Source: Candidatus Roizmanbacteria bacterium CG_4_10_14_0_2_um_filter_39_13
GTDB lineage: Bacteria > Patescibacteriota > Microgenomatia > UBA1406 > GWC2-37-13
Direction: 5' to 3'
DNA length: 58,443 nucleotides
Assembly (NCBI GenBank): GCA_002792315.1
Contig: PFOB01000019.1
Location: 1 to 58,443 of the forward strand
Program-made: the position numbers and the translations under genes
The notes under the pieces: model-generated
The model's input: the letters and a program-made list of their open reading frames with translations, nothing else
What the model was told of the DNA's origin: nothing
Database searches by the model: none
Shown here: positions 1 to 58,443 of the stretch, piece by piece
How the letters are laid out: each line of letters starts with the position of its first letter
Numbering within the stretch: the first letter of the stretch is position 1

Positions 1-2
1 TC

Positions 3-119
3 AGTACTCATAAAAGAAATGTTGTCATTATTGGGATTTCGCTTGTCCTTGCATACTTTATAGATCAGTACTATATTTTAGGAAAAGGTTGGTGGTTTCT
101 GTTGGAATTAGTTCAATAA
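3..119 (+). CDS. 3' end of a membrane protein (partial, runs off the window start)
   Basis: Frame open from the window edge to TAA at 117-119. Hydrophobic tail ...NVVIIGISLVLAYFIDQYYILGKGWWFLLELVQ. No family assignable. Confidence 0.25.
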   Translation, partial: STHKRNVVIIGISLVLAYFIDQYYILGKGWWFLLELVQ

Positions 120-128
120 AAATACTCT

Positions 129-431
129 ATGATATTTCGATTTGATCGTTTTTTTCTGGATGAAAAAGATATATTTACTTTTTTATTTGGTGTATTTTTG
201 ATTGCAGCACATTTTTTGAGTATTCCAATTGAACCATTTCGCTTCGGTTCACTCGTTGTGTTATTCCTCTTTCTTGTGATAACTCGATCGATGAAAAATA
301 GCATTAGTTTTCGCGGCTATGTGGTGATCGCATTGTTTGGATTTGTTTTTGCGACATTTCTTTCGCCCTACGGATTAGGTATTTATCTCTTTATCGCTTC
401 GATTATTTATTCAAAGTGGGGGAGGATTTAA
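129..431 (+). CDS. small polytopic membrane protein, function unknown
   Basis: 100-aa ORF with about 3 hydrophobic helices. It is in the same frame as the upstream fragment, separated by a single TAA. Confidence 0.35.
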   Translation: MIFRFDRFFLDEKDIFTFLFGVFLIAAHFLSIPIEPFRFGSLVVLFLFLVITRSMKNSISFRGYVVIALFGFVFATFLSPYGLGIYLFIASIIYSKWGRI

Positions 432-439
432 GAATACAT

Positions 440-1972
440 TTATGTTTTTGAAAATACCTTTTTTTGTACTGCCTCGATGAGATCTGGTGGGTAGTTTTTT
501 GCTTCAAATCGATCAGGTTCTTCAATTCCTCTGAAAATACTCCCAGTTGAAAGAAGTCTTGGTCTCGCAGACTCCCCTCCATAAAAAATTCCTGCAACGA
601 CTGCAGATGGATTGGGTATTTCTTGGAGAAGTGATGACAAACTGTCACTTTTTCTCGGAGTTGCCAAAGCTTGGGTTGCGATAATCAATGAATTAAATTT
701 GACAAATTTTTTGATTACTTGAACTACAGATCCAGCGGTTAATCCGGTGCAAACTGCATCATCTGCAAAAATAACATTGTCAATACTGCCAAGGTTTATA
801 AGTCGATTTTTATCATCGTCATTTAGTCTTGTATCACATGTAATTTTTCCATCAATCCAGTTTCTTCGAGCATATGGCGCTATAGAATTTTGAGGAAGAA
901 TCCCGCATTTTTCTAGTTCGGCACGCATATATTTTCCTCCACCACCTGGAAATATCCACAAATTATTCTCTCCGGTATATGATGCCAAATTTCCATTTCG
1001 AACAACCCACTCCATAATTAACTTATCGTCAAAGACGATAAGTTCTGGAATTGAAGTAACTTGGTCAGTAGATACTCCATATGCACGTTCATTTATATAT
1101 ATCATGGGTTCAACTTTCCCATCACCAAATGAGACACTATCCGCCACAACTATTCCCAGACCGTATGAAAAATTATTACCGGTCAACGATTCCACTCTTT
1201 GTTGAGCATTCAATAAACCTCGAGGAATTCTATTGTCGGTACCCAGATAACCCTTGTACAGTAACTCTTTGATGATCATTCCAACCGGAATTAATTCTTC
1301 AGATTGTAAATAATTTTTTTTAGTCGATAAATCAGATGTATTCGTCTCCTCAATTATCTGAGGAATTTCGGGAGTTAACGGAGTAAAAATAACTTTTCGT
1401 TTTTTCATTGCTTCCTTTACTATTTTTTCTCCAAGTTTGTCGGTTCGAATTCCTGATTTTACTACCGGACCCCCTCCAGGAGCTCTCGCTTGAAATCTAC
1501 TATCTCGTGTAATACTTTTTGGAGATACTCCATATGTGGATGCATCACTTTGATTCATTTCTTTTGCCGGTGGCTTATCTTCCGGCCAATCAGCAATTTT
1601 GGCACACACCTTTTCACCACGTATTCGAAATTGGAGTTGATTTTCAGAGAGCATCCGAATAACTTTTTCAGGTGAAAGATTGGTCTGTCGGGATAATTCT
1701 TGGACGGTAATACATGGAAGATCAACGGTGGGATTTTGATTCGTGATCCAAGGCTGAATTCGTGTTTCAATTGCCTCTCGAATTGTCGGAACGATATCAT
1801 CACGTGTTTCATTTCGCAAGGCGTCGCTCACTTGAGCGTTATTCCACCCAGTCAAATCATATAAATCTCCTTCTCCTGAAAATTGTGCATAATCAGGAGG
1901 GAGGCCCAAATCTCTAACCGAAGATCGAAATTTTTCATAGCCCGAATTTGTTAATTGCTCTCGTGGATTCAT
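440..1972 (-). CDS. HTH (excisionase/MerR-like) plus type I phosphoribosyltransferase-domain protein, function unknown
   Basis: aa 88-128 ITVQELSRQTNLSPEKVIRMLSENQLQFRIRGEKVCAKIADW looks like an HTH_17-type helix-turn-helix. The C-terminal part carries the PRPP-binding loop VIFADDAVCTGLTAGS (aa 399-414) and a Gly-rich loop IFPGGGGKYMR. ATGA overlap with the upstream gene. Confidence 0.6.
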   Translation of the reverse strand: MNPREQLTNSGYEKFRSSVRDLGLPPDYAQFSGEGDLYDLTGWNNAQVSDALRNETRDDIVPTIREAIETRIQPWITNQNPTVDLPCITVQELSRQTNLSPEKVIRMLSENQLQFRIRGEKVCAKIADWPEDKPPAKEMNQSDASTYGVSPKSITRDSRFQARAPGGGPVVKSGIRTDKLGEKIVKEAMKKRKVIFTPLTPEIPQIIEETNTSDLSTKKNYLQSEELIPVGMIIKELLYKGYLGTDNRIPRGLLNAQQRVESLTGNNFSYGLGIVVADSVSFGDGKVEPMIYINERAYGVSTDQVTSIPELIVFDDKLIMEWVVRNGNLASYTGENNLWIFPGGGGKYMRAELEKCGILPQNSIAPYARRNWIDGKITCDTRLNDDDKNRLINLGSIDNVIFADDAVCTGLTAGSVVQVIKKFVKFNSLIIATQALATPRKSDSLSSLLQEIPNPSAVVAGIFYGGESARPRLLSTGSIFRGIEEPDRFEAKNYPPDLIEAVQKKVFSKT

Positions 1973-2880
1973 ATTTGTGTTAATGTTTGTAAAAAAGGCA
2001 TCAATGCCGATCCGGCATAACCAGGAAGTATTAGGCCGGCACGCAACTTAATTTTTTCTGAAGCATTTTCTGGAACTACCACAAGACCTCCGTTTTTGGA
2101 TATATACTGTGCGACAGGTAAGTCCATCTGTTCGTCATCACCAATAAATAATGATGTTTCTGTTGCTATTCCACACTGAGTTTGAAGTGATTGGACTCCA
2201 TGTAATTTTGTAATAATTTCATTATTTGGACTGTTTGGTCGTATCAAAACAGATCCATCTGTTCGAGTGATAGAAATATTGTTAAATAGTTTTGGATTTT
2301 CGTTTCGTAACGACTCGACAAAGTCTGCACATGCAAAGTAGTTATAATCAGTTGGACACTCACGAGCATTCCCAGAAGGCCACAAAATAACAGAGAGTTG
2401 ATTGGGGTAGTTTGAAAAAACGAACGGCATTGGTTTAAGATCTTTTTGATTTGTTGGAAAGCTTCCGAAAGCGTTTGGGTCTTTTGAATAGTCTCCAAAT
2501 GAATACTTGTCGTCCGTGTTACGGGGACCAATAGGGATAAAAGCCATTCTCAATCTTTTTCGTATCTCATCAAGGTTTTGAAGATCATTCGCGCCACAGG
2601 TGGTCTGAATTTCACCATTTACTTTTATCATCAGTCCTGCTTCGAAAATGCCGTTTGAACTTGCAAGAAGAACATCTTTGCCTGGATAGCTCTCAGCTTC
2701 CATTTCGCCGAGACTTCGTGAAGTGCATGGAATGAGCTTATACCTTTGAGCAAGTTCAGTAAAAACACCATTAAGTTCATCTGGTCCTGGATATATACAC
2801 TGATCCACGTCAATAAACAAAGTATTGACTTGTCTCAATCTTTCTTGAAGTTCACTTGAGAAGTATTGTTCGGATCTCAT
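1969..2880 (-). CDS. HAD-superfamily phosphatase (IIB/Cof-like layout)
   Basis: Motif I FIDVDQC (DxD), motif II PCTSRS, motif IV FIGDDEQMD, with a large cap region between motifs II and III. ATGA overlaps at both ends. Confidence 0.55.
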   Translation of the reverse strand: MRSEQYFSSELQERLRQVNTLFIDVDQCIYPGPDELNGVFTELAQRYKLIPCTSRSLGEMEAESYPGKDVLLASSNGIFEAGLMIKVNGEIQTTCGANDLQNLDEIRKRLRMAFIPIGPRNTDDKYSFGDYSKDPNAFGSFPTNQKDLKPMPFVFSNYPNQLSVILWPSGNARECPTDYNYFACADFVESLRNENPKLFNNISITRTDGSVLIRPNSPNNEIITKLHGVQSLQTQCGIATETSLFIGDDEQMDLPVAQYISKNGGLVVVPENASEKIKLRAGLILPGYAGSALMPFLQTLTQI

Positions 2881-3785
2881 AATGTCATTAAATCAATGAG
2901 TAATGAAAAAAATCTTTCGGAATTTACGTTGGTTACAACTTTTACATTCCCATTTGAACAAGCATTCAAGTATGTAGTTCCTATATCGTCACCTTTCAAA
3001 GAAACGTTTATCTGTCCTTGTTTTGAATCAGTTTGGATAGTTGAGTTGAATAATAAACTTGCAGCGAGAGGGTCATAGAAATAGTCAAAATCCGTAGTAT
3101 TTCCGAGTGTGATTGCCTTGATGATTTTGCCAAATATTGTATTTGGTTGTATTTCACTAATCAGCGACACAAATTCCTTACTATTTGGTACACAAGAAGT
3201 AGCATCAATTCCCACCATGATGATGGGAATTCCTGAGTTAAATACTATCTGTGCTGCTTGTGGATCGAGCCAAATATTATATTCAGCTTTCCTTGAAGGC
3301 GGTACATTTCCCTTTTTTAAACCCCCGCCCATGAGGATGATTTGATTTACATTATTTTTGAATTTTGCTCCCTGATTTTGAATAATTGATGCCAAATTTG
3401 TCAGAGGACCCAAAGCAAGAATGGTAATATTTTTCGAGATGAAACTAGCTATTGATTTGACTCCGATTTGTTTATCGTTTTTTAGTTTATTTTTAGGAAT
3501 GCCAAGGTTAGATAGAAGGGTCAAATTCTCAGCCCGTTTGCGATCTTGAATGGGAAAGGTAGTATTATTGGGTACTAACGCAGTAGTATAACCCGATAAA
3601 ATTGGAATGTTCACGCCGCAATAGGTCAAAAGAACGTTTATATTTTCATATCCTCGATTCACACTACTTACTCCATTTACGAGAGATATTCCTTTGATGC
3701 TCGTTTTATTAGATAGAAAAAGCATGGAAATTGCCATGATGTCATCATTTCCCATGTCCGTATCAATCCATAGATTTGTTTTCAT
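2877..3785 (-). CDS. inosine-uridine-preferring nucleoside hydrolase family (IUNH)
   Basis: N-terminal WIDTDMGNDD (DxDxxxDD), GPLTNLA, and MGGG..GN..AEYNIWLDPQAAQIVF blocks typical of IUNH enzymes. Confidence 0.8.
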   Translation of the reverse strand: MKTNLWIDTDMGNDDIMAISMLFLSNKTSIKGISLVNGVSSVNRGYENINVLLTYCGVNIPILSGYTTALVPNNTTFPIQDRKRAENLTLLSNLGIPKNKLKNDKQIGVKSIASFISKNITILALGPLTNLASIIQNQGAKFKNNVNQIILMGGGLKKGNVPPSRKAEYNIWLDPQAAQIVFNSGIPIIMVGIDATSCVPNSKEFVSLISEIQPNTIFGKIIKAITLGNTTDFDYFYDPLAASLLFNSTIQTDSKQGQINVSLKGDDIGTTYLNACSNGNVKVVTNVNSERFFSLLIDLMTL

Positions 3786-3819
3786 TTTTCAATAAATAAT
3801 TAATAAATTTTTGCCCATT

Positions 3820-3843
3820 AAAAAACCCCGCGGTTTGCGGGGT
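3820..3843 (-). terminator. intrinsic terminator inside the 5' leader of the nucleoside-hydrolase operon (attenuator segments 3:4)
   Basis: Minus strand: CCCCGC (3842-3837), loop AAACC, GCGGGG (3831-3826), then UUUUUU (3825-3820). It lies 34 nt upstream of the ATG at 3785, not after any gene. Confidence 0.55.
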
Positions 3844-3868
3844 GCGATTATTGAGAACAATAAAAGAA

Positions 3869-3931
3869 CTACCCCGCAGGTGCGAGGTGATGATGATTTA
3901 TTTCGTTTTGCATTTCATTAATAGCTAACAT
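3869..3931 (-). CDS. putative 20-aa leader peptide MLAINEMQNEINHHHLAPAG
   Basis: ATG at 3931-3929 lies 7 nt after a -10 hexamer. Three consecutive His codons CAT CAT CAC occupy 3895-3887. The last codons and the UAG stop (3871-3869) are embedded in hairpin segments 1 and 2. Confidence 0.45.
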   Translation of the reverse strand: MLAINEMQNEINHHHLAPAG

Positions 3932-3946
3932 ATTTAATATATTAGC
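3924..3946. promoter_or_regulatory. imperfect 23-bp palindrome (candidate operator) overlapping the -10, predicted +1 and leader ATG
   Basis: GCTAACATATTTAATATATTAGC matches its reverse complement at 20 of 23 positions. TAACATATT is repeated directly at 3926-3934 and 3951-3959. Confidence 0.35.
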
Positions 3947-3967
3947 ATGTTAACATATTAAAGTCAA
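3939..3967 (-). promoter_or_regulatory. sigma70-type promoter TTGACT-N17-TAATAT for the leader/nucleoside-hydrolase operon
   Basis: Minus strand: TTGACT at 3967-3962, a 17-nt spacer, TAATAT at 3944-3939. Confidence 0.5.
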
Positions 3968-3997
3968 GGGCATTGTTTCAAACCAATAGTAATCCAA

Positions 3998-4006
3998 TGT
4001 TATAAT
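3998..4006 (+). promoter_or_regulatory. extended -10 promoter (TGtTATAAT) for the YerC-like gene
   Basis: TG at 3998-3999 and TATAAT at 4001-4006. The GTG start at 4013 is only 6 nt downstream and has no Shine-Dalgarno sequence. Confidence 0.4.
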
Positions 4007-4012
4007 AAACAT

Positions 4013-4309
4013 GTGACGACATCATATAATCCATATAAAGCAAAAAATAGTGAAGAGAAAGCTTTGGCAGAGGCTTTTGCAAAAGTTCAAACAACTCAAG
4101 AAAGTCTGAATTTGTTACGAGATCTTTTGACCCCAAAGGAGCTTGAAGAATTTGGGAGACGCTTTAAAATAGCAAAACTTCTTGAGACGACCGACATGTC
4201 TTATGAAGCAATTGCAAAGAAAATGAAAACGTCCACAACTACCGTAACTCGTGTTGCCCTTTGGCTCAATAATGGGAGTGGGGGATATAAAAAGGCTTTA
4301 GGTAAATAA
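4013..4309 (+). CDS. TrpR-like DNA-binding protein, YerC/YecD family
   Basis: 98 aa. LTPKELEEFGRRFKIAKLL ... TSTTTVTRVALWLNNGSGGYKKAL matches the YerC/YecD (Trp-repressor-like) HTH and C-terminal GSGGY block. GTG start. Confidence 0.7.
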   Translation: MTTSYNPYKAKNSEEKALAEAFAKVQTTQESLNLLRDLLTPKELEEFGRRFKIAKLLETTDMSYEAIAKKMKTSTTTVTRVALWLNNGSGGYKKALGK

Positions 4310-4344
4310 ATATTTATAGTAGTTCTTAAGAAACTATTTGACCT

Positions 4345-5064
4345 ATGAAGTTTGAAAAAGTATATCGATATATTAACCCGAATACATACATAAACATTTT
4401 TTCTAAACCTCATTGGTATTTGGAGATACAACCAGAGTTAAAAGAATTTTTTTATGATTATGACGGCATCAGAGATAATAAATCAACAAAATGGCTCGAT
4501 ACAAGAAGCGAATATGTAACAATGATTTGTGAATTTTTGAAAGCAAATCAAATTCTACTTGCAAGCTTTGGAGATGATTTAGATAATGATCGTTTACCCA
4601 TCGACGCAATAGTTATTCATCACTCAAGCACTCCACCTGACAGTTCAATTGACGTAATCAATACTCTCGGTTTGATTCGTTTGTATGCGCCTTATTACAG
4701 TCAAAGGAAAAATAAAGAGTTTGGTCAACCCATATGGTCAAATCATACGTATAAAAATAGGCAAACATTCGTCGCCTATCATTACATAGTGAGACAAGAC
4801 GGCACTTTTGAGCATATTTTACAAGATGCACAAATTGGTTGGCATTGTGGTGATTGGAACCATAATTGTAGGAGTATTGCGATTTGTTTTCTTGATGATT
4901 TGAAAAAAGTTCCTCCAACAAGGCAAGCTTTACAGACGGCAAAAAAAATCATTCGCACGTATCCCCATTGCAAGTTACTTGGTCACAGAGAAGTGAAGTT
5001 GTCAACTCTCTGTCCGGGAAGTTTATTTCTTGGAAATGAGGGGTGGAAAAACATTTTACTCTGA
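4345..5064 (+). CDS. N-acetylmuramoyl-L-alanine amidase (Amidase_2/PGRP/AmpD-like fold)
   Basis: IVIHHSSTP, YHYIVRQDG, IGWHCGDWN and GHREV...LCPG are the Zn-ligand and core blocks of Amidase_2. No signal peptide or TM visible. Confidence 0.7.
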   Translation: MKFEKVYRYINPNTYINIFSKPHWYLEIQPELKEFFYDYDGIRDNKSTKWLDTRSEYVTMICEFLKANQILLASFGDDLDNDRLPIDAIVIHHSSTPPDSSIDVINTLGLIRLYAPYYSQRKNKEFGQPIWSNHTYKNRQTFVAYHYIVRQDGTFEHILQDAQIGWHCGDWNHNCRSIAICFLDDLKKVPPTRQALQTAKKIIRTYPHCKLLGHREVKLSTLCPGSLFLGNEGWKNILL

Positions 5065-5080
5065 TCCTGTAATAAGTCAT

Positions 5081-5527
5081 TTACAGTTGAGAACTATTAA
5101 GAAGAATTGTCACCGGTCCGTCATTTATTACCTCAACCCGCATCAATCCTCCAAATACTCCCGTTTTGACAGGAATATTTTCACGAGTAAGTTGTCGAAT
5201 AAAAAGTTCATAGAGGGTTTTTGCGCTTTCGGGTCTCATTGCATTGATGTATGATGGTCGTCTTCCTTTTCGAGTATCTGCACAAAGCGTAAATTGTGAG
5301 ACGACCAATAGTTCTCCGTTTGTTTCCAGTATTGATTTATTCATTACTCCATTCTCGTCGTTCATGACTCTGAGATGAAGAATTTTTGGAATAAGTTTTT
5401 CAATATCTTGTTCAGTATCTTCTTTGAAGATTCCCAGTAAAATGACATATCCATGATCGATTGATGAAAGAAGTTTTTCTTCGATTGTGACTGAGCCTTT
5501 CGAGACTCGTTGAATAAGAGCGATCAT
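5081..5527 (-). CDS. dtd: D-aminoacyl-tRNA deacylase
   Basis: 148 aa. MIALIQRV N-terminus and the SQFTLCADTRKGRRPSY block. Confidence 0.9.
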   Translation of the reverse strand: MIALIQRVSKGSVTIEEKLLSSIDHGYVILLGIFKEDTEQDIEKLIPKILHLRVMNDENGVMNKSILETNGELLVVSQFTLCADTRKGRRPSYINAMRPESAKTLYELFIRQLTRENIPVKTGVFGGLMRVEVINDGPVTILLNSSQL

Positions 5528-5542
5528 ATTGATGGTGAAAGG

Positions 5543-7807
5543 TTATTGAGTGGTGACATTTTGGCGAGATTCTCCTTCATGGTTACAGTCTACACAGTAT
5601 TCTCCAAACATATCCTTTATGATGGTTTTTTCACGCATTTCAACTGCGGGGTTGTTTGGATCGGGGAGATATTGATCAGTGTCTTTGTTCACGGGGACCT
5701 GTTTTTTATATACGTTTGCTTTTGAGTTTGTCCCTTGAATCAAATATTCAAATCGTGTGGGGCAATTGTACCCTCCTTCTTGTTTTCCCGCGATCACACC
5801 GGTGTCTGAACACACTTGTGTACCAATCACTGTTGATGGTTTGACTGGAGGAAGATCTGGTTGATTTTCCACAAGATATGTCATCATCTTATTCCAGATC
5901 GGAGATGCACCGGTAAGACCTGAAGCAATTCCTGCCGCCATGGGAGTGAAATCATTGTTTCCAACCCACACCGTCACCGCAAAATTGGGAGTATATCCAA
6001 TTGTCCAATTGTCTCGCAAATCATTGGTTGTTCCGGTCTTAACCGATACCGTTTGGTTTTTTATGACAAGTTCAGAGTTTGGTCCAAAAGCTGATGTGCG
6101 AGCGCCGTTATCCGCGAGAATATGTGAAATGATAAATGCCGTTCCTTCAGAGATGGCCTTTTCTGCTTTCATTGAGAGGTAATTAGGTCGATCAATAGGT
6201 TTTTTTACATCCTGTACAAAGTTGTAATCTTTGTATTCATACACGGTTTTACCCGACTTGTTTTGGACTTTTAGAACATAATTAAGCTTTCGTGGGCGTC
6301 CTTGATTTGCAAATGCCGAAAAGGCTTGTGCCATCTCAGTCATGGCGACTTCGCCGCCACCGAGGGTGAGTGAAAGTCCGTATTGTGTAGGGTCTTTGAA
6401 AGATTCAATCAAAAATGCCGATGAGGAAGCAATAAAATCTTCAACACCATTGAATGCAAGCATTTTGACCGCGGGAATATTGTACGAATTTGCAAGTGCG
6501 TATCTCAACTGTACTGGTCCATGAAAGGAGTTATCATAGTTTTTTGGACAGTATGCCTTGGGTTGTCCGGGATTTGAAAAACAAGTAGGCACATCAAGAA
6601 ACATGGTTGAGGCAGTTACAATTCCTCGATCAATGCCAACGGCGTAATTAATCGGCTTGATTGATGAACCCGGCTGACGAGTACCTGAGGCCGTAACATT
6701 AAATGCACCGGAGCCTCCATCAAAATAGTTTACTGATCCAACCATTGCCAATATTTCTCCGGTCGGAGGGCGCGTGACGAGAACCGCACCATTCGTTACC
6801 TTGAACCGCGCAAGATCTTCTATTTCCTCTTTTGTTATTTTTTCTGCCTCTTCTTGAATATCAAGATCAAGTGTTGTAGTGACTTTAAGTCCACCCTCTT
6901 CAAGTTGCTTGAGGCCATATTCTTGCTCAAGAAGTTTCTTTACTTCAAATACAAAATGAGGAGCCTTGATTGTTGTTTTTGGGGGGAGCACTTCCACTGG
7001 CTTCTTTGTGGCGGCATCGAGTTGTTGCTCGGTGATATATCCTTCTTCTAACATTCTTCTGAGCACATTGTCACGTCTTGCTTTTGCACGATCAGGGTTG
7101 GTGTGGGGAGAATAGGTGGTGGGAGCTTGCGGAAGACCAGCAAGAAGCGCTGCTTCGTGAAGTTCAAGCTCATCAGGAGTCTTGCCAAAATATGTTTTTG
7201 CTGCTTGACCAATTCCATATGAAGATCCTCCATACGGAACTTGGTTTAGATACATTTCCAAAATCTCATCTTTTGAAAAAATCTGTTCTACCGATACAGC
7301 CAATATCATCTCTTTCAATTTACGCTGAATAGTCCGTTCTGGAGTGAGTAATGCGCTTTTCACAAGCTGTTGTGTGATGGTTGATCCTCCCTGAAGACTG
7401 TTATTTTGCAAATTATCTTTGATCGCGCGCAAGACCCCCGAAACGAATGAGACGCCGCCATGTTTGTAAAAATCCTTGTCTTCAACAGCGATTGTTGCTT
7501 TTATGAGATATTCAGGAAGTGTTTTCAATTTTACGGGAGTACGATTTTCTTCTCGATAAACTTCGTACAAAAGTTTTCCATTTCGATCGTAAATCTGACT
7601 TGAAATTGGTACCGCTTTATAATCCTTGAGAGAATTTGGATTGGGAAGTCCCTTAAAAATATAGAAGTAGATAGCTATTGCCACAATCCAAAATACAGCA
7701 AGTCCTCCAAGGCCTACAAAGGAGAACACCCAGAGTTTTGAAAAGTGTTTAGACTTGTGGAGTTTAAGATAGTTCAGCCAGCGTTTCATTAGAATATTAT
7801 TATACAT
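5543..7807 (-). CDS. class A penicillin-binding protein (glycosyltransferase + transpeptidase), copy 1
   Basis: Single N-terminal TM. GT51 blocks EDKDFYKHGGV, GGSTITQQLVK and RKLKE. Transpeptidase motifs SSIKP (SxxK) and KTGTTND. Confidence 0.9.
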   Translation of the reverse strand: MYNNILMKRWLNYLKLHKSKHFSKLWVFSFVGLGGLAVFWIVAIAIYFYIFKGLPNPNSLKDYKAVPISSQIYDRNGKLLYEVYREENRTPVKLKTLPEYLIKATIAVEDKDFYKHGGVSFVSGVLRAIKDNLQNNSLQGGSTITQQLVKSALLTPERTIQRKLKEMILAVSVEQIFSKDEILEMYLNQVPYGGSSYGIGQAAKTYFGKTPDELELHEAALLAGLPQAPTTYSPHTNPDRAKARRDNVLRRMLEEGYITEQQLDAATKKPVEVLPPKTTIKAPHFVFEVKKLLEQEYGLKQLEEGGLKVTTTLDLDIQEEAEKITKEEIEDLARFKVTNGAVLVTRPPTGEILAMVGSVNYFDGGSGAFNVTASGTRQPGSSIKPINYAVGIDRGIVTASTMFLDVPTCFSNPGQPKAYCPKNYDNSFHGPVQLRYALANSYNIPAVKMLAFNGVEDFIASSSAFLIESFKDPTQYGLSLTLGGGEVAMTEMAQAFSAFANQGRPRKLNYVLKVQNKSGKTVYEYKDYNFVQDVKKPIDRPNYLSMKAEKAISEGTAFIISHILADNGARTSAFGPNSELVIKNQTVSVKTGTTNDLRDNWTIGYTPNFAVTVWVGNNDFTPMAAGIASGLTGASPIWNKMMTYLVENQPDLPPVKPSTVIGTQVCSDTGVIAGKQEGGYNCPTRFEYLIQGTNSKANVYKKQVPVNKDTDQYLPDPNNPAVEMREKTIIKDMFGEYCVDCNHEGESRQNVTTQ

Positions 7808-7862
7808 TAGTAATGTATCGTTTTTTGCAGTTGAGATGAGGAATAAGTTACCAATAGAGTGA

Positions 7863-9275
7863 TTATTTTTTCAATCTTGGGAAAAGTGGCTCAATCTTCT
7901 TAATCTTTCCCGAAGTGACCTCCATAATTCTTTCCGATGTATGGGGAAGAAATGGTGCAAGATTGAGTCCTATGTTGTGAATTTTTTTGAGCCAGGTTTC
8001 AAGATGATTCTTACGGTTTTTGGCTTCGAGGCTCCATGGTTTTGCATCATTGATCTCTTTATTTATTACTTTAATTTCATTCCACAATTGTTCTAATGCC
8101 TCATTGAATCCAAACAGTTCAATCATTTTTACTATTTTTTCATCGGGAGCTTCGTTCTTAATTGTTATTTCCAGTTCATCTTTGGCTGCCATGGTCGTCA
8201 CTCTTGACACCAGATTTCCAAGCTCATTTGCAAGATCTGCATCATAGAGTTGCTCCATGCGAACATATGAAAAGTCACCATCGTCAAGTGCCGGAATCTC
8301 TCGAAGAAGATAATATCGTGTTGCATCAATGCCATACTTATTGACAAGCTCAACAGGATCAACAATATTGCCGGTTGATTTGCTAATCTTCTGACCATTC
8401 ATACTGATAAAGCCATGAATAAAGATTTGTTTTGAGGGGGAAAGCTGTGCTGACATTAGCATTGCTTGCCACATAGCAGACTGCTGTCTGAGATTGTCTT
8501 TTCCCGCAACTTGGACGCCGGGCCAATTTTTCTCAAAATTTTCCATGTCATTTGGCCAACCGAGCGTTGAAATATAATTGATGAGTGCATCAAACCAGAC
8601 ATACATCACATGATCTTCGTCACCAGGGACCGGTATGCCCCACGGCATCTTGCTCTTAATTCGGGAGATGCTAAAATCTTCAAGTCCGGCTGTTACAAAA
8701 TTACGAATTTCCTCAAGTCGGTGTGCTGGCATGACAAAATCAGGGTGATCATTGTATAACTTAAGAAGTTGGATCTGATATTTAGAGAATCTAAAAAAAT
8801 AGTTTTCCTCTTCGATGATATCAACTTCACGATTGGGATGCAGGGGACATTTACCATCTTCAAGTTCGGAGTCAGTTTTTCCTAATTCGCATCCGACACA
8901 ATATTTAATCTTGTAAGTATCTTTATATATGTCTCCATTTTTTTCGCATCGCATCCAAAATTCTTGTGCCGCTTTTTTATGATCAGGATTTGTTGTTCGA
9001 ATAAAGTTTGTGAAGCTGAGATTGAGAAGCTCTTTAAGATGTTTGAATTTTTCGGCGTATTCATCAACATACGTTTGAGGATCTTTTTTTTGCTCCATGG
9101 CTTTTTCATAAATTTTTGCACCATGTTCGTCAGTCCCGGTGTTAAATGTTACTTCATTCCCCGAAAGCTTCTGCGCACGTGCCCATGCGTCAGCTTGAAT
9201 GATTTCCAGAGCAAATCCAATATGTGGATCTGAATTTACATAAGGAGTGGTGGTTGTTATATATTTATTATTCAT
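7863..9275 (-). CDS. metG: methionine--tRNA ligase
   Basis: HIGH-type PHIGF and KMSKS-type KISKS motifs. I start it at ATG 9275 (MNNKYITTTTPYVN), which overlaps the stop of the upstream ORF (ATGAATAA), rather than at 9320. Confidence 0.9.
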   Translation of the reverse strand: MNNKYITTTTPYVNSDPHIGFALEIIQADAWARAQKLSGNEVTFNTGTDEHGAKIYEKAMEQKKDPQTYVDEYAEKFKHLKELLNLSFTNFIRTTNPDHKKAAQEFWMRCEKNGDIYKDTYKIKYCVGCELGKTDSELEDGKCPLHPNREVDIIEEENYFFRFSKYQIQLLKLYNDHPDFVMPAHRLEEIRNFVTAGLEDFSISRIKSKMPWGIPVPGDEDHVMYVWFDALINYISTLGWPNDMENFEKNWPGVQVAGKDNLRQQSAMWQAMLMSAQLSPSKQIFIHGFISMNGQKISKSTGNIVDPVELVNKYGIDATRYYLLREIPALDDGDFSYVRMEQLYDADLANELGNLVSRVTTMAAKDELEITIKNEAPDEKIVKMIELFGFNEALEQLWNEIKVINKEINDAKPWSLEAKNRKNHLETWLKKIHNIGLNLAPFLPHTSERIMEVTSGKIKKIEPLFPRLKK

Positions 9276-9612
9276 CTGTTTCAATTTTTGGTTTTTTATT
9301 TGGAAATAGCTTTGCCACAACTATTATAAATGATAGAAGGAGCAATGTATTGAAGAGTTCAAATCCGAGAATATAGTTCATGGAAAGTGCAATGAGAACA
9401 AAGGTCGTAATCATAATTTGACGTTTTTTTGAGAAGAAGTATGTTGAGACAATATATGAGATCAACGTCATCATGGTGACAAAGGTAAGAATAATACCAA
9501 TATGTGTTGGTGGAACAAACAAAACTATTACAATGCAACTGATCACCAATAATAGGAGAAGGATTAGCTTAGTGGATATGACTCGATGTCTGATGCGTCT
9601 TTCTGACTTCAT
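9268..9612 (-). CDS. small membrane protein, function unknown
   Basis: 114 aa with about 4 hydrophobic helices. Overlaps the metG start by 8 nt, so co-translation is likely. Confidence 0.45.
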   Translation of the reverse strand: MKSERRIRHRVISTKLILLLLLVISCIVIVLFVPPTHIGIILTFVTMMTLISYIVSTYFFSKKRQIMITTFVLIALSMNYILGFELFNTLLLLSFIIVVAKLFPNKKPKIETDE

Positions 9613-9726
9613 AATTCAAGGTTGCAACTTCATTCAGTATCAATTATAATTCTTCACATTGCTTTAAATGTAAGTAATTTATTTACAGAAGGCAGATTTT
9701 TTAATTCATATAATCACAAACATACA

Positions 9727-10005
9727 ATGGCTACAACCGCAAAGCTTCCCGAAAGCAAACAAGAGATAATCGATACATTTGCTCAAAAAGCAGGTGACAC
9801 CGGATCCCCAGAGGTACAAGTTGCCCTTCTTTCATTCAAAATTACTGGCTTATCAAGTCATCTTGAAGGAAATAAAAAAGATAATCATTCACGACGGGGA
9901 CTTCTCAAAGTGATCGCAAAACGAAGAAGAATTCTCAATTACCTTCAAAAGCTTGACGAAAAACGGTACAAGGTGCTCATTAAAAAAGTAGGACTTAAGA
10001 AATAA
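9727..10005 (+). CDS. rpsO: 30S ribosomal protein S15
   Basis: MATTAKL..., with HSRRGLLKVIAKRRRILNYL as the S15 signature region. ATG at 9727. The 9622-9726 part of the tracked ORF is treated as non-coding. Confidence 0.9.
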   Translation: MATTAKLPESKQEIIDTFAQKAGDTGSPEVQVALLSFKITGLSSHLEGNKKDNHSRRGLLKVIAKRRRILNYLQKLDEKRYKVLIKKVGLKK

Positions 10006-10038
10006 TTATTATTTAAGAAAGAATCTTCGAAAAGAGGT

Positions 10039-10141
10039 GTGTAGCGTATAACGTTAATTGAATAACTCTTTGGTTGTTCACTTGACGATACGCGTTACAC
10101 AATTCATTACTACCAAAAAGTTAGTAACGTTTGCAATACGC
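10039..10141 (+). promoter_or_regulatory. structured rpsO-pnp intergenic leader with mutually exclusive helices
   Basis: GTGTAGCGTAT (10039-10049) pairs with ATACGCGTTACAC (10088-10100). Alternatively, GCGTATAACGTT (10044-10055) pairs with AACGTT..ATACGC (10126-10131 and 10136-10141). Confidence 0.45.
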
Positions 10142-10176
10142 ATCTTCCCAGAACTCTTTCCCACACATTTATTGTT

Positions 10177-12402
10177 ATGAAACAATACGAAAAAACCATC
10201 GATGTCGATGGTAAAACTCTCAAGCTTCAGTTTGGGACCATGGCGAAAGCCGCGACATCATCTGTATTTGCCTGTATGGGCGATACATGCGTTCTTGTTG
10301 CTATTACTATTGGAAAAGAAAACAAGAATCTTGACTACTTTCCTCTTCAAGTGGAATATGTCGAGCGCCTCTATGCAGGGGGAATTATCAAAGGATCTCG
10401 CTGGGTGAAGCGTGAAGGTCGACCGACCGATGATGCGATTTTGAAAGGTCGTATTATTGATCGATCAATTCGACCACTCTTTCCAAAAACATATCGACGT
10501 GAGCTCCAAGTAGTTATCACCCTGATGTCACTTGACAAAGAGCATTCGCCAGAAATAGTATCACTGAATGCAGTTTCTGCCGCACTTCATGCATCTCCCG
10601 CTCCGTGGAACGGCCCCGTTGCCGGAACCCGTATCGGATATGTCAATGGAGATACTGATGAACGTCAAACACTCGTCATCAATCCAACTCAAGCACAAGA
10701 TGCACAGTCATCCCTTGATCTGTTTGTCACCTCAAATCGTGACAACAAAGTAATGATGCTCGAGACTGCCTCTGATGAACTTCCCAATGAAGTAATTCAG
10801 GATGGAATCAAGTTGGCAAAAATCGAGAATATGAAGCTTATTGAAATGATGGAGCAGGTTCGAAAAGATATCGGTCAAGAAAAAGAAGTAGTCTCCGAAA
10901 GTGTTGTTGATGAGAAATTGAAAAAGATTTTAACAACCACATTCAAAGAAGATCTTCAAGGAGTCATCGATTATAAACTTGAAAAAGAGTTTGATGATGG
11001 ATCATATGTTGCAAAAATTGTTGAAAAAGTTGTTGAAGTTACGGGAGAAGATTTTGAAGAAAAGGCAATTGCTGATGCGATTGACTATTTGACTAAAAAA
11101 CTCATCTGCAGTAACACCATCGAAACTAAGAAACGTATTGACGGTCGCGGAATTGATGAAATTCGAAAACTCAGTGCAGAAATTGGCATATTACCACGAA
11201 CTCATGGCACTGGAATGTTTACCCGCGGTGATACGCAGGTGCTTTCAGTTGCCACTCTTGGCGCACCCGGTCTTGAACAACTTATTGAAGGACCAAATGG
11301 TCAAGAAGAAAAACGGTACATTCATCATTACAACTTTCCACTGTATTCAGTTGGAGAAACGGGTCGCATTGGATTTACCTCTCGACGCGAGATTGGACAT
11401 GGAGCGCTAGCTGAAAAAGCGCTTGTTCCCGTCCTTCCTTCACAAAAGGAATTTCCCTATGTCATTCGCATTGTGTCTGAAGTTTTGACTTCAAATGGCT
11501 CAACTTCAATGGCATCAACTTGTGGATCTTCTCTTGCACTCATGGATGCAGGAGTACCAATCAAACGTCCAGTTGCGGGAATTGCAATGGGAATGATGTC
11601 AGTGTCAGATGATAACTATGTCATTTTGACCGACATTATGGGAATTGAAGATTTCTCTGGTGAGATGGATTTTAAAGTCACTGGAACAACCGAAGGAGTC
11701 ACTGCGGTACAACTTGATGTTAAAAACAATGGTCTCACCGATGAAATGGTAGACGAGATTATGACTCGAGCACAAGCTGCACGACTTAAAATTATTGACG
11801 TAATGAACAAAGCAATCGCACAGCCAAAAGCAGAAATTTCTCAGTATGCCCCAAGCATTGAAGAAATTCAGCTGAATAAAGAATTAATTGGCACCGTGAT
11901 CGGTCCTGGTGGAAAGATGATCAGAAGTATCATTGAAAATACCGGTACTGAAATCAATGTCAATGACGAGGGACTGGTGACTGTAGCTGGCGTAGATCGT
12001 GCAAAAGTTGCCGAAGCAATAGAATTTATTAAAAACTTAGTTCGAGAAATTGAACCAGGTGAAGAGTTTGAAGGAACAGTAACGAGGCTCATGGCCTTTG
12101 GTGCATTTGTCGAGGTTCTTCCGGGAAAAGAAGGATTGGTTCATGTCTCAAAGATGAGCTCAGGCTTTGTTAAAGATCCTGCTGATATCGTATCAGTTGG
12201 AGACAAAGTAAAAGTTAAGGTCAATGAAATCGACAGTCAAGGAAGAATCAACCTTCAAATGACGGCAATGCCTGATGGTACCCCAATTGTGATTCAGGAG
12301 CAACCACAAGGCTCTGATGGTCGTCGTCAAGGTGGAGGCAGCTATGATCGAGGAGATCGAAATAGTAGACCCCAACGTCGAGACACTCGTCGTCGGTTCT
12401 AA
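10177..12402 (+). CDS. pnp: polyribonucleotide nucleotidyltransferase (PNPase)
   Basis: Two RNase PH-like halves, a KH domain (GPGGKMIRSI) and an S1 domain (GTVTRLMAFGAFVEV). Sits directly downstream of rpsO, the classical arrangement. Confidence 0.95.
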   Translation: MKQYEKTIDVDGKTLKLQFGTMAKAATSSVFACMGDTCVLVAITIGKENKNLDYFPLQVEYVERLYAGGIIKGSRWVKREGRPTDDAILKGRIIDRSIRPLFPKTYRRELQVVITLMSLDKEHSPEIVSLNAVSAALHASPAPWNGPVAGTRIGYVNGDTDERQTLVINPTQAQDAQSSLDLFVTSNRDNKVMMLETASDELPNEVIQDGIKLAKIENMKLIEMMEQVRKDIGQEKEVVSESVVDEKLKKILTTTFKEDLQGVIDYKLEKEFDDGSYVAKIVEKVVEVTGEDFEEKAIADAIDYLTKKLICSNTIETKKRIDGRGIDEIRKLSAEIGILPRTHGTGMFTRGDTQVLSVATLGAPGLEQLIEGPNGQEEKRYIHHYNFPLYSVGETGRIGFTSRREIGHGALAEKALVPVLPSQKEFPYVIRIVSEVLTSNGSTSMASTCGSSLALMDAGVPIKRPVAGIAMGMMSVSDDNYVILTDIMGIEDFSGEMDFKVTGTTEGVTAVQLDVKNNGLTDEMVDEIMTRAQAARLKIIDVMNKAIAQPKAEISQYAPSIEEIQLNKELIGTVIGPGGKMIRSIIENTGTEINVNDEGLVTVAGVDRAKVAEAIEFIKNLVREIEPGEEFEGTVTRLMAFGAFVEVLPGKEGLVHVSKMSSGFVKDPADIVSVGDKVKVKVNEIDSQGRINLQMTAMPDGTPIVIQEQPQGSDGRRQGGGSYDRGDRNSRPQRRDTRRRF

Positions 12403-12437
12403 AACATACGCGGTAACATAAATATTACCATAATAAG

Positions 12438-12463
12438 GACGGGGCTTTTGCCCCGTCTTTTTA
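12438..12463 (+). terminator. intrinsic terminator of pnp
   Basis: GACGGGGC-TTTT-GCCCCGTC (12438-12457) followed by TTTTT. Confidence 0.8.
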
Positions 12464-12533
12464 TTGAGAAATTCGCTCTGTCGTACCTTTCATCACACGA
12501 AAATTAGTATTTTGATATACAATTTAAGGAATC

Positions 12534-13397
12534 ATGAACTGGATAATTCTCACGGTACTCGCGATAGTTTCTCGAGCAACGTATAGTCTCGGAACAAGAT
12601 TGCTTAGTCGCAATGTTACGGTTTCTCCCATCACTCTTTCATTTCTCTTAACATTTACCACCGGACTATTAGTATTACTTTTTAATCCACTGGTGGGAGG
12701 GCTTGATTTTAGTGGAGTGAAAAGTAATCTATTCACCCTATTACTTATTGTCATTACCTCTGTAGTTGGAAATATTGTTTATTTTGCCGGACAGAAAAAA
12801 CTTGATGCAGGTGTGACCCAGATTATTTTTTCATCAATTCTCATTTGGGGAGGTATTCTTTCAGTTCTTTTTTTAGAGAGTACTTTTTCAATACAACAAG
12901 TTGTCGGCATGATCATTCTTCTTACCGCAATTATTATGATTCAGTATAAAAAAGGAAAAATATCTTTAAATAAAAGTGCTGCTTATATTGTTCTATCAGC
13001 GATGTTGTTTGCATTTTTTCAAGTGGGAAGTGCTCAGGTTTCTTCGATGATAAGTGCCGCTGCATATTTGTTGATTACTTCATTTGGCACTGCCTTCGCC
13101 ATATTAATTATCTACTTCAATACCATTAAAAAAGATTATGCACCATTAAGAACTCATTTAAAAAGTACTGTTCATAATCTATTCTTTGCAAGTGGAACGA
13201 GTTCACTCTATATGGTGTTTTCATTTTTGGCATATAAAGATGCACCTGATAGAGGTGTTGTTGTAGTACTCCTTACATCCCAAGTAATATTATCGGTACT
13301 ATTTGGAATTGTTTTTTTGAAGGAGCGGAAAAATATTACAATGAAAGTGATTGCAGGAGTGTTAGCTTTGGTTGCGGGGATACTGATAAAAACTTAA
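12534..13397 (+). CDS. EamA/DMT-family transporter
   Basis: 287 aa with about ten hydrophobic helices in a two-repeat layout. Family-level call only. Confidence 0.65.
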   Translation: MNWIILTVLAIVSRATYSLGTRLLSRNVTVSPITLSFLLTFTTGLLVLLFNPLVGGLDFSGVKSNLFTLLLIVITSVVGNIVYFAGQKKLDAGVTQIIFSSILIWGGILSVLFLESTFSIQQVVGMIILLTAIIMIQYKKGKISLNKSAAYIVLSAMLFAFFQVGSAQVSSMISAAAYLLITSFGTAFAILIIYFNTIKKDYAPLRTHLKSTVHNLFFASGTSSLYMVFSFLAYKDAPDRGVVVVLLTSQVILSVLFGIVFLKERKNITMKVIAGVLALVAGILIKT

Positions 13398-13535
13398 TTT
13401 TGGGAATAAGCGTTCTCGCTCATATTTACATACAATGCTCTGCGTGATAAGATGAAATTATCCTCATGTAACAGGTTTTAGAAATATGTCTCAAAATAGT
13501 TATATGTTGTATGTTATTTATTTTTGTAAACAGTA

Positions 13536-15677
13536 ATGGGTAGAAGAAAAAAACAGTGGTATTCGAAATTTTCGGTCAATAATAAAACTTTTTTTAATAT
13601 TCTTGGTTTTTTTTTGATTATAATCGGAATCATTATTCTTGCTTCATTTTCACAGTTGTTTTCATCGGCAAGTAGGAGTCAGGTACTTAAACAGGTGAAT
13701 GATCAGATTCTACAGCTGTTTGGCGGTTTGGCAATATTTATCCCGTTCATAATATTTCTTATTTCTGGACATTTTTTTAATACCAAAAAACTCAAGTTTG
13801 TGCGATTCAATGTTACGGTCGGATCACTGATTCTCCTTATTGCACTTCTGGGACTCTTTCGGTCCGGCATGATTGGTAAATTAATTTATGACAATTTATC
13901 TCTTGATTTCACCCCACTTGGATCACTTTCAATTTTACTTGTGTCATTTATCATCGGATTTATCTTATTTCTTGATACATCAATTGATGTTATGGTGGTA
14001 ACGTTTCAAAAATTTACGTCACCGATTGTGAAACTTATGAAAGTCGCAATGAGTCATAAAGGAAAGGCAAAGGATGATCGTGAACAATTAGACAAATCAA
14101 GTGATGGTTTTATTCGTGATCATACCATTCTCAATAAACCACAACCTGCAGCCTCTCAACCGCAGACACCTGCCAAAGCAATTGCTGCAAAAGCAATGCT
14201 TGAGGGAAATTTATCAATCAAGCCAATAAAGCAAAGCAATTCCTCAACTTGGGTGTATCCACCAAATACTCTTTTGAATGAAGTGAAACAAGGAGATGCA
14301 GATCGTGGTGATGTGAAAGGAAATGCACATATCATTGAAAAAACGCTCGACAGTTTTGGCATTCGTACGCGTGTGGCTGAGGTCAATTTCGGTCCAACAG
14401 TCACGCAATATGCTATCGAGATCACGATGGGTACCAAGCTTTCAAAAATCACCGCACTTTCAAATGATCTCGCACTCGCACTCGCCGCTCCGACGGGGCT
14501 TGTTCGTATTGAGGCGCCCATTCCCGGAAGATCGCTTGTCGGAATTGAAATTCCAAATATTAAGCCACAATTGGTCACCTTGAGACAGCTTATGACAACG
14601 GATCCGCTTTCGCAAAAAGGAGGGGATCCACTTGTGGTGCCACTTGGTCTTGATGTATCAGGAGAGCAGCGCTCGGCAAGTTTGGCCGGAATGCCCCATG
14701 TTTTGATTGCTGGTACAACTGGTTCAGGAAAATCTGTCATGTTGAATGCATGGATCACAACGCTTATGATGCGAACACGTCCGGATGAACTTCGAATGAT
14801 TCTTGTTGATCCAAAACAGGTTGAAATGGTGCAATACAATGGTGCGCCTCATCTACTCACTGATGTTATTACCGATCCAAGTAAAGTAGTTTCTGCGCTT
14901 CGTTGGTCAGTGGGGGAGATGGAAGCTCGATATAAGGAACTCGCACAAGCTGGGGTCAGAAATCTGGAGGGATTCAATAAAATTGAGGGAATTGAGCGAA
15001 AACCATATATCATTTTTGTGATTGATGAGCTTGCAGATCTTATGATGTATGCAGCAAATGACGTGGAAGATCTTATTACACGGATCGCACAAAAAGCGCG
15101 AGCGGTAGGGATTCATCTTATTCTTACGACTCAACGGCCATCGGTAGATGTTATTACCGGACTCATGAAAGCAAATATTCCAACCCGAATCGCATTTAAC
15201 GTCTCGTCAATGATTGATTCACGGGTCATTATTGATATGCCGGGTGCCGAGAAGCTTTTGGGTCGCGGAGATATGTTTTATCTTCCACCAGATCAAGCGA
15301 AGCCTCGTCGTATTCAGGGACCATATTTGACCGAACAAGAAGTGGGAGATGTGGTCAAATTCCTCAAATCTCAAGTGCCAATTGTCCAGTACACTGAAGA
15401 AATTACCGAACAAGATAAACCACGGTTAGGCGGCATGCCTGGTGCAGCTGGAGGAGGATCAAACAGCCAAGACGAACTATTTGATCAAGCGGTAGAGCTG
15501 ATCTCGCAAGCAGATAAAGCCTCAGCTTCGATGTTTCAGCGAAAACTGCGCGTCGGATATGCGCGTGCTGCACGAATTCTTGATGAACTTCATGAAGCGG
15601 GGTATGTCGGACCGGCACAAGGGTCAAAGCCTCGTGAGATTATTAGTGAGCGGTTTCAAAAGGAGGCAACAGAATAA
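13536..15677 (+). CDS. ftsK: DNA translocase FtsK/SpoIIIE
   Basis: N-terminal TM block, linker, Walker A GTTGSGKS, Walker B FVIDELADL, and a C-terminal gamma winged helix (FQRKLRVGYARAARILDELHEAGYV). Confidence 0.9.
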   Translation: MGRRKKQWYSKFSVNNKTFFNILGFFLIIIGIIILASFSQLFSSASRSQVLKQVNDQILQLFGGLAIFIPFIIFLISGHFFNTKKLKFVRFNVTVGSLILLIALLGLFRSGMIGKLIYDNLSLDFTPLGSLSILLVSFIIGFILFLDTSIDVMVVTFQKFTSPIVKLMKVAMSHKGKAKDDREQLDKSSDGFIRDHTILNKPQPAASQPQTPAKAIAAKAMLEGNLSIKPIKQSNSSTWVYPPNTLLNEVKQGDADRGDVKGNAHIIEKTLDSFGIRTRVAEVNFGPTVTQYAIEITMGTKLSKITALSNDLALALAAPTGLVRIEAPIPGRSLVGIEIPNIKPQLVTLRQLMTTDPLSQKGGDPLVVPLGLDVSGEQRSASLAGMPHVLIAGTTGSGKSVMLNAWITTLMMRTRPDELRMILVDPKQVEMVQYNGAPHLLTDVITDPSKVVSALRWSVGEMEARYKELAQAGVRNLEGFNKIEGIERKPYIIFVIDELADLMMYAANDVEDLITRIAQKARAVGIHLILTTQRPSVDVITGLMKANIPTRIAFNVSSMIDSRVIIDMPGAEKLLGRGDMFYLPPDQAKPRRIQGPYLTEQEVGDVVKFLKSQVPIVQYTEEITEQDKPRLGGMPGAAGGGSNSQDELFDQAVELISQADKASASMFQRKLRVGYARAARILDELHEAGYVGPAQGSKPREIISERFQKEATE

Positions 15678-15788
15678 ACTTCAAATTGTTAGAAAAATAG
15701 AGTTATCACAATCTGAATTATACTTTTGAGTTAAATTAAAACAATCAATTCTTTGAATATATAACCTGTAGTATAATATTAAGTATAT

Positions 15789-16316
15789 ATGATTGAGCAT
15801 GCTTCCGGTCTACTACAAGGTGCAGTAATTGATACAGCGAGAATAAAATCGACATCTTATTTAGATAGACTGATACAGGATTATCATCCGATCATGACTT
15901 CCTCTGGTCCAAACTACATTATTGAAGGAGGTGTTGCAGTAGCACTACATTATCCAAATTTTCGTTCGGAACCAAATGATATTGACATTATCGCTTTCGA
16001 TAAAAAAATAGTACAAAGCATGAGAAATGCACATAATGATTGGTGTGATGTGCATGATCCACGACAATGGTTTGGTGACAGAAATATACCATTTACTGTT
16101 GCTGGTCTTATTTATCTTCAACAGTCATTCACAAGAATTGATTTATTAAATGTGAAAGATACTGTTTATATTTTGAATCCTAGAGTTCTTGCTGCAAGTA
16201 AATTATTTCAATTTAGGGGAATGGAAATGCGACCAAAGGACCTATTCGATTTAATGAATCTCAATATTGGGAGACAAGATATCGAAGATGCAATGGTTGC
16301 ATTACAAGGAAAATAA
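15789..16316 (+). CDS. minimal nucleotidyltransferase-fold protein, AbiEii/DUF1814-like
   Basis: EGGVAVALHYPNFRSEPNDIDII (G[GS]...DxD NTase motif) and a C-terminal ASKLFQFRGMEMRPKDLFDLMNL (K..R..KDxFD block). 175 aa, flanked by AT-rich spacers. Confidence 0.4.
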   Translation: MIEHASGLLQGAVIDTARIKSTSYLDRLIQDYHPIMTSSGPNYIIEGGVAVALHYPNFRSEPNDIDIIAFDKKIVQSMRNAHNDWCDVHDPRQWFGDRNIPFTVAGLIYLQQSFTRIDLLNVKDTVYILNPRVLAASKLFQFRGMEMRPKDLFDLMNLNIGRQDIEDAMVALQGK

Positions 16317-16351
16317 TAAGAAGCACATAGAATAAACTACTTTTAAAGAAA

Positions 16352-17314
16352 TTACCTCAAATACTTCTCAATATTCCTCTGATGCTCTTCAAAGGTTTTT
16401 GAGTAATGCGTCGTGCCATTTGGTTCGGAAAGGTAAAAACGATACGGCGTATTTTCATCTGCATTTATTACTGCTTTAATTGACGAAATGCCAGGATTGC
16501 TGATAGGCGTCGGTGGAAGACCAATGTTTTTATACGTATTGTATTTTGAAGTATTTTTAAGATCTTCATAGGTAAGAGAGCTTTTCCACCAGCGATTCTC
16601 ACGAGCTTGGTATCCAAGTGCATACTGAATTGTTGCATCAACTTCGAGTGGATAATCTTCGCGGTATCGTCGTAAAAGAATACTTGCAACTTGTGTGCGG
16701 TCTTGGTCGAACTTCGCTTCGCGTTCGACTATTGAGGCAATGATGAGCATCTCTTCATCGGTTAAACCATTTGCACGTGCTTGTGTGCGCATTTCTTCGG
16801 TATATTTGGACTCAAACGTTGATCGCATTAACGCAATAATTTGTTCTGGTTCAGGATTTTTTGGGACCAGATAGGTATCTGGAAAGAGATACCCTTCATC
16901 AGCAAGTGTGTTGAATTCTGTTTCAGAAATATCAAATGTTTTTGACATAATCTCAGCAATTTCTTCCTTCCGTAATCCTTCTGGAACGGTGACCCAAATG
17001 TCAATCGTTCCATGGGTAAATTCATCAGCGATTTCATACGCGTTCATAGAGGGAGATAGTCGAAAATCTCCCGCTTGGATCTCTCGTTCAATCCCAAGCT
17101 GTTTAACTACCAAATAAAATACTATGCGATTTCGGATAAGACCCGCTTTCGAAAGATTATTGATAATTGAATCGAGATTTTCTCCCGGATCTACAACAAA
17201 AATAAGTGACTTTTCAGATTTACTGTTGACCGCCAAAGTTCCTTCTCGATAAAACAAATAACCGCCAATTGCAACAATGAGAAAAATAATAATAAGGATA
17301 AGGAATTTTTTCAT
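16352..17314 (-). CDS. mltG: endolytic murein transglycosylase MltG (YceG-like)
   Basis: N-terminal TM anchor, ASIVEREA catalytic-Glu block, and LPPTPISNPG. Confidence 0.85.
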   Translation of the reverse strand: MKKFLILIIIFLIVAIGGYLFYREGTLAVNSKSEKSLIFVVDPGENLDSIINNLSKAGLIRNRIVFYLVVKQLGIEREIQAGDFRLSPSMNAYEIADEFTHGTIDIWVTVPEGLRKEEIAEIMSKTFDISETEFNTLADEGYLFPDTYLVPKNPEPEQIIALMRSTFESKYTEEMRTQARANGLTDEEMLIIASIVEREAKFDQDRTQVASILLRRYREDYPLEVDATIQYALGYQARENRWWKSSLTYEDLKNTSKYNTYKNIGLPPTPISNPGISSIKAVINADENTPYRFYLSEPNGTTHYSKTFEEHQRNIEKYLR

Positions 17315-17320
17315 AGGTGA

Positions 17321-18577
17321 CTATTGAATAATAAATATGGGAAACGATTCGACGGTGTCAATTGCCTCTGAGAGACGTTGTTCGCTTGATGAATGGAATG
17401 TCATTAATGGACGTTTAGCTGACATATAATCTTTTCGCTTCACTAATAATTCAATGCCTGCTTTTTGATCCTTTGGCGCCCCAAGAATTTTTGCTATGGC
17501 GTTCAAATGGTAGTTGTTTATACTCATTATTGTACCAGATTTGTCCGAATAGACTTTTTTTTGGTGCTCTGCAGTTTCAATTGATTTCCATGTGACATTT
17601 GGATCTCCGTATTGAGCTTTGATAATTTTTCTAAATGCCTCAAGTGCTTTGCCGTTTTCAAGAAGCGATAAAGCTTCTTTATTACCATCCTTCTTAATTC
17701 TTTGTGTTTTATAACAAAGATCAAGGAGGAGACCAGCAAGTCTGAGTGAGCGTTTTTCAAGCTCAAGTGGTCGAGACTTATCTTGCTCAAGAACTTTCAT
17801 TACGTCAATTGCCTCAAGAGTTGGTCCAATCCCATATCCTGCTGGTTCATGGGTATGATTAATATCGACAACGACTTTGATGCCAAATTTCTCAGATATT
17901 TGCTCAAATTTACGCTTGACAATGAGCGCATCTTTTTCTGATTTTATTTTCATGGTCTTTCCGATCGGAAGATCAATTACAAGATGGTTTGTCGAGGCGG
18001 CTACTTTTTTTGCCATGATCGACACTATAAATTTGTCATATGATTCAAAAGATAGCGGCTCTTCAATCCGAATGATCACGTCATCTGCAGGAGCTATTCC
18101 CAAATGTCCTCCCCAGATAATACATCCACCAACCTCATGAACGATTTTGGTTACCTGTTCAGGAGAGAAGTTTACTTTTGCAAGAACTTCCATCACATCA
18201 GCGGTTCCTGCGGGAGAAGTAATTGCGCGTGAAGATGTTTTTGGAATGGTAAATCCAGCTGCAACAATAATGGGAACGATGATCATCGTAGCGCGTGTTC
18301 CGGCGATTCCACCAATAGAATGTTTGTCTGCCACAATACCAGGAAAATTGAGCTTTTCCCCCGTCTCAACCATTGCCTTGGTAAGATGAAAGAGTTCGTC
18401 TGGAGTAAATCCTTCGCTAAAACCAGCCGCCGCAAAATATGTGGTCAAAATATCTCCGAGCCTTTCAGTTGCGATCTGATCCATGACCGCATAAATCTCA
18501 CGATACGTAAGCGCCCCTCCTTTTAGTTTTTTTTGAATCGCTTCAAGCGCGATTAAATGTTCTTTTTTTTGATTCAT
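17321..18577 (-). CDS. thymidine-phosphorylase-family enzyme, archaeal AMP-phosphorylase-like subtype
   Basis: DKHSIGGIAG and KTSSRAITSPAGTADVMEVL blocks. The second resembles the archaeal AMP phosphorylase type more than the E. coli DeoA SGRGLGHTGGT block. Subtype judged from memory only. Confidence 0.7.
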   Translation of the reverse strand: MNQKKEHLIALEAIQKKLKGGALTYREIYAVMDQIATERLGDILTTYFAAAGFSEGFTPDELFHLTKAMVETGEKLNFPGIVADKHSIGGIAGTRATMIIVPIIVAAGFTIPKTSSRAITSPAGTADVMEVLAKVNFSPEQVTKIVHEVGGCIIWGGHLGIAPADDVIIRIEEPLSFESYDKFIVSIMAKKVAASTNHLVIDLPIGKTMKIKSEKDALIVKRKFEQISEKFGIKVVVDINHTHEPAGYGIGPTLEAIDVMKVLEQDKSRPLELEKRSLRLAGLLLDLCYKTQRIKKDGNKEALSLLENGKALEAFRKIIKAQYGDPNVTWKSIETAEHQKKVYSDKSGTIMSINNYHLNAIAKILGAPKDQKAGIELLVKRKDYMSAKRPLMTFHSSSEQRLSEAIDTVESFPIFIIQ

Positions 18578-18579
18578 AA

Positions 18580-20220
18580 TTACTCACTTCCATATTCAAC
18601 ACCTTTATAAACCTCAACTATTTTTTTTTGATATTCCCGTACCTTAAAGAACATTTTTGACAAAATATACATCTCTTTTATTCCAAAGAGCCAACTCAGG
18701 AATAAAAATATTACCGAATAAAATATAAATCCTACACCAAGAAGCATAAACACATTGAGCGTACGAGTTGTGTCAAATATCAACCCATCAAGGAGTCTCA
18801 TGAGAAAATACGTCAAAATAGTGGTATTAAATACGGCAATACCTATTTTAAATGTGCCCTTTCCGAGTGCTAAAATATTGAACCCACCAAGCTTCTTGTA
18901 AAGGAGGAGAATAAGAACCAGAGATCGCAAGCTCATCGTAATGGAGAATGAAAGGGCAAGTGACCATACCGGAAGCTTAAATACCAAGGTAAAAAGAATA
19001 CTCAGCGTTGCACTAAATATAATTGAGATCGCACTCACATAAAATGGCGTTTTAGTATCAAATATTGAGTAGAAACAACGAGTTAAGAAATAATATATCG
19101 CGTGAAGTGGGAGCGAAATTGCAAAATATGAAAGAGTTACTGCGGTCAATACCGTCGCATTCCAGTCAAATTTGTCTGCGCCAAAAAACAATCGCACCAT
19201 GGGAGTACGGGTAATAATCAAAAAAGCAGCAGCAGGAATAGTAAAGTAAAAGATGTTCAGAATTGACGTAACAATAATATCTTTAAATTCTCGATATTTC
19301 TTTTCTTGATACATGTCGGATAGATACGGAAGAGATGCTTGACCAAATGCCATTCCCACGACAGAAACAGGAAGAAGTTGTAGTCGTTGTGCAAGGTAAA
19401 AAACCGTATATGATCCTGGACCAAGAAGAGTTGCAAGGGTCAAATCAACCGTAGCATCAATCTGTGCAACAATTATTGTTAAGATTCGAGGCGCTGCAGT
19501 ACGGAAAAAACGCATTGATTCTTTAAAATGCTTGAGCACTGGTTTATAGCTAAACTCTGCAATATAAAAGACAGGAAGTTGGATGGCAAAAAATACTAGT
19601 GCTCCGACAACAACGCCAAGAATTGGTGCAAGAAGATGAAGTGACTCAGAAAACAAAGTAATACAAGCAATAATTGCAATATTGTACAGGATCGGTGCAA
19701 GAGCGGGAATCAAGAATGATTTTTTTGCTTGACTGATTGCAGTCAAGAAATTTCCTAAGACAAGAAATGGAAGTTGTCCAAGAAGAAGAATGCGAGAGTA
19801 AATAATCAATTGTTGCACTTGGAATTTGTCAAATCCAGGAGCAATAAGCGGCATTAATAGAGGCATGAGGACAACTAATATCACAATAAATGCCATGAGC
19901 AATATGCTTACCGTATTAATGATTGAAGAGATGATACTACTTTGTTCATTTTTACGTTTTTGATACTCGATAAAAAATGGTATGAAGGTGGTACTGAGAG
20001 CACCATTGATGAGAATTTCAAAAACTAAATCAGGAATACGAAATGCTGCATAAAAAATATCAAGTTCACTCGGACTAAAGTATCCTCCCAAAATTCTATA
20101 GCGCAAGAATCCCGCTATTCGTGAAAGGAGCATCATCCCGGCAAGAATCATTGTAGAAGACAGAATGCTTGTCTGTTGTTTAAAAATAAAACCTTTTGTT
20201 CGGGAAAGAAGTTTGTTCAT
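18580..20220 (-). CDS. murJ: lipid II flippase MurJ (MviN family)
   Basis: 546 aa and polytopic. N-terminal MLLSRIAGFLRYRILGGYF and FYAAFRIPD blocks are typical of MurJ. Confidence 0.85.
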   Translation of the reverse strand: MNKLLSRTKGFIFKQQTSILSSTMILAGMMLLSRIAGFLRYRILGGYFSPSELDIFYAAFRIPDLVFEILINGALSTTFIPFFIEYQKRKNEQSSIISSIINTVSILLMAFIVILVVLMPLLMPLIAPGFDKFQVQQLIIYSRILLLGQLPFLVLGNFLTAISQAKKSFLIPALAPILYNIAIIACITLFSESLHLLAPILGVVVGALVFFAIQLPVFYIAEFSYKPVLKHFKESMRFFRTAAPRILTIIVAQIDATVDLTLATLLGPGSYTVFYLAQRLQLLPVSVVGMAFGQASLPYLSDMYQEKKYREFKDIIVTSILNIFYFTIPAAAFLIITRTPMVRLFFGADKFDWNATVLTAVTLSYFAISLPLHAIYYFLTRCFYSIFDTKTPFYVSAISIIFSATLSILFTLVFKLPVWSLALSFSITMSLRSLVLILLLYKKLGGFNILALGKGTFKIGIAVFNTTILTYFLMRLLDGLIFDTTRTLNVFMLLGVGFIFYSVIFLFLSWLFGIKEMYILSKMFFKVREYQKKIVEVYKGVEYGSE

Positions 20221-20315
20221 ATTGTTCTTTTATCACAATCAATTATGCAAATACTAGATTTTATTATAGACCATTCATTCGGGCAAAAACAGCTGATTTT
20301 TCGCCTCCTTCCTTC

Positions 20316-20344
20316 TTGACTTCTTGTTTTGTATGGCGCATAAT
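20316..20344 (+). promoter_or_regulatory. sigma70-type promoter TTGACT-N17-CATAAT of the mraZ (dcw) operon
   Basis: TTGACT at 20316-20321, 17-nt spacer, CATAAT at 20339-20344. An ATG at 20353 lies 8 nt downstream. Confidence 0.5.
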
Positions 20345-20346
20345 GG

Positions 20347-20751
20347 TTGCATATGGTGTTTTATGGTGAGTTCTCGGTTTCGATCACCGCAGGGGGAAGA
20401 ATAGCACTTCCCAAAAAAGTTCGTGAACTTTTGACGAACAATTTATTTGTTGTCACCAAAGGATTTGGGTCATGTTTAGCAGGGTACGACAAACGCGATT
20501 GGGAAGAGCGTGCAGATTCATTATTAGACGTTTCGCTATTAGACATGGATCAGATCGGGAAACGGCGATCACTCTTTTCATCAACGGTTTATATAGAACT
20601 TGATGATCAGGGACGAGCAGTATTGCCAAATGGACTTTTACAATTTGCAGACTTACAGACGAAAGCAGTGATAGTAGGGGTTGGAGATCACTTTGAAATA
20701 TGGAATACGAAGAGATGGAGCGATTATATGAACACAATTGAAACAACATGA
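20347..20751 (+). CDS. mraZ: transcriptional regulator MraZ
   Basis: Two SpoVT/AbrB-like repeats (GGRIALPKKVRE and QGRAVLPNGLLQF). First gene of the dcw block. The real start may be ATG 20353 rather than TTG 20347. Confidence 0.85.
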   Translation: MHMVFYGEFSVSITAGGRIALPKKVRELLTNNLFVVTKGFGSCLAGYDKRDWEERADSLLDVSLLDMDQIGKRRSLFSSTVYIELDDQGRAVLPNGLLQFADLQTKAVIVGVGDHFEIWNTKRWSDYMNTIETT

Positions 20752-21584
20752 GAAATAAACATACACCCGTATTTTTAAATGAGGCAGTCGATGCTCTCGA
20801 AATCCAAAATGAGGGAAGATACATCGATGCGACCTATGGAGAAGGAGGCCATTCACAAGAAATAATTGCTCGTGGAGGTCGACTTTTGGCAATTGACGCA
20901 GATCGGAATCAAGTAAAAAAAAGCATTGATTCTATCAATGTTGTTCAGGGCAACTTTGCAGATATTCAACAGATTGCTGAGTCACATTCATTTACCCCGG
21001 TTTCCGGAGTATTGTTTGATTTTGGATTGTCTATGGGACAAATTCGAGAAGGCGGAAAAGGATTTTCATTTGAAAGGAGAGATGACCCACTCGATATGCG
21101 CCTCAAAGAAACGGGTATGACGGTTGCTGAATATTTACAAAGTACCGATCCTGAAACGCTTACTTATGAACTAATGAAATATTCAGAAGATATATATTCA
21201 CCAAAAATTGCTCGAAAAATTATTCAGATGAGATCATCAGAACCTATTGAGAAGGTTCAAGATTTAATAACAATTATTGATTCAGTAATAAAAGCAGACA
21301 TGAATACGCAGAAAAAAAGTTATGCTCGAATCTTTCAAGCACTGAGGATTATTGTCAATGATGAGATGAATAATATTAAAAAAGGATTACAAGGGGCGCT
21401 AAACATTACAAAGAAGAATGGAAAAATTGTCATTATTACCTTCCATTCACTTGAGGATCGAATTGTGAAATCCTTTGCACGAAATGGTGAGTTGGGAGAA
21501 GAATCGGTCATTCATGTTGAAAAAAATCGAAGATTGGCACCATTTGAGCGTTCGGCAGTGTTACGAGTTTTAACCATAAAATGA
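20748..21584 (+). CDS. rsmH: 16S rRNA (cytosine1402-N4)-methyltransferase
   Basis: HTPVFLNEAVDAL, DATYGEGGHS and FHSLEDRIVK. 4-nt overlap with mraZ. Confidence 0.9.
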   Translation: MRNKHTPVFLNEAVDALEIQNEGRYIDATYGEGGHSQEIIARGGRLLAIDADRNQVKKSIDSINVVQGNFADIQQIAESHSFTPVSGVLFDFGLSMGQIREGGKGFSFERRDDPLDMRLKETGMTVAEYLQSTDPETLTYELMKYSEDIYSPKIARKIIQMRSSEPIEKVQDLITIIDSVIKADMNTQKKSYARIFQALRIIVNDEMNNIKKGLQGALNITKKNGKIVIITFHSLEDRIVKSFARNGELGEESVIHVEKNRRLAPFERSAVLRVLTIK

Positions 21585-21856
21585 GATTATCAATAAATAC
21601 AACCATCATTGGAATAATAGTTCTCCTCATCGGCGTTAATATCGCCATTTTTATTCAAGGAATCAAGTTGGGAAATGAAATTAGTTTTTATGAAACAGAA
21701 ATTGCTTCCTTAAATCAAGAAAATATTGAATCGGAACAAGCAATTTACAAACTTGAATCACATGTCTGGACGGCATCACTTGCTGCAGAGCTTGAGTATG
21801 GAAAATATAATGCTCCGATGTATTCTCAACTTCCAAAGTACGCTCGGAATAAATAA
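21581..21856 (+). CDS. ftsL: FtsL/DivIC-like division protein (TM + coiled coil)
   Basis: 91 aa with one N-terminal TM followed by a heptad-like segment. Occupies the canonical position between rsmH and ftsI. Confidence 0.5.
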   Translation: MRLSINTTIIGIIVLLIGVNIAIFIQGIKLGNEISFYETEIASLNQENIESEQAIYKLESHVWTASLAAELEYGKYNAPMYSQLPKYARNK

Positions 21857-21911
21857 TCCTACTTAAGTTCTCCCTCAATAGAAAAATTTTCAGCTACAAT
21901 TACAATATTGT

Positions 21912-23567
21912 ATGAATAAACTTCGAATTCTTTTTTTCTTTTTCCTTTTTGGATTTATTGCGATTACCATACGCCTATTTTATATTCAGGTTATTTCGCC
22001 TGAATTTTATTCTGCAGACTATACAAAAACGAGTAGAATTGAGCCAAATCGAGGGAGGATTTTTGATCGAAATCATGATCCAATTGCGCTTAATCAGACG
22101 AAATATCGATTGTTTGTTGAGCCAAAAAAGGTTGAAGATAGAGATTATTTAATTCAGCTTCTTGAGGACGAACTTAAAATGGATGAGGCCACGCTTGAGG
22201 CGCGAATTGATATGTCCAAGGACTGGGTTGCAATACAAAGTAATTTGGACAAAGAAACAAAAGAAAAATTGGAAAGCTATGATCTCAAGGATTTTGGCTT
22301 TGAGCAAGAACAACAACGGTACTATCCTGAGGCATCACTTGCTGCTCATCTCGTCGGTTTTTTAGGAAAAGATTCTGACAGCGAGTCAATAGGATACTTT
22401 GGCATAGAAGGATTCTATGATAAAGATCTCACTGGTCTTCCCGGAGTGTTAAAGTCTGAGAGGGATATGTTTGGTCGTCCAATATTTAGTGGAAATCAGG
22501 AGCGTGTGGAGGCTGAAGATGGCCGTGATATTGTATTGACGATTGATAAGTCAGTACAACAAATCATAAAAGAGCATTTAAAAAAAGGCGTTGAACGATT
22601 TAAGGCAAAATCAGGCTGCGTAATTGCAGCAGATCCAGCTACGATGGAACTTCTTGGACTCGTGTGTCTCCCTGATTTTGATCCCGAGCATTACTTTGAG
22701 TTTACTGAAGGAGATTTTATAAATTGGACAATCTCGAGCGTATATGAGCCAGGATCTACTTTTAAACCATTAATTGTTGCCGCAGCTATAGAAGAAGGGT
22801 TAGTAAAGCCAAACGATTTGTTCAACGAAAAAGGACCGGTTAAAATTGGCAATTATACTATTCGAAATTGGGATGATAAATACGATGGCAAAATCACCAT
22901 CACTCATATATTAGAAAAATCTTCAAATGTAGGAATGGTATACATCGGCAGCAAGCTTGGAAAAGAAAAAATGCATGAATATATTAGCAAGTATGGATTT
23001 GGGAGCAAGACGCAGATTGATCTTCAAGGAGAGTCCTCTGGTCAGATCAAGCCGTTGAGCGCGTGGTATCCAATTGATGAAGCAACTATGCCGTTTGGTC
23101 AGGGAATATCAGTAACGGGAATTCAACTAGTCCGAGCATTTGCCTCACTTATTAATGGGGGTAATTTGATGAGACCACATGTTGTTAAAGAGGTACAAGA
23201 AGGTGACAAAGTAAAAATTCGTGAACCAGAAGTTCAAAAAAAGGTCTTAAGCGAGAAAACATCTCATACCATTAAAAATATGTTGGTGTCGGTTGTCAAT
23301 AATGCTGAAGCAAAATGGCATATGCCAGAAGGATATACTTTTGGAGGGAAGACGGGAACAGCGCAAATTGCGGTAAAAGGCTCGTATGATATTTCAAAAA
23401 CCATTGCTTCATTCATTGGATTTGCTCCTGCAGAAGATCCAGCATTTCTCATGCTGGTGGTCATACAAGAACCAGAATCATCTAGTTGGGGCTCAGAGAC
23501 TGCTGCGCCACTTTTTTTTGAAATTGCTGAGGATTTATTAATTTATCTCAATGTTCAGCCGTCATAG
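21912..23567 (+). CDS. ftsI: class B penicillin-binding protein (FtsI/PBP3-like)
   Basis: N-terminal TM and PBP dimerisation region. Motifs STFKP (SxxK), SSN and KTGTA. Confidence 0.85.
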   Translation: MNKLRILFFFFLFGFIAITIRLFYIQVISPEFYSADYTKTSRIEPNRGRIFDRNHDPIALNQTKYRLFVEPKKVEDRDYLIQLLEDELKMDEATLEARIDMSKDWVAIQSNLDKETKEKLESYDLKDFGFEQEQQRYYPEASLAAHLVGFLGKDSDSESIGYFGIEGFYDKDLTGLPGVLKSERDMFGRPIFSGNQERVEAEDGRDIVLTIDKSVQQIIKEHLKKGVERFKAKSGCVIAADPATMELLGLVCLPDFDPEHYFEFTEGDFINWTISSVYEPGSTFKPLIVAAAIEEGLVKPNDLFNEKGPVKIGNYTIRNWDDKYDGKITITHILEKSSNVGMVYIGSKLGKEKMHEYISKYGFGSKTQIDLQGESSGQIKPLSAWYPIDEATMPFGQGISVTGIQLVRAFASLINGGNLMRPHVVKEVQEGDKVKIREPEVQKKVLSEKTSHTIKNMLVSVVNNAEAKWHMPEGYTFGGKTGTAQIAVKGSYDISKTIASFIGFAPAEDPAFLMLVVIQEPESSSWGSETAAPLFFEIAEDLLIYLNVQPS

Positions 23568-23650
23568 TATATACATACATTATTAATTTCTCTGCGGTTG
23601 TATATGAAGCTATTATTCTAATTAATTGGAAGGTATAATTAAGCTAAATT

Positions 23651-24877
23651 ATGGCAAATATTTTTCAGCGAATAAAAAATATCGGACATTTATTGGTGGC
23701 AATTTTTGCAAATATTTATTATCGATTTCCAAGCAAAGAAATTAAAGTAATCGGTGTCACGGGAACCGATGGAAAGACTACTACGGCTAATCTTATTTAT
23801 CACATCCTATCTTCAAGCGGTAAAAAAGCTTCTATCATTTCAACCGTTTCTGCAAAGATTGGAACTCATGAGCACGACACGGGATTCCATGTCACAACAC
23901 CATCCTCTTTCGGAGTGCAAAAATATATTCGTCAGGCAGTTGAAGAGGGTTCAGAATACTTTGTTCTTGAAACAACGTCACATGCTCTTGATCAAAATCG
24001 GGTGTTTGGCGTGAAGTATGATGTGTCATTGATAACCAATATTACCCACGAACATCTTCTGTATCATGGTTCATTTGAACATTACGTTAAAACAAAAGTA
24101 CAGTTGGCACATTGTTCAAAAAAAACATTCATAAATATTGACGATGAATCATATGATTATATTTTAAAATATATTGGAGATGCTCATGTTGAGACATATG
24201 GTCTTCATGACAATGCAGAACATTCAGCTGATATCTCAAAAAAGATAGATAAAAAACTTGCTCATTTTAATAAATACAATTATCTTGCCGCATATTTGGT
24301 TTGCAAAGAGCTTCATATCAATGAAGATAAGATAATTCACGCGATGAAGACGTATGTGCTTCCCTCAGGAAGACTTGAAGTTGTCTATGATAAAGACTTC
24401 TTGGTTATTGTAGATTTTGCACATACTCCAAACGCGATAGATTCTGTCTTATCTTCGATCCGAAGTGATTATGTATCAAAAGGAAGATTGATACACATTT
24501 TTGGAGCTGCAGCATTTCGCGATGATGAAAAGAGAGCACCAATGGGACGAGCAAGCGCAAAGTACTCAGATCTTGTCATTCTCACCGAAGAAGATTACCG
24601 AACAGAAGATCCGTTTGATATTGCAAGTCAGATTGCAAAGGGGCTTGATGAAAAAGGTTTCAAAGGAGTTGGTCAAGATGAGTTTGGTACGGAAGTAAAG
24701 CAGTATGCAGTCATCATTGATCGACTTGAAGCAATTATGAAAGCATTCGAAATTGCGAAAAAAAATGATGTAATTATATTAACCGGAAAAGGACATGAAA
24801 TGAGTCTGAACAGAAATGGGAAAGAGTATCATTGGAATGATAAACAAGAGATCACAAAAATACTTCGCTCATCATGA
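23651..24877 (+). CDS. murE: MurE-like Mur ligase lacking the usual N-terminal domain
   Basis: P-loop GVTGTDGKTTT already at aa 35-45. TSHALDQNRV, NITHEHLLYHGS, DFAHTPNA and GKGHE are MurE-type blocks. Only 408 aa. Confidence 0.65.
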   Translation: MANIFQRIKNIGHLLVAIFANIYYRFPSKEIKVIGVTGTDGKTTTANLIYHILSSSGKKASIISTVSAKIGTHEHDTGFHVTTPSSFGVQKYIRQAVEEGSEYFVLETTSHALDQNRVFGVKYDVSLITNITHEHLLYHGSFEHYVKTKVQLAHCSKKTFINIDDESYDYILKYIGDAHVETYGLHDNAEHSADISKKIDKKLAHFNKYNYLAAYLVCKELHINEDKIIHAMKTYVLPSGRLEVVYDKDFLVIVDFAHTPNAIDSVLSSIRSDYVSKGRLIHIFGAAAFRDDEKRAPMGRASAKYSDLVILTEEDYRTEDPFDIASQIAKGLDEKGFKGVGQDEFGTEVKQYAVIIDRLEAIMKAFEIAKKNDVIILTGKGHEMSLNRNGKEYHWNDKQEITKILRSS

Positions 24878-25596
24878 TTGACTACAATTTTAAAACGGGC
24901 TTGGGCACATCTTCATTATTTGACTATCGGATCTTTCATGGGTTTGGAACTAAGCACCTTGGTAATGGAACAAATATTCAGACCATTGAACAATTGATTC
25001 AATTGAGTTCAGTTGAGCCAAAACATCTCGTAATTCCTAACCAAACTCATTCAACAAATGTCAAAATAGTTAACGAACATATTCTTGAAAAACGAATTAT
25101 ACGCATTCCCGAAACGGATGCTCTCGTAACTAATCAAAAAAATATTCTTCTGACTGTTGTCACTGCAGATTGTGTTCCGATAATCTACGCAGATATTGAC
25201 CGATCTGTTATTGCCATTTCACATGGCGGCTGGAGTGGAACGCTTCATAATATTTCTCGAAAAGTGATCGATCAAATGATTGAAATTGGCGCACAAAAGG
25301 AACAGATTGTAGCGGTGATTGGTCCGTCAATTGCTGATTGCTGTTATGAGATTTATGGAGCACGATATGACAAATTTAAAGATGAATTTACTGCAAAAAG
25401 TATTACTTCATCAGGGAGTAGGCAGTATCTCAATTTGCTCCACGCTAATCGAGAGCTACTCCTTATGTCCGGAATATCCGAAAAAAATATTGATTATCGC
25501 TTGAATTGTACCCAGTGTGACGATACGCGATTTTGGTCGTTTCATCGAGATCATCGACTCACAGGAGAAATGGTGCATTTCGTCATGCTCACATAA
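24874..25596 (+). CDS. pgeF: YfiH/PgeF/YlmD-family (DUF152, laccase-domain) protein
   Basis: QTHSTNV, TADCVPI, HGGWSG and C..C..RFWSFHRD blocks. 4-nt overlap with murE. Confidence 0.8.
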   Translation: MIDYNFKTGLGTSSLFDYRIFHGFGTKHLGNGTNIQTIEQLIQLSSVEPKHLVIPNQTHSTNVKIVNEHILEKRIIRIPETDALVTNQKNILLTVVTADCVPIIYADIDRSVIAISHGGWSGTLHNISRKVIDQMIEIGAQKEQIVAVIGPSIADCCYEIYGARYDKFKDEFTAKSITSSGSRQYLNLLHANRELLLMSGISEKNIDYRLNCTQCDDTRFWSFHRDHRLTGEMVHFVMLT

Positions 25597-25640
25597 AAGT
25601 TTGACCCGTTTTTTATATTCAAATTAGATATAATGAAGAT

Positions 25641-27071
25641 ATGTTTACACACGCGCAACATATTTTTTTCGTTGGAATCAAGGGTGTTGCTATGGCAAAT
25701 CTTGCCCATATGATGGTTCAAATGGGTAAACAAGTGACAGGCTCAGATGTTGACGCACCGTTTATCACCGATGAAATAATTGAAAATGATTTGATAAAAG
25801 TTATTCACTCATTTGAAAGTGATGATCTTCCAGACGATGTTGATCTTGTTATATACGCTGCTTCTCATGGCGGAAAAAGTAATACACAGGTTGTTGAGGC
25901 AGAGAATCGCAACATACTTGTTCTTCATCAATCTGAACTTCTTGGACAGATGATGAGCATGTTTGACACGTCAATTGCAGTCGCGGGTTGCCATGGTAAA
26001 ACCACAACATCAGCCTTACTTGCGTATTCTCTAAAAAAACTTACTTCAGAAATCAGCTATATGGTGGGAACCCCGTCATTTAATGAGTTTTTGGGAGGAG
26101 AATATAATGGTAGGCAGTATTTTATTGTTGAGGCAGATGAGTATGGAATAGACCCACCAGATAACATAACGCCCAAATTTCACCTTTTGCACCCTGATTA
26201 TGCCATTATCACCAATATTGATCATGACCATCCTGATGTGTATTCCTCGATAGAGGAAACAAAAAAAGCGTTTCAAAAGTTTATGAATCAAGTTTTGCAG
26301 AAAAATATTATCATGCCACAACTTGTTTTATGTGCCGATGATAAAAATATTCGTGAAATTTCGAAGGAATTACAAAAAGATTCTTATATTACATATGGGC
26401 TGTCAAAAAATGCAGATGTACATATTTCGGACATTCAAACCACCGAAAAGGGATCTCAGATTGAAATTTCGAGCAATTTATACGATCTGAAGAAAACAAT
26501 TGTTCATAGTGATCTATTTGGTGAAAAAAATGCGCTAAATACAGCAGCAGTGATAACAATTCTTCTTCATCTTGGGTTTTCGATTAGTAAAATTTCAGAT
26601 GCAGTACAAGGGTTTACGGGAGCAAAACGTCGATTTGAATATATCGGAAAAACAAAAAAGATTACGCTGTATGATGACTATGCGCATCATCCAGAAGAAA
26701 TATTAGCTACGATTCATGCTGCGAAAGCTAGATTTCCTAAGAAAAGAATTATGTTACTTTTCCAGCCACATACTTTTTCTCGAACAGAACAACTAAAAAA
26801 TGAATTTGCACAAGCGCTGTCACAAGCAGATATAGTGGTGCTTCTTCCCATATTTCCATCAGCACGTGAAACTGAAGCAAAATACGAAATCACCTCAGAA
26901 AAGCTTGCAGAGATTGCCAATGCTTCTCATAAAGAAAAAATTATCTCAGTAAAATCAAAGGATGAGGCGTTATTGCAGATAGATAAAAAAAGTGAGAATA
27001 ACGACCTCGTCATCACGATGGGTGCAGGAGATGTATATCGATTGGGAAAAGATATTTTAGAAATTGAATAA
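25641..27071 (+). CDS. murC: UDP-N-acetylmuramate--L-alanine ligase
   Basis: N-terminal FFVGIKGVAMANLA, P-loop GCHGKTTT, DDYAHHPEE and FQPHTFSR. Confidence 0.85.
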   Translation: MFTHAQHIFFVGIKGVAMANLAHMMVQMGKQVTGSDVDAPFITDEIIENDLIKVIHSFESDDLPDDVDLVIYAASHGGKSNTQVVEAENRNILVLHQSELLGQMMSMFDTSIAVAGCHGKTTTSALLAYSLKKLTSEISYMVGTPSFNEFLGGEYNGRQYFIVEADEYGIDPPDNITPKFHLLHPDYAIITNIDHDHPDVYSSIEETKKAFQKFMNQVLQKNIIMPQLVLCADDKNIREISKELQKDSYITYGLSKNADVHISDIQTTEKGSQIEISSNLYDLKKTIVHSDLFGEKNALNTAAVITILLHLGFSISKISDAVQGFTGAKRRFEYIGKTKKITLYDDYAHHPEEILATIHAAKARFPKKRIMLLFQPHTFSRTEQLKNEFAQALSQADIVVLLPIFPSARETEAKYEITSEKLAEIANASHKEKIISVKSKDEALLQIDKKSENNDLVITMGAGDVYRLGKDILEIE

Positions 27072-28029
27072 TCTATCTATGCAAATAAAAAATATAAAAT
27101 ATGATGTTCTTAAGCAAAAAATGGGTGATCGTATTCAAAAAAACAAAAATCTTGCTCCCTTTTTTACATTAAAAATGCATACGGTAGCTGAATACTACTT
27201 TGAACCAACAAATATTCAAGACTGGAAAGAAATTATGAGCATTGTATTTGAATACGACATACCCTATTTGATCATTGGGGGCGGATCAAACATAGCAGTG
27301 TTTCAGGAACGAATTTCAGGAATTGTTCTTCGAAATAGATTCATTAGTAAAAGTATAGAAGATGAGACTCATGATTATGTTGATTTTAAAATCAGTTCAG
27401 GATATCCGATGAGCATGTTGGTTAAAGAGACCGTTGATTTGGGATTTTCAGGATTTGAGTATCATTATGGTTTGCCTGGGACACTTGGTGGAGCTATATA
27501 TATGAATTCTAAATGGACACGACCACTTTCATATGTAAGCGACAGCTTAATGATTGCAACTATTATGGATCTTGAAGGGGTGGTTCGACAAGAATCTCGT
27601 GATTATTTTGAGTTTGCCTACGATTACAGCAAGCTCCAAAACACAGGTGAAATATTTCTTGAAGGCATTTTTCGACTGATGAAACATGACGTTGCCGAAT
27701 TACAAAAACGCTCAGAAGAAGCTATGTGTTATCGAAAAAATACACAGCCTTTCGGCGTTGCAACTGGTGGCTGTTTTTTCCAAAATATTTCAAAAAAAGA
27801 GCAGGAAAAACATTCTCTTCCAACGGGATCTGCTGGATATCTTATTGATGCCTCAGGTCTAAAAGGAAAAACAATCGGCGGATTTCAAGTTTCGGAAAAA
27901 CACGCAAACTTTATTATCAACACGGGAAACGGAAAGTCTGAGGAACTCCATGAATTAATTAATGTTGTCAAAACTGAAGTTAAAGATCAATTTGATATTG
28001 ATTTGAAAGAAGAGGTACGTGTAGTATAG
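27064..28029 (+). CDS. murB: UDP-N-acetylenolpyruvoylglucosamine reductase
   Basis: FAD-binding IIGGGSNI, LPGTLGGAIYMN, and the C-terminal SAGYLID/ANFIIN blocks. TTG start overlaps the murC stop; ATG at 27079 is an alternative. Confidence 0.85.
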   Translation: MNNLSMQIKNIKYDVLKQKMGDRIQKNKNLAPFFTLKMHTVAEYYFEPTNIQDWKEIMSIVFEYDIPYLIIGGGSNIAVFQERISGIVLRNRFISKSIEDETHDYVDFKISSGYPMSMLVKETVDLGFSGFEYHYGLPGTLGGAIYMNSKWTRPLSYVSDSLMIATIMDLEGVVRQESRDYFEFAYDYSKLQNTGEIFLEGIFRLMKHDVAELQKRSEEAMCYRKNTQPFGVATGGCFFQNISKKEQEKHSLPTGSAGYLIDASGLKGKTIGGFQVSEKHANFIINTGNGKSEELHELINVVKTEVKDQFDIDLKEEVRVV

Positions 28030-28049
28030 ATTGAATACAAAAAAACAAA

Positions 28050-29372
28050 ATGGAAGATGCATATATCATAACGGGTGGTAAAAAATTAATCGGCGAAGTA
28101 ATGTTATCTGGTGCAAAAAATATTGCTCTCAAAGTTATTATTGCCGCACTAATGTTTGAGTCAGAAGTTACTCTAACTAATATTCCGCGCATACAGGATA
28201 TTCATGAGCTGATTCATCTCCTTGAACTTCTTGGTGTGAAGATTGATTTCACCGGGAATACCGTTATCATAAATCCAAAAAATATTTCTTCAAACAAAGT
28301 TGATCTTTTGCATGCGTCAAAAATTCGAGTATCATTTCTTTTGTTTGCACCGCTCCTTCATACTTTTGGAGCAGCGATAATTCCCAATCCAGGTGGTTGC
28401 CGACTCGGCGCACGATCAATTGACCGAGTGATCGATGGATTGAGGGCGCTGGGAGTGCATGTTGAATATGACTCTCAGACGGGATACTACAATGCTTTGA
28501 TGAAGGAGGCTCCCTCAGGTGAATATCGATTTGAAAAACCATCACATACGGGCACAGAGCTTATGATCATGATGTCGGTATTTGGTGCGGGTCTCATTAC
28601 GCTTAAAAATGTCGCTCAAGAACCCGAAATTGATGATTTAATCAGCATGCTCAACGAAAGCGGTGCGCGGATAAAACGTGTTGGTGTTGATATTGAGGTT
28701 GAAGGAGTTGAAAAATTAGTTCAACATAAGCCATTTCATATTTCTGCAGATCGAGTAGAGGCTGCAACGTATGCTGTTGCTGGAATTGCATCAGGTGGAA
28801 GTGTTACTATTTCATCAATTCAAGAACACTTCATCAAATCATTTAATGACGCGATCATTCGTGTTGGTGCAAAAGTTGAAAATCTGGGACATGGGACATG
28901 GAGATATATTGTCACGACACCGATGCAAGCTATAGATATTGAAACGGCGCCATATCCGGGATTTCTTACTGACTGGCAACCACTTTTTGCGGTTCTGATG
29001 ACGCAGACTGATGGCAAATCGGCGATTCATGAGAGAATATTTGAAAACAGATTTAGTTATGTCGATGAGCTACGGAGATTGGGTGCAAAAATTGAATACA
29101 TTGAAAAAAACGTTGCAAATCCAAAAGAGCACTATCATTTCAACTATGATACAAAAAAACAATACGCGCAAACAATTGAAATATCAGGGCCACAAAAACT
29201 TCATGGAGGCGTTCTAACTGTTTCAGACCTCCGTGCGGGAGCAACACTTGTGATTGCCGCATTGATTGCAGAGAACGAATCTTATGTCAAAGGAGTGAGC
29301 CACATAAGTCGTGGGTATGAGAATTTTATTGAAAAGATACAGGGTTTAGGTGGAGAGATACGAGAGATCTGA
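28050..29372 (+). CDS. murA: UDP-N-acetylglucosamine 1-carboxyvinyltransferase
   Basis: SGAKNIALK and the catalytic loop NPGGCRLGARSIDRV, with the active-site Cys present. Confidence 0.9.
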   Translation: MEDAYIITGGKKLIGEVMLSGAKNIALKVIIAALMFESEVTLTNIPRIQDIHELIHLLELLGVKIDFTGNTVIINPKNISSNKVDLLHASKIRVSFLLFAPLLHTFGAAIIPNPGGCRLGARSIDRVIDGLRALGVHVEYDSQTGYYNALMKEAPSGEYRFEKPSHTGTELMIMMSVFGAGLITLKNVAQEPEIDDLISMLNESGARIKRVGVDIEVEGVEKLVQHKPFHISADRVEAATYAVAGIASGGSVTISSIQEHFIKSFNDAIIRVGAKVENLGHGTWRYIVTTPMQAIDIETAPYPGFLTDWQPLFAVLMTQTDGKSAIHERIFENRFSYVDELRRLGAKIEYIEKNVANPKEHYHFNYDTKKQYAQTIEISGPQKLHGGVLTVSDLRAGATLVIAALIAENESYVKGVSHISRGYENFIEKIQGLGGEIREI

Positions 29373-29397
29373 GTTAAATGTTATAAGCATTCCGGAC

Positions 29398-30618
29398 TTA
29401 TTTTATTATTTCACCCTCGCCAATAGTGCCTTTTATTACTTTGTTAGGAAATATTTTTGCATCGCGCCCGATAGTTGTTCCTGGCATTACGGAGCAATTT
29501 ACTCCTAAGAATGCTCCTTTAGCAACGATAGCTCCCAGTTTTTTTCTTCCTGAATCAATCTCTTCTTCCAGAAGATTTATTTTGATATTCTTATTATCCA
29601 AACGCCAATTTGCAAATGTGGTGCCCCAGCTTGGATTGACATCGCTTTCTAATACTGAGTCACCGACAAAATTATGATGAAGCATGCAGTTGGGGCCGAT
29701 ATAACTTCGTGCAACCTCAGAGCCAAATCCGACAATCGAACCCGCTTCAATTGATGATTGACGAACCAGTGCGTGATTGCCAATTTTTGCGCCCTTTCCA
29801 ATATATGCAGGGCCTTTAATCACCGCATAGGCATCGATATGTGCATCTTCATCAACAAAAACATTTCCCTCTAATACCGCATGAGGTGATATGTATGCGG
29901 TACGCGCACGATGATTTGAGTCTTTTGTATCAAGAAGCATCTGCGTCATATCAAGGACATGATGAGCGTATTTCAGTTTTTGCCAGCGACCAGGGTACTT
30001 CAACACATCTACATGGCGTTGTTTCATAAGATTACTCAGGGCAATTTCATATTGTTGATCTGAGGTGGGAGTTTTTTTGAGAATTGTTAGAAAGTCCTGA
30101 GGCTCAGAAAAGTAGTGGAATACGAGATTCAATAAATCACTTGGCTGTTTCCCAATTCCTGGTTTTTCAAGAATATCAACAGCTCTTGTACCTTCCATTT
30201 TGATAAATCCACCGGGAAAATATTTATCCACTTTTAAACCAGTTATATACGAGTATGAATCATTGGTTTGTCTCATCATTGATTTGAAAAAAATAGGTTC
30301 AATCATGTCTGCTGCATTCATAACAACAATGGGCTGATTCCCAATATCGCCTTCAGACTGTAGGAGGGCATCTCCCATACCGGTTGGTTTTACTTTTCGC
30401 GTACGTAGGGTGATGTTAAATGGTTGATATGATGAAAGCCACGTTTCATTCTCTGTGTTTGTGATGATTAATGCCTCCTGAAATCCTGAAAACTCAGCCA
30501 TTTCAATCACGTGTTGAAGCATGGGTTTTCCAAAGATGGGAATAAGAGTTTTGTTAATGGAAAGGGGTGCAAAGGATTTACCAATCCCTCCGGCTAAAAT
30601 CACGACAAGTGGCTTCAT
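29398..30618 (-). CDS. sugar-1-phosphate nucleotidyltransferase with C-terminal left-handed beta-helix (GlmU-like)
   Basis: N-terminal VILAGGIGKSFAPLS NTP-transferase motif. The C-terminal third is made of hexapeptide repeats. Confidence 0.7.
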   Translation of the reverse strand: MKPLVVILAGGIGKSFAPLSINKTLIPIFGKPMLQHVIEMAEFSGFQEALIITNTENETWLSSYQPFNITLRTRKVKPTGMGDALLQSEGDIGNQPIVVMNAADMIEPIFFKSMMRQTNDSYSYITGLKVDKYFPGGFIKMEGTRAVDILEKPGIGKQPSDLLNLVFHYFSEPQDFLTILKKTPTSDQQYEIALSNLMKQRHVDVLKYPGRWQKLKYAHHVLDMTQMLLDTKDSNHRARTAYISPHAVLEGNVFVDEDAHIDAYAVIKGPAYIGKGAKIGNHALVRQSSIEAGSIVGFGSEVARSYIGPNCMLHHNFVGDSVLESDVNPSWGTTFANWRLDNKNIKINLLEEEIDSGRKKLGAIVAKGAFLGVNCSVMPGTTIGRDAKIFPNKVIKGTIGEGEIIK

Positions 30619-30660
30619 AATTGTTACAAATAACTAACAATAGCGATAGATTTACTCTCA

Positions 30661-30678
30661 TTATACAGGTTATACAGG
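30661..30678. repeat. tandem direct 9-mer TTATACAGG x2 in a divergent promoter region
   Basis: Read directly: ttatacagg ttatacagg at 30661-30678, between the GlmU-like gene (minus) and yvcK (plus). Confidence 0.6.
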
Positions 30679-30768
30679 AATAGAGTAACAAGTACTTTCA
30701 TTTTTAAGCACATTCCAGTACAATCCTTAAACTCAAGTGGTGTACAATAGTATTACTCGAATATTTTT

Positions 30769-31743
30769 ATGAAAAAAATAACAGTAATCGGTGGTGGAAC
30801 TGGTACCTTTGTCGTTCTCTCCGGATTAAAAAAACATAATTTTGACCTTGCTGCAATCGTTACCATGATGGACTCAGGGGGATCTACCGGTAGGCTTCGT
30901 GATCAACTTGGTGTTCTTCCTCCGGGAGATCTTCGCCAGTGCTTAGTTGCCCTATCTGATGCACCAGAACTGTGGAGAAAACTATTTTTATATCGCTTTG
31001 AAAAAGGTGATCTTGCCGGACATAATTTCGGTAATATTTTTCTGTCGGCTCTTGAAAAAGTGTGTGACGACTATGATACGGTGATTGATACGGTCAGCTA
31101 TGTGTTGAAAACAAAAGGATTAGTACTTCCCGTGACTTACGAAAAAACTCATTTATGTGTAGAATATGAAAACGGAACGGTCATAAAAGGTGAAGGTAAT
31201 ATTGATGAGGACAATCCAGAACGATCTCGAATAGTAAATGCATATCTCGAACCGAAAGTAGAAGTGAATAAAAAGGCAGTTAATAGAATTCTTGATTCAG
31301 ACTATATTATTATTGGTCCGGGAGATCTTTATACAAGTATCATTCCCGTTCTTCTGGTGAATGACATAAAAAAACATATTCTAAACTCAAAAGCAAAAAT
31401 TATTTATAATCTTAATTTAATGACGAAAGCAGGTCAAACAAGTGATTATAAAGCGCTTGATTTTATCGAAGATCTAAAAAAATATACCGGTCGTGCTCCT
31501 GATTATGTGGTAGCTCATGAGGGTGCGATACCTGAGGATATTCTGAAGTGGTATCAATCGTATGATGAGATGCCGGTACAGAACAATCTCCATGAAAATG
31601 GATTTAAAGGAGCTATACTGAAAGAAGATATTATCAATCGGTCTCATATTGAAAAAAACTCATCAGATTCACTTACGCGAAGTATACTTCGCCATGATAC
31701 TGACAAGCTTACCCCGTTATTAGTACAAATAATGAATCAATGA
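30769..31743 (+). CDS. yvcK: YvcK/CofD-family protein (UPF0052, gluconeogenesis factor-like)
   Basis: VIGGGTGTFVVLSGLK, AIVTMMDSGGSTGRLRD and PPGDLRQCLVAL. Confidence 0.8.
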   Translation: MKKITVIGGGTGTFVVLSGLKKHNFDLAAIVTMMDSGGSTGRLRDQLGVLPPGDLRQCLVALSDAPELWRKLFLYRFEKGDLAGHNFGNIFLSALEKVCDDYDTVIDTVSYVLKTKGLVLPVTYEKTHLCVEYENGTVIKGEGNIDEDNPERSRIVNAYLEPKVEVNKKAVNRILDSDYIIIGPGDLYTSIIPVLLVNDIKKHILNSKAKIIYNLNLMTKAGQTSDYKALDFIEDLKKYTGRAPDYVVAHEGAIPEDILKWYQSYDEMPVQNNLHENGFKGAILKEDIINRSHIEKNSSDSLTRSILRHDTDKLTPLLVQIMNQ

Positions 31744-32102
31744 TCAAACGACATGCAAATGCAATTGGGCACGCAGTTGATGGAATGCTTTGGGCTTTCA
31801 GAACACAGCCAAACTATAAAACTCATTTTTCTTTGATTTTAATTTCAATAGTGGTTGCATGGTTTCTTGAAATATCTTATGCAGAATGGATGGCAATACT
31901 GATTACCGCATTAATGGGAATCATCATCGAAACGGTGAATACTGCCATTGAAAAGATGGGGGATGCAATCGATACCAATTTTAATGAGAACATCAAAATT
32001 TCGAAAGATGTTTCAGCATCAGCAATGCTTTTATATTCAATTGGAGCATTGGCTGTAGCGAGTATTATTTTTGTTCCAAAGTTGATGGATCTTTTTTTCT
32101 AA
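31740..32102 (+). CDS. dgkA: diacylglycerol/undecaprenol kinase (DgkA family)
   Basis: 120 aa with 3 TM. FRTQPNYKTH and IIETVNTAIE blocks. 4-nt overlap with yvcK. Confidence 0.8.
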   Translation: MIKRHANAIGHAVDGMLWAFRTQPNYKTHFSLILISIVVAWFLEISYAEWMAILITALMGIIIETVNTAIEKMGDAIDTNFNENIKISKDVSASAMLLYSIGALAVASIIFVPKLMDLFF

Positions 32103-32111
32103 GAACATTTT

Positions 32112-33149
32112 ATGGCGCTTTATTTTTACATCACTCTTATTTCACTGATCATTCATTTCGTATTGATCGTGCCATTTATCAATTTTCTCTATAAAAAGAA
32201 ATTTCAACGAGCAGATCAAAAGACGCTTGATGCCTTCAATAAACCCACTCCTATATACGATTCTTTTCACAAACACAAATCAGGAATCCCGGTCGGTGGA
32301 GGAATATTGGTATTGCTCGTTTCATCATTTCTCACGCTATTTTTTGTCGGTGGGTTTAAATTTTTTGAGATTCATACCAACACAAATTATCCATCAATTA
32401 TTTTAGAGCTCGTCATTATTCTTTTTAGCTTTTTAAGCTACGGACTTTTGGGCGTATTTGATGATCTTAATAAGATATTTATCTGGAAAAAGAAGCAATT
32501 TTTTGGACTAAGTCTTCGAATAAAGTTGATTTTTGAAATTATTCTTGCCGTTATAATATCTTCAGCTTTGTATTTTGGTCTTCAAATAAGTATTGTTCAT
32601 ATCCCGTTTTTTGGTGTATTTGATCTTTCATATTTTTATATTATTTTTGCATCATTTGTAATAGTGGCATTTGCAAATGCTGTAAATATCACTGATGGTT
32701 TGGATGGTCTTGCAAGTGGCGTTCTTCTTATTGCGCTCATTAGTTTTTGGACTGTTGCGCGAAGTATTATTGATGTTCCATTGTCGATATTTATCGCCGT
32801 ATGGATTGGAGGAATGATCGCCTTTTTATATTTTAATATTTACCCTGCAAGAATTTTCCTTGGAGATACTGGCGCACTGTCTTTTGGCGCTGCATTTGCG
32901 GTGATTGGACTTATTCTTGGCAAAGCATTCGCTCTTCCAATTATTGGTGGTATATTTGTTATTGAGATTGTAACTTCGTTAATACAACTCATCAGCAAAA
33001 AGTATATGGGTAAAAAGTTTTTTACGGTAGCTCCATTTCATTTACTTTTGCAGTACAAAGGTTGGGAAGAGCCAAAAATTGTAATGAGGTTTTGGGTGTT
33101 CTCAATCATTTTTGCCCTTTTTGGATTGATGATTGCGTTTTTAAAGTAG
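32112..33149 (+). CDS. mraY: phospho-N-acetylmuramoyl-pentapeptide transferase
   Basis: Polytopic. NITDGLDGLA, the GDTGALSFG block and the C-terminal APFHLLLQ. Confidence 0.9.
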   Translation: MALYFYITLISLIIHFVLIVPFINFLYKKKFQRADQKTLDAFNKPTPIYDSFHKHKSGIPVGGGILVLLVSSFLTLFFVGGFKFFEIHTNTNYPSIILELVIILFSFLSYGLLGVFDDLNKIFIWKKKQFFGLSLRIKLIFEIILAVIISSALYFGLQISIVHIPFFGVFDLSYFYIIFASFVIVAFANAVNITDGLDGLASGVLLIALISFWTVARSIIDVPLSIFIAVWIGGMIAFLYFNIYPARIFLGDTGALSFGAAFAVIGLILGKAFALPIIGGIFVIEIVTSLIQLISKKYMGKKFFTVAPFHLLLQYKGWEEPKIVMRFWVFSIIFALFGLMIAFLK

Positions 33150-33170
33150 GATTTGCTACAATGAATCTAT

Positions 33171-33629
33171 ATGCGAGATGTGAAGTCGATTGTTCTGGTG
33201 ATTGTTATCGTAGTTCTTATTGGCTCGGCAGGAGTTCTAACGTATATGATCTCTAACGGGCAAGACCCGTTGGTGCTTTTCAATACCCGTGCATCAAGTG
33301 AGGACGAATTTGCCGACCCTAATCTTCTTGCAAATGCGGGCGATGCTTCAAATGATCCAATTCCTGACGAGGCCTCTCCTTCGCCAACCATAAGCTTTAC
33401 GAGTACCAGTCCGACCTTAGCTCCTTCAGGTAGTGTAAATCCAACCATGACCCCTCGTGTAACTCCTTCTCCAACACCGATTGAAGAAGCAGAGTTGCCT
33501 GAGACAGGCGGTGGAACGACCATGACACCAACTCCGGTTGAAACGCTTCCTATTTCTGGTCCCTCAGATTTTATTAACCCTGCAATAATAAGTGGGGGAT
33601 TCTTGATACTTCTTGCAATGATACTGTAG
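33171..33629 (+). CDS. small secreted Pro/Ser/Thr-rich protein with LPETG motif and C-terminal hydrophobic tail (candidate sortase substrate)
   Basis: N-terminal TM or signal anchor and a P/S/T-rich middle. LPETG at aa 109-113 (nt 33495-33509), a second LPISG, then IISGGFLILLAMIL at the C-terminus. Confidence 0.55.
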   Translation: MRDVKSIVLVIVIVVLIGSAGVLTYMISNGQDPLVLFNTRASSEDEFADPNLLANAGDASNDPIPDEASPSPTISFTSTSPTLAPSGSVNPTMTPRVTPSPTPIEEAELPETGGGTTMTPTPVETLPISGPSDFINPAIISGGFLILLAMIL

Positions 33630-33650
33630 GGCTAAGTATATTTGATGATT

Positions 33651-34328
33651 TTATATCATGTGCGTAGCTATTTGATGGAATCTACTTGGATCTAGTGAAG
33701 CAGTTCCAACAAGAAGTCCCGCTATTTCTCCCGTTTCGAGATAACCTTTCATATTCGGTAGATCTACACTTGCGCCATAAAGAAACTGAACATGTGACTG
33801 TAACTTCAGATCAGCTTTCATTTTCAGGACATCAGCGACTTCTGCATTGTTTCCTGTTCCAATAGCGTCAGACGGCTCATACGCTATAAGTGTTGCCTCA
33901 GGATAAACATTATCATGAGTTCCTCTCACACAGAGAATCGGTTCAATGAGCGCCTTTTTTGATAAGAGTATTTGCTCTTTTATATCAATATCAGTTTCAT
34001 GAAAATGTTGACGTCGTTCACTATGTCCAATAAGTGCATATTTTGAAATAGACGATAATGCTCTTGCCGTAACCTCTCCGGTATATTTTCCCTCTTCTTT
34101 TGAAGATACTGTCTGTGCTCCAGAAAGCACGTTTGGAAGATCATTCAGTTCTTCATTAATAGTCATCAGGAAAGGATAGGGGGGGCAGATAATAATTTGA
34201 AGTTTTTTATCTTGGAGGTGTTGTAGTAGTTGATTATTTCCTTTTACATCTTTAGTAAATGCTGATGTCCAATTCATGATATCCATCAATGTCATTTGCG
34301 CTTTCCAGTTTGCAATTAAATATTTCAT
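33651..34328 (-). CDS. tpiA: triosephosphate isomerase
   Basis: ANWKAQ, GHSERR and YEPSDAIGTG. Confidence 0.85.
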   Translation of the reverse strand: MKYLIANWKAQMTLMDIMNWTSAFTKDVKGNNQLLQHLQDKKLQIIICPPYPFLMTINEELNDLPNVLSGAQTVSSKEEGKYTGEVTARALSSISKYALIGHSERRQHFHETDIDIKEQILLSKKALIEPILCVRGTHDNVYPEATLIAYEPSDAIGTGNNAEVADVLKMKADLKLQSHVQFLYGASVDLPNMKGYLETGEIAGLLVGTASLDPSRFHQIATHMI

Positions 34329-34390
34329 AAGCAGGTAGTTAAACTCAAAAATTGATTAACAAAGATTCGTTTCTGGTATCATTATACCTT

Positions 34391-36172
34391 ATGATCGATA
34401 TCTTCAAAGGTTTGAATCCACAGCAAAAAAAGGCAATAGAGTGCATTCACGGACCTTCTATTGTATTGGCGGGGGCTGGATCCGGAAAGACGAGAGTACT
34501 CGTGCATAAGGTACTCAATCTTATCGAAAATCATACTGTTGATCCACGATCAATTGTGATGATCACCTTTACCAACAAAGCTGCACGTGAAATGAAGGAT
34601 CGGATTGCAGCAATTACTGAAAATAAAACAACTCTTGGATACATTGGGACATTTCATTCATTTTGTGCCATGATCTTGCGTCGAGATGGAGAATATATAG
34701 GCATCCCACACTCCTACACGATATATGACGATGGTGACCAACAGCAACTTCTCAAACAGATTCTCAAAAAGAAACAGTCCAAATTTTCTCCACGATTTTT
34801 CTCCGCAAAAATTTCAGATGCAAAAAACCAGTTAGTAAGTCCTGAACGATTCATTGAAATATTCTCCTTTTATCGCAGCGCACAAGTTGCAGAGGTGTAT
34901 CATCAATATCAAAAAGAGTTACAAAAAAATGATGCATTAGATTTTGACGACTTGCTCATGAAAGTTGTTGATTTGTTTCGAATGCACATGCCAATATTAG
35001 AAAAATATCAAAATAGGTATCAGCATCTTCTCGTTGATGAATTCCAAGATACAAACGTTGCGCAATATATAATTGCAAAAAAATTGAGTCAAATTCATAA
35101 AAATGTAACAGTAGTGGGGGATTTCTCTCAGAGTATCTATTCCTGGCGAGGAGCTGATATTCGCAATCTTGAAAAATTTAGTGAAGATTTTGAAGGAGCT
35201 CAAAAAATTAATCTTGAGCAAAATTATCGGTCAACACAAAAAATACTCGACTTTGCGTATGAGATAATTTCAGAAAATCAAACACACCCAATACTGCATC
35301 TGCATACTGATGCTGAGCCTGGTGATGATGTCGAGATTATCGAGGTAGAAAATGAGGAAGATGAGGCAACGTATATTGCTGAACGGATCCAAGATGTGGC
35401 AAATGAAATTGATTATTCTGAAATTGCGGTGCTCTATCGAACAAATGCACAGTCACGTTCGATTGAAGAATTATTTTTACATTTTGGTATTCCCTATACT
35501 TTGATTGGCGGAACGCGCTTTTATGATAGAAAGGAAGTAAAAGATATTTTATGTTATTTACGACTTCTCCTTCATCCCGACGATAGCGTTGCTTTAGAGC
35601 GTGTAATTAAGCTTGGTAAGCGAAGATTTCAAAAATACAAAGAGTTATTTCTCCAGATTAAAGATTTGGTGCTGGAGCTTCCCACTGCAGAGCTTATGGA
35701 GATGATCTTTGACAAAACAGAGTATCTCGGATTGTACGATCCTGATGTTTCCGAAGATTATGCACGACTTGAGAATATTAAAGAACTCAAATCAGTAGCG
35801 CTGACATTTCCAAACCTAGTGGATTTTCTTGAACAAGTGGCGCTTGTTGAATCAGAATATTTTGAAGGAGAAAAATCGGGAAAATCAAAAGATGGCGTAC
35901 GCCTCATGACGTTACATCAGGCAAAAGGTTTAGAGTTTACTCATGTATTTATCACAGGTCTTGAGGAGGGACTTCTTCCCCATTCGCGATCAATTGATGA
36001 TATTCACCAACTTGAAGAAGAGAGAAGATTGTTTTATGTTGGTGTTACGCGTGCAAAGAAAAATTTAGTCATAACACATGCAAAGCGTAGATTCATATTT
36101 GGTCGTCGAAATGCAGCAATGAAATCTCGCTTTATAAGATCGGGAGAAGAGGATGAAATTGAGTGGTGGTGA
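34391..36172 (+). CDS. UvrD/PcrA-type superfamily 1 DNA helicase
   Basis: Walker A AGAGSGKT, motif II VDEFQDTN, motif VI YVGVTRAKKNL. Started at ATG 34391 (MIDIFKGLNPQQ). Confidence 0.85.
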   Translation: MIDIFKGLNPQQKKAIECIHGPSIVLAGAGSGKTRVLVHKVLNLIENHTVDPRSIVMITFTNKAAREMKDRIAAITENKTTLGYIGTFHSFCAMILRRDGEYIGIPHSYTIYDDGDQQQLLKQILKKKQSKFSPRFFSAKISDAKNQLVSPERFIEIFSFYRSAQVAEVYHQYQKELQKNDALDFDDLLMKVVDLFRMHMPILEKYQNRYQHLLVDEFQDTNVAQYIIAKKLSQIHKNVTVVGDFSQSIYSWRGADIRNLEKFSEDFEGAQKINLEQNYRSTQKILDFAYEIISENQTHPILHLHTDAEPGDDVEIIEVENEEDEATYIAERIQDVANEIDYSEIAVLYRTNAQSRSIEELFLHFGIPYTLIGGTRFYDRKEVKDILCYLRLLLHPDDSVALERVIKLGKRRFQKYKELFLQIKDLVLELPTAELMEMIFDKTEYLGLYDPDVSEDYARLENIKELKSVALTFPNLVDFLEQVALVESEYFEGEKSGKSKDGVRLMTLHQAKGLEFTHVFITGLEEGLLPHSRSIDDIHQLEEERRLFYVGVTRAKKNLVITHAKRRFIFGRRNAAMKSRFIRSGEEDEIEWW

Positions 36173-36174
36173 TG

Positions 36175-36747
36175 TCAGTTGACAGAAACGGCATCTTCTA
36201 TCTCTTTCTCAAATGCGATCTGAGATACCATCTCCTTGTATTCTTCTTGAGTTATCATCTCTTCTTCTAAAAGCCAGTCAAATTTCTTGATTTCATGTTC
36301 AGGATCATTTTCTGGGATGTATTTAAAATGCAAATCTCGATAGTGTTTGTTTCTCATATCGAAGATAGTTTTTATGATTATGTCGTGATTTTTATCGTGA
36401 ATGATGTACATTTTTTTAGCTGAGGATTCGATAATTGTATACTTAACAAATGAAAGGTAGTAGAGGACAAACATGACTACAGATCCGATTAAGAATGCAA
36501 AGAAAAGAGTTGGTATTTTCATCACATAGGTCATGAATGCGAAGATGATTCCTATTATGAGAAGGTATGTAGCATAACTTTTGAAAGCATCATTTTTTTC
36601 AACATATGTTATGGTATTTTTTGAAACTGTTTCGGGGTATATATCAAATGTTCCGGATGATCCTTCATCTTGAATATAGTACTTAATTTTTGAATCAAAA
36701 AACTCTACCTCAATATAGTTTTTTCCTTTTTTTTGAGTATATTTCAT
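36175..36747 (-). CDS. membrane protein with SHOCT-like C-terminal helix, function unknown
   Basis: Two central TM helices. The C-terminal WLLEEEMITQEEYKEMVSQI resembles the SHOCT motif. The ORF could extend to 36804. Confidence 0.4.
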   Translation of the reverse strand: MKYTQKKGKNYIEVEFFDSKIKYYIQDEGSSGTFDIYPETVSKNTITYVEKNDAFKSYATYLLIIGIIFAFMTYVMKIPTLFFAFLIGSVVMFVLYYLSFVKYTIIESSAKKMYIIHDKNHDIIIKTIFDMRNKHYRDLHFKYIPENDPEHEIKKFDWLLEEEMITQEEYKEMVSQIAFEKEIEDAVSVN

Positions 36748-36831
36748 ATTTTTGAAAATTGTACAATCATTCAGTATATAATGCAATATTGGTACTGATA
36801 TCAATACTTTTTATTGTGAAATGTTGGCAAT

Positions 36832-37512
36832 ATGAAAATAAATTTAATTATAGATTTTGACTCAACATTCATCACTGGTGAATCTTTGGAATGGCTAGCT
36901 GAGGAGGCTTTGAAAAGTAAACCACACAATGAACAAAAAAAAATACTTTCTCAAATCGAAGAAATAACCCGAAATGGAATGGAGGGGAAACTATCATTTG
37001 AAGAATCGCTTCGACAACGGCTTGCATTATTTAAGCCAAGCAAATCACATATTGATCAACTTGTTAAAAGAATTGAAAACTCTCTTACGCCTTCTTTTGA
37101 GAAGAACCGAGAATTCATTCAGCAAAATGCGCCGAATATTTATATAGTTTCTGGCGGATTTCATGAGTATATGGATCAAGTTCTTGAAACATTTAGCATA
37201 CTAAAGCAAAATATCTCAGCAAATTCGTTTATATTTGATGGAGATCTTGTGGATGGATTTGACTCTACAAATGTATTGAGTAAGTCTCAGGGAAAGATTG
37301 AGGCAGTGCGTGCAATGAATCTTGATGGTAAAGTCATAGTCATTGGAGATGGATATACCGATTATGAAATTGTTGCAAAAGGCGCAGGAGATTTCTTTAT
37401 AGCATTTACTGAAAACATATATCGTGGTTTTGTAAATGAAGTACATCACATTGAAGCTCAATCGTTTGACGAAGTCATGGCTTTTTATCGTCGTTATGTA
37501 AAGAAAGAGTAG
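36832..37512 (+). CDS. serB: phosphoserine phosphatase (HAD family)
   Basis: IIDFDSTFITGESLEWLAE (DxDxT), VSGGF and IGDGYTDYE. Sits directly upstream of serA and serC. Confidence 0.75.
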   Translation: MKINLIIDFDSTFITGESLEWLAEEALKSKPHNEQKKILSQIEEITRNGMEGKLSFEESLRQRLALFKPSKSHIDQLVKRIENSLTPSFEKNREFIQQNAPNIYIVSGGFHEYMDQVLETFSILKQNISANSFIFDGDLVDGFDSTNVLSKSQGKIEAVRAMNLDGKVIVIGDGYTDYEIVAKGAGDFFIAFTENIYRGFVNEVHHIEAQSFDEVMAFYRRYVKKE

Positions 37513-37525
37513 TATAATTTTTTCT

Positions 37526-38755
37526 ATGAAACGTTCGTTATCCTATCCAAAAAATAAAATCAAAGTTCTCCTGCTTGAAAATATTGACTCACTTGCTCAA
37601 GATATATTGTCTGAGGAGGGATATTCGGTAAAAACAGTTTCGTCTGCGTTATCAGAGAAAGAACTTATAGATGAAATCAAAAATATCTCTATAATTGGCA
37701 TTCGCTCAAAAACTCAGTTATCATCCGAAATAATCAATTCATCAACGAAACTTCTTGCAATTGGTGCATTTTGTATTGGGACAAATCAGATTGATTCGAA
37801 AGCTTCAGCGCTCAAAGGAATTCCCATTTTCAATGCTCCCTACAGTAATACGCGAAGTGTGGTCGAATTAATTCTTGGCGAGATGCTTGTGCTATCGCGG
37901 AAAATTATTGATCGAAGTAATAACCTTCATGCGGGTATTTGGAATAAAAGTTCTGTAGGTTGTCATGAACTTCGTGGAAAAAAATTGGGAATTATTGGCT
38001 ATGGAAATATTGGATCGCAACTATCGGTACTTGCTGAGAACTTGGGTATGGAAGTTATGTATTATGATACTTCTGATAAACTTTCTCTTGGAAATGCAAA
38101 AAGCTGCACCACCATGAAAGAGGTTCTCAAAAATGCTGATATCGTGACGATCCATGTCGATGGTCGTTCGGCGAACAAAAATTTAATAGGAAAGAAGGAA
38201 TTTGCACTGATGAAACAGGGAGCTCTGTTTTTAAATGCAAGCCGTGGATTTGTTATTGATGTTGACGCACTCACTGAAGCTGTTACTCAAAAGAGGCTTG
38301 CGGGATGCGCGGTAGATGTATTTCCAACGGAACCAAACGGAAGTGGTGCTGGTTTTCAATCACCCCTTCAGGGTTTACCTAATACGATTCTCACTCCTCA
38401 TATAGGGGCGGGAACTGTTGAAGCTCAGCAAAATATTGCCAGATATGTGTCTTCAAAATTAATTCAATTCATAAATACAGGAAGCACTACTTTGTCGGTA
38501 AATTTTCCTGAAATTCAGCTGTCTGAGGTTCGAAAGGTTCATCGATTGATTCATATGCATCGAAATGTTCCGGGAGTTCTTGCAAAAATCAATAATCTTC
38601 TCGCTCAAAATAAAATCAACATAGAAGGTCAATATTTGAAAACAAATGATGAGGTTGGGTATGTGATTACTGATGTTAATCGAATATATGCCAAAGAAGT
38701 AGTGCGGCAATTACGAGAGATGAAGGAAACAATTCGAGTTAGAGTTCTTTATTAA
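37526..38755 (+). CDS. serA: D-3-phosphoglycerate dehydrogenase with C-terminal ACT domain
   Basis: Colinear by eye with E. coli-type SerA: IGIRSKTQL, CIGTNQID, NAPYSNTRSV, GIIGYGNIGSQL. 409 aa. Confidence 0.9.
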   Translation: MKRSLSYPKNKIKVLLLENIDSLAQDILSEEGYSVKTVSSALSEKELIDEIKNISIIGIRSKTQLSSEIINSSTKLLAIGAFCIGTNQIDSKASALKGIPIFNAPYSNTRSVVELILGEMLVLSRKIIDRSNNLHAGIWNKSSVGCHELRGKKLGIIGYGNIGSQLSVLAENLGMEVMYYDTSDKLSLGNAKSCTTMKEVLKNADIVTIHVDGRSANKNLIGKKEFALMKQGALFLNASRGFVIDVDALTEAVTQKRLAGCAVDVFPTEPNGSGAGFQSPLQGLPNTILTPHIGAGTVEAQQNIARYVSSKLIQFINTGSTTLSVNFPEIQLSEVRKVHRLIHMHRNVPGVLAKINNLLAQNKINIEGQYLKTNDEVGYVITDVNRIYAKEVVRQLREMKETIRVRVLY

Positions 38756-38758
38756 CTA

Positions 38759-39829
38759 ATGAAATATTTTACGGTTGGTCCTTCGGAGCTATATCCCATT
38801 GTACCAAGCAAAATAAAACAAGCACTGAAAGACGGAGTGCTCTCGATTTCCCATAGAGCTCGTATTTTTGATGAGTTATTTGAAAGTACCACAAACAATC
38901 TGAGGACACTACTGTCGATTCCAAAAAAACATTCAATATTTTTTCTTTCATCGGGTACCGAGGGAATGGAGCGCATCATCCAAAACATGGCTAAACAAAA
39001 AACGCTTCATTTGGTAAATGGTGCATTTGCAAAAAAATTTTATCAGATTGCATTACAACTTAAAAAAGATCCACTTAAAATTGAAGTCGAATATGGGAAG
39101 AGTTTTGATTGGAAAGAACTTTCAATTCCCCGCTCCACCGAGCTTGTCTGTGTGACCCAAAATGAAACGAGTACCGGAGTTGCCATAGATCTGAAACAAA
39201 TATATACGCTGAAGCGGAAAAATCCAAAGGTCTTGTTTGCAGTTGACGTTGTCTCATCAATCCCCTATGTTACTGTCGATTATTCAAAAATTGATGCAGT
39301 ATTTTTTTCGGTTCAAAAAGGATTTGGACTTCCTGCGGGCTTAGGAGTATTGATCGTAAGTCCCGCAGCTATTAGTAAATCACTTTCTCTTGAAAAGCAA
39401 TACCTTTCAACTGGTTCATATCATTCATTTTCATCTCTCAAAAAAAATGCTGACAAATATGAGACACCAGAGACACCCAATATTCTTGATATATATTTAT
39501 TGAATGAAGTAGTTAAAGATATGTTGAATAAGGGAATTGATTTAATGAGAAAAGAAACAGAAGAGAAAGCAAAATATATTGAAACATTCGTTGAAAAGAG
39601 CAGAGAATTGAGTTATCTTGCAGAAAATTCTGAAATTTATTCAAAAACAGTTCATGTATTAAAGGTGAATGGCGGCGCAAAGCAACTGATGGAGCATTTA
39701 AAAAAACATGGTTTTTTGATAAGCTCCGGGTACGGAGCGATGAAAAATGACTATGTCAGAATTGCCAATTTTCCCGCGCATACGATCGATAATTTGGAAA
39801 AACTTGTTGATTGCCTCTCATCAATTTAA
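38759..39829 (+). CDS. serC: phosphoserine aminotransferase (class V aminotransferase)
   Basis: NETSTGV and the FSVQKGFGLPAGLGVLIV PLP-lysine block. Context after serA. Confidence 0.8.
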   Translation: MKYFTVGPSELYPIVPSKIKQALKDGVLSISHRARIFDELFESTTNNLRTLLSIPKKHSIFFLSSGTEGMERIIQNMAKQKTLHLVNGAFAKKFYQIALQLKKDPLKIEVEYGKSFDWKELSIPRSTELVCVTQNETSTGVAIDLKQIYTLKRKNPKVLFAVDVVSSIPYVTVDYSKIDAVFFSVQKGFGLPAGLGVLIVSPAAISKSLSLEKQYLSTGSYHSFSSLKKNADKYETPETPNILDIYLLNEVVKDMLNKGIDLMRKETEEKAKYIETFVEKSRELSYLAENSEIYSKTVHVLKVNGGAKQLMEHLKKHGFLISSGYGAMKNDYVRIANFPAHTIDNLEKLVDCLSSI

Positions 39830-39914
39830 CCAATGAATGAAGCAGGTAATTTAAATTCATCCATATGATCTAAAAGATTATGTTGATTAAAAGTCTTTGA
39901 TTCATAAAATATTT

Positions 39915-39929
39915 CCACTTAATAAGTGG
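39915..39929. promoter_or_regulatory. perfect 15-bp palindrome CCACTTAATAAGTGG upstream of the cyclophilin gene
   Basis: Read directly. It lies 25 nt upstream of the ATG at 39955, just before TAACAAT and TAATAT -10-like hexamers. Confidence 0.3.
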
Positions 39930-39954
39930 GTAACAATATGGTAATATAAACGAC

Positions 39955-40704
39955 ATGAATGCAAAAATAGTAATTGGAATAATTTTCTTTGCAATTATTG
40001 CAATCATCGTCGGATTAGTAGTGCTTTTACAAAAGCAGCCAAAATCATCTGAAAAAGCAGTTGATGAAAATGGACTTGCGATTGTTGGGGAATCGGGAGT
40101 TGCCTCTCAGAAAGATGAATCAAGCGTACCTCCTCCTCAAGAAAATTCTCAAGAGATTGTTGATTCGGCAATGCCTGATCTTGAAATTACTTATTCTAAA
40201 CAGCCGGATATGACTATAGACGAAAAGAAGGATTACTCAGCAGTCCTCACCACAACCGCTGGAGAAATTACCATTGAATTTACCACAAAGGAGACACCGA
40301 TCACGGTGAATAACTTTGTCACCCTTTCACGCGATAAGTTTTATGACAATACTATTTTTCATCGAGTCATCAAAGGATTTATGATCCAAGGGGGAGATCC
40401 AAAAGGAAATGGTACGGGTGGTCCCGGATTCAAATTTGATGATGAAGAATTTTCAGGATCATATGATCGTGGGACTGTTGCGATGGCAAATTCAGGACCA
40501 AATACCAATGGAAGTCAGTTTTTTATCATGCATGAGAGTTCTCAGTCGCTCCCTCCTAATTATGTTATTTTTGGAAAAGTGACGGAAGGACTTGATGTAG
40601 TCGATGCAATCGCAACAGCTCAGGTTACGACTGGACCATCAGGTGAACCCTCAACTCCTATTCAACCAGTGAAAATAACATCGGTGGAAATTATTGAAAA
40701 GTAA
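39955..40704 (+). CDS. membrane-anchored cyclophilin-type peptidyl-prolyl isomerase
   Basis: N-terminal TM. FHRVIKGFMIQGGDP and MANSGPNTNGSQFFI. Confidence 0.9.
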   Translation: MNAKIVIGIIFFAIIAIIVGLVVLLQKQPKSSEKAVDENGLAIVGESGVASQKDESSVPPPQENSQEIVDSAMPDLEITYSKQPDMTIDEKKDYSAVLTTTAGEITIEFTTKETPITVNNFVTLSRDKFYDNTIFHRVIKGFMIQGGDPKGNGTGGPGFKFDDEEFSGSYDRGTVAMANSGPNTNGSQFFIMHESSQSLPPNYVIFGKVTEGLDVVDAIATAQVTTGPSGEPSTPIQPVKITSVEIIEK

Positions 40705-40724
40705 TCCTCAATAAAATATTTAAG

Positions 40725-41231
40725 TTAGATCTTAAAAAGAAGTTTGCTTTTATAATCTTCTATATTGATGAAATCATCTGCAATTTCAATGAGTTCTTTG
40801 TTAGCTGTTTTTTTGAATGCGACAACCTCAACCAAACATCCTAATGCTTGTTGAAGGTAATTAACCACCGGTTTAAAGTCTCCATCTCCTGAAACGAGAA
40901 TGATTGAATCGACTTTGTTTCCTAGACGTATTGCATCCATGCCAATTCCAAGATCCCAATCTCCTTTTTTTGCACCACCATAAAATGTTTGAAGTGGTTT
41001 TTCTTTTACTTCAAATCCTGCTTCATGTACTGCATTGAAAAACACATTTTCTTTCGTATCGTCTGCATTGATCACATACGCAATAGCACGGACTAAAAGT
41101 CTTTTCTGAACGACTTGTGTCAGAAGATTTTTATAATTTACTCGAGAATTGAATAAATTCTTTCCTGAATAGTATAGGTTTTGTACGTCAACAAGTACGG
41201 CGACTCGCTGATCTCTATTTTTTACAATCAT
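40725..41231 (-). CDS. NYN/LabA-like (DUF88) domain protein
   Basis: VAVLVDVQNLYYS and ILVSGDGDF blocks. Confidence 0.75.
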   Translation of the reverse strand: MIVKNRDQRVAVLVDVQNLYYSGKNLFNSRVNYKNLLTQVVQKRLLVRAIAYVINADDTKENVFFNAVHEAGFEVKEKPLQTFYGGAKKGDWDLGIGMDAIRLGNKVDSIILVSGDGDFKPVVNYLQQALGCLVEVVAFKKTANKELIEIADDFINIEDYKSKLLFKI

Positions 41232-41298
41232 GGAAGACAGTATAAAGTAGAACTGTTATAAAGTCTATATTGGCTTAAGAAGTTCACGAGAGGTTCGT

Positions 41299-42549
41299 TC
41301 ATTTGTTTACCCCTTTTGGTGTTGATGGAGTGCCAGCAGTTGGAGAGGGGGTAATGCCTTGTTTCATATCTTTAATTGTTTGCTGGACGCGATGCCATTT
41401 GTCAATTCCTTCTTTCGGATATATGATATATGCGCCATAATCTGAATATCCATCGGTCAAAAATGTATCGGTTAACACAAGGGTGTCTACCGAATATTGG
41501 TTTGAATTTCTGCCTTCCAGAAGTAATTTATTTAAATCTGTAAGAGGAAGATCGGTAATAATATGATTCTCAAGTTCATCTAAAAGCGGAATAATTTTTG
41601 GAATAAATCCTATGCCAAGTACTTTTTTCTTTACTGCATCAAGCACATTTTGTTGTCTAGCTGCACGATTAAAATCGCCACCATCTTCAAGAGCATGGCG
41701 CGAACGAGCATACTTTAGCGCTGTAATACCATCCATTTGTGTGACGCCAGCCGTGAAATGAAGTTCTTCAAATCGACAAGGGAATGCAATTGGAGGGTGA
41801 TCCTTAATATCCTTAACAAACTGTTCTAGTTCAGTATTTTGCGCATATATATTCTTAATTTCTTCCTCAGATGCCTCTTTATTAATTATCGGTTCAATGA
41901 GTGCAAATTCTTCATCACGTCCACATAGGTTTTCTTCTTCTCCTTCAATCGGATATTCGTAATCAGTAAACGTTTTTTTTACTTCAACCTCAATCCCATC
42001 AAGTGTATCGATGGCTTTTATAAATCCGTTAAAATCAATTGCTGCAAAAGCATCTACTTCAAGACCAGTTACTTTTTTTACGACTTCCTTCAGAAGTCCT
42101 GATGGATTTTCATCGGTCAAATATGATGTGTCAATATCCGGATACTTCTTTGGAAATAAACCCATTTGATACACGGCATTAATTTTGTTGTGAAATGGAT
42201 CAGTCAGTGTCGGAACTTCAACCCAAATATCGCGGGGAAGAGAAATTAATATTGCCGTTTTCTTTTTGATATCTAGGTTAATCACCATGATAGTATCGGT
42301 AAGATACGTTCCTTCATGTGATCCGCCACCATACCCAAGAAGTAAAAAGGTATATTCGCTCTTTTCTTCAATTTTTTGGCTTTCAGGTATATTTGCTTCC
42401 TGCGCCTTTGTATGGATTTTATTATAAAATCCTAATGCTTTTACAAATATTAATATCACTGAAATAATTACGATTACTCCCAGAGAAATGAGCGCATATT
42501 TCAACAGTATTTTACGTTGTTCTATCTTCTTAAGTCGTGTAATTGACAT
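41299..42549 (-). CDS. LytR-CpsA-Psr (LCP) family phosphotransferase
   Basis: N-terminal TM. LLLGYGGGSHEGTYLTDTIMVINLD and SLPRDIWV. Confidence 0.85.
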   Translation of the reverse strand: MSITRLKKIEQRKILLKYALISLGVIVIISVILIFVKALGFYNKIHTKAQEANIPESQKIEEKSEYTFLLLGYGGGSHEGTYLTDTIMVINLDIKKKTAILISLPRDIWVEVPTLTDPFHNKINAVYQMGLFPKKYPDIDTSYLTDENPSGLLKEVVKKVTGLEVDAFAAIDFNGFIKAIDTLDGIEVEVKKTFTDYEYPIEGEEENLCGRDEEFALIEPIINKEASEEEIKNIYAQNTELEQFVKDIKDHPPIAFPCRFEELHFTAGVTQMDGITALKYARSRHALEDGGDFNRAARQQNVLDAVKKKVLGIGFIPKIIPLLDELENHIITDLPLTDLNKLLLEGRNSNQYSVDTLVLTDTFLTDGYSDYGAYIIYPKEGIDKWHRVQQTIKDMKQGITPSPTAGTPSTPKGVNK

Positions 42550-42664
42550 AGGTAATTTAAAGCTTTTATTATACTGTAAATTTATTCAATGGTTATATGG
42601 TAGCGCGTTCATTGTACATTCGTCAACTTCATAATTATTTTGTATAATCATTTTGTACCACAAT

Positions 42665-43276
42665 ATGAAAATTACTGATAAAGACGGAAACTCATTGTCG
42701 CCAGTGCAAACAGTTGATAAAGTATCGCAGAGAGCGCAGCAAACGTTGCTTGAGATCGAACTCTTTATATTGAGTGCTGTGGGATGGATCCCCGTGTCAA
42801 TGGTGAGAACTATTTTATATCGACTTGCGGGCATAAAAATTGGGTCTAAATCGGTTATTAATGTTGGTGCACGCATGTATAATCCAGAGCTCATTACAAT
42901 AGGGAACGATAGTATTATTGGTGAAGGAGCGATTCTTGATGGCCGAGACACCTTGACCATAGGAGATCATGTCGATATTGCAAGTCAGGTTATGATTTAC
43001 AATTCACAGCACGATATAAACGATGCAACCTTTAGTGCCACACAAGAACCGGTTAAAATAGAAGATTATGTCTTTATTGGGCCTCGTTCGATAATTTTAC
43101 CGGGGGTCACGATTGGTCGGGGTGCGGTGGTTGGTGCAGGAGCAGTAGTGACAAAAGATGTAGGACCGTTTTCTATTGTTGGGGGAGTACCTGCGCAAAA
43201 GATAGGTGAACGTAAAAATAAAAATCCTTCTTATCAACTGCGAAGAAAAGGGCTTTTTGATTTTATTTTTGGGTAA
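42665..43276 (+). CDS. hexapeptide-repeat O-acetyltransferase (WcaF/LacA-like) with N-terminal hydrophobic segment
   Basis: IGDHVDIAS, VFIGPRSIILPGVTIGRGAVVGAGAVV and GGVPAQKIGER. ATG 42665 preferred over TTG 42653. Confidence 0.75.
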   Translation: MKITDKDGNSLSPVQTVDKVSQRAQQTLLEIELFILSAVGWIPVSMVRTILYRLAGIKIGSKSVINVGARMYNPELITIGNDSIIGEGAILDGRDTLTIGDHVDIASQVMIYNSQHDINDATFSATQEPVKIEDYVFIGPRSIILPGVTIGRGAVVGAGAVVTKDVGPFSIVGGVPAQKIGERKNKNPSYQLRRKGLFDFIFG

Positions 43277-43277
43277 A

Positions 43278-44693
43278 TCAAATTCCTTCTCCGGTCCCTC
43301 TTAAAAATACTGCTTTCCACGGACGATATGATGAAGTAAATGTTTTGTCGATAGTCATATTATTATTAACATCAAAAACTTTATAATCAAATCGTGCTTT
43401 TGCGCCCCACGCAGCATAATCAACTTGTCTTACCGATCCGGCAGGCTGTGTCGGATCATCCTCATACAGTGGATCGGGAGGAGGAACCACATCCCAGACC
43501 GTGACCGGAGAAAACGTGACCGATCTTCCATCAGACTGTCCATAAAACTTGAAGGAAAGAATTTTGTTTGCTTTATCGACTTCGGTTTGAATAAGGATTG
43601 CGCCCGGAGTATTATTTTTAAATTTGAAGTCTACTGATGGGGTAAAAATGGTTGCATCATACCCTGGTTCGGAATCATTTTCGTAGTACGACACTCGGTA
43701 CGCATGTGCTGTTCGCTCAATAATCGGAAGTCCGGTATTAAGTGCCGCACGAAACATCGTAGTAGATACCTGACATACGCCACCGCCATCCCCCAGAACC
43801 GTTCTACCCTCTTTAATAATGTATGCCGGTTGATAACCGGTCGAAGAAGAAATATCTCCAATATTGGTATTGAAAGAAAAAATAGCATCTTTTTGCACGA
43901 TCAATCCATTAAACTTGGAAGCTGCTAGAATCAGATTATGAATACGAGAGTTAATTGAGTGACTATAATCTGAAATTCCTTCTCCAATTAGTTCTTCAAT
44001 TCCAAGGTTATTTGCTTGAGCAAGAGTTATTGTAGGCTCAACAACTTTTTCTTTGAGGAGTACTTGTTTATTTGGTTGATTCTTGGTAATCGTTTGAATC
44101 GCAGAATTAATTTCAATATAAAACTCTTCTGATTGTATTTCCGCGCCATTTTTGTGTGTTTTAAATTCGGTGACTTTTCCATTTTTAAATGAAAAGAGAG
44201 CATTTTCAGGTGAAAAATTGTATGTCTCTTCAGCAATTTTTATAAATTCTTTGATGGGTGATTCAGAATATCGAATTCCAGAGGTGAATATGAAATCTCT
44301 ATAATGAAATAATGCATTCAGTTGCTGCGCAATACGAGTGGAAATATTTTCTGAGCGGCCAATCTGATACACTTGGTCAACTTTTGAATCAATATCTCGC
44401 GTAAGTTTCAGTTGTTCTCCCGAAAAAGTCGCAATTTGAATATCTTTATACAATACTTCAATCATCGCACGAGCAAAGTAATCATCTCGGCGCTTCAGAA
44501 GTTTCAGTGCTTCGGTTTTTGATTTATTTCCCATGTCAATACCGTCAATATAGGTATGGGGATAAATGTTTGAACCTACCTGTGATTGAATATTAATCCA
44601 TGAACCAATAAGTCCCATTCCAACAATAAGAATGATTGCTCCGGCAACAATTGCTGACCGTTGTAATATCGAAAGTTTATCTATACGTATCAT
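43278..44693 (-). CDS. VanW/YoaR-family protein
   Basis: N-terminal TM. GGGVCQVSTTMFRAALNTGLPIIERTAHAYRVSYY is the VanW core, followed by a G5-like C-terminal segment. Started at ATG 44693 to avoid overlap with the divergent gene. Confidence 0.85.
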   Translation of the reverse strand: MIRIDKLSILQRSAIVAGAIILIVGMGLIGSWINIQSQVGSNIYPHTYIDGIDMGNKSKTEALKLLKRRDDYFARAMIEVLYKDIQIATFSGEQLKLTRDIDSKVDQVYQIGRSENISTRIAQQLNALFHYRDFIFTSGIRYSESPIKEFIKIAEETYNFSPENALFSFKNGKVTEFKTHKNGAEIQSEEFYIEINSAIQTITKNQPNKQVLLKEKVVEPTITLAQANNLGIEELIGEGISDYSHSINSRIHNLILAASKFNGLIVQKDAIFSFNTNIGDISSSTGYQPAYIIKEGRTVLGDGGGVCQVSTTMFRAALNTGLPIIERTAHAYRVSYYENDSEPGYDATIFTPSVDFKFKNNTPGAILIQTEVDKANKILSFKFYGQSDGRSVTFSPVTVWDVVPPPDPLYEDDPTQPAGSVRQVDYAAWGAKARFDYKVFDVNNNMTIDKTFTSSYRPWKAVFLRGTGEGI

Positions 44694-44761
44694 ATTTTTG
44701 TGATGAAAGAGGTGTACGATTCGATGACACAGTTGAATCATAAATTTAGTATCATTGATAT

Positions 44762-46246
44762 ATGGATGATACTGAAAAAAAGGAGATAAATCAACAATCA
44801 CCTCAACCAATACAAGGATCTATCATTCCTGAGGAGGTCTCATCAGAGATCGAACATCCCGAAGAAATATCAGGAAGTATTCCTCCCGATTTTCCAACAG
44901 ATGTTCCGATATATCAGGAAAATAATAATAAACCACTGTTTATAATTGGCACAATTATATTTTTCTTAATTGTTTTTGGACTGATTTACTGGTTCTTTCT
45001 TCGTGATTTGATAAATCCACCATCATCAACACCACAAGCTGCGCAAGGAGAGGTAACGCTTACCTATTGGGGACTTTGGGATGAAAAAGAGGTATTCCAA
45101 CCTTTGATTGATGAGTATCAAATAAAGAATCCAAAAATATCGATTCAATATGAGAAAATGTCTCCCGATCAGTATCGGGAGCGTCTTCTTGCAAGAAGTC
45201 AAACGGGAAATGGACCTGATATTTTTCGGTTTCATAATACATGGATCCCTGAAATACAAGAGGTTCTCACTCCTCTTCCGAGCGACATTATGACCGTCGA
45301 TGAATTTAATAGCACTTTTTATCCTATTTTTCAGAAAGATCTCAAAATTTCTGAACAATACTATGGCATTCCACTGATGGTTGATGGGACGGTACTTATC
45401 TACAATGAAGATATTCTCAAGCAGGCAGGCTTACAGATCCCGCCAAGTACATGGGTTGGAGATGGAAATGATGTTTTTTCGGCATTAAAACAACTTACCG
45501 TGAAAGATACCAATGATTCCATAATTACGGCAGGAATGGCTATTGGATCTGCAACAAATGTTGAACATTTTGGCGAAATCTTTGGTGTTCTCCTTTTGTT
45601 AAATGGCGGAGATTTTAAGGATCTGACGACGCCAGAGGCAGCCGAAGCTCTTGAGCTGTATCGAAAATTTTCTGAAGATGGTTATTGGAATGATGAGATG
45701 CCAATTTCAACCACCGCATTTATTCAAGGGAAGGTTGCAATGATTTTAGGACCTTCTTGGCAAATTATAAATATCAAAAGTCAAAATCCTGAACTAAATA
45801 TTAAGGTTGCCGACGTGCCAAAGGGGATTGATGATGCAGCAGTATCCATAGCAAACTACTGGGTAGAGGGGGTTAATAAGAATAATAATCATCAAGCCGA
45901 GGCGTGGAAATTTCTGAAGTATTTATCAGAAAAAGAACAGTTATTAAAGATGCATGAGGCTCAATCAAAAATGCGACTTTTTGGATCTGCATATCCGCGA
46001 AAGGATATGGGTGAACTTCTCAAAGATCATCCATACCTGGGAGCTGTTGTCCGACAGGCAGAAAATGATGTCTTCGTCTCTCTTCCTTTGATTGATCGCA
46101 CATTTGATGCAGGACTGAATGATGAAATTTTAAAGTATCTTGAAGTTGCCATAACATCTTCTTCACTTGGAACCGATTATTCTGCAGCGTTGAGCACTGC
46201 AGGGCAAGGAATCAAAACAGTACTTGATCGGTATAAGATTGAATAG
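44762..46246 (+). CDS. membrane-anchored extracellular solute-binding protein (family 1-like), no cognate ABC genes nearby
   Basis: Acidic cytoplasmic N-terminus and one TM (aa 58-80). VTLTYWGLWDE...PDIFRFHNTWIPE is a typical sugar-type SBP beginning. Confidence 0.7.
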   Translation: MDDTEKKEINQQSPQPIQGSIIPEEVSSEIEHPEEISGSIPPDFPTDVPIYQENNNKPLFIIGTIIFFLIVFGLIYWFFLRDLINPPSSTPQAAQGEVTLTYWGLWDEKEVFQPLIDEYQIKNPKISIQYEKMSPDQYRERLLARSQTGNGPDIFRFHNTWIPEIQEVLTPLPSDIMTVDEFNSTFYPIFQKDLKISEQYYGIPLMVDGTVLIYNEDILKQAGLQIPPSTWVGDGNDVFSALKQLTVKDTNDSIITAGMAIGSATNVEHFGEIFGVLLLLNGGDFKDLTTPEAAEALELYRKFSEDGYWNDEMPISTTAFIQGKVAMILGPSWQIINIKSQNPELNIKVADVPKGIDDAAVSIANYWVEGVNKNNNHQAEAWKFLKYLSEKEQLLKMHEAQSKMRLFGSAYPRKDMGELLKDHPYLGAVVRQAENDVFVSLPLIDRTFDAGLNDEILKYLEVAITSSSLGTDYSAALSTAGQGIKTVLDRYKIE

Positions 46247-46291
46247 GAGACCGTTGGATCTTAAAGAGTAATTATGCTAATATGAGGTTGT

Positions 46292-48427
46292 ATGGGCTTT
46301 TCGATACCATTCTTCAAAAAAAAATCAGAAAAATCTATCTACTTTGGTCTCTACATAACCGATGCATCGGCATTTGGTTTTGTTTTCGAGGTTACCAAGG
46401 GTCAAACCTACATCATTTCACAAAATACCTACAATCTTACTGCTGGCTTTGACAAAATCTTAGAAGATATAGATAATCTCATATCTGAGCTCGAATTAAA
46501 AACAAATCATCATCTCAGTCAGACAATTTTTTTTCTACACTCATGGATGATCGATGCGGAGACTTTTGAAATAAAAGCCCCTTACAAAGGTATCATTAAA
46601 AAACTATCCAAAGATCTTGAACTTGAGCCTTTGGGGTATATTGATGTGAAAGAAGCACTGGAACGATATTTTATTGAAAAATCGATCGTAAATACCGTTG
46701 CTATTGAAGTAAATAAAACAAAGCTCGGGGTAAGTGTTATAAAAGGAAATAAAATTGTTCATTCTCAATACATCGCGCGAACTGATGAAGTGGGGGATGA
46801 TCTCAATAGTGTATTTAAAGAGTTGCCCAAACATGTAGTTTTGCCAAATTCGATGAAAATATTTGGTGATGAAGATAAAGCTGAGATATCTTCGAAACTT
46901 GCAACGTACGAGTGGGATGAGGCTATATTTCCTCAGCATCCAACAATTGAAATTATCAAACAAGATGAGCTGAACCAAACGCTCGTAGAAACATTTACGA
47001 AAGAAATGATAATGAATACTGATTCAAAAGATTCGACTGGAGCTTCAGTTACGCAAGTAGCTTCGCCGAGCTCTGGAGCAAATGACGGTGTTCATTTTGG
47101 TTTTCTTGAAGGCAAGGATGTTTTGGCCGATACAAAACCTCCCATAATACTTTCAGCTCAAGACGCAAGTTCCTCTCAACAAACAATCATTAATTCTCAA
47201 AATGATGCATTTGATATCCAACCAGAAAAAAACGATACGGGAAAAATAAAAGACCCCTTTTCTTCAGAAGACACGGGAGAATCTCAAGGTGTAAACAAAA
47301 AGAAAATTGCGATTATCACCGCGATAACTGTTGTCGTAATCGTGGGCATTTTAGCATTTTACGAATATTTTCTTCACACGCTTCATATTAAAATATATCT
47401 CAAATCAAAAACGGTCGATCAAACATTTGACATTGATATTCCAATAAAAGATACAGAATCAAATGAACTTGTGGTGATTAAAAAGGATATTACTAATGAA
47501 TATTCAAATAAGAAGAATACATCAGGCGTGAGAGACGTAGGTGAAAATGCAACGGGAACTGTCCTCATGATTAACAAAGATAGCACAGAGAGGATATTTC
47601 AAAAAGAAACCGAGTTAAAAAAGGGTAATCTGATTTTTCTAACAGATTCTGAAGTAAAAGTGCCCGCTTCAAAATTGAATGAGGATAATGATGTAGAAAC
47701 AGGTAAAGCAAAAATATCAGTTACGGCAAAGGAAATTGGGGAGGAATACAATATAACTAAAGATACCCAACTTCAAGTAGAGTCTCTTTCAACATCCCTC
47801 TATCTTGCAATTGCTGATGATGCATTCACCGGAGGTTCAAAAAAGGAAGTTTCTACTGTCTCGAAAAAGGATATTGATGCTCTTGAAGCAGAAGCAGAGA
47901 AACAGGCCAAGCAGAATTCAGAAAATGTCTTGGGTACACAGATTAGTAATGATGAAATCATTATTTCTGATCTTACCTCCGCAAAAGTTATAGATACAAC
48001 ATTCTCAGGAGAGATCGGAGAAGAAGCAACGTCACTTTCAATCAAAGCAGAATCGGAGGTGGAATATTTTACCATTAAAAAAAATGTACTCTTAGCCAGT
48101 CTTAAAGAGCTTTTTGGTACTGAATTAGATTCTGGATATACTGTTGATTCTGATAATATTGATTACACTATCGAAGATGTAACGCAAGGAAAAGATGAGG
48201 TGCAATTATCAATTGATGCTTCTGCTACAACACATAAAGAAGTTCAGCTTGAAGAAATTAAATCCTTGTCACGAATGCATTTGGTCGGATCACTTGAAGA
48301 TGCATTAAAAAAAGATTTTGAGATTGAGAAGATTGAGACTGACCAACGATTTGGATGGATTCCTGTTCTTTCTTCTTGGGTTCCATTTTTTAGTAAAAAT
48401 ATCAGCATTAGCACTTCGGTGCGCTAA
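46292..48427 (+). CDS. 711-aa bitopic membrane protein of unknown function (structured cytoplasmic domain, disordered linker, TM, about 350-aa extracytoplasmic domain)
   Basis: Long intact ORF. Single TM IAIITAITVVVIVGILAFYEYFL at aa 339-361. No family motif I can name with confidence. Ends 3 nt before the sortase gene. Confidence 0.6.
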   Translation: MGFSIPFFKKKSEKSIYFGLYITDASAFGFVFEVTKGQTYIISQNTYNLTAGFDKILEDIDNLISELELKTNHHLSQTIFFLHSWMIDAETFEIKAPYKGIIKKLSKDLELEPLGYIDVKEALERYFIEKSIVNTVAIEVNKTKLGVSVIKGNKIVHSQYIARTDEVGDDLNSVFKELPKHVVLPNSMKIFGDEDKAEISSKLATYEWDEAIFPQHPTIEIIKQDELNQTLVETFTKEMIMNTDSKDSTGASVTQVASPSSGANDGVHFGFLEGKDVLADTKPPIILSAQDASSSQQTIINSQNDAFDIQPEKNDTGKIKDPFSSEDTGESQGVNKKKIAIITAITVVVIVGILAFYEYFLHTLHIKIYLKSKTVDQTFDIDIPIKDTESNELVVIKKDITNEYSNKKNTSGVRDVGENATGTVLMINKDSTERIFQKETELKKGNLIFLTDSEVKVPASKLNEDNDVETGKAKISVTAKEIGEEYNITKDTQLQVESLSTSLYLAIADDAFTGGSKKEVSTVSKKDIDALEAEAEKQAKQNSENVLGTQISNDEIIISDLTSAKVIDTTFSGEIGEEATSLSIKAESEVEYFTIKKNVLLASLKELFGTELDSGYTVDSDNIDYTIEDVTQGKDEVQLSIDASATTHKEVQLEEIKSLSRMHLVGSLEDALKKDFEIEKIETDQRFGWIPVLSSWVPFFSKNISISTSVR

Positions 48428-48430
48428 CAT

Positions 48431-49186
48431 ATGCCCCTAAAAGTATACCGAAAGGAGAATGTCTCTAAACGCAAACAGACAATCCATGTGATTTCATATG
48501 GAATATTATTTATTGGGGCAGGATTTTTATTTTGGGCTTTTTATCCCTTGGTGTCATTTGAACTATATGCACAGCTTTTTTTGAGGCGAACGGCCGCATC
48601 ACCTCTTCCTGAATCTCAAACGGTATCTTCTCTTGAATTTGCACAATCAGTGTATGCGGATGGGTTGTCTCTTTCAAACAATCTAAGAGATTTTACTCAG
48701 GCAAACGTATGGTTTCCCACATCAAATCTTCCCGTCGGTCGAGACGATTTGGACACCGATTCATTTACTCTATCGATTCCACGATTGAATTTGAGCAATT
48801 TAAACGTCTTGGTCGGAGGAAGCGATCTTTCTAAAAGTCTGATTCACTATTTGCCCTCATCTCTTCCTGGACAATATGGAAATGTCGCAATTTTTGGACA
48901 TTCTACTTTACCACAGCTCTTTAATCCAAAAGATTATAAAACGGTTTTTACCTACCTCCCAAAACTTGAGGTTGGGGATAATGTATTTATTCAAATCAAT
49001 GGTGGGCAGTATGAATATGAAGTGTATGATATGTATATAGTGAATCCAGATGAGGTATCGGTTCTCGAACAACAATTTAATGATTCAATTTTAACTCTGG
49101 TGACGTGTGTACCGCCGGGCACCTATTTACAACGTCTTGTGGTCAAAGCTCGACTGGTTCGAGATACATCACTTTCTCTCAAATAA
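48431..49186 (+). CDS. sortase-family transpeptidase
   Basis: N-terminal TM, catalytic His in AIFGHS, TLVTCVPPG (TLxTC Cys), and Arg in QRLVVKA. Confidence 0.8.
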   Translation: MPLKVYRKENVSKRKQTIHVISYGILFIGAGFLFWAFYPLVSFELYAQLFLRRTAASPLPESQTVSSLEFAQSVYADGLSLSNNLRDFTQANVWFPTSNLPVGRDDLDTDSFTLSIPRLNLSNLNVLVGGSDLSKSLIHYLPSSLPGQYGNVAIFGHSTLPQLFNPKDYKTVFTYLPKLEVGDNVFIQINGGQYEYEVYDMYIVNPDEVSVLEQQFNDSILTLVTCVPPGTYLQRLVVKARLVRDTSLSLK

Positions 49187-49212
49187 TTTCCTATTTATCC
49201 CGTCCTATAGTT

Positions 49213-49221
49213 TGGTACAAT
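49213..49221 (+). promoter_or_regulatory. extended -10 (TGgTACAAT) immediately upstream of the second class A PBP gene
   Basis: TG at 49213-49214 and TACAAT at 49216-49221. The ATG at 49227 is 5 nt downstream with no Shine-Dalgarno sequence. Confidence 0.35.
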
Positions 49222-49226
49222 AGTGC

Positions 49227-51530
49227 ATGCTGAAACAGACATCCGTTACCTATCGTATGGTTGAAATTTGGATTGCACGTGCAATCTATTTTTTTCTCTA
49301 TTTTATTGCATTGTTCATCGTTTCTCTTGGAGAAGTAACATTTAAAAGCGTATATTATCCTCTTCTTTACATAAATAAAACCGTTTTTCAAATATACTCA
49401 TTTTTTACTGGAGTAGTTTTTATTGGCTTTGTTAAATCAGGAATCAATAATATTTCTACTATTATTGTGAGTACGCCAAAGTTTATTTCACTTCTTCTAA
49501 AATCATCAATTAAGTTGGTTGAATCTTTTGTGTTTTGGGTTTTGTTTCTGGGTATATCATTACTGCGTTTTTTTAGAAGTCTCTATTTTCGCTATTTTAT
49601 ATATGGCTTTGTTTTTTGTCTGCTTATGATATTTGTATATCAATCGTTTCTTTTTGTGAATGATCTCCCCTCACCAAAATCAATTGGAGAAGTAAACTTT
49701 GCCCAATCTACTCACCTCTATGATCGAAATGGACGACTGTTATATGAAATATTTAGAGATTATAATCGAACAAAAGTAGAGCTTTCTGATCTACCAAAAA
49801 CCATTGTTCAAGCAACTATTTCAATTGAAGATAAGCATTTTTACAATCACAAGGGAATCTCATTTTTTGGTGGAGTACTTCGCGCCGTTAAAGAAACACT
49901 TGCAACAAATGAACTTCAAGGAGGATCAACAATTACGCAACAATTGGTAAAAAGTGCTCTTCTTACTCCTGAACGCACGATGGAGCGAAAACTAAAGGAA
50001 ATGGTGCTTGCTTTATGGACCGAGCAAATATATTCAAAAGATCAGATTATGGAAATGTATCTCAATCAAGTTGCGTATGGTGGATCTGCATATGGTGTTG
50101 AGGAAGGAGCAAAAGTTTATTTTGGAAAAAATGCACGAGATTTGACTTTGAGCGAATCAGCGCTTCTTGCTGGACTGACTCGAGCACCCTCAATCTATTC
50201 ACCATTCATCAATCCAGATCTTGCAGAAAAAAGAAGAAATCAAGTATTGAATGAAATGTATTTAATCGGATACATTTCTCAGAAGGAGAAAGAAGCTGCT
50301 CAAAATGAACCATTAAATGTACAATCTCCAACTACCAATATTCGAGCTCCACATTTTGTTATGCACACGCGAACCTATCTTGAACAAGAATATGGAAGCA
50401 AACAAATTGAAGAGGCCGGTTTTCGGATTACTACTACCCTTGATCTTGAGATACAGGACAAAGCGCAACAAATTCTTCAAGAAGAAATAAGTCGCCTGAA
50501 GGCACGAAATATTTCAAATGGAGGTGTCATTGTATTAAATCCTGAAACGGGAGAAATACTTGCTATGGTAGGATCAGTGGACTATTTCAAAGATAAATAT
50601 GGAGCGTTTAATGTCACCACCGCCCTCAGGCAACCGGGGTCAGCCCTCAAGCCGGTACTGTACTCAATGGCATTATCTCGTGGATTTACAGCCGCAACAC
50701 CAATTGATGATTCGCCGATCATCTTTCATATTCCCGGGAGTGAGTCATATAAGCCCGTCAATTACGACAGGCGGTATCACGGGAGAGTTTCTATTCGACA
50801 AGCGCTTGCAAACTCTTACAATATCCCTGCTGTCAAGGTTCTCAATTCTCTTGGGGTACAATCATTTGTCGATTTTGCACAAGAAATGGGGATAAACACA
50901 TGGGAAGATTCGTCTCGATTTGGACTCTCTTTAAGTCTTGGTGGAGGTGAAGTGACACTCCTTGATCTTTCACAAGTATTTGGTGTGTTTGCAAACGGTG
51001 GATATCGGGTTAAGCCAAGTCCTGTTGGTTCAATTGTTGATAGTAATGAGCGGAAAATTCAAGAGTTATACAGTTCAAAAACAAAAGTACTGGATGAAGG
51101 AGTCTCATTTATCATTTCCGATATTCTTGCAGATAATAATGCGCGAATGCCCGCTTTTGGTCGGGCAAATTTACTTAACATTCCCGGACATACGGTATCG
51201 GTGAAAACAGGAACCACAAACGATTTTAAAGACGCATGGACCGTGGGATACACTTCAAAGGTAGTAGTTGGTGTTTGGGTTGGGAACAACGATAATAGTC
51301 CCATGGACAGTGCTCCCGGATCTTTGGCAGCAGCACCAATCTTTAAACGGCTGATGACCTACCTTCTTGAAGAAAAAGATATGGAAGGTGAGATTCAAAA
51401 GCCGCCAAATGTGGTCGGAAAACCATGCTATGTGGGAAAAACAGAATATTTTCTCACGGGGACTGAATCTAAAAGCGGATGTTTTGACACGATCATAAAA
51501 CCAGGAACTCCAACACCAATGAGCAATTGA
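49227..51530 (+). CDS. class A penicillin-binding protein, copy 2, with long hydrophobic N-terminal extension
   Basis: EDKHFYNHKGI, GGSTITQQLVK, RKLKE, SALKP (SxxK) and KTGTTND. About 150 aa with several hydrophobic helices precede the GT51 domain. Confidence 0.9.
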   Translation: MLKQTSVTYRMVEIWIARAIYFFLYFIALFIVSLGEVTFKSVYYPLLYINKTVFQIYSFFTGVVFIGFVKSGINNISTIIVSTPKFISLLLKSSIKLVESFVFWVLFLGISLLRFFRSLYFRYFIYGFVFCLLMIFVYQSFLFVNDLPSPKSIGEVNFAQSTHLYDRNGRLLYEIFRDYNRTKVELSDLPKTIVQATISIEDKHFYNHKGISFFGGVLRAVKETLATNELQGGSTITQQLVKSALLTPERTMERKLKEMVLALWTEQIYSKDQIMEMYLNQVAYGGSAYGVEEGAKVYFGKNARDLTLSESALLAGLTRAPSIYSPFINPDLAEKRRNQVLNEMYLIGYISQKEKEAAQNEPLNVQSPTTNIRAPHFVMHTRTYLEQEYGSKQIEEAGFRITTTLDLEIQDKAQQILQEEISRLKARNISNGGVIVLNPETGEILAMVGSVDYFKDKYGAFNVTTALRQPGSALKPVLYSMALSRGFTAATPIDDSPIIFHIPGSESYKPVNYDRRYHGRVSIRQALANSYNIPAVKVLNSLGVQSFVDFAQEMGINTWEDSSRFGLSLSLGGGEVTLLDLSQVFGVFANGGYRVKPSPVGSIVDSNERKIQELYSSKTKVLDEGVSFIISDILADNNARMPAFGRANLLNIPGHTVSVKTGTTNDFKDAWTVGYTSKVVVGVWVGNNDNSPMDSAPGSLAAAPIFKRLMTYLLEEKDMEGEIQKPPNVVGKPCYVGKTEYFLTGTESKSGCFDTIIKPGTPTPMSN

Positions 51531-52891
51531 TTCATTATAATGATCATATGAGCTCCTCTTTTACCTTCGACCAAATCGTATTGAATCCAAAAACAGGTGA
51601 GATTCACTTCTTATATATTTTGACAAAAGATACGGTGACGCATCGATTTGATGAAAAAATGAGTTTTCCCCTATCTGAAAAGTTGAATGAAACAGATCCG
51701 CTCGTGCAAAAAATATTGCAGTCAGTACATGTCGCACTGGGAATGAGCTATTGGAAGCTGTACTGTCCAACAGAGATTTCCTTTTCATCATATCAATTAT
51801 CAAAAACAGAGGCAGATTTTTGGAATACTATTTATACCAAAGGAATGGGGGAGTTTTATTTTAAAAATTCTCTTGATTATCGCAATTTAATGCACTTTCC
51901 CTTTGATGAGTCGATTCAAAATGGTCAGACTGATTGTAAATTGAAGGACAGAAGTTTGGTTGGAATGGGAGGAGGAAAGGATTCAATTGTTTCCGCCCGA
52001 TTACTTCAAAATGCATCAAAGAGCTTTGATGGTTTTATCGTCGAAACTCAAAAAAAGTATTCAGTGGTGAGTGGAGTTTCTGAGGAGCTAAACGTAAAAA
52101 CAATTACGGTTGACCGTTTTATTGACCCGCAGTTGTTTGAGGTAAATAATAGAGCTGATGTTTATAATGGTCATGTTCCCATTTCAGTAATATATGCATT
52201 TCTTGGCGTGCTTTGTGCGTACCTATATGATTATCGAAATGTGATCGTATCAAATGAGCGAAGCTCGGATTATGGAAATATTGAATATTTGGGTGAAATG
52301 ATCAATCATCAGTGGAGTAAATCATCGGAGTTTGAACAGCTTTTTCAGAAATTCATTTCTCAAACTCTTACCCCTGAAATCCATTATTTTTCATTACTGC
52401 GCCCCCTTTCAGAGCTTCAAATTGCCCAAATATTTTCTAAGGAAAAGAGGTTTCACCAGATCTTTTCAAGCTGTAACAGAAATTTTGCCATTCATAATCC
52501 GGGTTCACATCTTTGGTGTGGCACGTGCCCAAAGTGTGCATTTACCTTTATCCTTATGGCTGCATATTCTTCAAAGGGAGAAGTGTTAAATATATTTGGA
52601 GACAATTTTCTTGATAAAAAAGAATTATTCCCCTTATATAAACAGTTATTTGGCACCGAGGGACATAAGCCGTTTGAATGCGTGGGTACGCCGGCTGAAG
52701 CCGTCGTTGCAATGACCCTCATTCATGAAAAGCAGGAGTTTGAGGATTCACTTGTTATGAAGGAGTTTGTTCAAAACATACTACCCGATAATGATTCAGT
52801 TAATAAACTGAAGTATGATGTGTTGGTTTTCAAATCGCGCCATATGATTCCTGATGAATTTCAATCCATTATTCCAAACAGCTTATTATGA
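51527..52891 (+). CDS. PP-loop ATP-pyrophosphatase-fold protein; candidate MurL-type UDP-MurNAc-L-Ala-L-Glu epimerase
   Basis: GGGKDS PP-loop at aa 148-153 (nt 51968-51985) and a Cys cluster WCGTCPKCAF. TTGA overlap with the PBP gene and ATGA overlap with murD. The start could be ATG 51548. Confidence 0.45.
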   Translation: MIHYNDHMSSSFTFDQIVLNPKTGEIHFLYILTKDTVTHRFDEKMSFPLSEKLNETDPLVQKILQSVHVALGMSYWKLYCPTEISFSSYQLSKTEADFWNTIYTKGMGEFYFKNSLDYRNLMHFPFDESIQNGQTDCKLKDRSLVGMGGGKDSIVSARLLQNASKSFDGFIVETQKKYSVVSGVSEELNVKTITVDRFIDPQLFEVNNRADVYNGHVPISVIYAFLGVLCAYLYDYRNVIVSNERSSDYGNIEYLGEMINHQWSKSSEFEQLFQKFISQTLTPEIHYFSLLRPLSELQIAQIFSKEKRFHQIFSSCNRNFAIHNPGSHLWCGTCPKCAFTFILMAAYSSKGEVLNIFGDNFLDKKELFPLYKQLFGTEGHKPFECVGTPAEAVVAMTLIHEKQEFEDSLVMKEFVQNILPDNDSVNKLKYDVLVFKSRHMIPDEFQSIIPNSLL

Positions 52892-54147
52892 TAAAAAAAT
52901 TATCTGATTTTGCGGAAAAAAAAGTATTGATCCTTGGATATGGAATGGAAGGGAAAAGTACCGAGGAGTATATCCGCTTTACATATCCACAAATGAAAAT
53001 AGGAACTGCTGATCAGGCAGATGGTTCGAATTATCTCATGGAACAAGAGAAGTATGATTTCGTCATAAAAACTCCGGGAATTCCTAAAAAATACGTGACC
53101 AAACCGTATACAACGGCTACTAATATATTTTTTGAAAAGATTCCCAAAAATCAGATCATTGGAGTAACGGGATCAAAAGGAAAAAGTACTACAGCGTCGC
53201 TTATTGCATACATTTTAAAAGAGTCAGGAAAAGATGTTCGACTTATTGGAAACATCGGAGAACCAGCGCTCAAGTCGCTACTTACTTCCTATTCCTCGAA
53301 TACGATTTTTGTTTACGAACTTTCTAGCTATCAACTTGATGATATGCATTATTCGCCACATATTTCCGTAATTACGTCTCTCTTTCCGGAACATATTCCA
53401 TACCATGGATCAGTTAAAAAATACTACGAAGCAAAACACTCGATTCTTACATGTGCAGATGCTACAGATTATTATATTTACAATAATTCCTATGAAATTC
53501 TTAATAGGTGGGGACATGATTTTCTCGGCAATAAAATCGCGGTAAAAGGATTGACGAATCATTATGAGACAAAATTAATTGGCGTACACAACTTTGAGAA
53601 TATTGAATTAGCGCTTGCCGTTTCTCGATTGTTTAATATCTCTGAAAACGAGTATTTTCAGAGTGTAAAATCATTTCAACCTCTTCCTCATCGGTTAGAA
53701 AACATTGGCACATTCCATGAAATTACTTTTTTTGATGATGCAATTTCGACGACCCCTGAATCAACAATTGCCGCATTGAATGCGATTGAAAATGTTGAAA
53801 CAATATTTCTGGGAGGTGAAGATCGTGGGTATGATTTTCATCAATTAGGTGTAGAACTTCAAAAATATCACATACAAAACATTGTTTTGTTTCCTGATAC
53901 TGGAGCTAAAATAGAATTAATTATAAATGAGCTTAATGATTATCATCCAAGAATATTACATACTTCAGAAATGAAAGATGCGGTGGAATTTGCATACAAA
54001 TATACAAAAAGTCACTCGAATTGCCTTCTTTCAACTGCATCGCCAAGCTATTCTATATGGAAAAATTTTATTGAAAAGGGGACACTGTTTCAAACATTTG
54101 TTAAACAATATGCGCAGGAAAACCAGAATCCGAAATCTTCGAGCTGA
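52888..54147 (+). CDS. murD: UDP-N-acetylmuramoyl-L-alanine--glutamate ligase (MurD family; D-Glu or L-Glu specificity not decidable)
   Basis: N-terminal Rossmann VLILGYGMEGKS and P-loop GVTGSKGKSTT. dcw context before ftsW. Confidence 0.85.
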   Translation: MIKKLSDFAEKKVLILGYGMEGKSTEEYIRFTYPQMKIGTADQADGSNYLMEQEKYDFVIKTPGIPKKYVTKPYTTATNIFFEKIPKNQIIGVTGSKGKSTTASLIAYILKESGKDVRLIGNIGEPALKSLLTSYSSNTIFVYELSSYQLDDMHYSPHISVITSLFPEHIPYHGSVKKYYEAKHSILTCADATDYYIYNNSYEILNRWGHDFLGNKIAVKGLTNHYETKLIGVHNFENIELALAVSRLFNISENEYFQSVKSFQPLPHRLENIGTFHEITFFDDAISTTPESTIAALNAIENVETIFLGGEDRGYDFHQLGVELQKYHIQNIVLFPDTGAKIELIINELNDYHPRILHTSEMKDAVEFAYKYTKSHSNCLLSTASPSYSIWKNFIEKGTLFQTFVKQYAQENQNPKSSS

Positions 54148-55234
54148 TAAAAAATCACTTCCCACAACAATATTACTTGTGTCGCTTGCTATTGTTTTTT
54201 CGTTGATCGGGCTTATTTTTGTATTTGAAGCATCATCAATTCGTGCTCTTCAAGCGACGGGAGATAGTTTTCATTTTCTCAAATTGCAGCTTCGTTGGAT
54301 TGGATTGGGAATTGTTGCAATGATTTTTTTCTCTGTTTACAACTATAAACAACTGTATTATTTTGCATTTCCGTTGATGGCCGGAGTTATCATTCTTCTC
54401 CTAGTCGTTCTCATTCCATCAATCGGTCAGCAAGTGGGAGGAGCTCGTCGCTGGATTGACCTAGGGATTATCACCATTCAACCAACGGAATTTGCGAAGC
54501 TTGCGGCAATTATCTATCTTGCATCGTGGTTTAGTAAAAAGGAGAAAAACCGCTTTACTCCATTCCTTATACTGACGGGATTTTTAATGGGTCTTATTTT
54601 ACTCCAACCAGATATGGGAACAGCCATTATTATTTTTGCACTAAGCGTCATAATGTACTTTCTTGCAGGACAGCAGTTACAATATCTTCTTGGGTTAATT
54701 CCAATTTCAATCGGTGGATTTATCGCGCTCATTTTTGCTGCGCCGTATAGACTTCGTCGGTTAACTGCCTTTCTCAATCCTTCTGAGGATCCGCTTGGGG
54801 TAGGTTTTCATATCAATCAAATACTTATCTCTCTTTCTGAAGGAGGATTTACGGGACGAGGTTTTGGCGCATCTCGGCAAAAGTATTTATTTCTTCCGGA
54901 AGCTCATACGGATTCAATATTTGCCATTATGGGAGAAGAACTTGGGTTTGTTGGTGGAGTACTGATTATTTTTTTCTATGTTGTCTTGCTTTTTAAATTA
55001 TATGAAATATATAATGCAACGTCAGACCATTTTGGGAAGCTTTTGATAGGTGGAATATTTACTTTTTTTGGACTTCAGGTAATGATTAATCTGGGAGGCA
55101 TGGTTAATCTGATGCCACTTACTGGAGTTACTCTCCCATTTTTGTCATATGGAGGATCTTCAATGATCACCTCCTTTATGCTGTTGGGAGTTGCAATAAA
55201 CGTTGCACGACAGGCAAAGCTTTCGAAGAATTGA
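54110..55234 (+). CDS. ftsW: SEDS-family peptidoglycan polymerase FtsW
   Basis: Polytopic. LPEAHTDSIFAIMGEELGF and LPFLSYGGSS blocks. Started at ATG 54110 (MRRKTRIRNL). The tracked ORF start at 53978 lies inside murD. Confidence 0.85.
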   Translation: MRRKTRIRNLRADKKSLPTTILLVSLAIVFSLIGLIFVFEASSIRALQATGDSFHFLKLQLRWIGLGIVAMIFFSVYNYKQLYYFAFPLMAGVIILLLVVLIPSIGQQVGGARRWIDLGIITIQPTEFAKLAAIIYLASWFSKKEKNRFTPFLILTGFLMGLILLQPDMGTAIIIFALSVIMYFLAGQQLQYLLGLIPISIGGFIALIFAAPYRLRRLTAFLNPSEDPLGVGFHINQILISLSEGGFTGRGFGASRQKYLFLPEAHTDSIFAIMGEELGFVGGVLIIFFYVVLLFKLYEIYNATSDHFGKLLIGGIFTFFGLQVMINLGGMVNLMPLTGVTLPFLSYGGSSMITSFMLLGVAINVARQAKLSKN

Positions 55235-55245
55235 TACAATAGTAT

Positions 55246-56358
55246 ATGCACGCCATAAAGAAAATCATTATTACGGGAGGTCATCCCGCACCGGCACTCG
55301 CGATCATAGATCAGTTGAAAAAAGATCATCCTCCTGTAGAGATCGTTTTTGTGGGACGAAAATATAATAATGCGCAAGAGAAATCTGAAAGTTTTGAGTA
55401 TCAAGAAATAAATAAACGTTCAATTCAGTTTATTAACCTTGATGCTGGACGGGTTACGAGAGTGTTTTCTTTGCAATCATTATTAAACATATTACGTATT
55501 CCATTTGGATTTGTTCATGCATTAGTTATTCTTATGCAACAGAAGCCAAATGTCATTCTTACCTTTGGAGGATACTTGAGTTTACCCATGGCATTTATTG
55601 GATACCTTTTTGGCATTCCAGTCTATATTCACGAACAAACCATTCGACCAGGATCAGCAAATAAAATCATCTCTTATCTTGCAAAAAAAATATTTATCTC
55701 TTTCGAACAATCAATAAAGTTTTTTCCTTCAGATAAAAGCATTCTGACGGGAAATCCGGTGAGAACAAGTATATTTGAAGATAATCATGGAACAATAGTG
55801 AGAGATGAGTCAGTACCATGCATCTATATTACCGGTGGATCCTTGGGGTCACATGCAATAAATATTCTTTTTGAAAATATTGTTCCAAAGCTTCTTGAGA
55901 AGTACTGCATCGTTCATCAAACAGGCAATGTTGAAGCATATGGTGATTTCAATCTACTGAATGATTTAAAGAAATCTCTTCCATCAAATCTGCAGAAAAG
56001 ATATATTTTGAAAACTCATATTTCAAACGAAGATATTGGAGCGGTGTATAAAGCGGCAGATCTTGTTGTCGGTCGATCAGGAGCAAATACGTGTTTTGAG
56101 CTTGTTGCGTTACATAAACCAGCACTTCTCATTCCGCTGCCGTGGTCAGCATATGATGAACAGCAAAAGCAAGCCGCACTTCTTTCATCGTTTGGTGCCG
56201 CAGAGCTTTTTGATCAATATGATTCAAGTATGGATCTGCTAGAACTTATTTATAAAATGATGGATAATATAAAGGTCTATGAAGAAGCGTATCAAAAAAT
56301 TTCTGGAATTTATAAATCCGATGCAGTTTCCCGCATTATCACTGAAATTTTTTCTTAA
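55246..56358 (+). CDS. murG: UDP-GlcNAc--lipid I GlcNAc transferase
   Basis: IIITGGHPAPALA, ITGGSLGS and GRSGANTCFELVALHKPALLIPLP. Confidence 0.85.
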   Translation: MHAIKKIIITGGHPAPALAIIDQLKKDHPPVEIVFVGRKYNNAQEKSESFEYQEINKRSIQFINLDAGRVTRVFSLQSLLNILRIPFGFVHALVILMQQKPNVILTFGGYLSLPMAFIGYLFGIPVYIHEQTIRPGSANKIISYLAKKIFISFEQSIKFFPSDKSILTGNPVRTSIFEDNHGTIVRDESVPCIYITGGSLGSHAINILFENIVPKLLEKYCIVHQTGNVEAYGDFNLLNDLKKSLPSNLQKRYILKTHISNEDIGAVYKAADLVVGRSGANTCFELVALHKPALLIPLPWSAYDEQQKQAALLSSFGAAELFDQYDSSMDLLELIYKMMDNIKVYEEAYQKISGIYKSDAVSRIITEIFS

Positions 56359-57049
56359 AAAAATATACTTTTTCCTCTTCATTATTTCTCTGGGAGTTTG
56401 GATTGTTCTTTTTCACTCCATAGACAATGAGTATAGAGTTAGGACTATAACCGTAATCGGAAAATCGGATGCGGAAAGCGTTATCGGTACAACAGCACTC
56501 CTTAACAAAAATATATGGTTTATTGATGAAATTAAAGCGAGAGAAGTGATCAATAAAATAAATCCTTTCTATGAAATAACGAAGATCCAAAAGGAGTATC
56601 CAAGCACGCTTTCAATATCTGTTCGTCGTCTCTATCCATCAGCTTATCTTGATGTTGGAAATGGATTCCTATTATTGAGCAAAGAAGGTAACATTCTTCA
56701 AAAGGATCGCATTCTTTCGCGTGATTCTATTCCAATTATTACCTATTATCAAGACATTCCTTATTCAGGATATCACGCAGGAGATATCATTGATAAAAAA
56801 GACATTCGTGACGTACTGTATTATATTGAGGTGGTAGAACGTGCAAAGGAGAAGGTTATTCGTATTGATATTGCTGGATATCATATGCTAGGATTATATA
56901 CAGATGACCATGAATATTTATTTTCATCAGAAAAAGAACGTGAGCTTCAGTTGTATCAATTTGAAGAAGCTATAAAGCAATTTCAGATACAAGGAATTAC
57001 GTATTCAAGAATTGATTTTAGATTTGACAAACCAGTGGTTAAATTTTGA
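56279..57049 (+). CDS. ftsQ: FtsQ/DivIB-like division protein (TM + POTRA)
   Basis: One TM, then a VRTITVIGKS POTRA-like start. Canonical position between murG and ftsA. Start uncertain (56279 or 56321); both overlap the murG end. Confidence 0.6.
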   Translation: MKKRIKKFLEFINPMQFPALSLKFFLKKIYFFLFIISLGVWIVLFHSIDNEYRVRTITVIGKSDAESVIGTTALLNKNIWFIDEIKAREVINKINPFYEITKIQKEYPSTLSISVRRLYPSAYLDVGNGFLLLSKEGNILQKDRILSRDSIPIITYYQDIPYSGYHAGDIIDKKDIRDVLYYIEVVERAKEKVIRIDIAGYHMLGLYTDDHEYLFSSEKERELQLYQFEEAIKQFQIQGITYSRIDFRFDKPVVKF

Positions 57050-57094
57050 ACATTTTAAACCAATTAACTCATTAATATTTGATATCATTACTTC

Positions 57095-58369
57095 ATGGCT
57101 GAGTCATTAATCTGTGGAATAGATATTGGAAGTACAAAAGTTGCAACCATTGTTGGTATTTCTTCAGAAGACTCAGATGAAATACGCATAATTGGGTTTA
57201 ATGCAGCCCCTACGCGAGGAGTAAAAAAAGGGTTAATTGTCGATATTGATCAAGCATCAGCCTCAGTTGAAAAAAGTACTGAAAAAGCAGAACGAATGGC
57301 AGGACATCAGATAAAGGAAGCTTTCGTGACGGTCGGAGGTCCGCACATATCGTCAATAAACTCTCATGGAATTGTAGCGGTGGCAAATCCGCAGTTTGAA
57401 GTGGTGGAAGAGGATGTGCTTCGAGTGATTGATGCAGCACGTGCAATATCTCTTTCAAATACCCGGCAGATCATTGAAGTTACCCCAAGAGAATATAGCG
57501 TTGATGGTCAGGGTGGAATTAACAATCCAATTGGGATGAGTGGGGTTAGGCTTGAAGTTGATACTCATATTATCACGGCATCAGCCACAAATCTCAAAAA
57601 CATCGATAAAGTTCTCAATGATCTTGGCGTCAAAAATTTAGGATATATTTTTTCAGGAGTTGCCGCAGCAGATTCGGTCTTAACCGATACTGAAAAGGAT
57701 CTTGGTGTTGCGCTTGTAGATATTGGTGGGGGAAAAATTGATATTTGCATTTATGTTGAAGGGGCATTGTCATATTCCTCCTCGATTCCAATTGGAGCTC
57801 GTCACATAAGCAATGATTTGGCAGTTGGCCTTCGTGTCTCTCTTGACTCTGCAGAAAAAATCAAATTATACCTCAGCAACAACAAGCAAAAAGTTGAAGA
57901 AGCGATGAAAAAAAAGGATAAAGATTTCTTAAGTTCAGCAAAAATGAATATTCCAGAAAAACTGCCTGATGCAACACCTCGTGAAATAGTTGATGGCATC
58001 ATTGGCCCGAGAATAGAAGAGATTTTTTCATACATTAAAGAAGAGATCGTGAAAAGTGAGTTTGAAAAGCATATTCCGTCGGGACTTGTTATTACTGGTG
58101 GAGGCGCTTTGACCATTGGAATGGTCGAACAAGGTAAACGTATCGTTCGCCTTCCAATTCGGATTGGTATACCTGATAAAGCCTCTGGTTTAGTCGACGA
58201 AGTGATGAATCCCATGTATGCATCAACTCTGGGGCTTGTCTATTATGGCGGTAAGCAAATGTTTAGTGATGATACTTCGTATAAAGATTTTAATTCAATT
58301 CTGAAAAACTTCTCAATGAATGATATAATTTCGAAAGTCAAAAAACTGTTCAAACAGTTTTTACCATAA
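57095..58369 (+). CDS. ftsA: cell division protein FtsA
   Basis: GIDIGSTKV and DIGGGKIDI actin-fold phosphate motifs. C-terminal amphipathic helix ISKVKKLFKQFL. Confidence 0.9.
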   Translation: MAESLICGIDIGSTKVATIVGISSEDSDEIRIIGFNAAPTRGVKKGLIVDIDQASASVEKSTEKAERMAGHQIKEAFVTVGGPHISSINSHGIVAVANPQFEVVEEDVLRVIDAARAISLSNTRQIIEVTPREYSVDGQGGINNPIGMSGVRLEVDTHIITASATNLKNIDKVLNDLGVKNLGYIFSGVAAADSVLTDTEKDLGVALVDIGGGKIDICIYVEGALSYSSSIPIGARHISNDLAVGLRVSLDSAEKIKLYLSNNKQKVEEAMKKKDKDFLSSAKMNIPEKLPDATPREIVDGIIGPRIEEIFSYIKEEIVKSEFEKHIPSGLVITGGGALTIGMVEQGKRIVRLPIRIGIPDKASGLVDEVMNPMYASTLGLVYYGGKQMFSDDTSYKDFNSILKNFSMNDIISKVKKLFKQFLP

Positions 58370-58443
58370 TCATAAATGGGGATTATGAATCCTTGCTAGT
58401 GACAAATTGATATTTCGTAGTATCATATAGTCATAATTGAGAA

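Follow-up and report, generated by a model that had tools for sequence, protein, structure and literature searches.

A translationally coupled N-ribohydrolase, HAD phosphatase and phosphoribosyltransferase operon behind two candidate histidine-type switches in a CPR bacterium

The analyzed window (the whole stretch of DNA under study, 58 kb, from a tiny, Roizmanbacteria-like CPR bacterium of groundwater) encodes an IUNH-family N-ribohydrolase (gene 1), a HAD-IIB phosphatase (gene 2) and a fusion of a helix-turn-helix (HTH) with a type-I phosphoribosyltransferase (PRTase; gene 3) in one apparent operon. Which role could such a set of enzymes play together, and to which signal does the operon respond?

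Operon architecture and conservation

The three minus-strand ORFs and their chaining through 4-nt ATGA overlaps, as given in a first-pass annotation of this DNA, were confirmed by direct reading. The overlap between genes 1 and 2 is located at 2880-2877 (...acattATGAgatcc) and that between genes 2 and 3 at 1972-1969 (...caaatATGAatcc). The annotation had regarded the genes as one unit, and this view is supported by the related loci. Every relative found, in each case a Roizmanbacteria-like CPR contig, shows co-conservation of the triad, the gene order is identical in L001/L002, L005, L006 and L007, and in one relative (P0009) the HAD and PRTase parts are joined in a single protein. All features are listed in Table 1.

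Table 1. Positions of the genes, domains and control elements in the window
Feature	Position	Strand	Basis or remark
Divergent YerC/YecD-type TrpR-family regulator, HisR-like, 98 aa	4013..4309	+	PF01371, TIGR02531
Operon promoter of sigma-70 type, TTGACT-17-TAATAT with TG extension	3939..3967	-	
Palindrome ATGTTAACAT within promoter, candidate HisR-like operator	3947..3956	.	Conserved core
Second palindrome GCTAATATATT-A-AATATGTTAGC, spanning -10/start region	3924..3946	.	Direct read
Leader peptide ORF MLAINEMQNEINHHHLAPAG-stop	3869..3931	-	Or shorter MQNEINHHHLAPAG-stop, starting 3913
Hairpin P1, ACCUCGC-ACCU-GCGGGGU, segments 1 and 2	3871..3888	-	
Intrinsic terminator ACCCCGC-AAACC-GCGGGGT, then T run, segments 3 and 4	3819..3843	-	
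Gene 1, IUNH-family N-ribohydrolase, 302 aa	2877..3785	-	PF01156 IU_nuc_hydro
Gene 2, HAD-IIB (Cof-type) phosphatase-like protein, 303 aa	1969..2880	-	HAD motifs, Foldseek
Gene 3, winged HTH, basic linker and new type-I PRTase-family domain, 510 aa	440..1972	-	
Gene 3, excisionase/MerR-like winged HTH, aa ~60-130	1583..1795	-	TIGR01764, model
Gene 3, type-I PRTase-fold domain, aa ~230-510	443..1285	-	pLDDT, Foldseek, profiles

Characterization of the gene products

The gene families named in the first-pass annotation proved right, and the enzyme family assignments of all three genes can be made with high confidence. Gene 1 matches PF01156 over its full length (E=2.5e-51) and bears the Ca/ribose-binding motif DTDMGNDD; its top PDB matches, 6ba0 and 5tsq, are both nucleoside hydrolases. 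Three features of the group-I nucleoside hydrolases (RihA/B/C, CfIU-NH) are retained, namely DXDXXXDD, the ribose-binding block AEYNI..DP and, within the H/Y-D-P motif, the Asp. In contrast to these enzymes, the leaving-group-activating His is replaced by a Tyr (Tyr237), so that YDP is aligned opposite HDP of the PDB matches, and YDP is invariant across all 5 cluster orthologs. Furthermore, gene 1 lies far under the equivalog cutoffs of RihA/B/C.

The HAD fold of gene 2 and the PRTase fold of gene 3 were missed by Pfam and confirmed by fold searches. Gene 2 reached only E~0.1 with the HAD-IIB models. Its proposed identity as a HAD phosphatase is borne out by the four HAD motifs (D24, D26, T53, K225, D248 and D249), which are invariant in six orthologs, and by the AlphaFold model (pTM 0.74), which matches the Cof-type HAD-IIB structures 2pq0 and 1nf2 with E~1e-12 in Foldseek. 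The top PDB sequence match of the gene 2 profile was PfHAD1 (E=0.002). With only 3 homologs in a database of 5.8 billion sequences, gene 2 is a new, very rare HAD-IIB subfamily.

For gene 3, the described order of HTH, linker and PRTase domain was recovered. The HTH matches the excisionase-type model TIGR01764 weakly (aa 88-123, E=0.025), and in the structure model H90-97, H101-111, E114-117 and E120-126 form a helix-turn-helix with a beta wing. The following linker is basic and of low confidence in the model, and the C-terminal domain has a pLDDT of ~90. All of the 50 top PDB fold matches of this domain are type-I PRTases (E about 2e-5, probability 1.0, Foldseek), which confirms both the suspected PRTase fold and the earlier view that the domain is not HisG. 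An end-to-end alignment of gene 3 with a characterised enzyme or regulator was not found.

The PRPP loop of gene 3 is VIFADDAVCTGLT, accompanied by a PPi-loop-like FPGGGGKYMR. D404, D405, G410 and T412 of the PRPP loop are invariant in the family alignment, as are the polar residues R370, C379, R440, Y464, R470 and R472 outside the loop. Weak profile matches were obtained with Pfam Pribosyltran, PRTase_2 and PRTase-CE proteins, and the PDB profile matches extend through the PRPP loop. The core fold, the acidic PRPP loop DD..TG.T, the Gly-rich PPi-type loop and the beta-hairpin 'flexible loop' are shared with type-I PRTases such as HGXPRT (4zfn), APRT (4trb), XGPRT and UPRT, whereas the identity to these is 10-20% and no Pfam model matches at cutoff. 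Gene 3 also differs in an additional ~100-aa N-terminal subdomain and in the highly conserved C-terminal block FYGGE..RPRLLSTGSI..RF.AKNYPPELIE, for which no counterpart was identified among the type-I PRTases. The domain is a new, deeply divergent type-I family. It is very rare, with about 8 members in 1.84 billion representative proteins (23 profile matches in all, some of them weak, e.g. P0019), and the search for the rare PRTase and HAD families returned one genome only among 185,579 species. Gene 3 is probably a catalytic PRTase.

The first-pass annotation had considered instead that gene 3 may be a PRPP- or nucleotide-sensing regulator like PurR/PyrR of B. subtilis; such a protein could act together with the TrpR-like protein encoded next to the operon. 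The window protein and P0002 do combine an HTH with a PRTase-like domain, and the PRPP loop is intact as in PurR. The second palindrome, with the pattern GCTAA-N13-TTAG, was restricted to the window and L001, the two loci with an HTH-bearing gene 3, and is a candidate site for the HTH of gene 3 itself by this correlation only. P0019 joins a PRTase-like to a TrpR-family domain; however, no similarity was found between this TrpR domain and the regulator of the window. The HTH of gene 3 is of the excisionase/MerR type and limited to the window lineage and P0002, and 5 of the 8 aligned family members (P0003, P0004, P0005, P0010 and P0011, 257-320 aa) consist of the PRTase domain alone. Since most members lack the HTH, a regulator of the PurR/PyrR type is not the core function of the family. 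The HTH is an accessory gained in this lineage only. The regulator reading is further weakened by the many invariant polar residues outside the PRPP loop, by P0009 with its HAD fusion and by the position of gene 3 as the last, translationally coupled gene of an enzyme operon. The only similarity to PyrR is marginal (E~0.4) and lies in the PRPP loop. The regulator reading is considered improbable.

Leader, promoter and divergent regulator

A His-codon leader upstream of the genes had been noted in the first-pass annotation. It was found to be real and conserved together with alternative hairpins. ATG-started ORFs ending in HH(H)xxxxAG, all closed by a TAG/TAA stop at the same position, are present in the window, L001, L005 and L006, with 2-3 His codons per leader across the four loci. 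In the window, three consecutive His codons (3887-3895) lie on the 5' arm of P1, and the stop codon is located immediately 3' of GCGGGG. The 3' arm of P1 (GCGGGGU) is able to pair alternatively with the 5' arm of the terminator (ACCCCGC) as an antiterminator. The three alternative helices were found in 4/4 loci (-10.5 to -18.5 kcal/mol), including the terminator (-13 to -14 kcal/mol), and the attenuator motif occurs at this site only. This conservation is drawn from four independent leaders, whose helix arms are invariant, so that covariation support is absent. Obvious Shine-Dalgarno sites were not seen for the leader ORFs, and in three loci translation would need a leaderless or nearly leaderless mRNA. 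Rfam His_leader did not match in the operon leader. His attenuators with 3-5 His codons just 5' of hairpins have been described elsewhere (PMC9413887).

The regulator encoded divergently matches PF01371 with E=1e-18, and its top PDB matches are 3frw and 3g1c. With 44.9 bits it is narrowly over the NCBIfam cutoff of TIGR02531 (42.2), which is exceeded by all five neighbour regulators, and far under the TrpR equivalog cutoff. The regulator gene adjoins the cluster in all loci; in L008 it is immediately next to the PRTase gene. YerC has been identified as the histidine repressor HisR, which uses L-His as corepressor, binds 20-bp palindromic operators and in other bacteria has regulons that include his biosynthesis genes (PMC9413887). 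The -35 element of the operon promoter and the core of ATGTTAACAT are kept in 5 loci, and ATGTTAACAT is unique in the window. This core is closer to the consensus of E. coli TrpR, which has GTTAAC at its centre, than to cacTTTAnnnnnnTAAAgtg, the HisR consensus of Firmicutes. CPR bacteria, to which the host belongs, lie outside the study from which the HisR consensus was taken (PMC9413887).

A HisR-like repressor, a palindrome and a His leader suggest a repressor-plus-attenuator control like that of the trp operon, tuned to histidine. As in the E. coli trp operon (TrpR and trpL) and in Firmicute his regulons, a TrpR-family gene lies beside a palindromic candidate operator in the promoter, the leader segments can pair as 1:2, 2:3 and 3:4, with 2-3 tandem regulatory codons on segment 1 and the stop codon in segment 2, and an intrinsic terminator ends the leader. 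The difference lies in the controlled genes, none of which belongs to his or trp biosynthesis or transport. The previously suspected histidine link is thus much strengthened by the YerC/YecD neighbour and the conserved leader, and a histidine-responsive regulation of the operon is likely on these comparisons. Points against it are the narrow margin over the TIGR02531 cutoff, the TrpR-like operator core, the low number of His codons and the limits of the leader set given above.

On the model of classical attenuation, plentiful His-tRNA would allow P1 and the terminator to form, and transcription would stop. When His-tRNA is scarce, the ribosome would stall on the His codons and cover segment 1, the antiterminator would form, and RNA polymerase would read into the three coupled genes. 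HisR loaded with histidine would also repress initiation, and both layers would amount to a double control in the style of the trp operon. The winged HTH of gene 3 possibly autoregulates at the second palindrome.

Most of the leader His codons are CAU, and tRNA-His carries queuosine. The leader might therefore sense the Q34 modification of tRNA-His, with gene 1 as a QueK-like queuosine hydrolase (QueK of C. difficile belongs to the IUNH family) and gene 2 as a queuosine-5'-phosphate phosphatase. However, CAU is the expected codon at the GC content of 37%, the HisR-family regulator points at histidine itself, the PRTase would be left with no obvious role, and tgt, queT and queL were not found in the window and a further 10 kb. 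Queuosine salvage is extremely unlikely.

Possible function of the operon

A search of the window and 10 kb beyond (about 68 kb) found no his genes, in agreement with the first-pass annotation for the window, and histidine synthesis is not generally expected of CPR bacteria. Both points count against the histidine reading preferred below. They also argue against an ancillary role of the operon in de novo histidine synthesis by a purine auxotroph, a role that needs the full his pathway. In such a host lacking PurH, AICAR arising as by-product would be cleared by the HAD and IUNH enzymes via AICA riboside to AICA and ribose, while re-salvage of adenine or hypoxanthine by the PRTase would restore the ATP used by HisG. 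This would account for the histidine control and for why three chemistries on the same axis need not be futile, the bases being different. HisR regulons elsewhere hold his genes. The HAD-PRTase fusion, on the other hand, fits consecutive steps better than separate branches, and the proposal is quite improbable. A replacement of his enzymes by non-homologous ones, with gene 3 in place of HisG (ATP phosphoribosyltransferase) and gene 2 as histidinol-phosphate phosphatase, is highly unlikely. A his operon contains exactly a histidine-repressed PRTase and a HAD phosphatase, and the many invariant Arg/Lys of gene 3 could bind a triphosphate, but an N-ribohydrolase has no place in the pathway, gene 2 is a HAD-IIB protein without a match to the HisB-N type, and the other his genes are absent nearby.

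The three enzymes would act on a single N-ribosyl axis: the PRTase interconverts a ribotide with base and PRPP, the HAD enzyme converts the ribotide to the riboside, and the IUNH cleaves the riboside to base and ribose. The first-pass annotation had called this set futile for a normal base. This holds if one base is the substrate of all three and the PRTase works in the forward direction, which counts against the reading preferred here, but as a general statement it is overstated, because it presumes one base and one direction. IUNH and PRTase are the standard nucleoside salvage pair in protozoa. Nucleosides are known to be made from base and PRPP by a PRTase and then a HAD phosphatase, and such pairs occur in nucleoside antibiotic pathways, e.g. 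ToyH/ToyI for toyocamycin. Yeast nicotinamide-riboside metabolism employs all three chemistries; in its nicotinamide/nicotinate riboside cycle, the PRTase Npt1, the HAD nucleotidases Isn1/Sdt1 and the IUNH Urh1 act on one base. This likeness is one of chemistry. The fold classes of the PRTases differ, with type II in the NAD pathway and type I here, and histidine regulation is not known for the yeast cycle or ToyH/ToyI.

Ordinary nucleoside/nucleotide salvage or catabolism would require the HAD enzyme to be a 5'-nucleotidase (NMP to nucleoside), the IUNH to free the base and ribose, the latter as a carbon source, and the PRTase to return the base to NMP. The apparent histidine-type regulators would then be a coincidence or answer another effector. 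It would agree with the dependence of CPR bacteria on salvage, the protozoan pair, the purine and uracil PRTases that are the top fold matches of gene 3 and a DeoA-like AMP/thymidine phosphorylase encoded at 17321-18577 of the window. Two independent histidine-type controls, however, meet at the operon promoter, the families of the PRTase and the HAD enzyme, very rare and divergent, are not of the widespread Apt/Hpt/Upp types, and the IUNH is without the canonical catalytic His. This explanation is rather unlikely, and we do not think that generic nucleoside salvage is the function.

Our preferred reading, offered tentatively, is a histidine-controlled operon. The pathway would be induced by histidine starvation and act on an N-ribotide or N-riboside. 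Since it would be switched on under histidine shortage, its net flux is proposed to release or recycle a base tied to the histidine supply. Candidate bases would be histidine or imidazole as riboside or ribotide, or purine/AICA linked to histidine metabolism; for any specific substrate the likelihood is low at best. The triad behind two histidine-type switches points to an unrecognised link between histidine supply and ribosylated compounds.

Organization of the operon and its genomic surroundings

Histidine-type double control probably acts on an operon of three N-ribosyl enzymes, which is confined to a few Roizmanbacteria-like CPR genomes. The features of the operon and its control region are compiled in the table. 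At both gene junctions, a 4-nt ATGA overlap was read directly in the sequence. The first-pass annotation had described three ATGA-coupled open reading frames encoding a nucleoside hydrolase (IUNH), a HAD phosphatase and an HTH-PRTase fusion. This description was correct, with agreement in coordinates, overlaps and folds.

Features of the operon and its control region in the window
Feature	Position	Strand	Description
Gene 1	2877-3785	-	302 aa, IUNH-family N-ribohydrolase
Gene 2	1969-2880	-	303 aa, HAD-IIB
Gene 3	440-1972	-	510 aa, HTH + PRTase
HisR-like gene	4013-4309	+	Trp_repressor family; divergent to the operon
Operon promoter	3967-3939	-	TTGACT-17-TAATAT
Candidate operator palindrome	3947-3956		ATGTTAACAT; inside the operon promoter
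Second palindrome	3924-3946		GCTAATATATT-A-AATATGTTAGC; near-perfect, 23 bp, over the -10 and start region
Intrinsic terminator	3843-3825 and T run	-	

As had been noted before, no his genes are located in the window, and none were found in the 10 kb beyond. The remainder of the window belongs to the CPR core genome and contains a cell-wall/division cluster, FtsK, MurJ, MetRS, serine-synthesis-like genes and a DeoA-like phosphorylase. The DeoA-like protein (17321-18577, minus strand) comprises Glycos_trans_3N, Glycos_transf_3 and PYNP_C domains and probably serves CPR nucleotide salvage as a phosphorylase of AMP or pyrimidine nucleosides. At 36832-39829 (plus strand), genes for a SerB-like HAD protein, a SerA-like 2-hydroxyacid dehydrogenase carrying an ACT domain and a SerC-like class-V aminotransferase follow one another, apparently forming a serine biosynthesis cluster in a CPR genome. 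Three ORFs of 711, 454 and 256 aa in the cell-wall/division region (46292-48427, 51527-52891 and 56279-57049) matched no Pfam family at E ≤ 1e-5.

The HisR-like gene is separated from dtd by a gene for an N-acetylmuramoyl-L-alanine amidase (Amidase_2; 4345-5064, plus strand), which is absent from the related loci L001 and L002, where dtd directly follows the regulator. On the other side of the operon, a 100-aa hydrophobic ORF (129-431) takes the position held in the lineage of the gene 3 relative P0002 by a HepT/MNT (nucleotidyltransferase) toxin-antitoxin pair (L001:9607-10222). A role of the operon in anti-phage defence was considered and rejected: none of the four proteins had a PADLOC match, and the genes are located in a conserved housekeeping neighbourhood.

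Gene 1 encodes a Tyr-variant nucleoside hydrolase

The gene 1 product matches PF01156 over its full length (E = 2.5e-51; 175.5 bits, cutoff 34.2) and contains the N-terminal DXDXXXDD-type motif of the IUNH family as DTDMGNDD. The ribose- and Ca-binding residues are retained. The group-I signature was not found, since YDP is located opposite the HDP motif of 6ba0. Tyr237 stands in place of the leaving-group-activating His (the group-I catalytic residue of the HDP motif, His241 in C. fasciculata IU-NH) and is invariant in all five gene 1 orthologs. The NCBIfam models for RihA, RihB and RihC reached 81-132 bits, compared to cutoffs of 382-459. The Tyr at this position hints at an atypical leaving group.

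Gene 2 encodes a Cof-type HAD-IIB protein

The sequence matches of gene 2 to HAD-IIB were marginal (E~0.1) and all below the model cutoffs, and a comparison of the sequence with PDB sequences gave nothing useful, whereas profile and fold searches succeeded. The family profile found PfHAD1 as the best match among PDB sequences (E = 0.002). With the AlphaFold model (pTM 0.74), the top Foldseek matches were all HAD-IIB, comprising Cof-type structures at E = 1e-12. HAD-IIB proteins are defined by four motifs (I, DxDx[T/C]; II, S/T; III, K; IV, [G]DDxxxD), with a C2B cap inserted after motif II and before motif III. Gene 2 belongs to this Cof-type class, with part of the cap poorly modelled. Six orthologs share all four motifs without change (D24, D26, T53, K225, D248 and D249), and the protein has the Asp+2 residue that is characteristic of phosphatases and mutases. 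A profile search for homologs returned nothing beyond the initial sequence search.

An assignment as histidinol-phosphate phosphatase (HisB-N, HAD-IIIA) was rejected, as no NCBIfam or Pfam match to it was obtained at E ≤ 1 and the weak matches were to IIB/Cof only.

Gene 3 encodes a type-I PRTase-fold protein with a lineage-specific HTH

Gene 3 has no Pfam family. PF00156 was not reached by the window protein; weak profile relatives matched it or came close. In the structural model, a winged HTH at approximately aa 60-130 corresponds to a weak excisionase match (aa 88-123, E = 0.025). It is followed by a disordered basic linker and a confident domain (aa ~230-510, pLDDT ~90). For this C-terminal domain, 169 Foldseek matches were found at E ≤ 0.001, and the top 50 were all type-I PRTases (HGXPRT, APRT, XGPRT, UPRT or OPRT).

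Type-I PRTases are characterized by the core fold and a PRPP loop consisting of a hydrophobic strand, two acidic residues and TG.T. The predicted fold of gene 3 and its loop VIFADDAVCTGLT, in which D404, D405, G410 and T412 are invariant, agree with this definition and with the PRTase region proposed previously. The loop is the only part of gene 3 detected by PDB sequence profiles; the sequence itself gave nothing useful against PDB sequences, whereas profiles and folds succeeded. No end-to-end alignment with a characterised protein was found. Also retained are FPGGGGKYMR, a Gly-rich loop of the PPi type, and numerous Arg, Tyr and Cys residues that are invariant. Judged from these sequence features, the PRTase domain resembles an active site more closely than a degenerate sensor.

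The earlier impression that the PRTase motif is not HisG-like was confirmed, as no HisG match was obtained in Pfam or NCBIfam and the fold is that of a type-I PRTase; gene 3 as HisG was therefore rejected. It had also been suggested that gene 3 may be a regulator of the PurR/PyrR type. In those regulators, DNA or RNA binding is an obligatory function and all family members share the architecture. Pfam found no PurR-type N-domain, and in A3, an alignment of eight family members, no HTH is present in five members and one member carries a fused HAD domain, which argues against this family. The HTH is restricted to the window protein and P0002, while P0003, P0004, P0005, P0010 and P0011 consist of the PRTase domain alone. 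It is thus a lineage-specific addition, and a PurR-like role is plausible as an add-on in the HTH-bearing lineage, not as the core function.

Distribution and co-conservation of the operon genes

The gene 3 family is exceptionally rare, with five proteins found among 5.8 billion clusters. The family profile yielded 23 matches at E ≤ 0.001 among 1.84 billion representatives; approximately eight are true family members and the remaining ones are ordinary Pfam PRTases (E 1e-8 to 1e-3). Of 185,579 species, one genome, a Candidatus Roizmanbacteria MAG, carries the family. These genomes and the JGI metagenomes contained no gene 3 loci beyond those already found, and the number of leaders stays at four.

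The three genes are co-conserved in relatives. The order of a divergent TrpR-like gene, IUNH, HAD and PRTase is kept in L001/L002, L005 and L006, which are all loci with enough flank. Other carriers of the operon include GCA_016201695.1 and the contig ERZ27293351 k141_119755 (155 kb). In addition, directly downstream of an IUNH gene fragment in L007, a gene-2-type HAD is fused to a gene-3-type PRTase (P0009, L007:368-2203, 611 aa), which is strong evidence that HAD and PRTase act together and predicts a complex of gene 2 with the C-terminal domain of gene 3.

Other loci showed different arrangements. In the more distant relative L008 (3-1324), a HisR-like gene and the PRTase-only gene of P0011 diverge directly, with neither IUNH and HAD genes between them nor an attenuator; the PRTase gene is the last one before the end of the contig. 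A weak match to the gene 3 profile (E = 2e-4), P0019 (L009:6001-7548, 515 aa), combines UPRTase-like and Trp_repressor-family domains and is adjoined by the same SerB/SerA/SerC-like family trio as found in the window. It was rejected as a Rosetta stone, since its TrpR domain shows no relationship to the regulator in the window and the context is uninformative. P0014 (4003 aa) has an unusual giant multi-PRTase architecture, in which six separate stretches match the PRTase profile (E = 6.6e-9). In L010 (117-1655), a LOG/Lysine_decarbox-family gene, possibly for a nucleotide N-glycosidase, comes immediately after the gene for the PRTase P0015 (336 aa), which represents another pairing of a PRTase with an N-glycosidase.

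The HisR-like regulator and candidate operators

All five cluster neighbours encoding the divergent regulator matched the NCBIfam model for YerC/YecD (TIGR02531) with 44.9-72.4 bits (cutoff 42.2), whereas the TrpR model gave 25-35 bits compared to a cutoff of 67. The HisR-like protein is therefore a YerC/YecD member as opposed to a true TrpR. Its nearest solved structures are 3frw and 3g1c, the latter being a HisR structure (Ashniev et al., PMC9413887). YerC was described as the histidine repressor HisR, which needs L-histidine for binding to palindromes of 20 bp that precede genes for his biosynthesis and transport (Ashniev et al., PMC9413887). Queuosine salvage, which had been considered from the literature, was downgraded once the regulator proved to be of the HisR family.

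The candidate operator occurs once in 58 kb, and five loci share its conserved core; the core differs from the published Firmicute HisR consensus. The motif of the second palindrome (GCTAA-N13-TTAG) was found in no loci other than the window and L001, precisely the two with an HTH-bearing gene 3. This pattern from two related loci fits an autoregulation by gene 3, which may be modulated by PRPP or the product.

A promoter-like sequence (TTCAAA-18-TATAAT; 3977-4013, plus strand) ends 7 nt before the GTG of the HisR-like gene, and its mRNA may therefore be leaderless. Likewise, the long form of the leader ORF (ATG at 3931) begins 7 nt after the operon -10.

A His-codon leader with a probable attenuator

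In all four loci with a leader, an ATG-started peptide ends with HH(H)xxxxAG and a stop codon (HHHLAPAG*, HHHLAPAG*, HHPRPRAG* and HHRLANAG*). The stop, TAG or TAA, directly follows GCGGGG. The first leader hairpin P1 (3888-3871, minus strand) overlaps the His codons (3887-3895) with its 5′ arm. Its 3′ arm, GCGGGGU, is the complement of ACCCCGC (3843-3837), the 5′ arm of the intrinsic terminator. Helix stabilities were comparable in the four loci, with -10.5 to -11.4 kcal/mol for P1, -14 to -18.5 kcal/mol for the antiterminator and -13 to -14 kcal/mol for the terminator. The motif was found nowhere else in the window or the fetched loci. The helix arms are invariant in the four leaders and so show no covariation; P1 is register-shifted in L005, and column-wise pair counts would be uninformative. 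The leader ORFs lack clear ribosome binding sites, and three need leaderless or nearly leaderless translation.

By analogy, the geometry is that of classical ribosome-mediated attenuation: a ribosome stalling on the His codons would mask segment 1, and the pairing of segments 2 and 3 would then prevent formation of the terminator (segments 3 and 4). For some Firmicutes, attenuator hairpins were described that are closely preceded by a run of 3-5 consecutive His codons in a leader peptide (Ashniev et al., PMC9413887). The window leader works like the Rfam class His_leader (RF00514) but is not a member of this family. No Rfam family was found at gathering thresholds and no RF00514 match at E ≤ 10, and permissive matches were at chance level. 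Together, the HisR-like repressor and the leader mirror the control of trp in E. coli by TrpR and a two-codon attenuator, here tuned to histidine. We consider histidine-responsive control of the operon likely.

Proposed chemistry and role

Since HAD and PRTase are fused in one relative, consecutive PRTase and HAD reactions are the simplest chemistry. The PRTase would reversibly convert a base and PRPP to a ribotide, the HAD would form the riboside from the ribotide and the IUNH would cleave the riboside into base and ribose. The enzymes are similar to those of nucleoside salvage modules, and the PRTase-then-HAD order resembles known routes from base and PRPP to nucleoside. It had been argued that the three reactions together would be futile. 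This holds for one base with a forward-running PRTase and does not apply to a PRTase reversed with PPi, imported substrates or different bases.

As both switches would turn the operon on at histidine shortage, we infer that its task is the release or recycling of a base tied to histidine supply. Histidine or imidazole in a ribosylated or phosphoribosylated form is our first-choice substrate class, followed by purine or AICA handling coupled to histidine synthesis and, as third choice, ordinary salvage under unusual control.

A specific form of the first choice, which we regard as speculative and rather improbable, is a new route for a histidine-auxotrophic symbiont. The HAD and the Tyr-variant IUNH would free histidine or imidazole from ribosylated forms, the PRTase would run reversibly (ribotide and PPi to base and PRPP), and HisR and the His attenuator would switch the operon on. 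The substrates could be N-(5-phosphoribosyl)histidine and N-ribosylhistidine, or compounds arising from the breakdown of His-ADP-ribose. In the literature found, N-ribosylhistidine was covered by metabolomics studies only, with none on its enzymology, and nothing relevant was found on histidine in Roizmanbacteria or on nucleoside hydrolase with PRTase in Patescibacteria. If true, a histidine regulon would be described for the first time in CPR, and N-ribosylhistidine would gain its first enzymology.

Significance

The genomes of CPR bacteria are tiny, and these organisms are assumed to depend on amino acids and nucleotides that they scavenge. To our knowledge, very little is known about regulation in these bacteria. 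The superfamilies and regulatory devices described here are already known, whereas the subfamilies and their combination are new, and two of the three enzymes define new, very rare subfamilies. The operon probably provides a complete textbook trp/his-type circuit of repressor and attenuator in CPR, which targets N-ribosyl enzymes and not biosynthesis or transport. Since its proteins are small and soluble-looking, it is directly testable in vitro. If the histidine link is real, histidine supply would be tied to an unrecognised riboside or ribotide metabolite, which would give a function to the new PRTase family and a role to the Tyr-variant nucleoside hydrolase, and the operon would represent the first HisR regulon outside of biosynthesis and transport.

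Follow-up and report, generated by a model that had tools for sequence, protein, structure and literature searches.

Histidine leader peptides and related attenuators in other bacteria

In E. coli, the trp operon is controlled both by the TrpR repressor and by the trpL attenuator, which has two Trp codons in its leader peptide, and in pheM-pheST, a gene for an aminoacyl-tRNA synthetase is under attenuation. The enterobacterial leader peptide hisL contains 7 His codons.

His leader peptides have been predicted upstream of a hisS paralogue and of hisZ in bacilli (PMC2965389) and also in the B. cereus group, Peptostreptococcaceae, and Erysipelotrichales (PMC9413887). In these Firmicutes leaders, 3–5 His codons lie immediately ahead of the attenuator, antiterminator, and terminator hairpins. 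The genomes with these leaders lack HisR and the T-box. In related genomes, HisR or a His T-box takes the place of the leader, which means that the switching of sensors at the same genes is already documented. Leader ORFs that are themselves leaderless (that have no ribosome-binding site and open directly at the transcript's 5' end) act as attenuators in Actinobacteria, namely at C. glutamicum ilvB, trp, and leu and in the poly-Cys short ORFs of mycobacteria (bioRxiv 10.1101/834739; PMC4046766). There, the ribosome stalls at a run of codons for a single amino acid, and the RNA downstream is remodeled as a result.

The locus that we describe here is from the candidate phyla radiation (CPR) and lies within a stretch of 58,443 nucleotides (“the window,” meaning the whole of the DNA that was analyzed). 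Like enterobacterial hisL (RF00514), it has an unbroken run of His codons in a short ORF, can form 1:2, 2:3, and 3:4 pairings as alternatives, and has an intrinsic terminator before the first gene, and the proposed readout is of His-tRNA charging via the position of the ribosome. It differs from hisL in that there is no homology, in having three His codons instead of seven, and in its apparently leaderless start without a Shine-Dalgarno sequence. Also, whereas hisL precedes hisGDCBHAFI, the leader in the window precedes genes for a nucleoside hydrolase, a HAD-like protein, and a protein with a predicted phosphoribosyltransferase (PRTase) fold (and hisS in relatives), and it is paired with a HisR-type repressor.

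Compared to the Firmicutes leaders, the leader in the window is from another phylum, shows no sequence similarity, has other regulated genes, and has a HisR-like gene and an attenuator side by side. It shares the putative start at the transcript's 5' end with the actinobacterial leaders, but the mycobacterial Cys elements control translation by sequestering the ribosome-binding site, while the window's leader has an intrinsic terminator, His codons, and another phylum as its host. As in E. coli trp, a TrpR-family repressor at the promoter is combined with a leader peptide that has few regulatory codons, but the amino acid would be histidine, and the proposed binding of the HisR-like protein comes from motifs. 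As in pheM-pheST, the aminoacyl-tRNA synthetase gene of the relatives would be under leader-peptide attenuation. Finally, the T-box (RF00230) responds to the same physiological signal and is found at the same operon, but it binds the tRNA directly, while the leader in the window would sense tRNA charging via the ribosome.

Searches of the leader and the whole window against Rfam gave no significant match for the leader. An Aggregatibacter sRNA scored highest, at 33 bits (its threshold is 51), and this match included the terminator only. The His_leader model (RF00514) had no match at its gathering threshold or at E values of up to 10, and the only match to a leader family was to Trp_leader (13.6 bits, E = 8.8). 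Similarly, no match at the gathering threshold was found across 15 loci. Because the covariance model is unmatched, we consider the leader to be an analogue, not a homologue, of RF00514.

The sequence-only reading had suggested that no such attenuator was described ahead of genes of these kinds or in lineages with reduced genomes. This overstated the novelty, as there are earlier predictions or demonstrations of His leader peptides and of leaderless leader ORFs in other bacteria (PMC2965389, PMC9413887, bioRxiv 10.1101/834739, PMC4046766). The mechanism is a textbook one; the phylum and the gene context are new. Our full-text literature searches found no report of a leader-peptide attenuator or of a T-box in the candidate phyla radiation.

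A putative attenuator upstream of a nucleoside hydrolase operon

Based on computational evidence, we are fairly confident that this leader is a ribosome-mediated (leader-peptide) transcription attenuator that is specific for histidine and that is layered on a promoter that is probably also controlled by a HisR-type repressor. It would raise the expression of a nucleoside-salvage operon when charged His-tRNA is in short supply. All of the elements that had been reported from the letters of the sequence (the promoter, the short ORF, the His codons, four GC-rich segments, and a U-tract) were present at the reported positions when we checked the minus strand. The promoter (3939–3967, minus strand) has a -35 box of TTGACT (3967–3962), a spacer of 17 nt, and an extended -10 box, TGcTAATAT (with the -10 itself at 3944–3939), and this site is also listed by a consensus scan. 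The leader ORF (3869–3931, minus strand) has 20 codons, encoding MLAINEMQNEINHHHLAPAG and a stop. Its ATG (3931–3929) lies 7 nt past the -10 box, its stop codon is the TAG at 3871–3869, and the putative regulatory codons, CAT CAT CAC (His-His-His), are read from the sequence at 3887–3895 (minus strand).

The four segments follow on the same strand. Segment 1 (ACCUCGC, 3882–3888, minus strand) has its 5' end within the third His codon. Segment 2 (UGCGGGGU, 3871–3878, minus strand) can have either segment 1 or segment 3 as its partner, and the UAG stop overlaps its 3' end. Segment 3 (ACCCCGCA, 3836–3843, minus strand) is both the 5' arm of the terminator and the antiterminator partner of segment 2. 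Segment 4 (GCGGGG, 3831–3826) is followed by the U-tract (3825–3820), and this last element (3820–3831, minus strand) is identified by the sequence, by a hairpin scan, and by fold energies. Hairpin 1:2 (3888–3871) has 7 base pairs, including one G.U, a 4-nt loop, and an energy of -11.1 kcal/mol. The 2:3 pairing, of UGCGGGGU (3878–3871) with ACCCCGCA (3843–3836), has 8 perfect base pairs and is worth -13.3 kcal/mol alone or -20.0 kcal/mol with a small AU-rich hairpin that constrained folds predict in the 2:3 loop (3848–3863, minus strand). The 3:4 terminator (3843–3825) has 7 base pairs, a loop of AAACC, and an energy of -13.8 kcal/mol, and it runs into U6 (3825–3820), which lies 34 nt before the ATG of the hydrolase gene (3785).

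A strict hairpin scan of the 58-kb window identified only two strong intergenic intrinsic terminators, one of which is the terminator in the leader. This terminator sits in the 5' leader, and on its strand, the preceding gene ends 1240 nt further upstream. As a null rate for the His codons, HH is present in 3.9% of random ORFs of 10–45 codons in the window. Since strong terminators are scarce in the window and HH occurs in just 3.9% of random short ORFs, this layout is above what is expected by chance.

The mRNA of the leader ORF is probably leaderless, as judged from the position of its start codon, and the rest of the window agrees with this part of the earlier reading. A Shine-Dalgarno-like motif was found for only 4 of the 43 genes in the window, and for 9 of the 43, a -10 box lies 5–7 nt ahead of the start codon, as it does for the leader ORF. 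Because the genome is almost without Shine-Dalgarno sites and has many -10 boxes at 5–7 nt before starts, a leaderless start would fit with what appears to be usual practice in this genome.

A HisR-like repressor gene and a candidate operator

The gene that diverges from the leader (4013–4309, plus strand) encodes a 98-amino-acid, YerC/HisR-like repressor of the TrpR family (Pfam Trp_repressor, E = 1.1e-18). It also matches NCBIfam's yecD_yerC, with 44.9 bits as compared to a cutoff of 42.2. Its GTG start codon is 6 nt past the TATAAT of a predicted promoter-like site (3977–4006, plus strand; TTCAAA-18-TATAAT with TG, scoring 10/12 in the consensus scan). The yerC gene of B. subtilis encodes its histidine repressor, HisR (PMC9413887). 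A homologue adjoins the leader in related loci as well (L002, L004, L005, L007, L013, L015, L021, L024, and L026).

A candidate operator overlaps the -35 box and the spacer of the leader promoter. It is a 20-bp palindrome, GACTTTAATATGTTAACATG (as read on the minus strand; 3946–3965), and it contains a perfect palindrome, ATGTTAACAT (3947–3956). It matches the published HisR consensus, cacTTTAnnnnnnTAAAgtg (PMC9413887), at 11 of 14 positions. Although it is the sole site in the window with at least 11/14 matches, 3.75 such sites are expected by chance per 58 kb, so the number of sites is not above chance and only the location of this site is informative. Among the related loci, the promoters of L004, L005, and L015 have tandem sites that match the HisR consensus at 12–13 of 14 positions (the second site of L004 matches at 11), the L021 promoter has a single 12/14 site, and TGTTAACA is retained in the promoter spacers of L002 and L007. 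These motifs suggest that the leader promoter is probably also under the control of a HisR-type repressor.

Proposed mechanism and modeling of the ribosome's footprint

In the proposed mechanism, the first transcribed nucleotide would be the A of the ATG at 3931 or one adjoining it, so that the mRNA would be leaderless. A 70S ribosome would load at the 5' AUG and trail the polymerase. The 1:2 hairpin, with the U-rich stretch after it, would form first and would probably pause the polymerase until the ribosome arrives. If charged His-tRNA(His) is scarce, then the ribosome would stall with one of the three His codons (3895–3887) in its A site and with its footprint over segment 1. This would free segment 2 to form the 2:3 helix (8 bp) and leave segment 4 without a partner, and the polymerase would read through the U-tract into the hydrolase, HAD-like, and PRTase-fold genes. 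If His-tRNA is plentiful, then the ribosome would reach the UAG and cover segments 1 and 2, the 3:4 hairpin would fold, and transcription would terminate at 3825–3820. If there is no translation, the RNA would form either 1:2 and 3:4 or else a nested structure of 1:4 and 2:3.

The nested structure was absent from the earlier reading. It is the minimum-energy fold of the leader at equilibrium (-31.1 kcal/mol), and it is favored in the equilibrium ensemble of the window's leader without a ribosome, in which 3:4 has a probability of only 0.14. It still puts segment 4 in a helix that adjoins the U-tract. Because both of the ribosome-free folds place segment 4 in such a helix, the default state would be termination. 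Whether 1:2 with 3:4 could be the default in the window depends on the kinetics of folding or on 1:4 serving as the terminator stem. In three of the related leaders (L007, L004, and L021), the modeled terminator probability with no ribosome was 0.86–0.99.

We then compared the alternative folds by using partition functions that were constrained by the footprint of a ribosome. As the earlier reading had predicted, a footprint on the His codons removes the terminator, and a ribosome at the stop codon restores it. For a ribosome that has reached the stop codon, the probability of the terminator was 0.90–1.0 except in L001 (0.5) if the terminator was defined as 34 nt, and it was 0.97–1.0 in all ten leaders with a tighter definition. 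With a His codon or the preceding codon in the A site, the terminator probability was at or below 0.1 in most leaders. These values are sensitive to 1–2 nt in the assumed edge of the ribosome: with an edge of +11, a stall at the His codons gives partial relief in L004, L007, and L024, and the minimum is one codon earlier. L005 behaves poorly in one of two model runs.

The leader is conserved in related bacteria

We analyzed ten further distinct leaders (L001, L002, L004, L005, L007, L013, L015, L021, L024, and L026), all from Microgenomates-type Patescibacteria (CPR). L008 and L009 have the same sequence as L001 and were not counted separately. Because a MAFFT alignment left the stems of the ten leaders out of register, we analyzed the leaders one by one and used an anchored table for the terminators.

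All 10 of these leaders have an ATG-started short ORF with His codons just upstream of the same operon. The His codons directly precede the first GC-rich segment (the 1:2 hairpin), and the terminator and its U-tract follow. Eight of the ten encode HH or HHH, L013 encodes HNHH, and L024 has a single His (CAT CAA). The codons in the orthologues are CATCATCAC, CATCAT, CACCAT, CATCAC, or CAT-AAT-CAC-CAT; in other words, the changes in the His codons are only at the third position (T/C). Promoters of the form TTGACA-16/17-TAACAT or TATATT are at the equivalent position. In the ten leaders that were measured in this way, segment 1 begins from -2 to +7 nt relative to the first nucleotide of the His codons. 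The 1:2, 2:3, and 3:4 pairings were found in all ten of these, with energies of -10.5 to -14.4 kcal/mol for 1:2, -11 to -18.4 kcal/mol for 2:3 (7–12 bp), and -9.6 to -12.4 kcal/mol for 3:4, which is followed by a run of 5–7 U. Thus, the short ORF, the His run, and the four segments that the sequence-only reading had described in one genome are kept in ten more leaders, in which the stems differ and the complementarity stays. The long-hairpin type of leader in L013 and L019 did not fit the four-segment model.

It is conceivable that the arrangement is due to chance or to a repeat: a REP-like GC hairpin, present twice, would then be located by accident behind a spurious ORF. Hairpins 1:2 and 3:4 are indeed near-copies of each other, and therefore the complementarity of 2:3 and of 1:4 is automatic; also, REP-like palindromes occur in related leaders. 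However, the four-segment layout is found at the equivalent place in the genome in 11 loci, among which the stems come in three different sequences, and the palindromic elements in the relatives differ in sequence. The pairing of segment 2 with segment 3 is worth -13 to -20 kcal/mol within a stem class and about -6 to -11 kcal/mol between classes. In the window, the strict scan found no other GC hairpin with a U-run that is intergenic and upstream of the start of a gene on the same strand. The terminator stems also show compensatory changes at 2 of 6 positions across the 11 loci: at pair 4, seven loci have C-G, two have G-C, and two have U-A, and at pair 6, seven have G-C and four have C-G, while the loops vary freely. 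(With only 11 leaders whose sequences are related, these counts are not counts of independent events.) In L027, with 90% protein identity, the terminator stem is retained and the loop is changed. Given these patterns, an origin by chance or from a repeat seems extremely improbable.

Alternatively, the short ORF might not be translated. The promoter would then be controlled by a HisR-like repressor only, the two GC-rich hairpins would be a leaky terminator or pair of pause sites that acts constitutively or else the target of an RNA-binding antiterminator protein, and the His codons would be a motif at the level of RNA. The HisR-like gene and the operator-like site are compatible with this scenario, and hairpin 1:2 was itself flagged as terminator-like. 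The variation within the leader ORFs argues against it. In the CAY-CAY motif, changes are confined to third positions, and the motif is always in frame with the upstream ATG, even though the 9–29 codons ahead of it have no similarity in sequence or in length among the leaders. This upstream frame nevertheless stays open, and in L007 the frame is kept despite a palindromic insertion of 25 nt. As for a site for a protein or a ligand, nothing else is conserved between the start and segment 1 in the alignment of the leaders, and there is no match to an Rfam family. Finally, with respect to segments 1 and 2, the His codons and the stop codon lie where a switch that is driven by a ribosome would need them. 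We therefore consider it unlikely that the ORF is untranslated, and together, the comparative and modeling tests support the view that this is a classical 1:2/2:3/3:4 attenuator that would read the charging of His-tRNA.

T-boxes and his genes link the operon to histidine

In four related loci (L003, L012, L014, and L023), a T-box leader replaces the leader ORF ahead of the same operon. The T-boxes of L003 (30.1 bits, E = 6e-5) and L023 (25.2 bits) both score below the Rfam gathering score for RF00230. Compensatory changes are seen when the T-box sequence, the 5' arm of the terminator, and the 3' arm are compared. The acceptor-binding bulge is UGGG, and there is a CAC in a 7-nt loop. We take a UGGG bulge to indicate a discriminator of C73 and hence tRNA-His. 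Because UGGG implies C73 and thus the histidine tRNA, the T-box of these sister lineages appears to be of the His type. In the leader from the window, the Rfam search found neither a T-box sequence nor a tRNA-binding stem I, and neither the window nor the loci yielded a tRNA gene with ARAGORN.

The gene content of the orthologous operons also points to histidine. These operons include hisS (which encodes HisRS), a hisI-like cyclohydrolase gene (PRA-CH), and a gene for an EamA transporter, as well as genes that resemble histidine racemase and aspartoacylase. A tblastn search with the HisRS of a relative found no hisS in the window. The sequence-only reading had considered the leader to be unusual because the controlled genes are not those of his biosynthesis; that the operon is nevertheless related to histidine is indicated by the adjoining YerC/HisR-type gene, by hisS and the hisI-like genes in the relatives, and by the His T-box in the sister lineages.

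These observations also bear on whether a ribosome-dependent attenuator at this site would sense histidine specifically or would instead sense the general speed of translation or the coupling of polymerase and ribosome. There are just 2–3 His codons, as compared to the 7 of the enterobacterial hisL, one orthologue (L024) has a single His, and in the model of the window's leader, stalling the ribosome at most positions of the ORF reduces the terminator probability, all of which would fit with a general sensor. On the other hand, histidine is the sole conserved codon identity: it accounts for 1.15% of the residues in this genome's proteins, yet it is in 11 of 11 leaders. Furthermore, the sister lineages run the same operon with a His-type T-box, the adjoining gene is a homologue of the histidine repressor, and hisS lies within orthologous operons. 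Overall, a sensor of general translation seems quite unlikely, and a histidine-specific attenuator is our preferred explanation.

The genes of the operon

All three genes of the operon are on the minus strand. The first (2877–3785) encodes a 302-amino-acid nucleoside hydrolase of the inosine-uridine type (Pfam IU_nuc_hydro, E = 2.5e-51). The second (1969–2880), which overlaps the first by 4 nt, encodes a weakly HAD-like protein of 303 amino acids (Pfam Hydrolase_3, E = 0.1), and a profile search against PDB gave matches of the HAD/Cof type with E values of about 0.1–0.2. In L002, L007, and L019, too, the hydrolase gene has this second gene downstream of it. The third gene (440–1972) encodes a protein of 510 amino acids whose C-terminal half is predicted to have a type I phosphoribosyltransferase fold, with the motif VIFADDAVCTGLT. 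Its AlphaFold2 model has a pLDDT of 89, and Foldseek matches the model to APRT, UPRT, and HGPRT with E values of about 6e-6. For the second and third proteins, sequence searches of Pfam, NCBIfam, and PDB gave only marginal HAD and PRTase signals, and the PRTase fold of the third could be assigned only from the structure model. A search of 5.8 billion proteins found only 5 homologues of this third protein.

Implications for histidine metabolism in CPR bacteria

To our knowledge, CPR bacteria are presumed to be unable to make histidine. We tentatively propose, as a possibility that we would put at somewhat below even, that this Microgenomates-type operon (the hydrolase, the HAD-type phosphatase, and the rare PRTase-fold protein, along with the additions in the relatives) is an unrecognized member of the histidine regulon and that it is served by up to three interchangeable sensors: a HisR operator, a leaderless His leader peptide, and a T-box with a reduced stem I. 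If so, the operon would point to an undescribed pathway for the salvage or scavenging of compounds linked to histidine. Being marked as responsive to histidine would also provide a lead to the function of the unannotated hydrolase, HAD-like, and PRTase-fold set, which includes genes that are almost without homologues.

A single operon in which three histidine sensors (a repressor, a leader peptide, and a T-box) are swapped or combined would be a case study in the evolution of regulation. The leader in the window would be the first leader-peptide attenuator to be described in the candidate phyla radiation, and the sister loci would contain the first T-box. If our interpretation is correct, then transcription and translation are coupled in these minimal, uncultured bacteria, which would use this coupling for regulation and would monitor the charging of their tRNA.

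A candidate histidine attenuator upstream of the nucleoside hydrolase operon

The sequence-only reading had proposed a leader peptide with a complete attenuator on the minus strand, and all of its element coordinates were borne out. The leader promoter, which also came up in a consensus scan, has TTGACT as its -35 box (3967-3962) and, 17 nt later, TAATAT as its -10 box (3944-3939), with TG before it. The ATG at 3931 lies 7 nt past the -10 box and opens a short ORF (MLAINEMQNEINHHHLAPAG) that carries the His codons CAT CAT CAC at 3895-3887 and ends with TAG at 3871-3869. Four GC-rich segments can form hairpin 1:2 (3888-3871; 7 bp including one G.U; -11.1 kcal/mol), antiterminator 2:3 (8 perfect bp; -13.3 kcal/mol for the helix alone, -20.0 kcal/mol with a small spacer hairpin), or terminator 3:4 (3843-3825; 7 bp; -13.8 kcal/mol), which is followed by U6. 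The U-run ends 34 nt before the hydrolase ATG (3785); a strict hairpin scan reports the terminator as being 42 nt before the gene start. The sequence-only reading did not include the minimum-energy fold of the unconstrained RNA, which is a nested form (1:4 plus 2:3, -31.1 kcal/mol) that stems from the resemblance of segment 1 to segment 3 and of segment 2 to segment 4. In the nested fold, segment 4 stays base-paired right before the U-tract.

Across the 58 kb window, the strict scan counted just two strong intrinsic terminators between genes: the leader's 3:4 and an ordinary 3' terminator at 12440-12455. The preceding same-strand gene ends 1240 nt upstream of the 3:4 hairpin; given this distance and the nearby gene start, we consider 3:4 to be a 5'-leader terminator. 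Consecutive His codons (HH) occur in 3.9% of the window's ATG-started ORFs of 10-45 codons, and His makes up 1.15% of the residues in long proteins. No Rfam family accounts for the leader region or scores above threshold across the 58 kb window, and no tRNA genes were found there or in the related loci. The window's best protein matches are from Levybacteria, Roizmanbacteria, and other Patescibacteria, making a Microgenomates-type member of the candidate phyla radiation its most likely source.

Just 4 of the window's 43 genes have a Shine-Dalgarno-like motif, and 9 of the 43 have a -10-like hexamer 5-7 nt before the start codon (versus about 0.5 per offset elsewhere). Because Shine-Dalgarno motifs are scarce and -10 boxes cluster near starts, genes in this genome appear usually to be translated from leaderless mRNAs. 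The proposed leaderless start of the leader ORF, with its 7-nt gap, follows the genome's own pattern.

Conservation of the leader ORF and stems in related genomes

We compared the leader with loci from related genomes that encode relatives of the hydrolase (given L numbers here). At 10 further distinct loci, a short ORF that starts with ATG closely precedes the operon; its His codons come immediately ahead of a GC hairpin, and a U-run terminator follows. The short ORF and its His codons are thus present in the orthologous spacers that the sequence-only reading had singled out for comparison. The predicted peptides are ...KYFHHHLAPAG (L007), MKNNALFSSHHPRPRAG (L002), MNSMKTNKIHHLTARNGGKVYLA (L001, with identical sequence in L008 and L009), ...KKVHHTPLSAE (L004), ...NKNHHHFPSLGR (L015), ...LVSHHTPILSVV (L021), ...NVAHHTF (L005, an in-frame extension of the upstream repressor gene), ...LSSHHAPLTCG... 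(L026), ...LSSHQAPLLCG... (L024, with one His only), and ...QNHNHHQ (L013, where the hairpin that follows is long and of another kind). Ahead of the His run, the ORFs have 9-29 codons that share neither sequence nor length between loci, yet the frame is always open, even in L007, where a 25-nt palindrome is inserted. The His codons differ only by T or C at the third position (CATCATCAC, CATCAT, CACCAT, CATCAC), and the residues past the His run are dictated by the GC-rich stems. This is the conservation pattern expected of a translated sensor ORF. If instead the ORF were not translated and termination were protein-dependent or constitutive, this codon-level conservation would not be expected, and we consider that explanation unlikely. 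A functional peptide or RNA motif was also considered, and the conservation pattern is not of that kind.

Two loci show other arrangements of the leader and the repressor gene. At L005:590-883, the HisR-like ORF continues in frame at its C-terminus into the leader-peptide equivalent (...MLKKTKQNKNVAHHTF), so ribosomes would reach the His codons by way of the repressor gene itself. The L015 leader ATG comes one nucleotide after the repressor stop codon, which suggests translational coupling. A third form of leader, at L013:503-678 and L019:1-75, has a 34-codon ORF (...HNHHQ-stop) that runs straight into a hairpin of about 70 nt and its U-run; beyond them lies a second hairpin. This form does not fit the four-segment model; a stalled ribosome might directly occlude the terminator.

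Across the 10 leaders whose structural layout we compared, segment 1 starts -2 to +7 nt from the first His nucleotide, and the stop codon is inside segment 2 or shortly past it. Predicted energies are -10.5 to -14.4 kcal/mol for 1:2, -11 to -18.4 kcal/mol for 2:3 (7-12 bp), and -9.6 to -12.4 kcal/mol for 3:4, with a U-run of 5-7 nt. By sequence, three classes of stem can be told apart: CCCCGC/GCGGGG, ACCGCC/GGCGGU, and CCUCCC/GGGAGG. That the same position recurs with three different stem sequences argues against a chance arrangement or a repeat element, which we view as very improbable. When the terminators were lined up by their U-tracts, 7 loci had C-G at pair 4, 2 had G-C, and 2 had U-A; at pair 6, 7 loci had G-C and 4 had C-G. 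The loops vary freely. The closest relative (L027, 90% protein identity) kept the stem and changed the loop. In each leader, the stretch that runs from the His codons to the end of segment 2 is predicted to bind a segment 3 from the same class at about -13 to -20 kcal/mol, versus about -6 to -11 kcal/mol for other classes. Because of this preference and the pair swaps in the stems, the comparison indicates that the antiterminator pairing is kept by co-variation, with counts that are qualitative since the related sequences are few and are not independent events.

Modeling of the ribosome's effect

We computed partition functions for RNAs ending at segment 4, with a footprint of about 30 nt forced to be single-stranded. 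The model ignores folding kinetics, and moving the assumed footprint edge by 1-2 nt shifts its outcome. Terminator probabilities with the ribosome at the stop codon were 0.90-1.0, except for L001 (0.5), if the terminator was defined as 34 nt, and 0.97-1.0 in 10 of 10 with a tighter definition. With the A site on a His codon or the codon just before, the probability was at most 0.1 in most leaders. Without a ribosome, it was 0.86-0.99 in L007, L004, and L021. For the window's leader, the modeled probability was 0.03-0.05 with the ribosome on His and rose to 1.00 with it at the stop codon; the ribosome-free RNA gave 0.14, a value that reflects the nested form.

We therefore propose a classical ribosome-mediated attenuator that responds to histidine. 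Transcription would start at or right beside the leader ATG, and the ribosome would load at the 5' AUG of the leaderless mRNA. Hairpin 1:2, with its U-rich tail, would probably pause the polymerase. A ribosome stalled at the His codons would mask segment 1, so that 2:3 forms and transcription reads through; a ribosome that reaches the UAG would mask segments 1 and 2, so that 3:4 forms and transcription terminates. Untranslated RNA would terminate via 1:2 plus 3:4 or the nested form.

T-box leaders and a HisR-like repressor

In L003 (2619-2975), L023 (2687-3000), L014 (1-100), and L012 (1-130), a T-box leader replaces the leader ORF before the same operon. The Rfam T-box model scores 30.1 bits (E = 6e-5) for L003 and 25.2 bits for L023, both under the curated threshold of 93. 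The conserved T-box sequence is AAGGAUGGGACCGCGG, with UGGG in the acceptor-binding bulge. UGGG corresponds to a C discriminator base, which is characteristic of tRNA-His among bacterial tRNAs. Both L003 and L023 contain a short hairpin (a very short stem I) that displays CAC in its 7-nt loop, GUCACGA. The T-box helix and the 5' and 3' arms of the terminator show mutually compensatory changes between L003 and the others. By sequence, these sister-lineage leaders look like His T-boxes with a reduced stem I.

The L007 leader ORF carries a REP-like palindrome (GTCATCCTGAACTCGATTCAGGATC and variants) at L007:2843-2867, where it leaves the frame intact, and this palindrome is also present in the terminator loop of both the L012 and the L023 T-box leader. 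A related copy is in the L003 leader (about 2773-2800), upstream of the T-box sequence.

The divergent neighbor of the window's leader (4013-4309) encodes a TrpR-family YerC/YecD protein. The histidine repressor of Bacillus subtilis, HisR, is the product of yerC, and its operator has the consensus cacTTTAnnnnnnTAAAgtg (PMC9413887). Matches to the HisR consensus from the B. subtilis work, ACTTTA-N6-TAAAGT, occur where the leader or the hisR-like gene has its promoter, often in tandem, 32 nt apart: L004:2506-2557 (13 and 11 of 14 positions), L005:521-572 (13 and 12 of 14), and L015:2035-2086 (12 and 12 of 14), with a single site at L021:415-434 (12 of 14). The window's sole site with at least 11 of 14 matches (3946-3965; 11 of 14) lies over the leader promoter and includes the perfect palindrome ATGTTAACAT; 3.75 such sites are expected by chance, so only its position is informative. 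By analogy, a HisR-type repressor would probably add control at the promoter, as TrpR does for E. coli trp. The HisR-like gene has a putative leaderless GTG start, 6 nt past TATAAT (4001-4015, plus strand); an ATG two bases upstream of this GTG runs directly into TGA.

Operon content and relation to known attenuators

The window's operon has three genes: the IU-type nucleoside hydrolase (IUNH), a weakly HAD-like protein of 303 amino acids, and a protein of 510 amino acids. The two genes past the hydrolase (440-2880, minus strand) match no Pfam or NCBIfam family. An AlphaFold2 model (pLDDT 89) gives the C-terminal half of the 510-amino-acid protein a type I PRTase fold, and Foldseek matched it to APRT, UPRT, and HGPRT (E about 6e-6). 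The N-terminal half of the protein is lineage-specific, with weak HTH matches at residues 73-115; the family, with five detectable homologs, is very rare. In relatives, PRTase-like domains are fused to HAD or P-loop kinase-like domains.

No hisS was found within the window. The operon in relatives adds genes for histidyl-tRNA synthetase (HisRS), PRA-CH (hisI-like), an EamA transporter, and CntK_N-like and AstE/AspA-like proteins. Eight loci (L014, L015, L016, L018, L021, L023, L024, and L026) share a neighborhood of IUNH, HAD and/or PRTase-like, HisRS, and EamA genes, and some of these add PRA-CH, CntK_N (histidine-racemase-like), or AstE/AspA-like genes. Upstream of the neighborhood is a His leader ORF in 4 of the 8 and a T-box in 2; the sequences of L016 and L018 stop short of this region. 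Judging from this gene content, the neighborhood may be a histidine-scavenging module in the candidate phyla radiation (CPR).

The T-box, the repressor, and the operon content are three independent links to histidine. Together with the conservation of His alone as a codon identity, they speak against the idea that the leader senses the general speed of translation, to which we give slightly less weight than to an untranslated ORF. Given the conservation of the elements, the footprint model, and the histidine context, the attenuator mechanism is supported, and we think it quite likely that the leader is a classical ribosome-mediated His attenuator.

The enterobacterial hisL attenuator works by the same principle, but the window's leader does not match its family (RF00514), so we do not consider the two to be homologous. 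The nearest precedents come from Firmicutes, where His leader peptides have been predicted and hisS-family genes include cases of a switch between T-box and leader peptide (PMC2965389; PMC9413887), and from Actinobacteria, which have leaderless leader ORFs (bioRxiv 10.1101/834739; PMC4046766 and its reference 42). Given these precedents for a known mechanism, the novelty is more modest than the sequence-only reading had suggested. A full-text search with incomplete coverage found no leader peptide or T-box described for CPR/Patescibacteria. The attenuator type is known; what is new in this leader is the phylum and the gene context.
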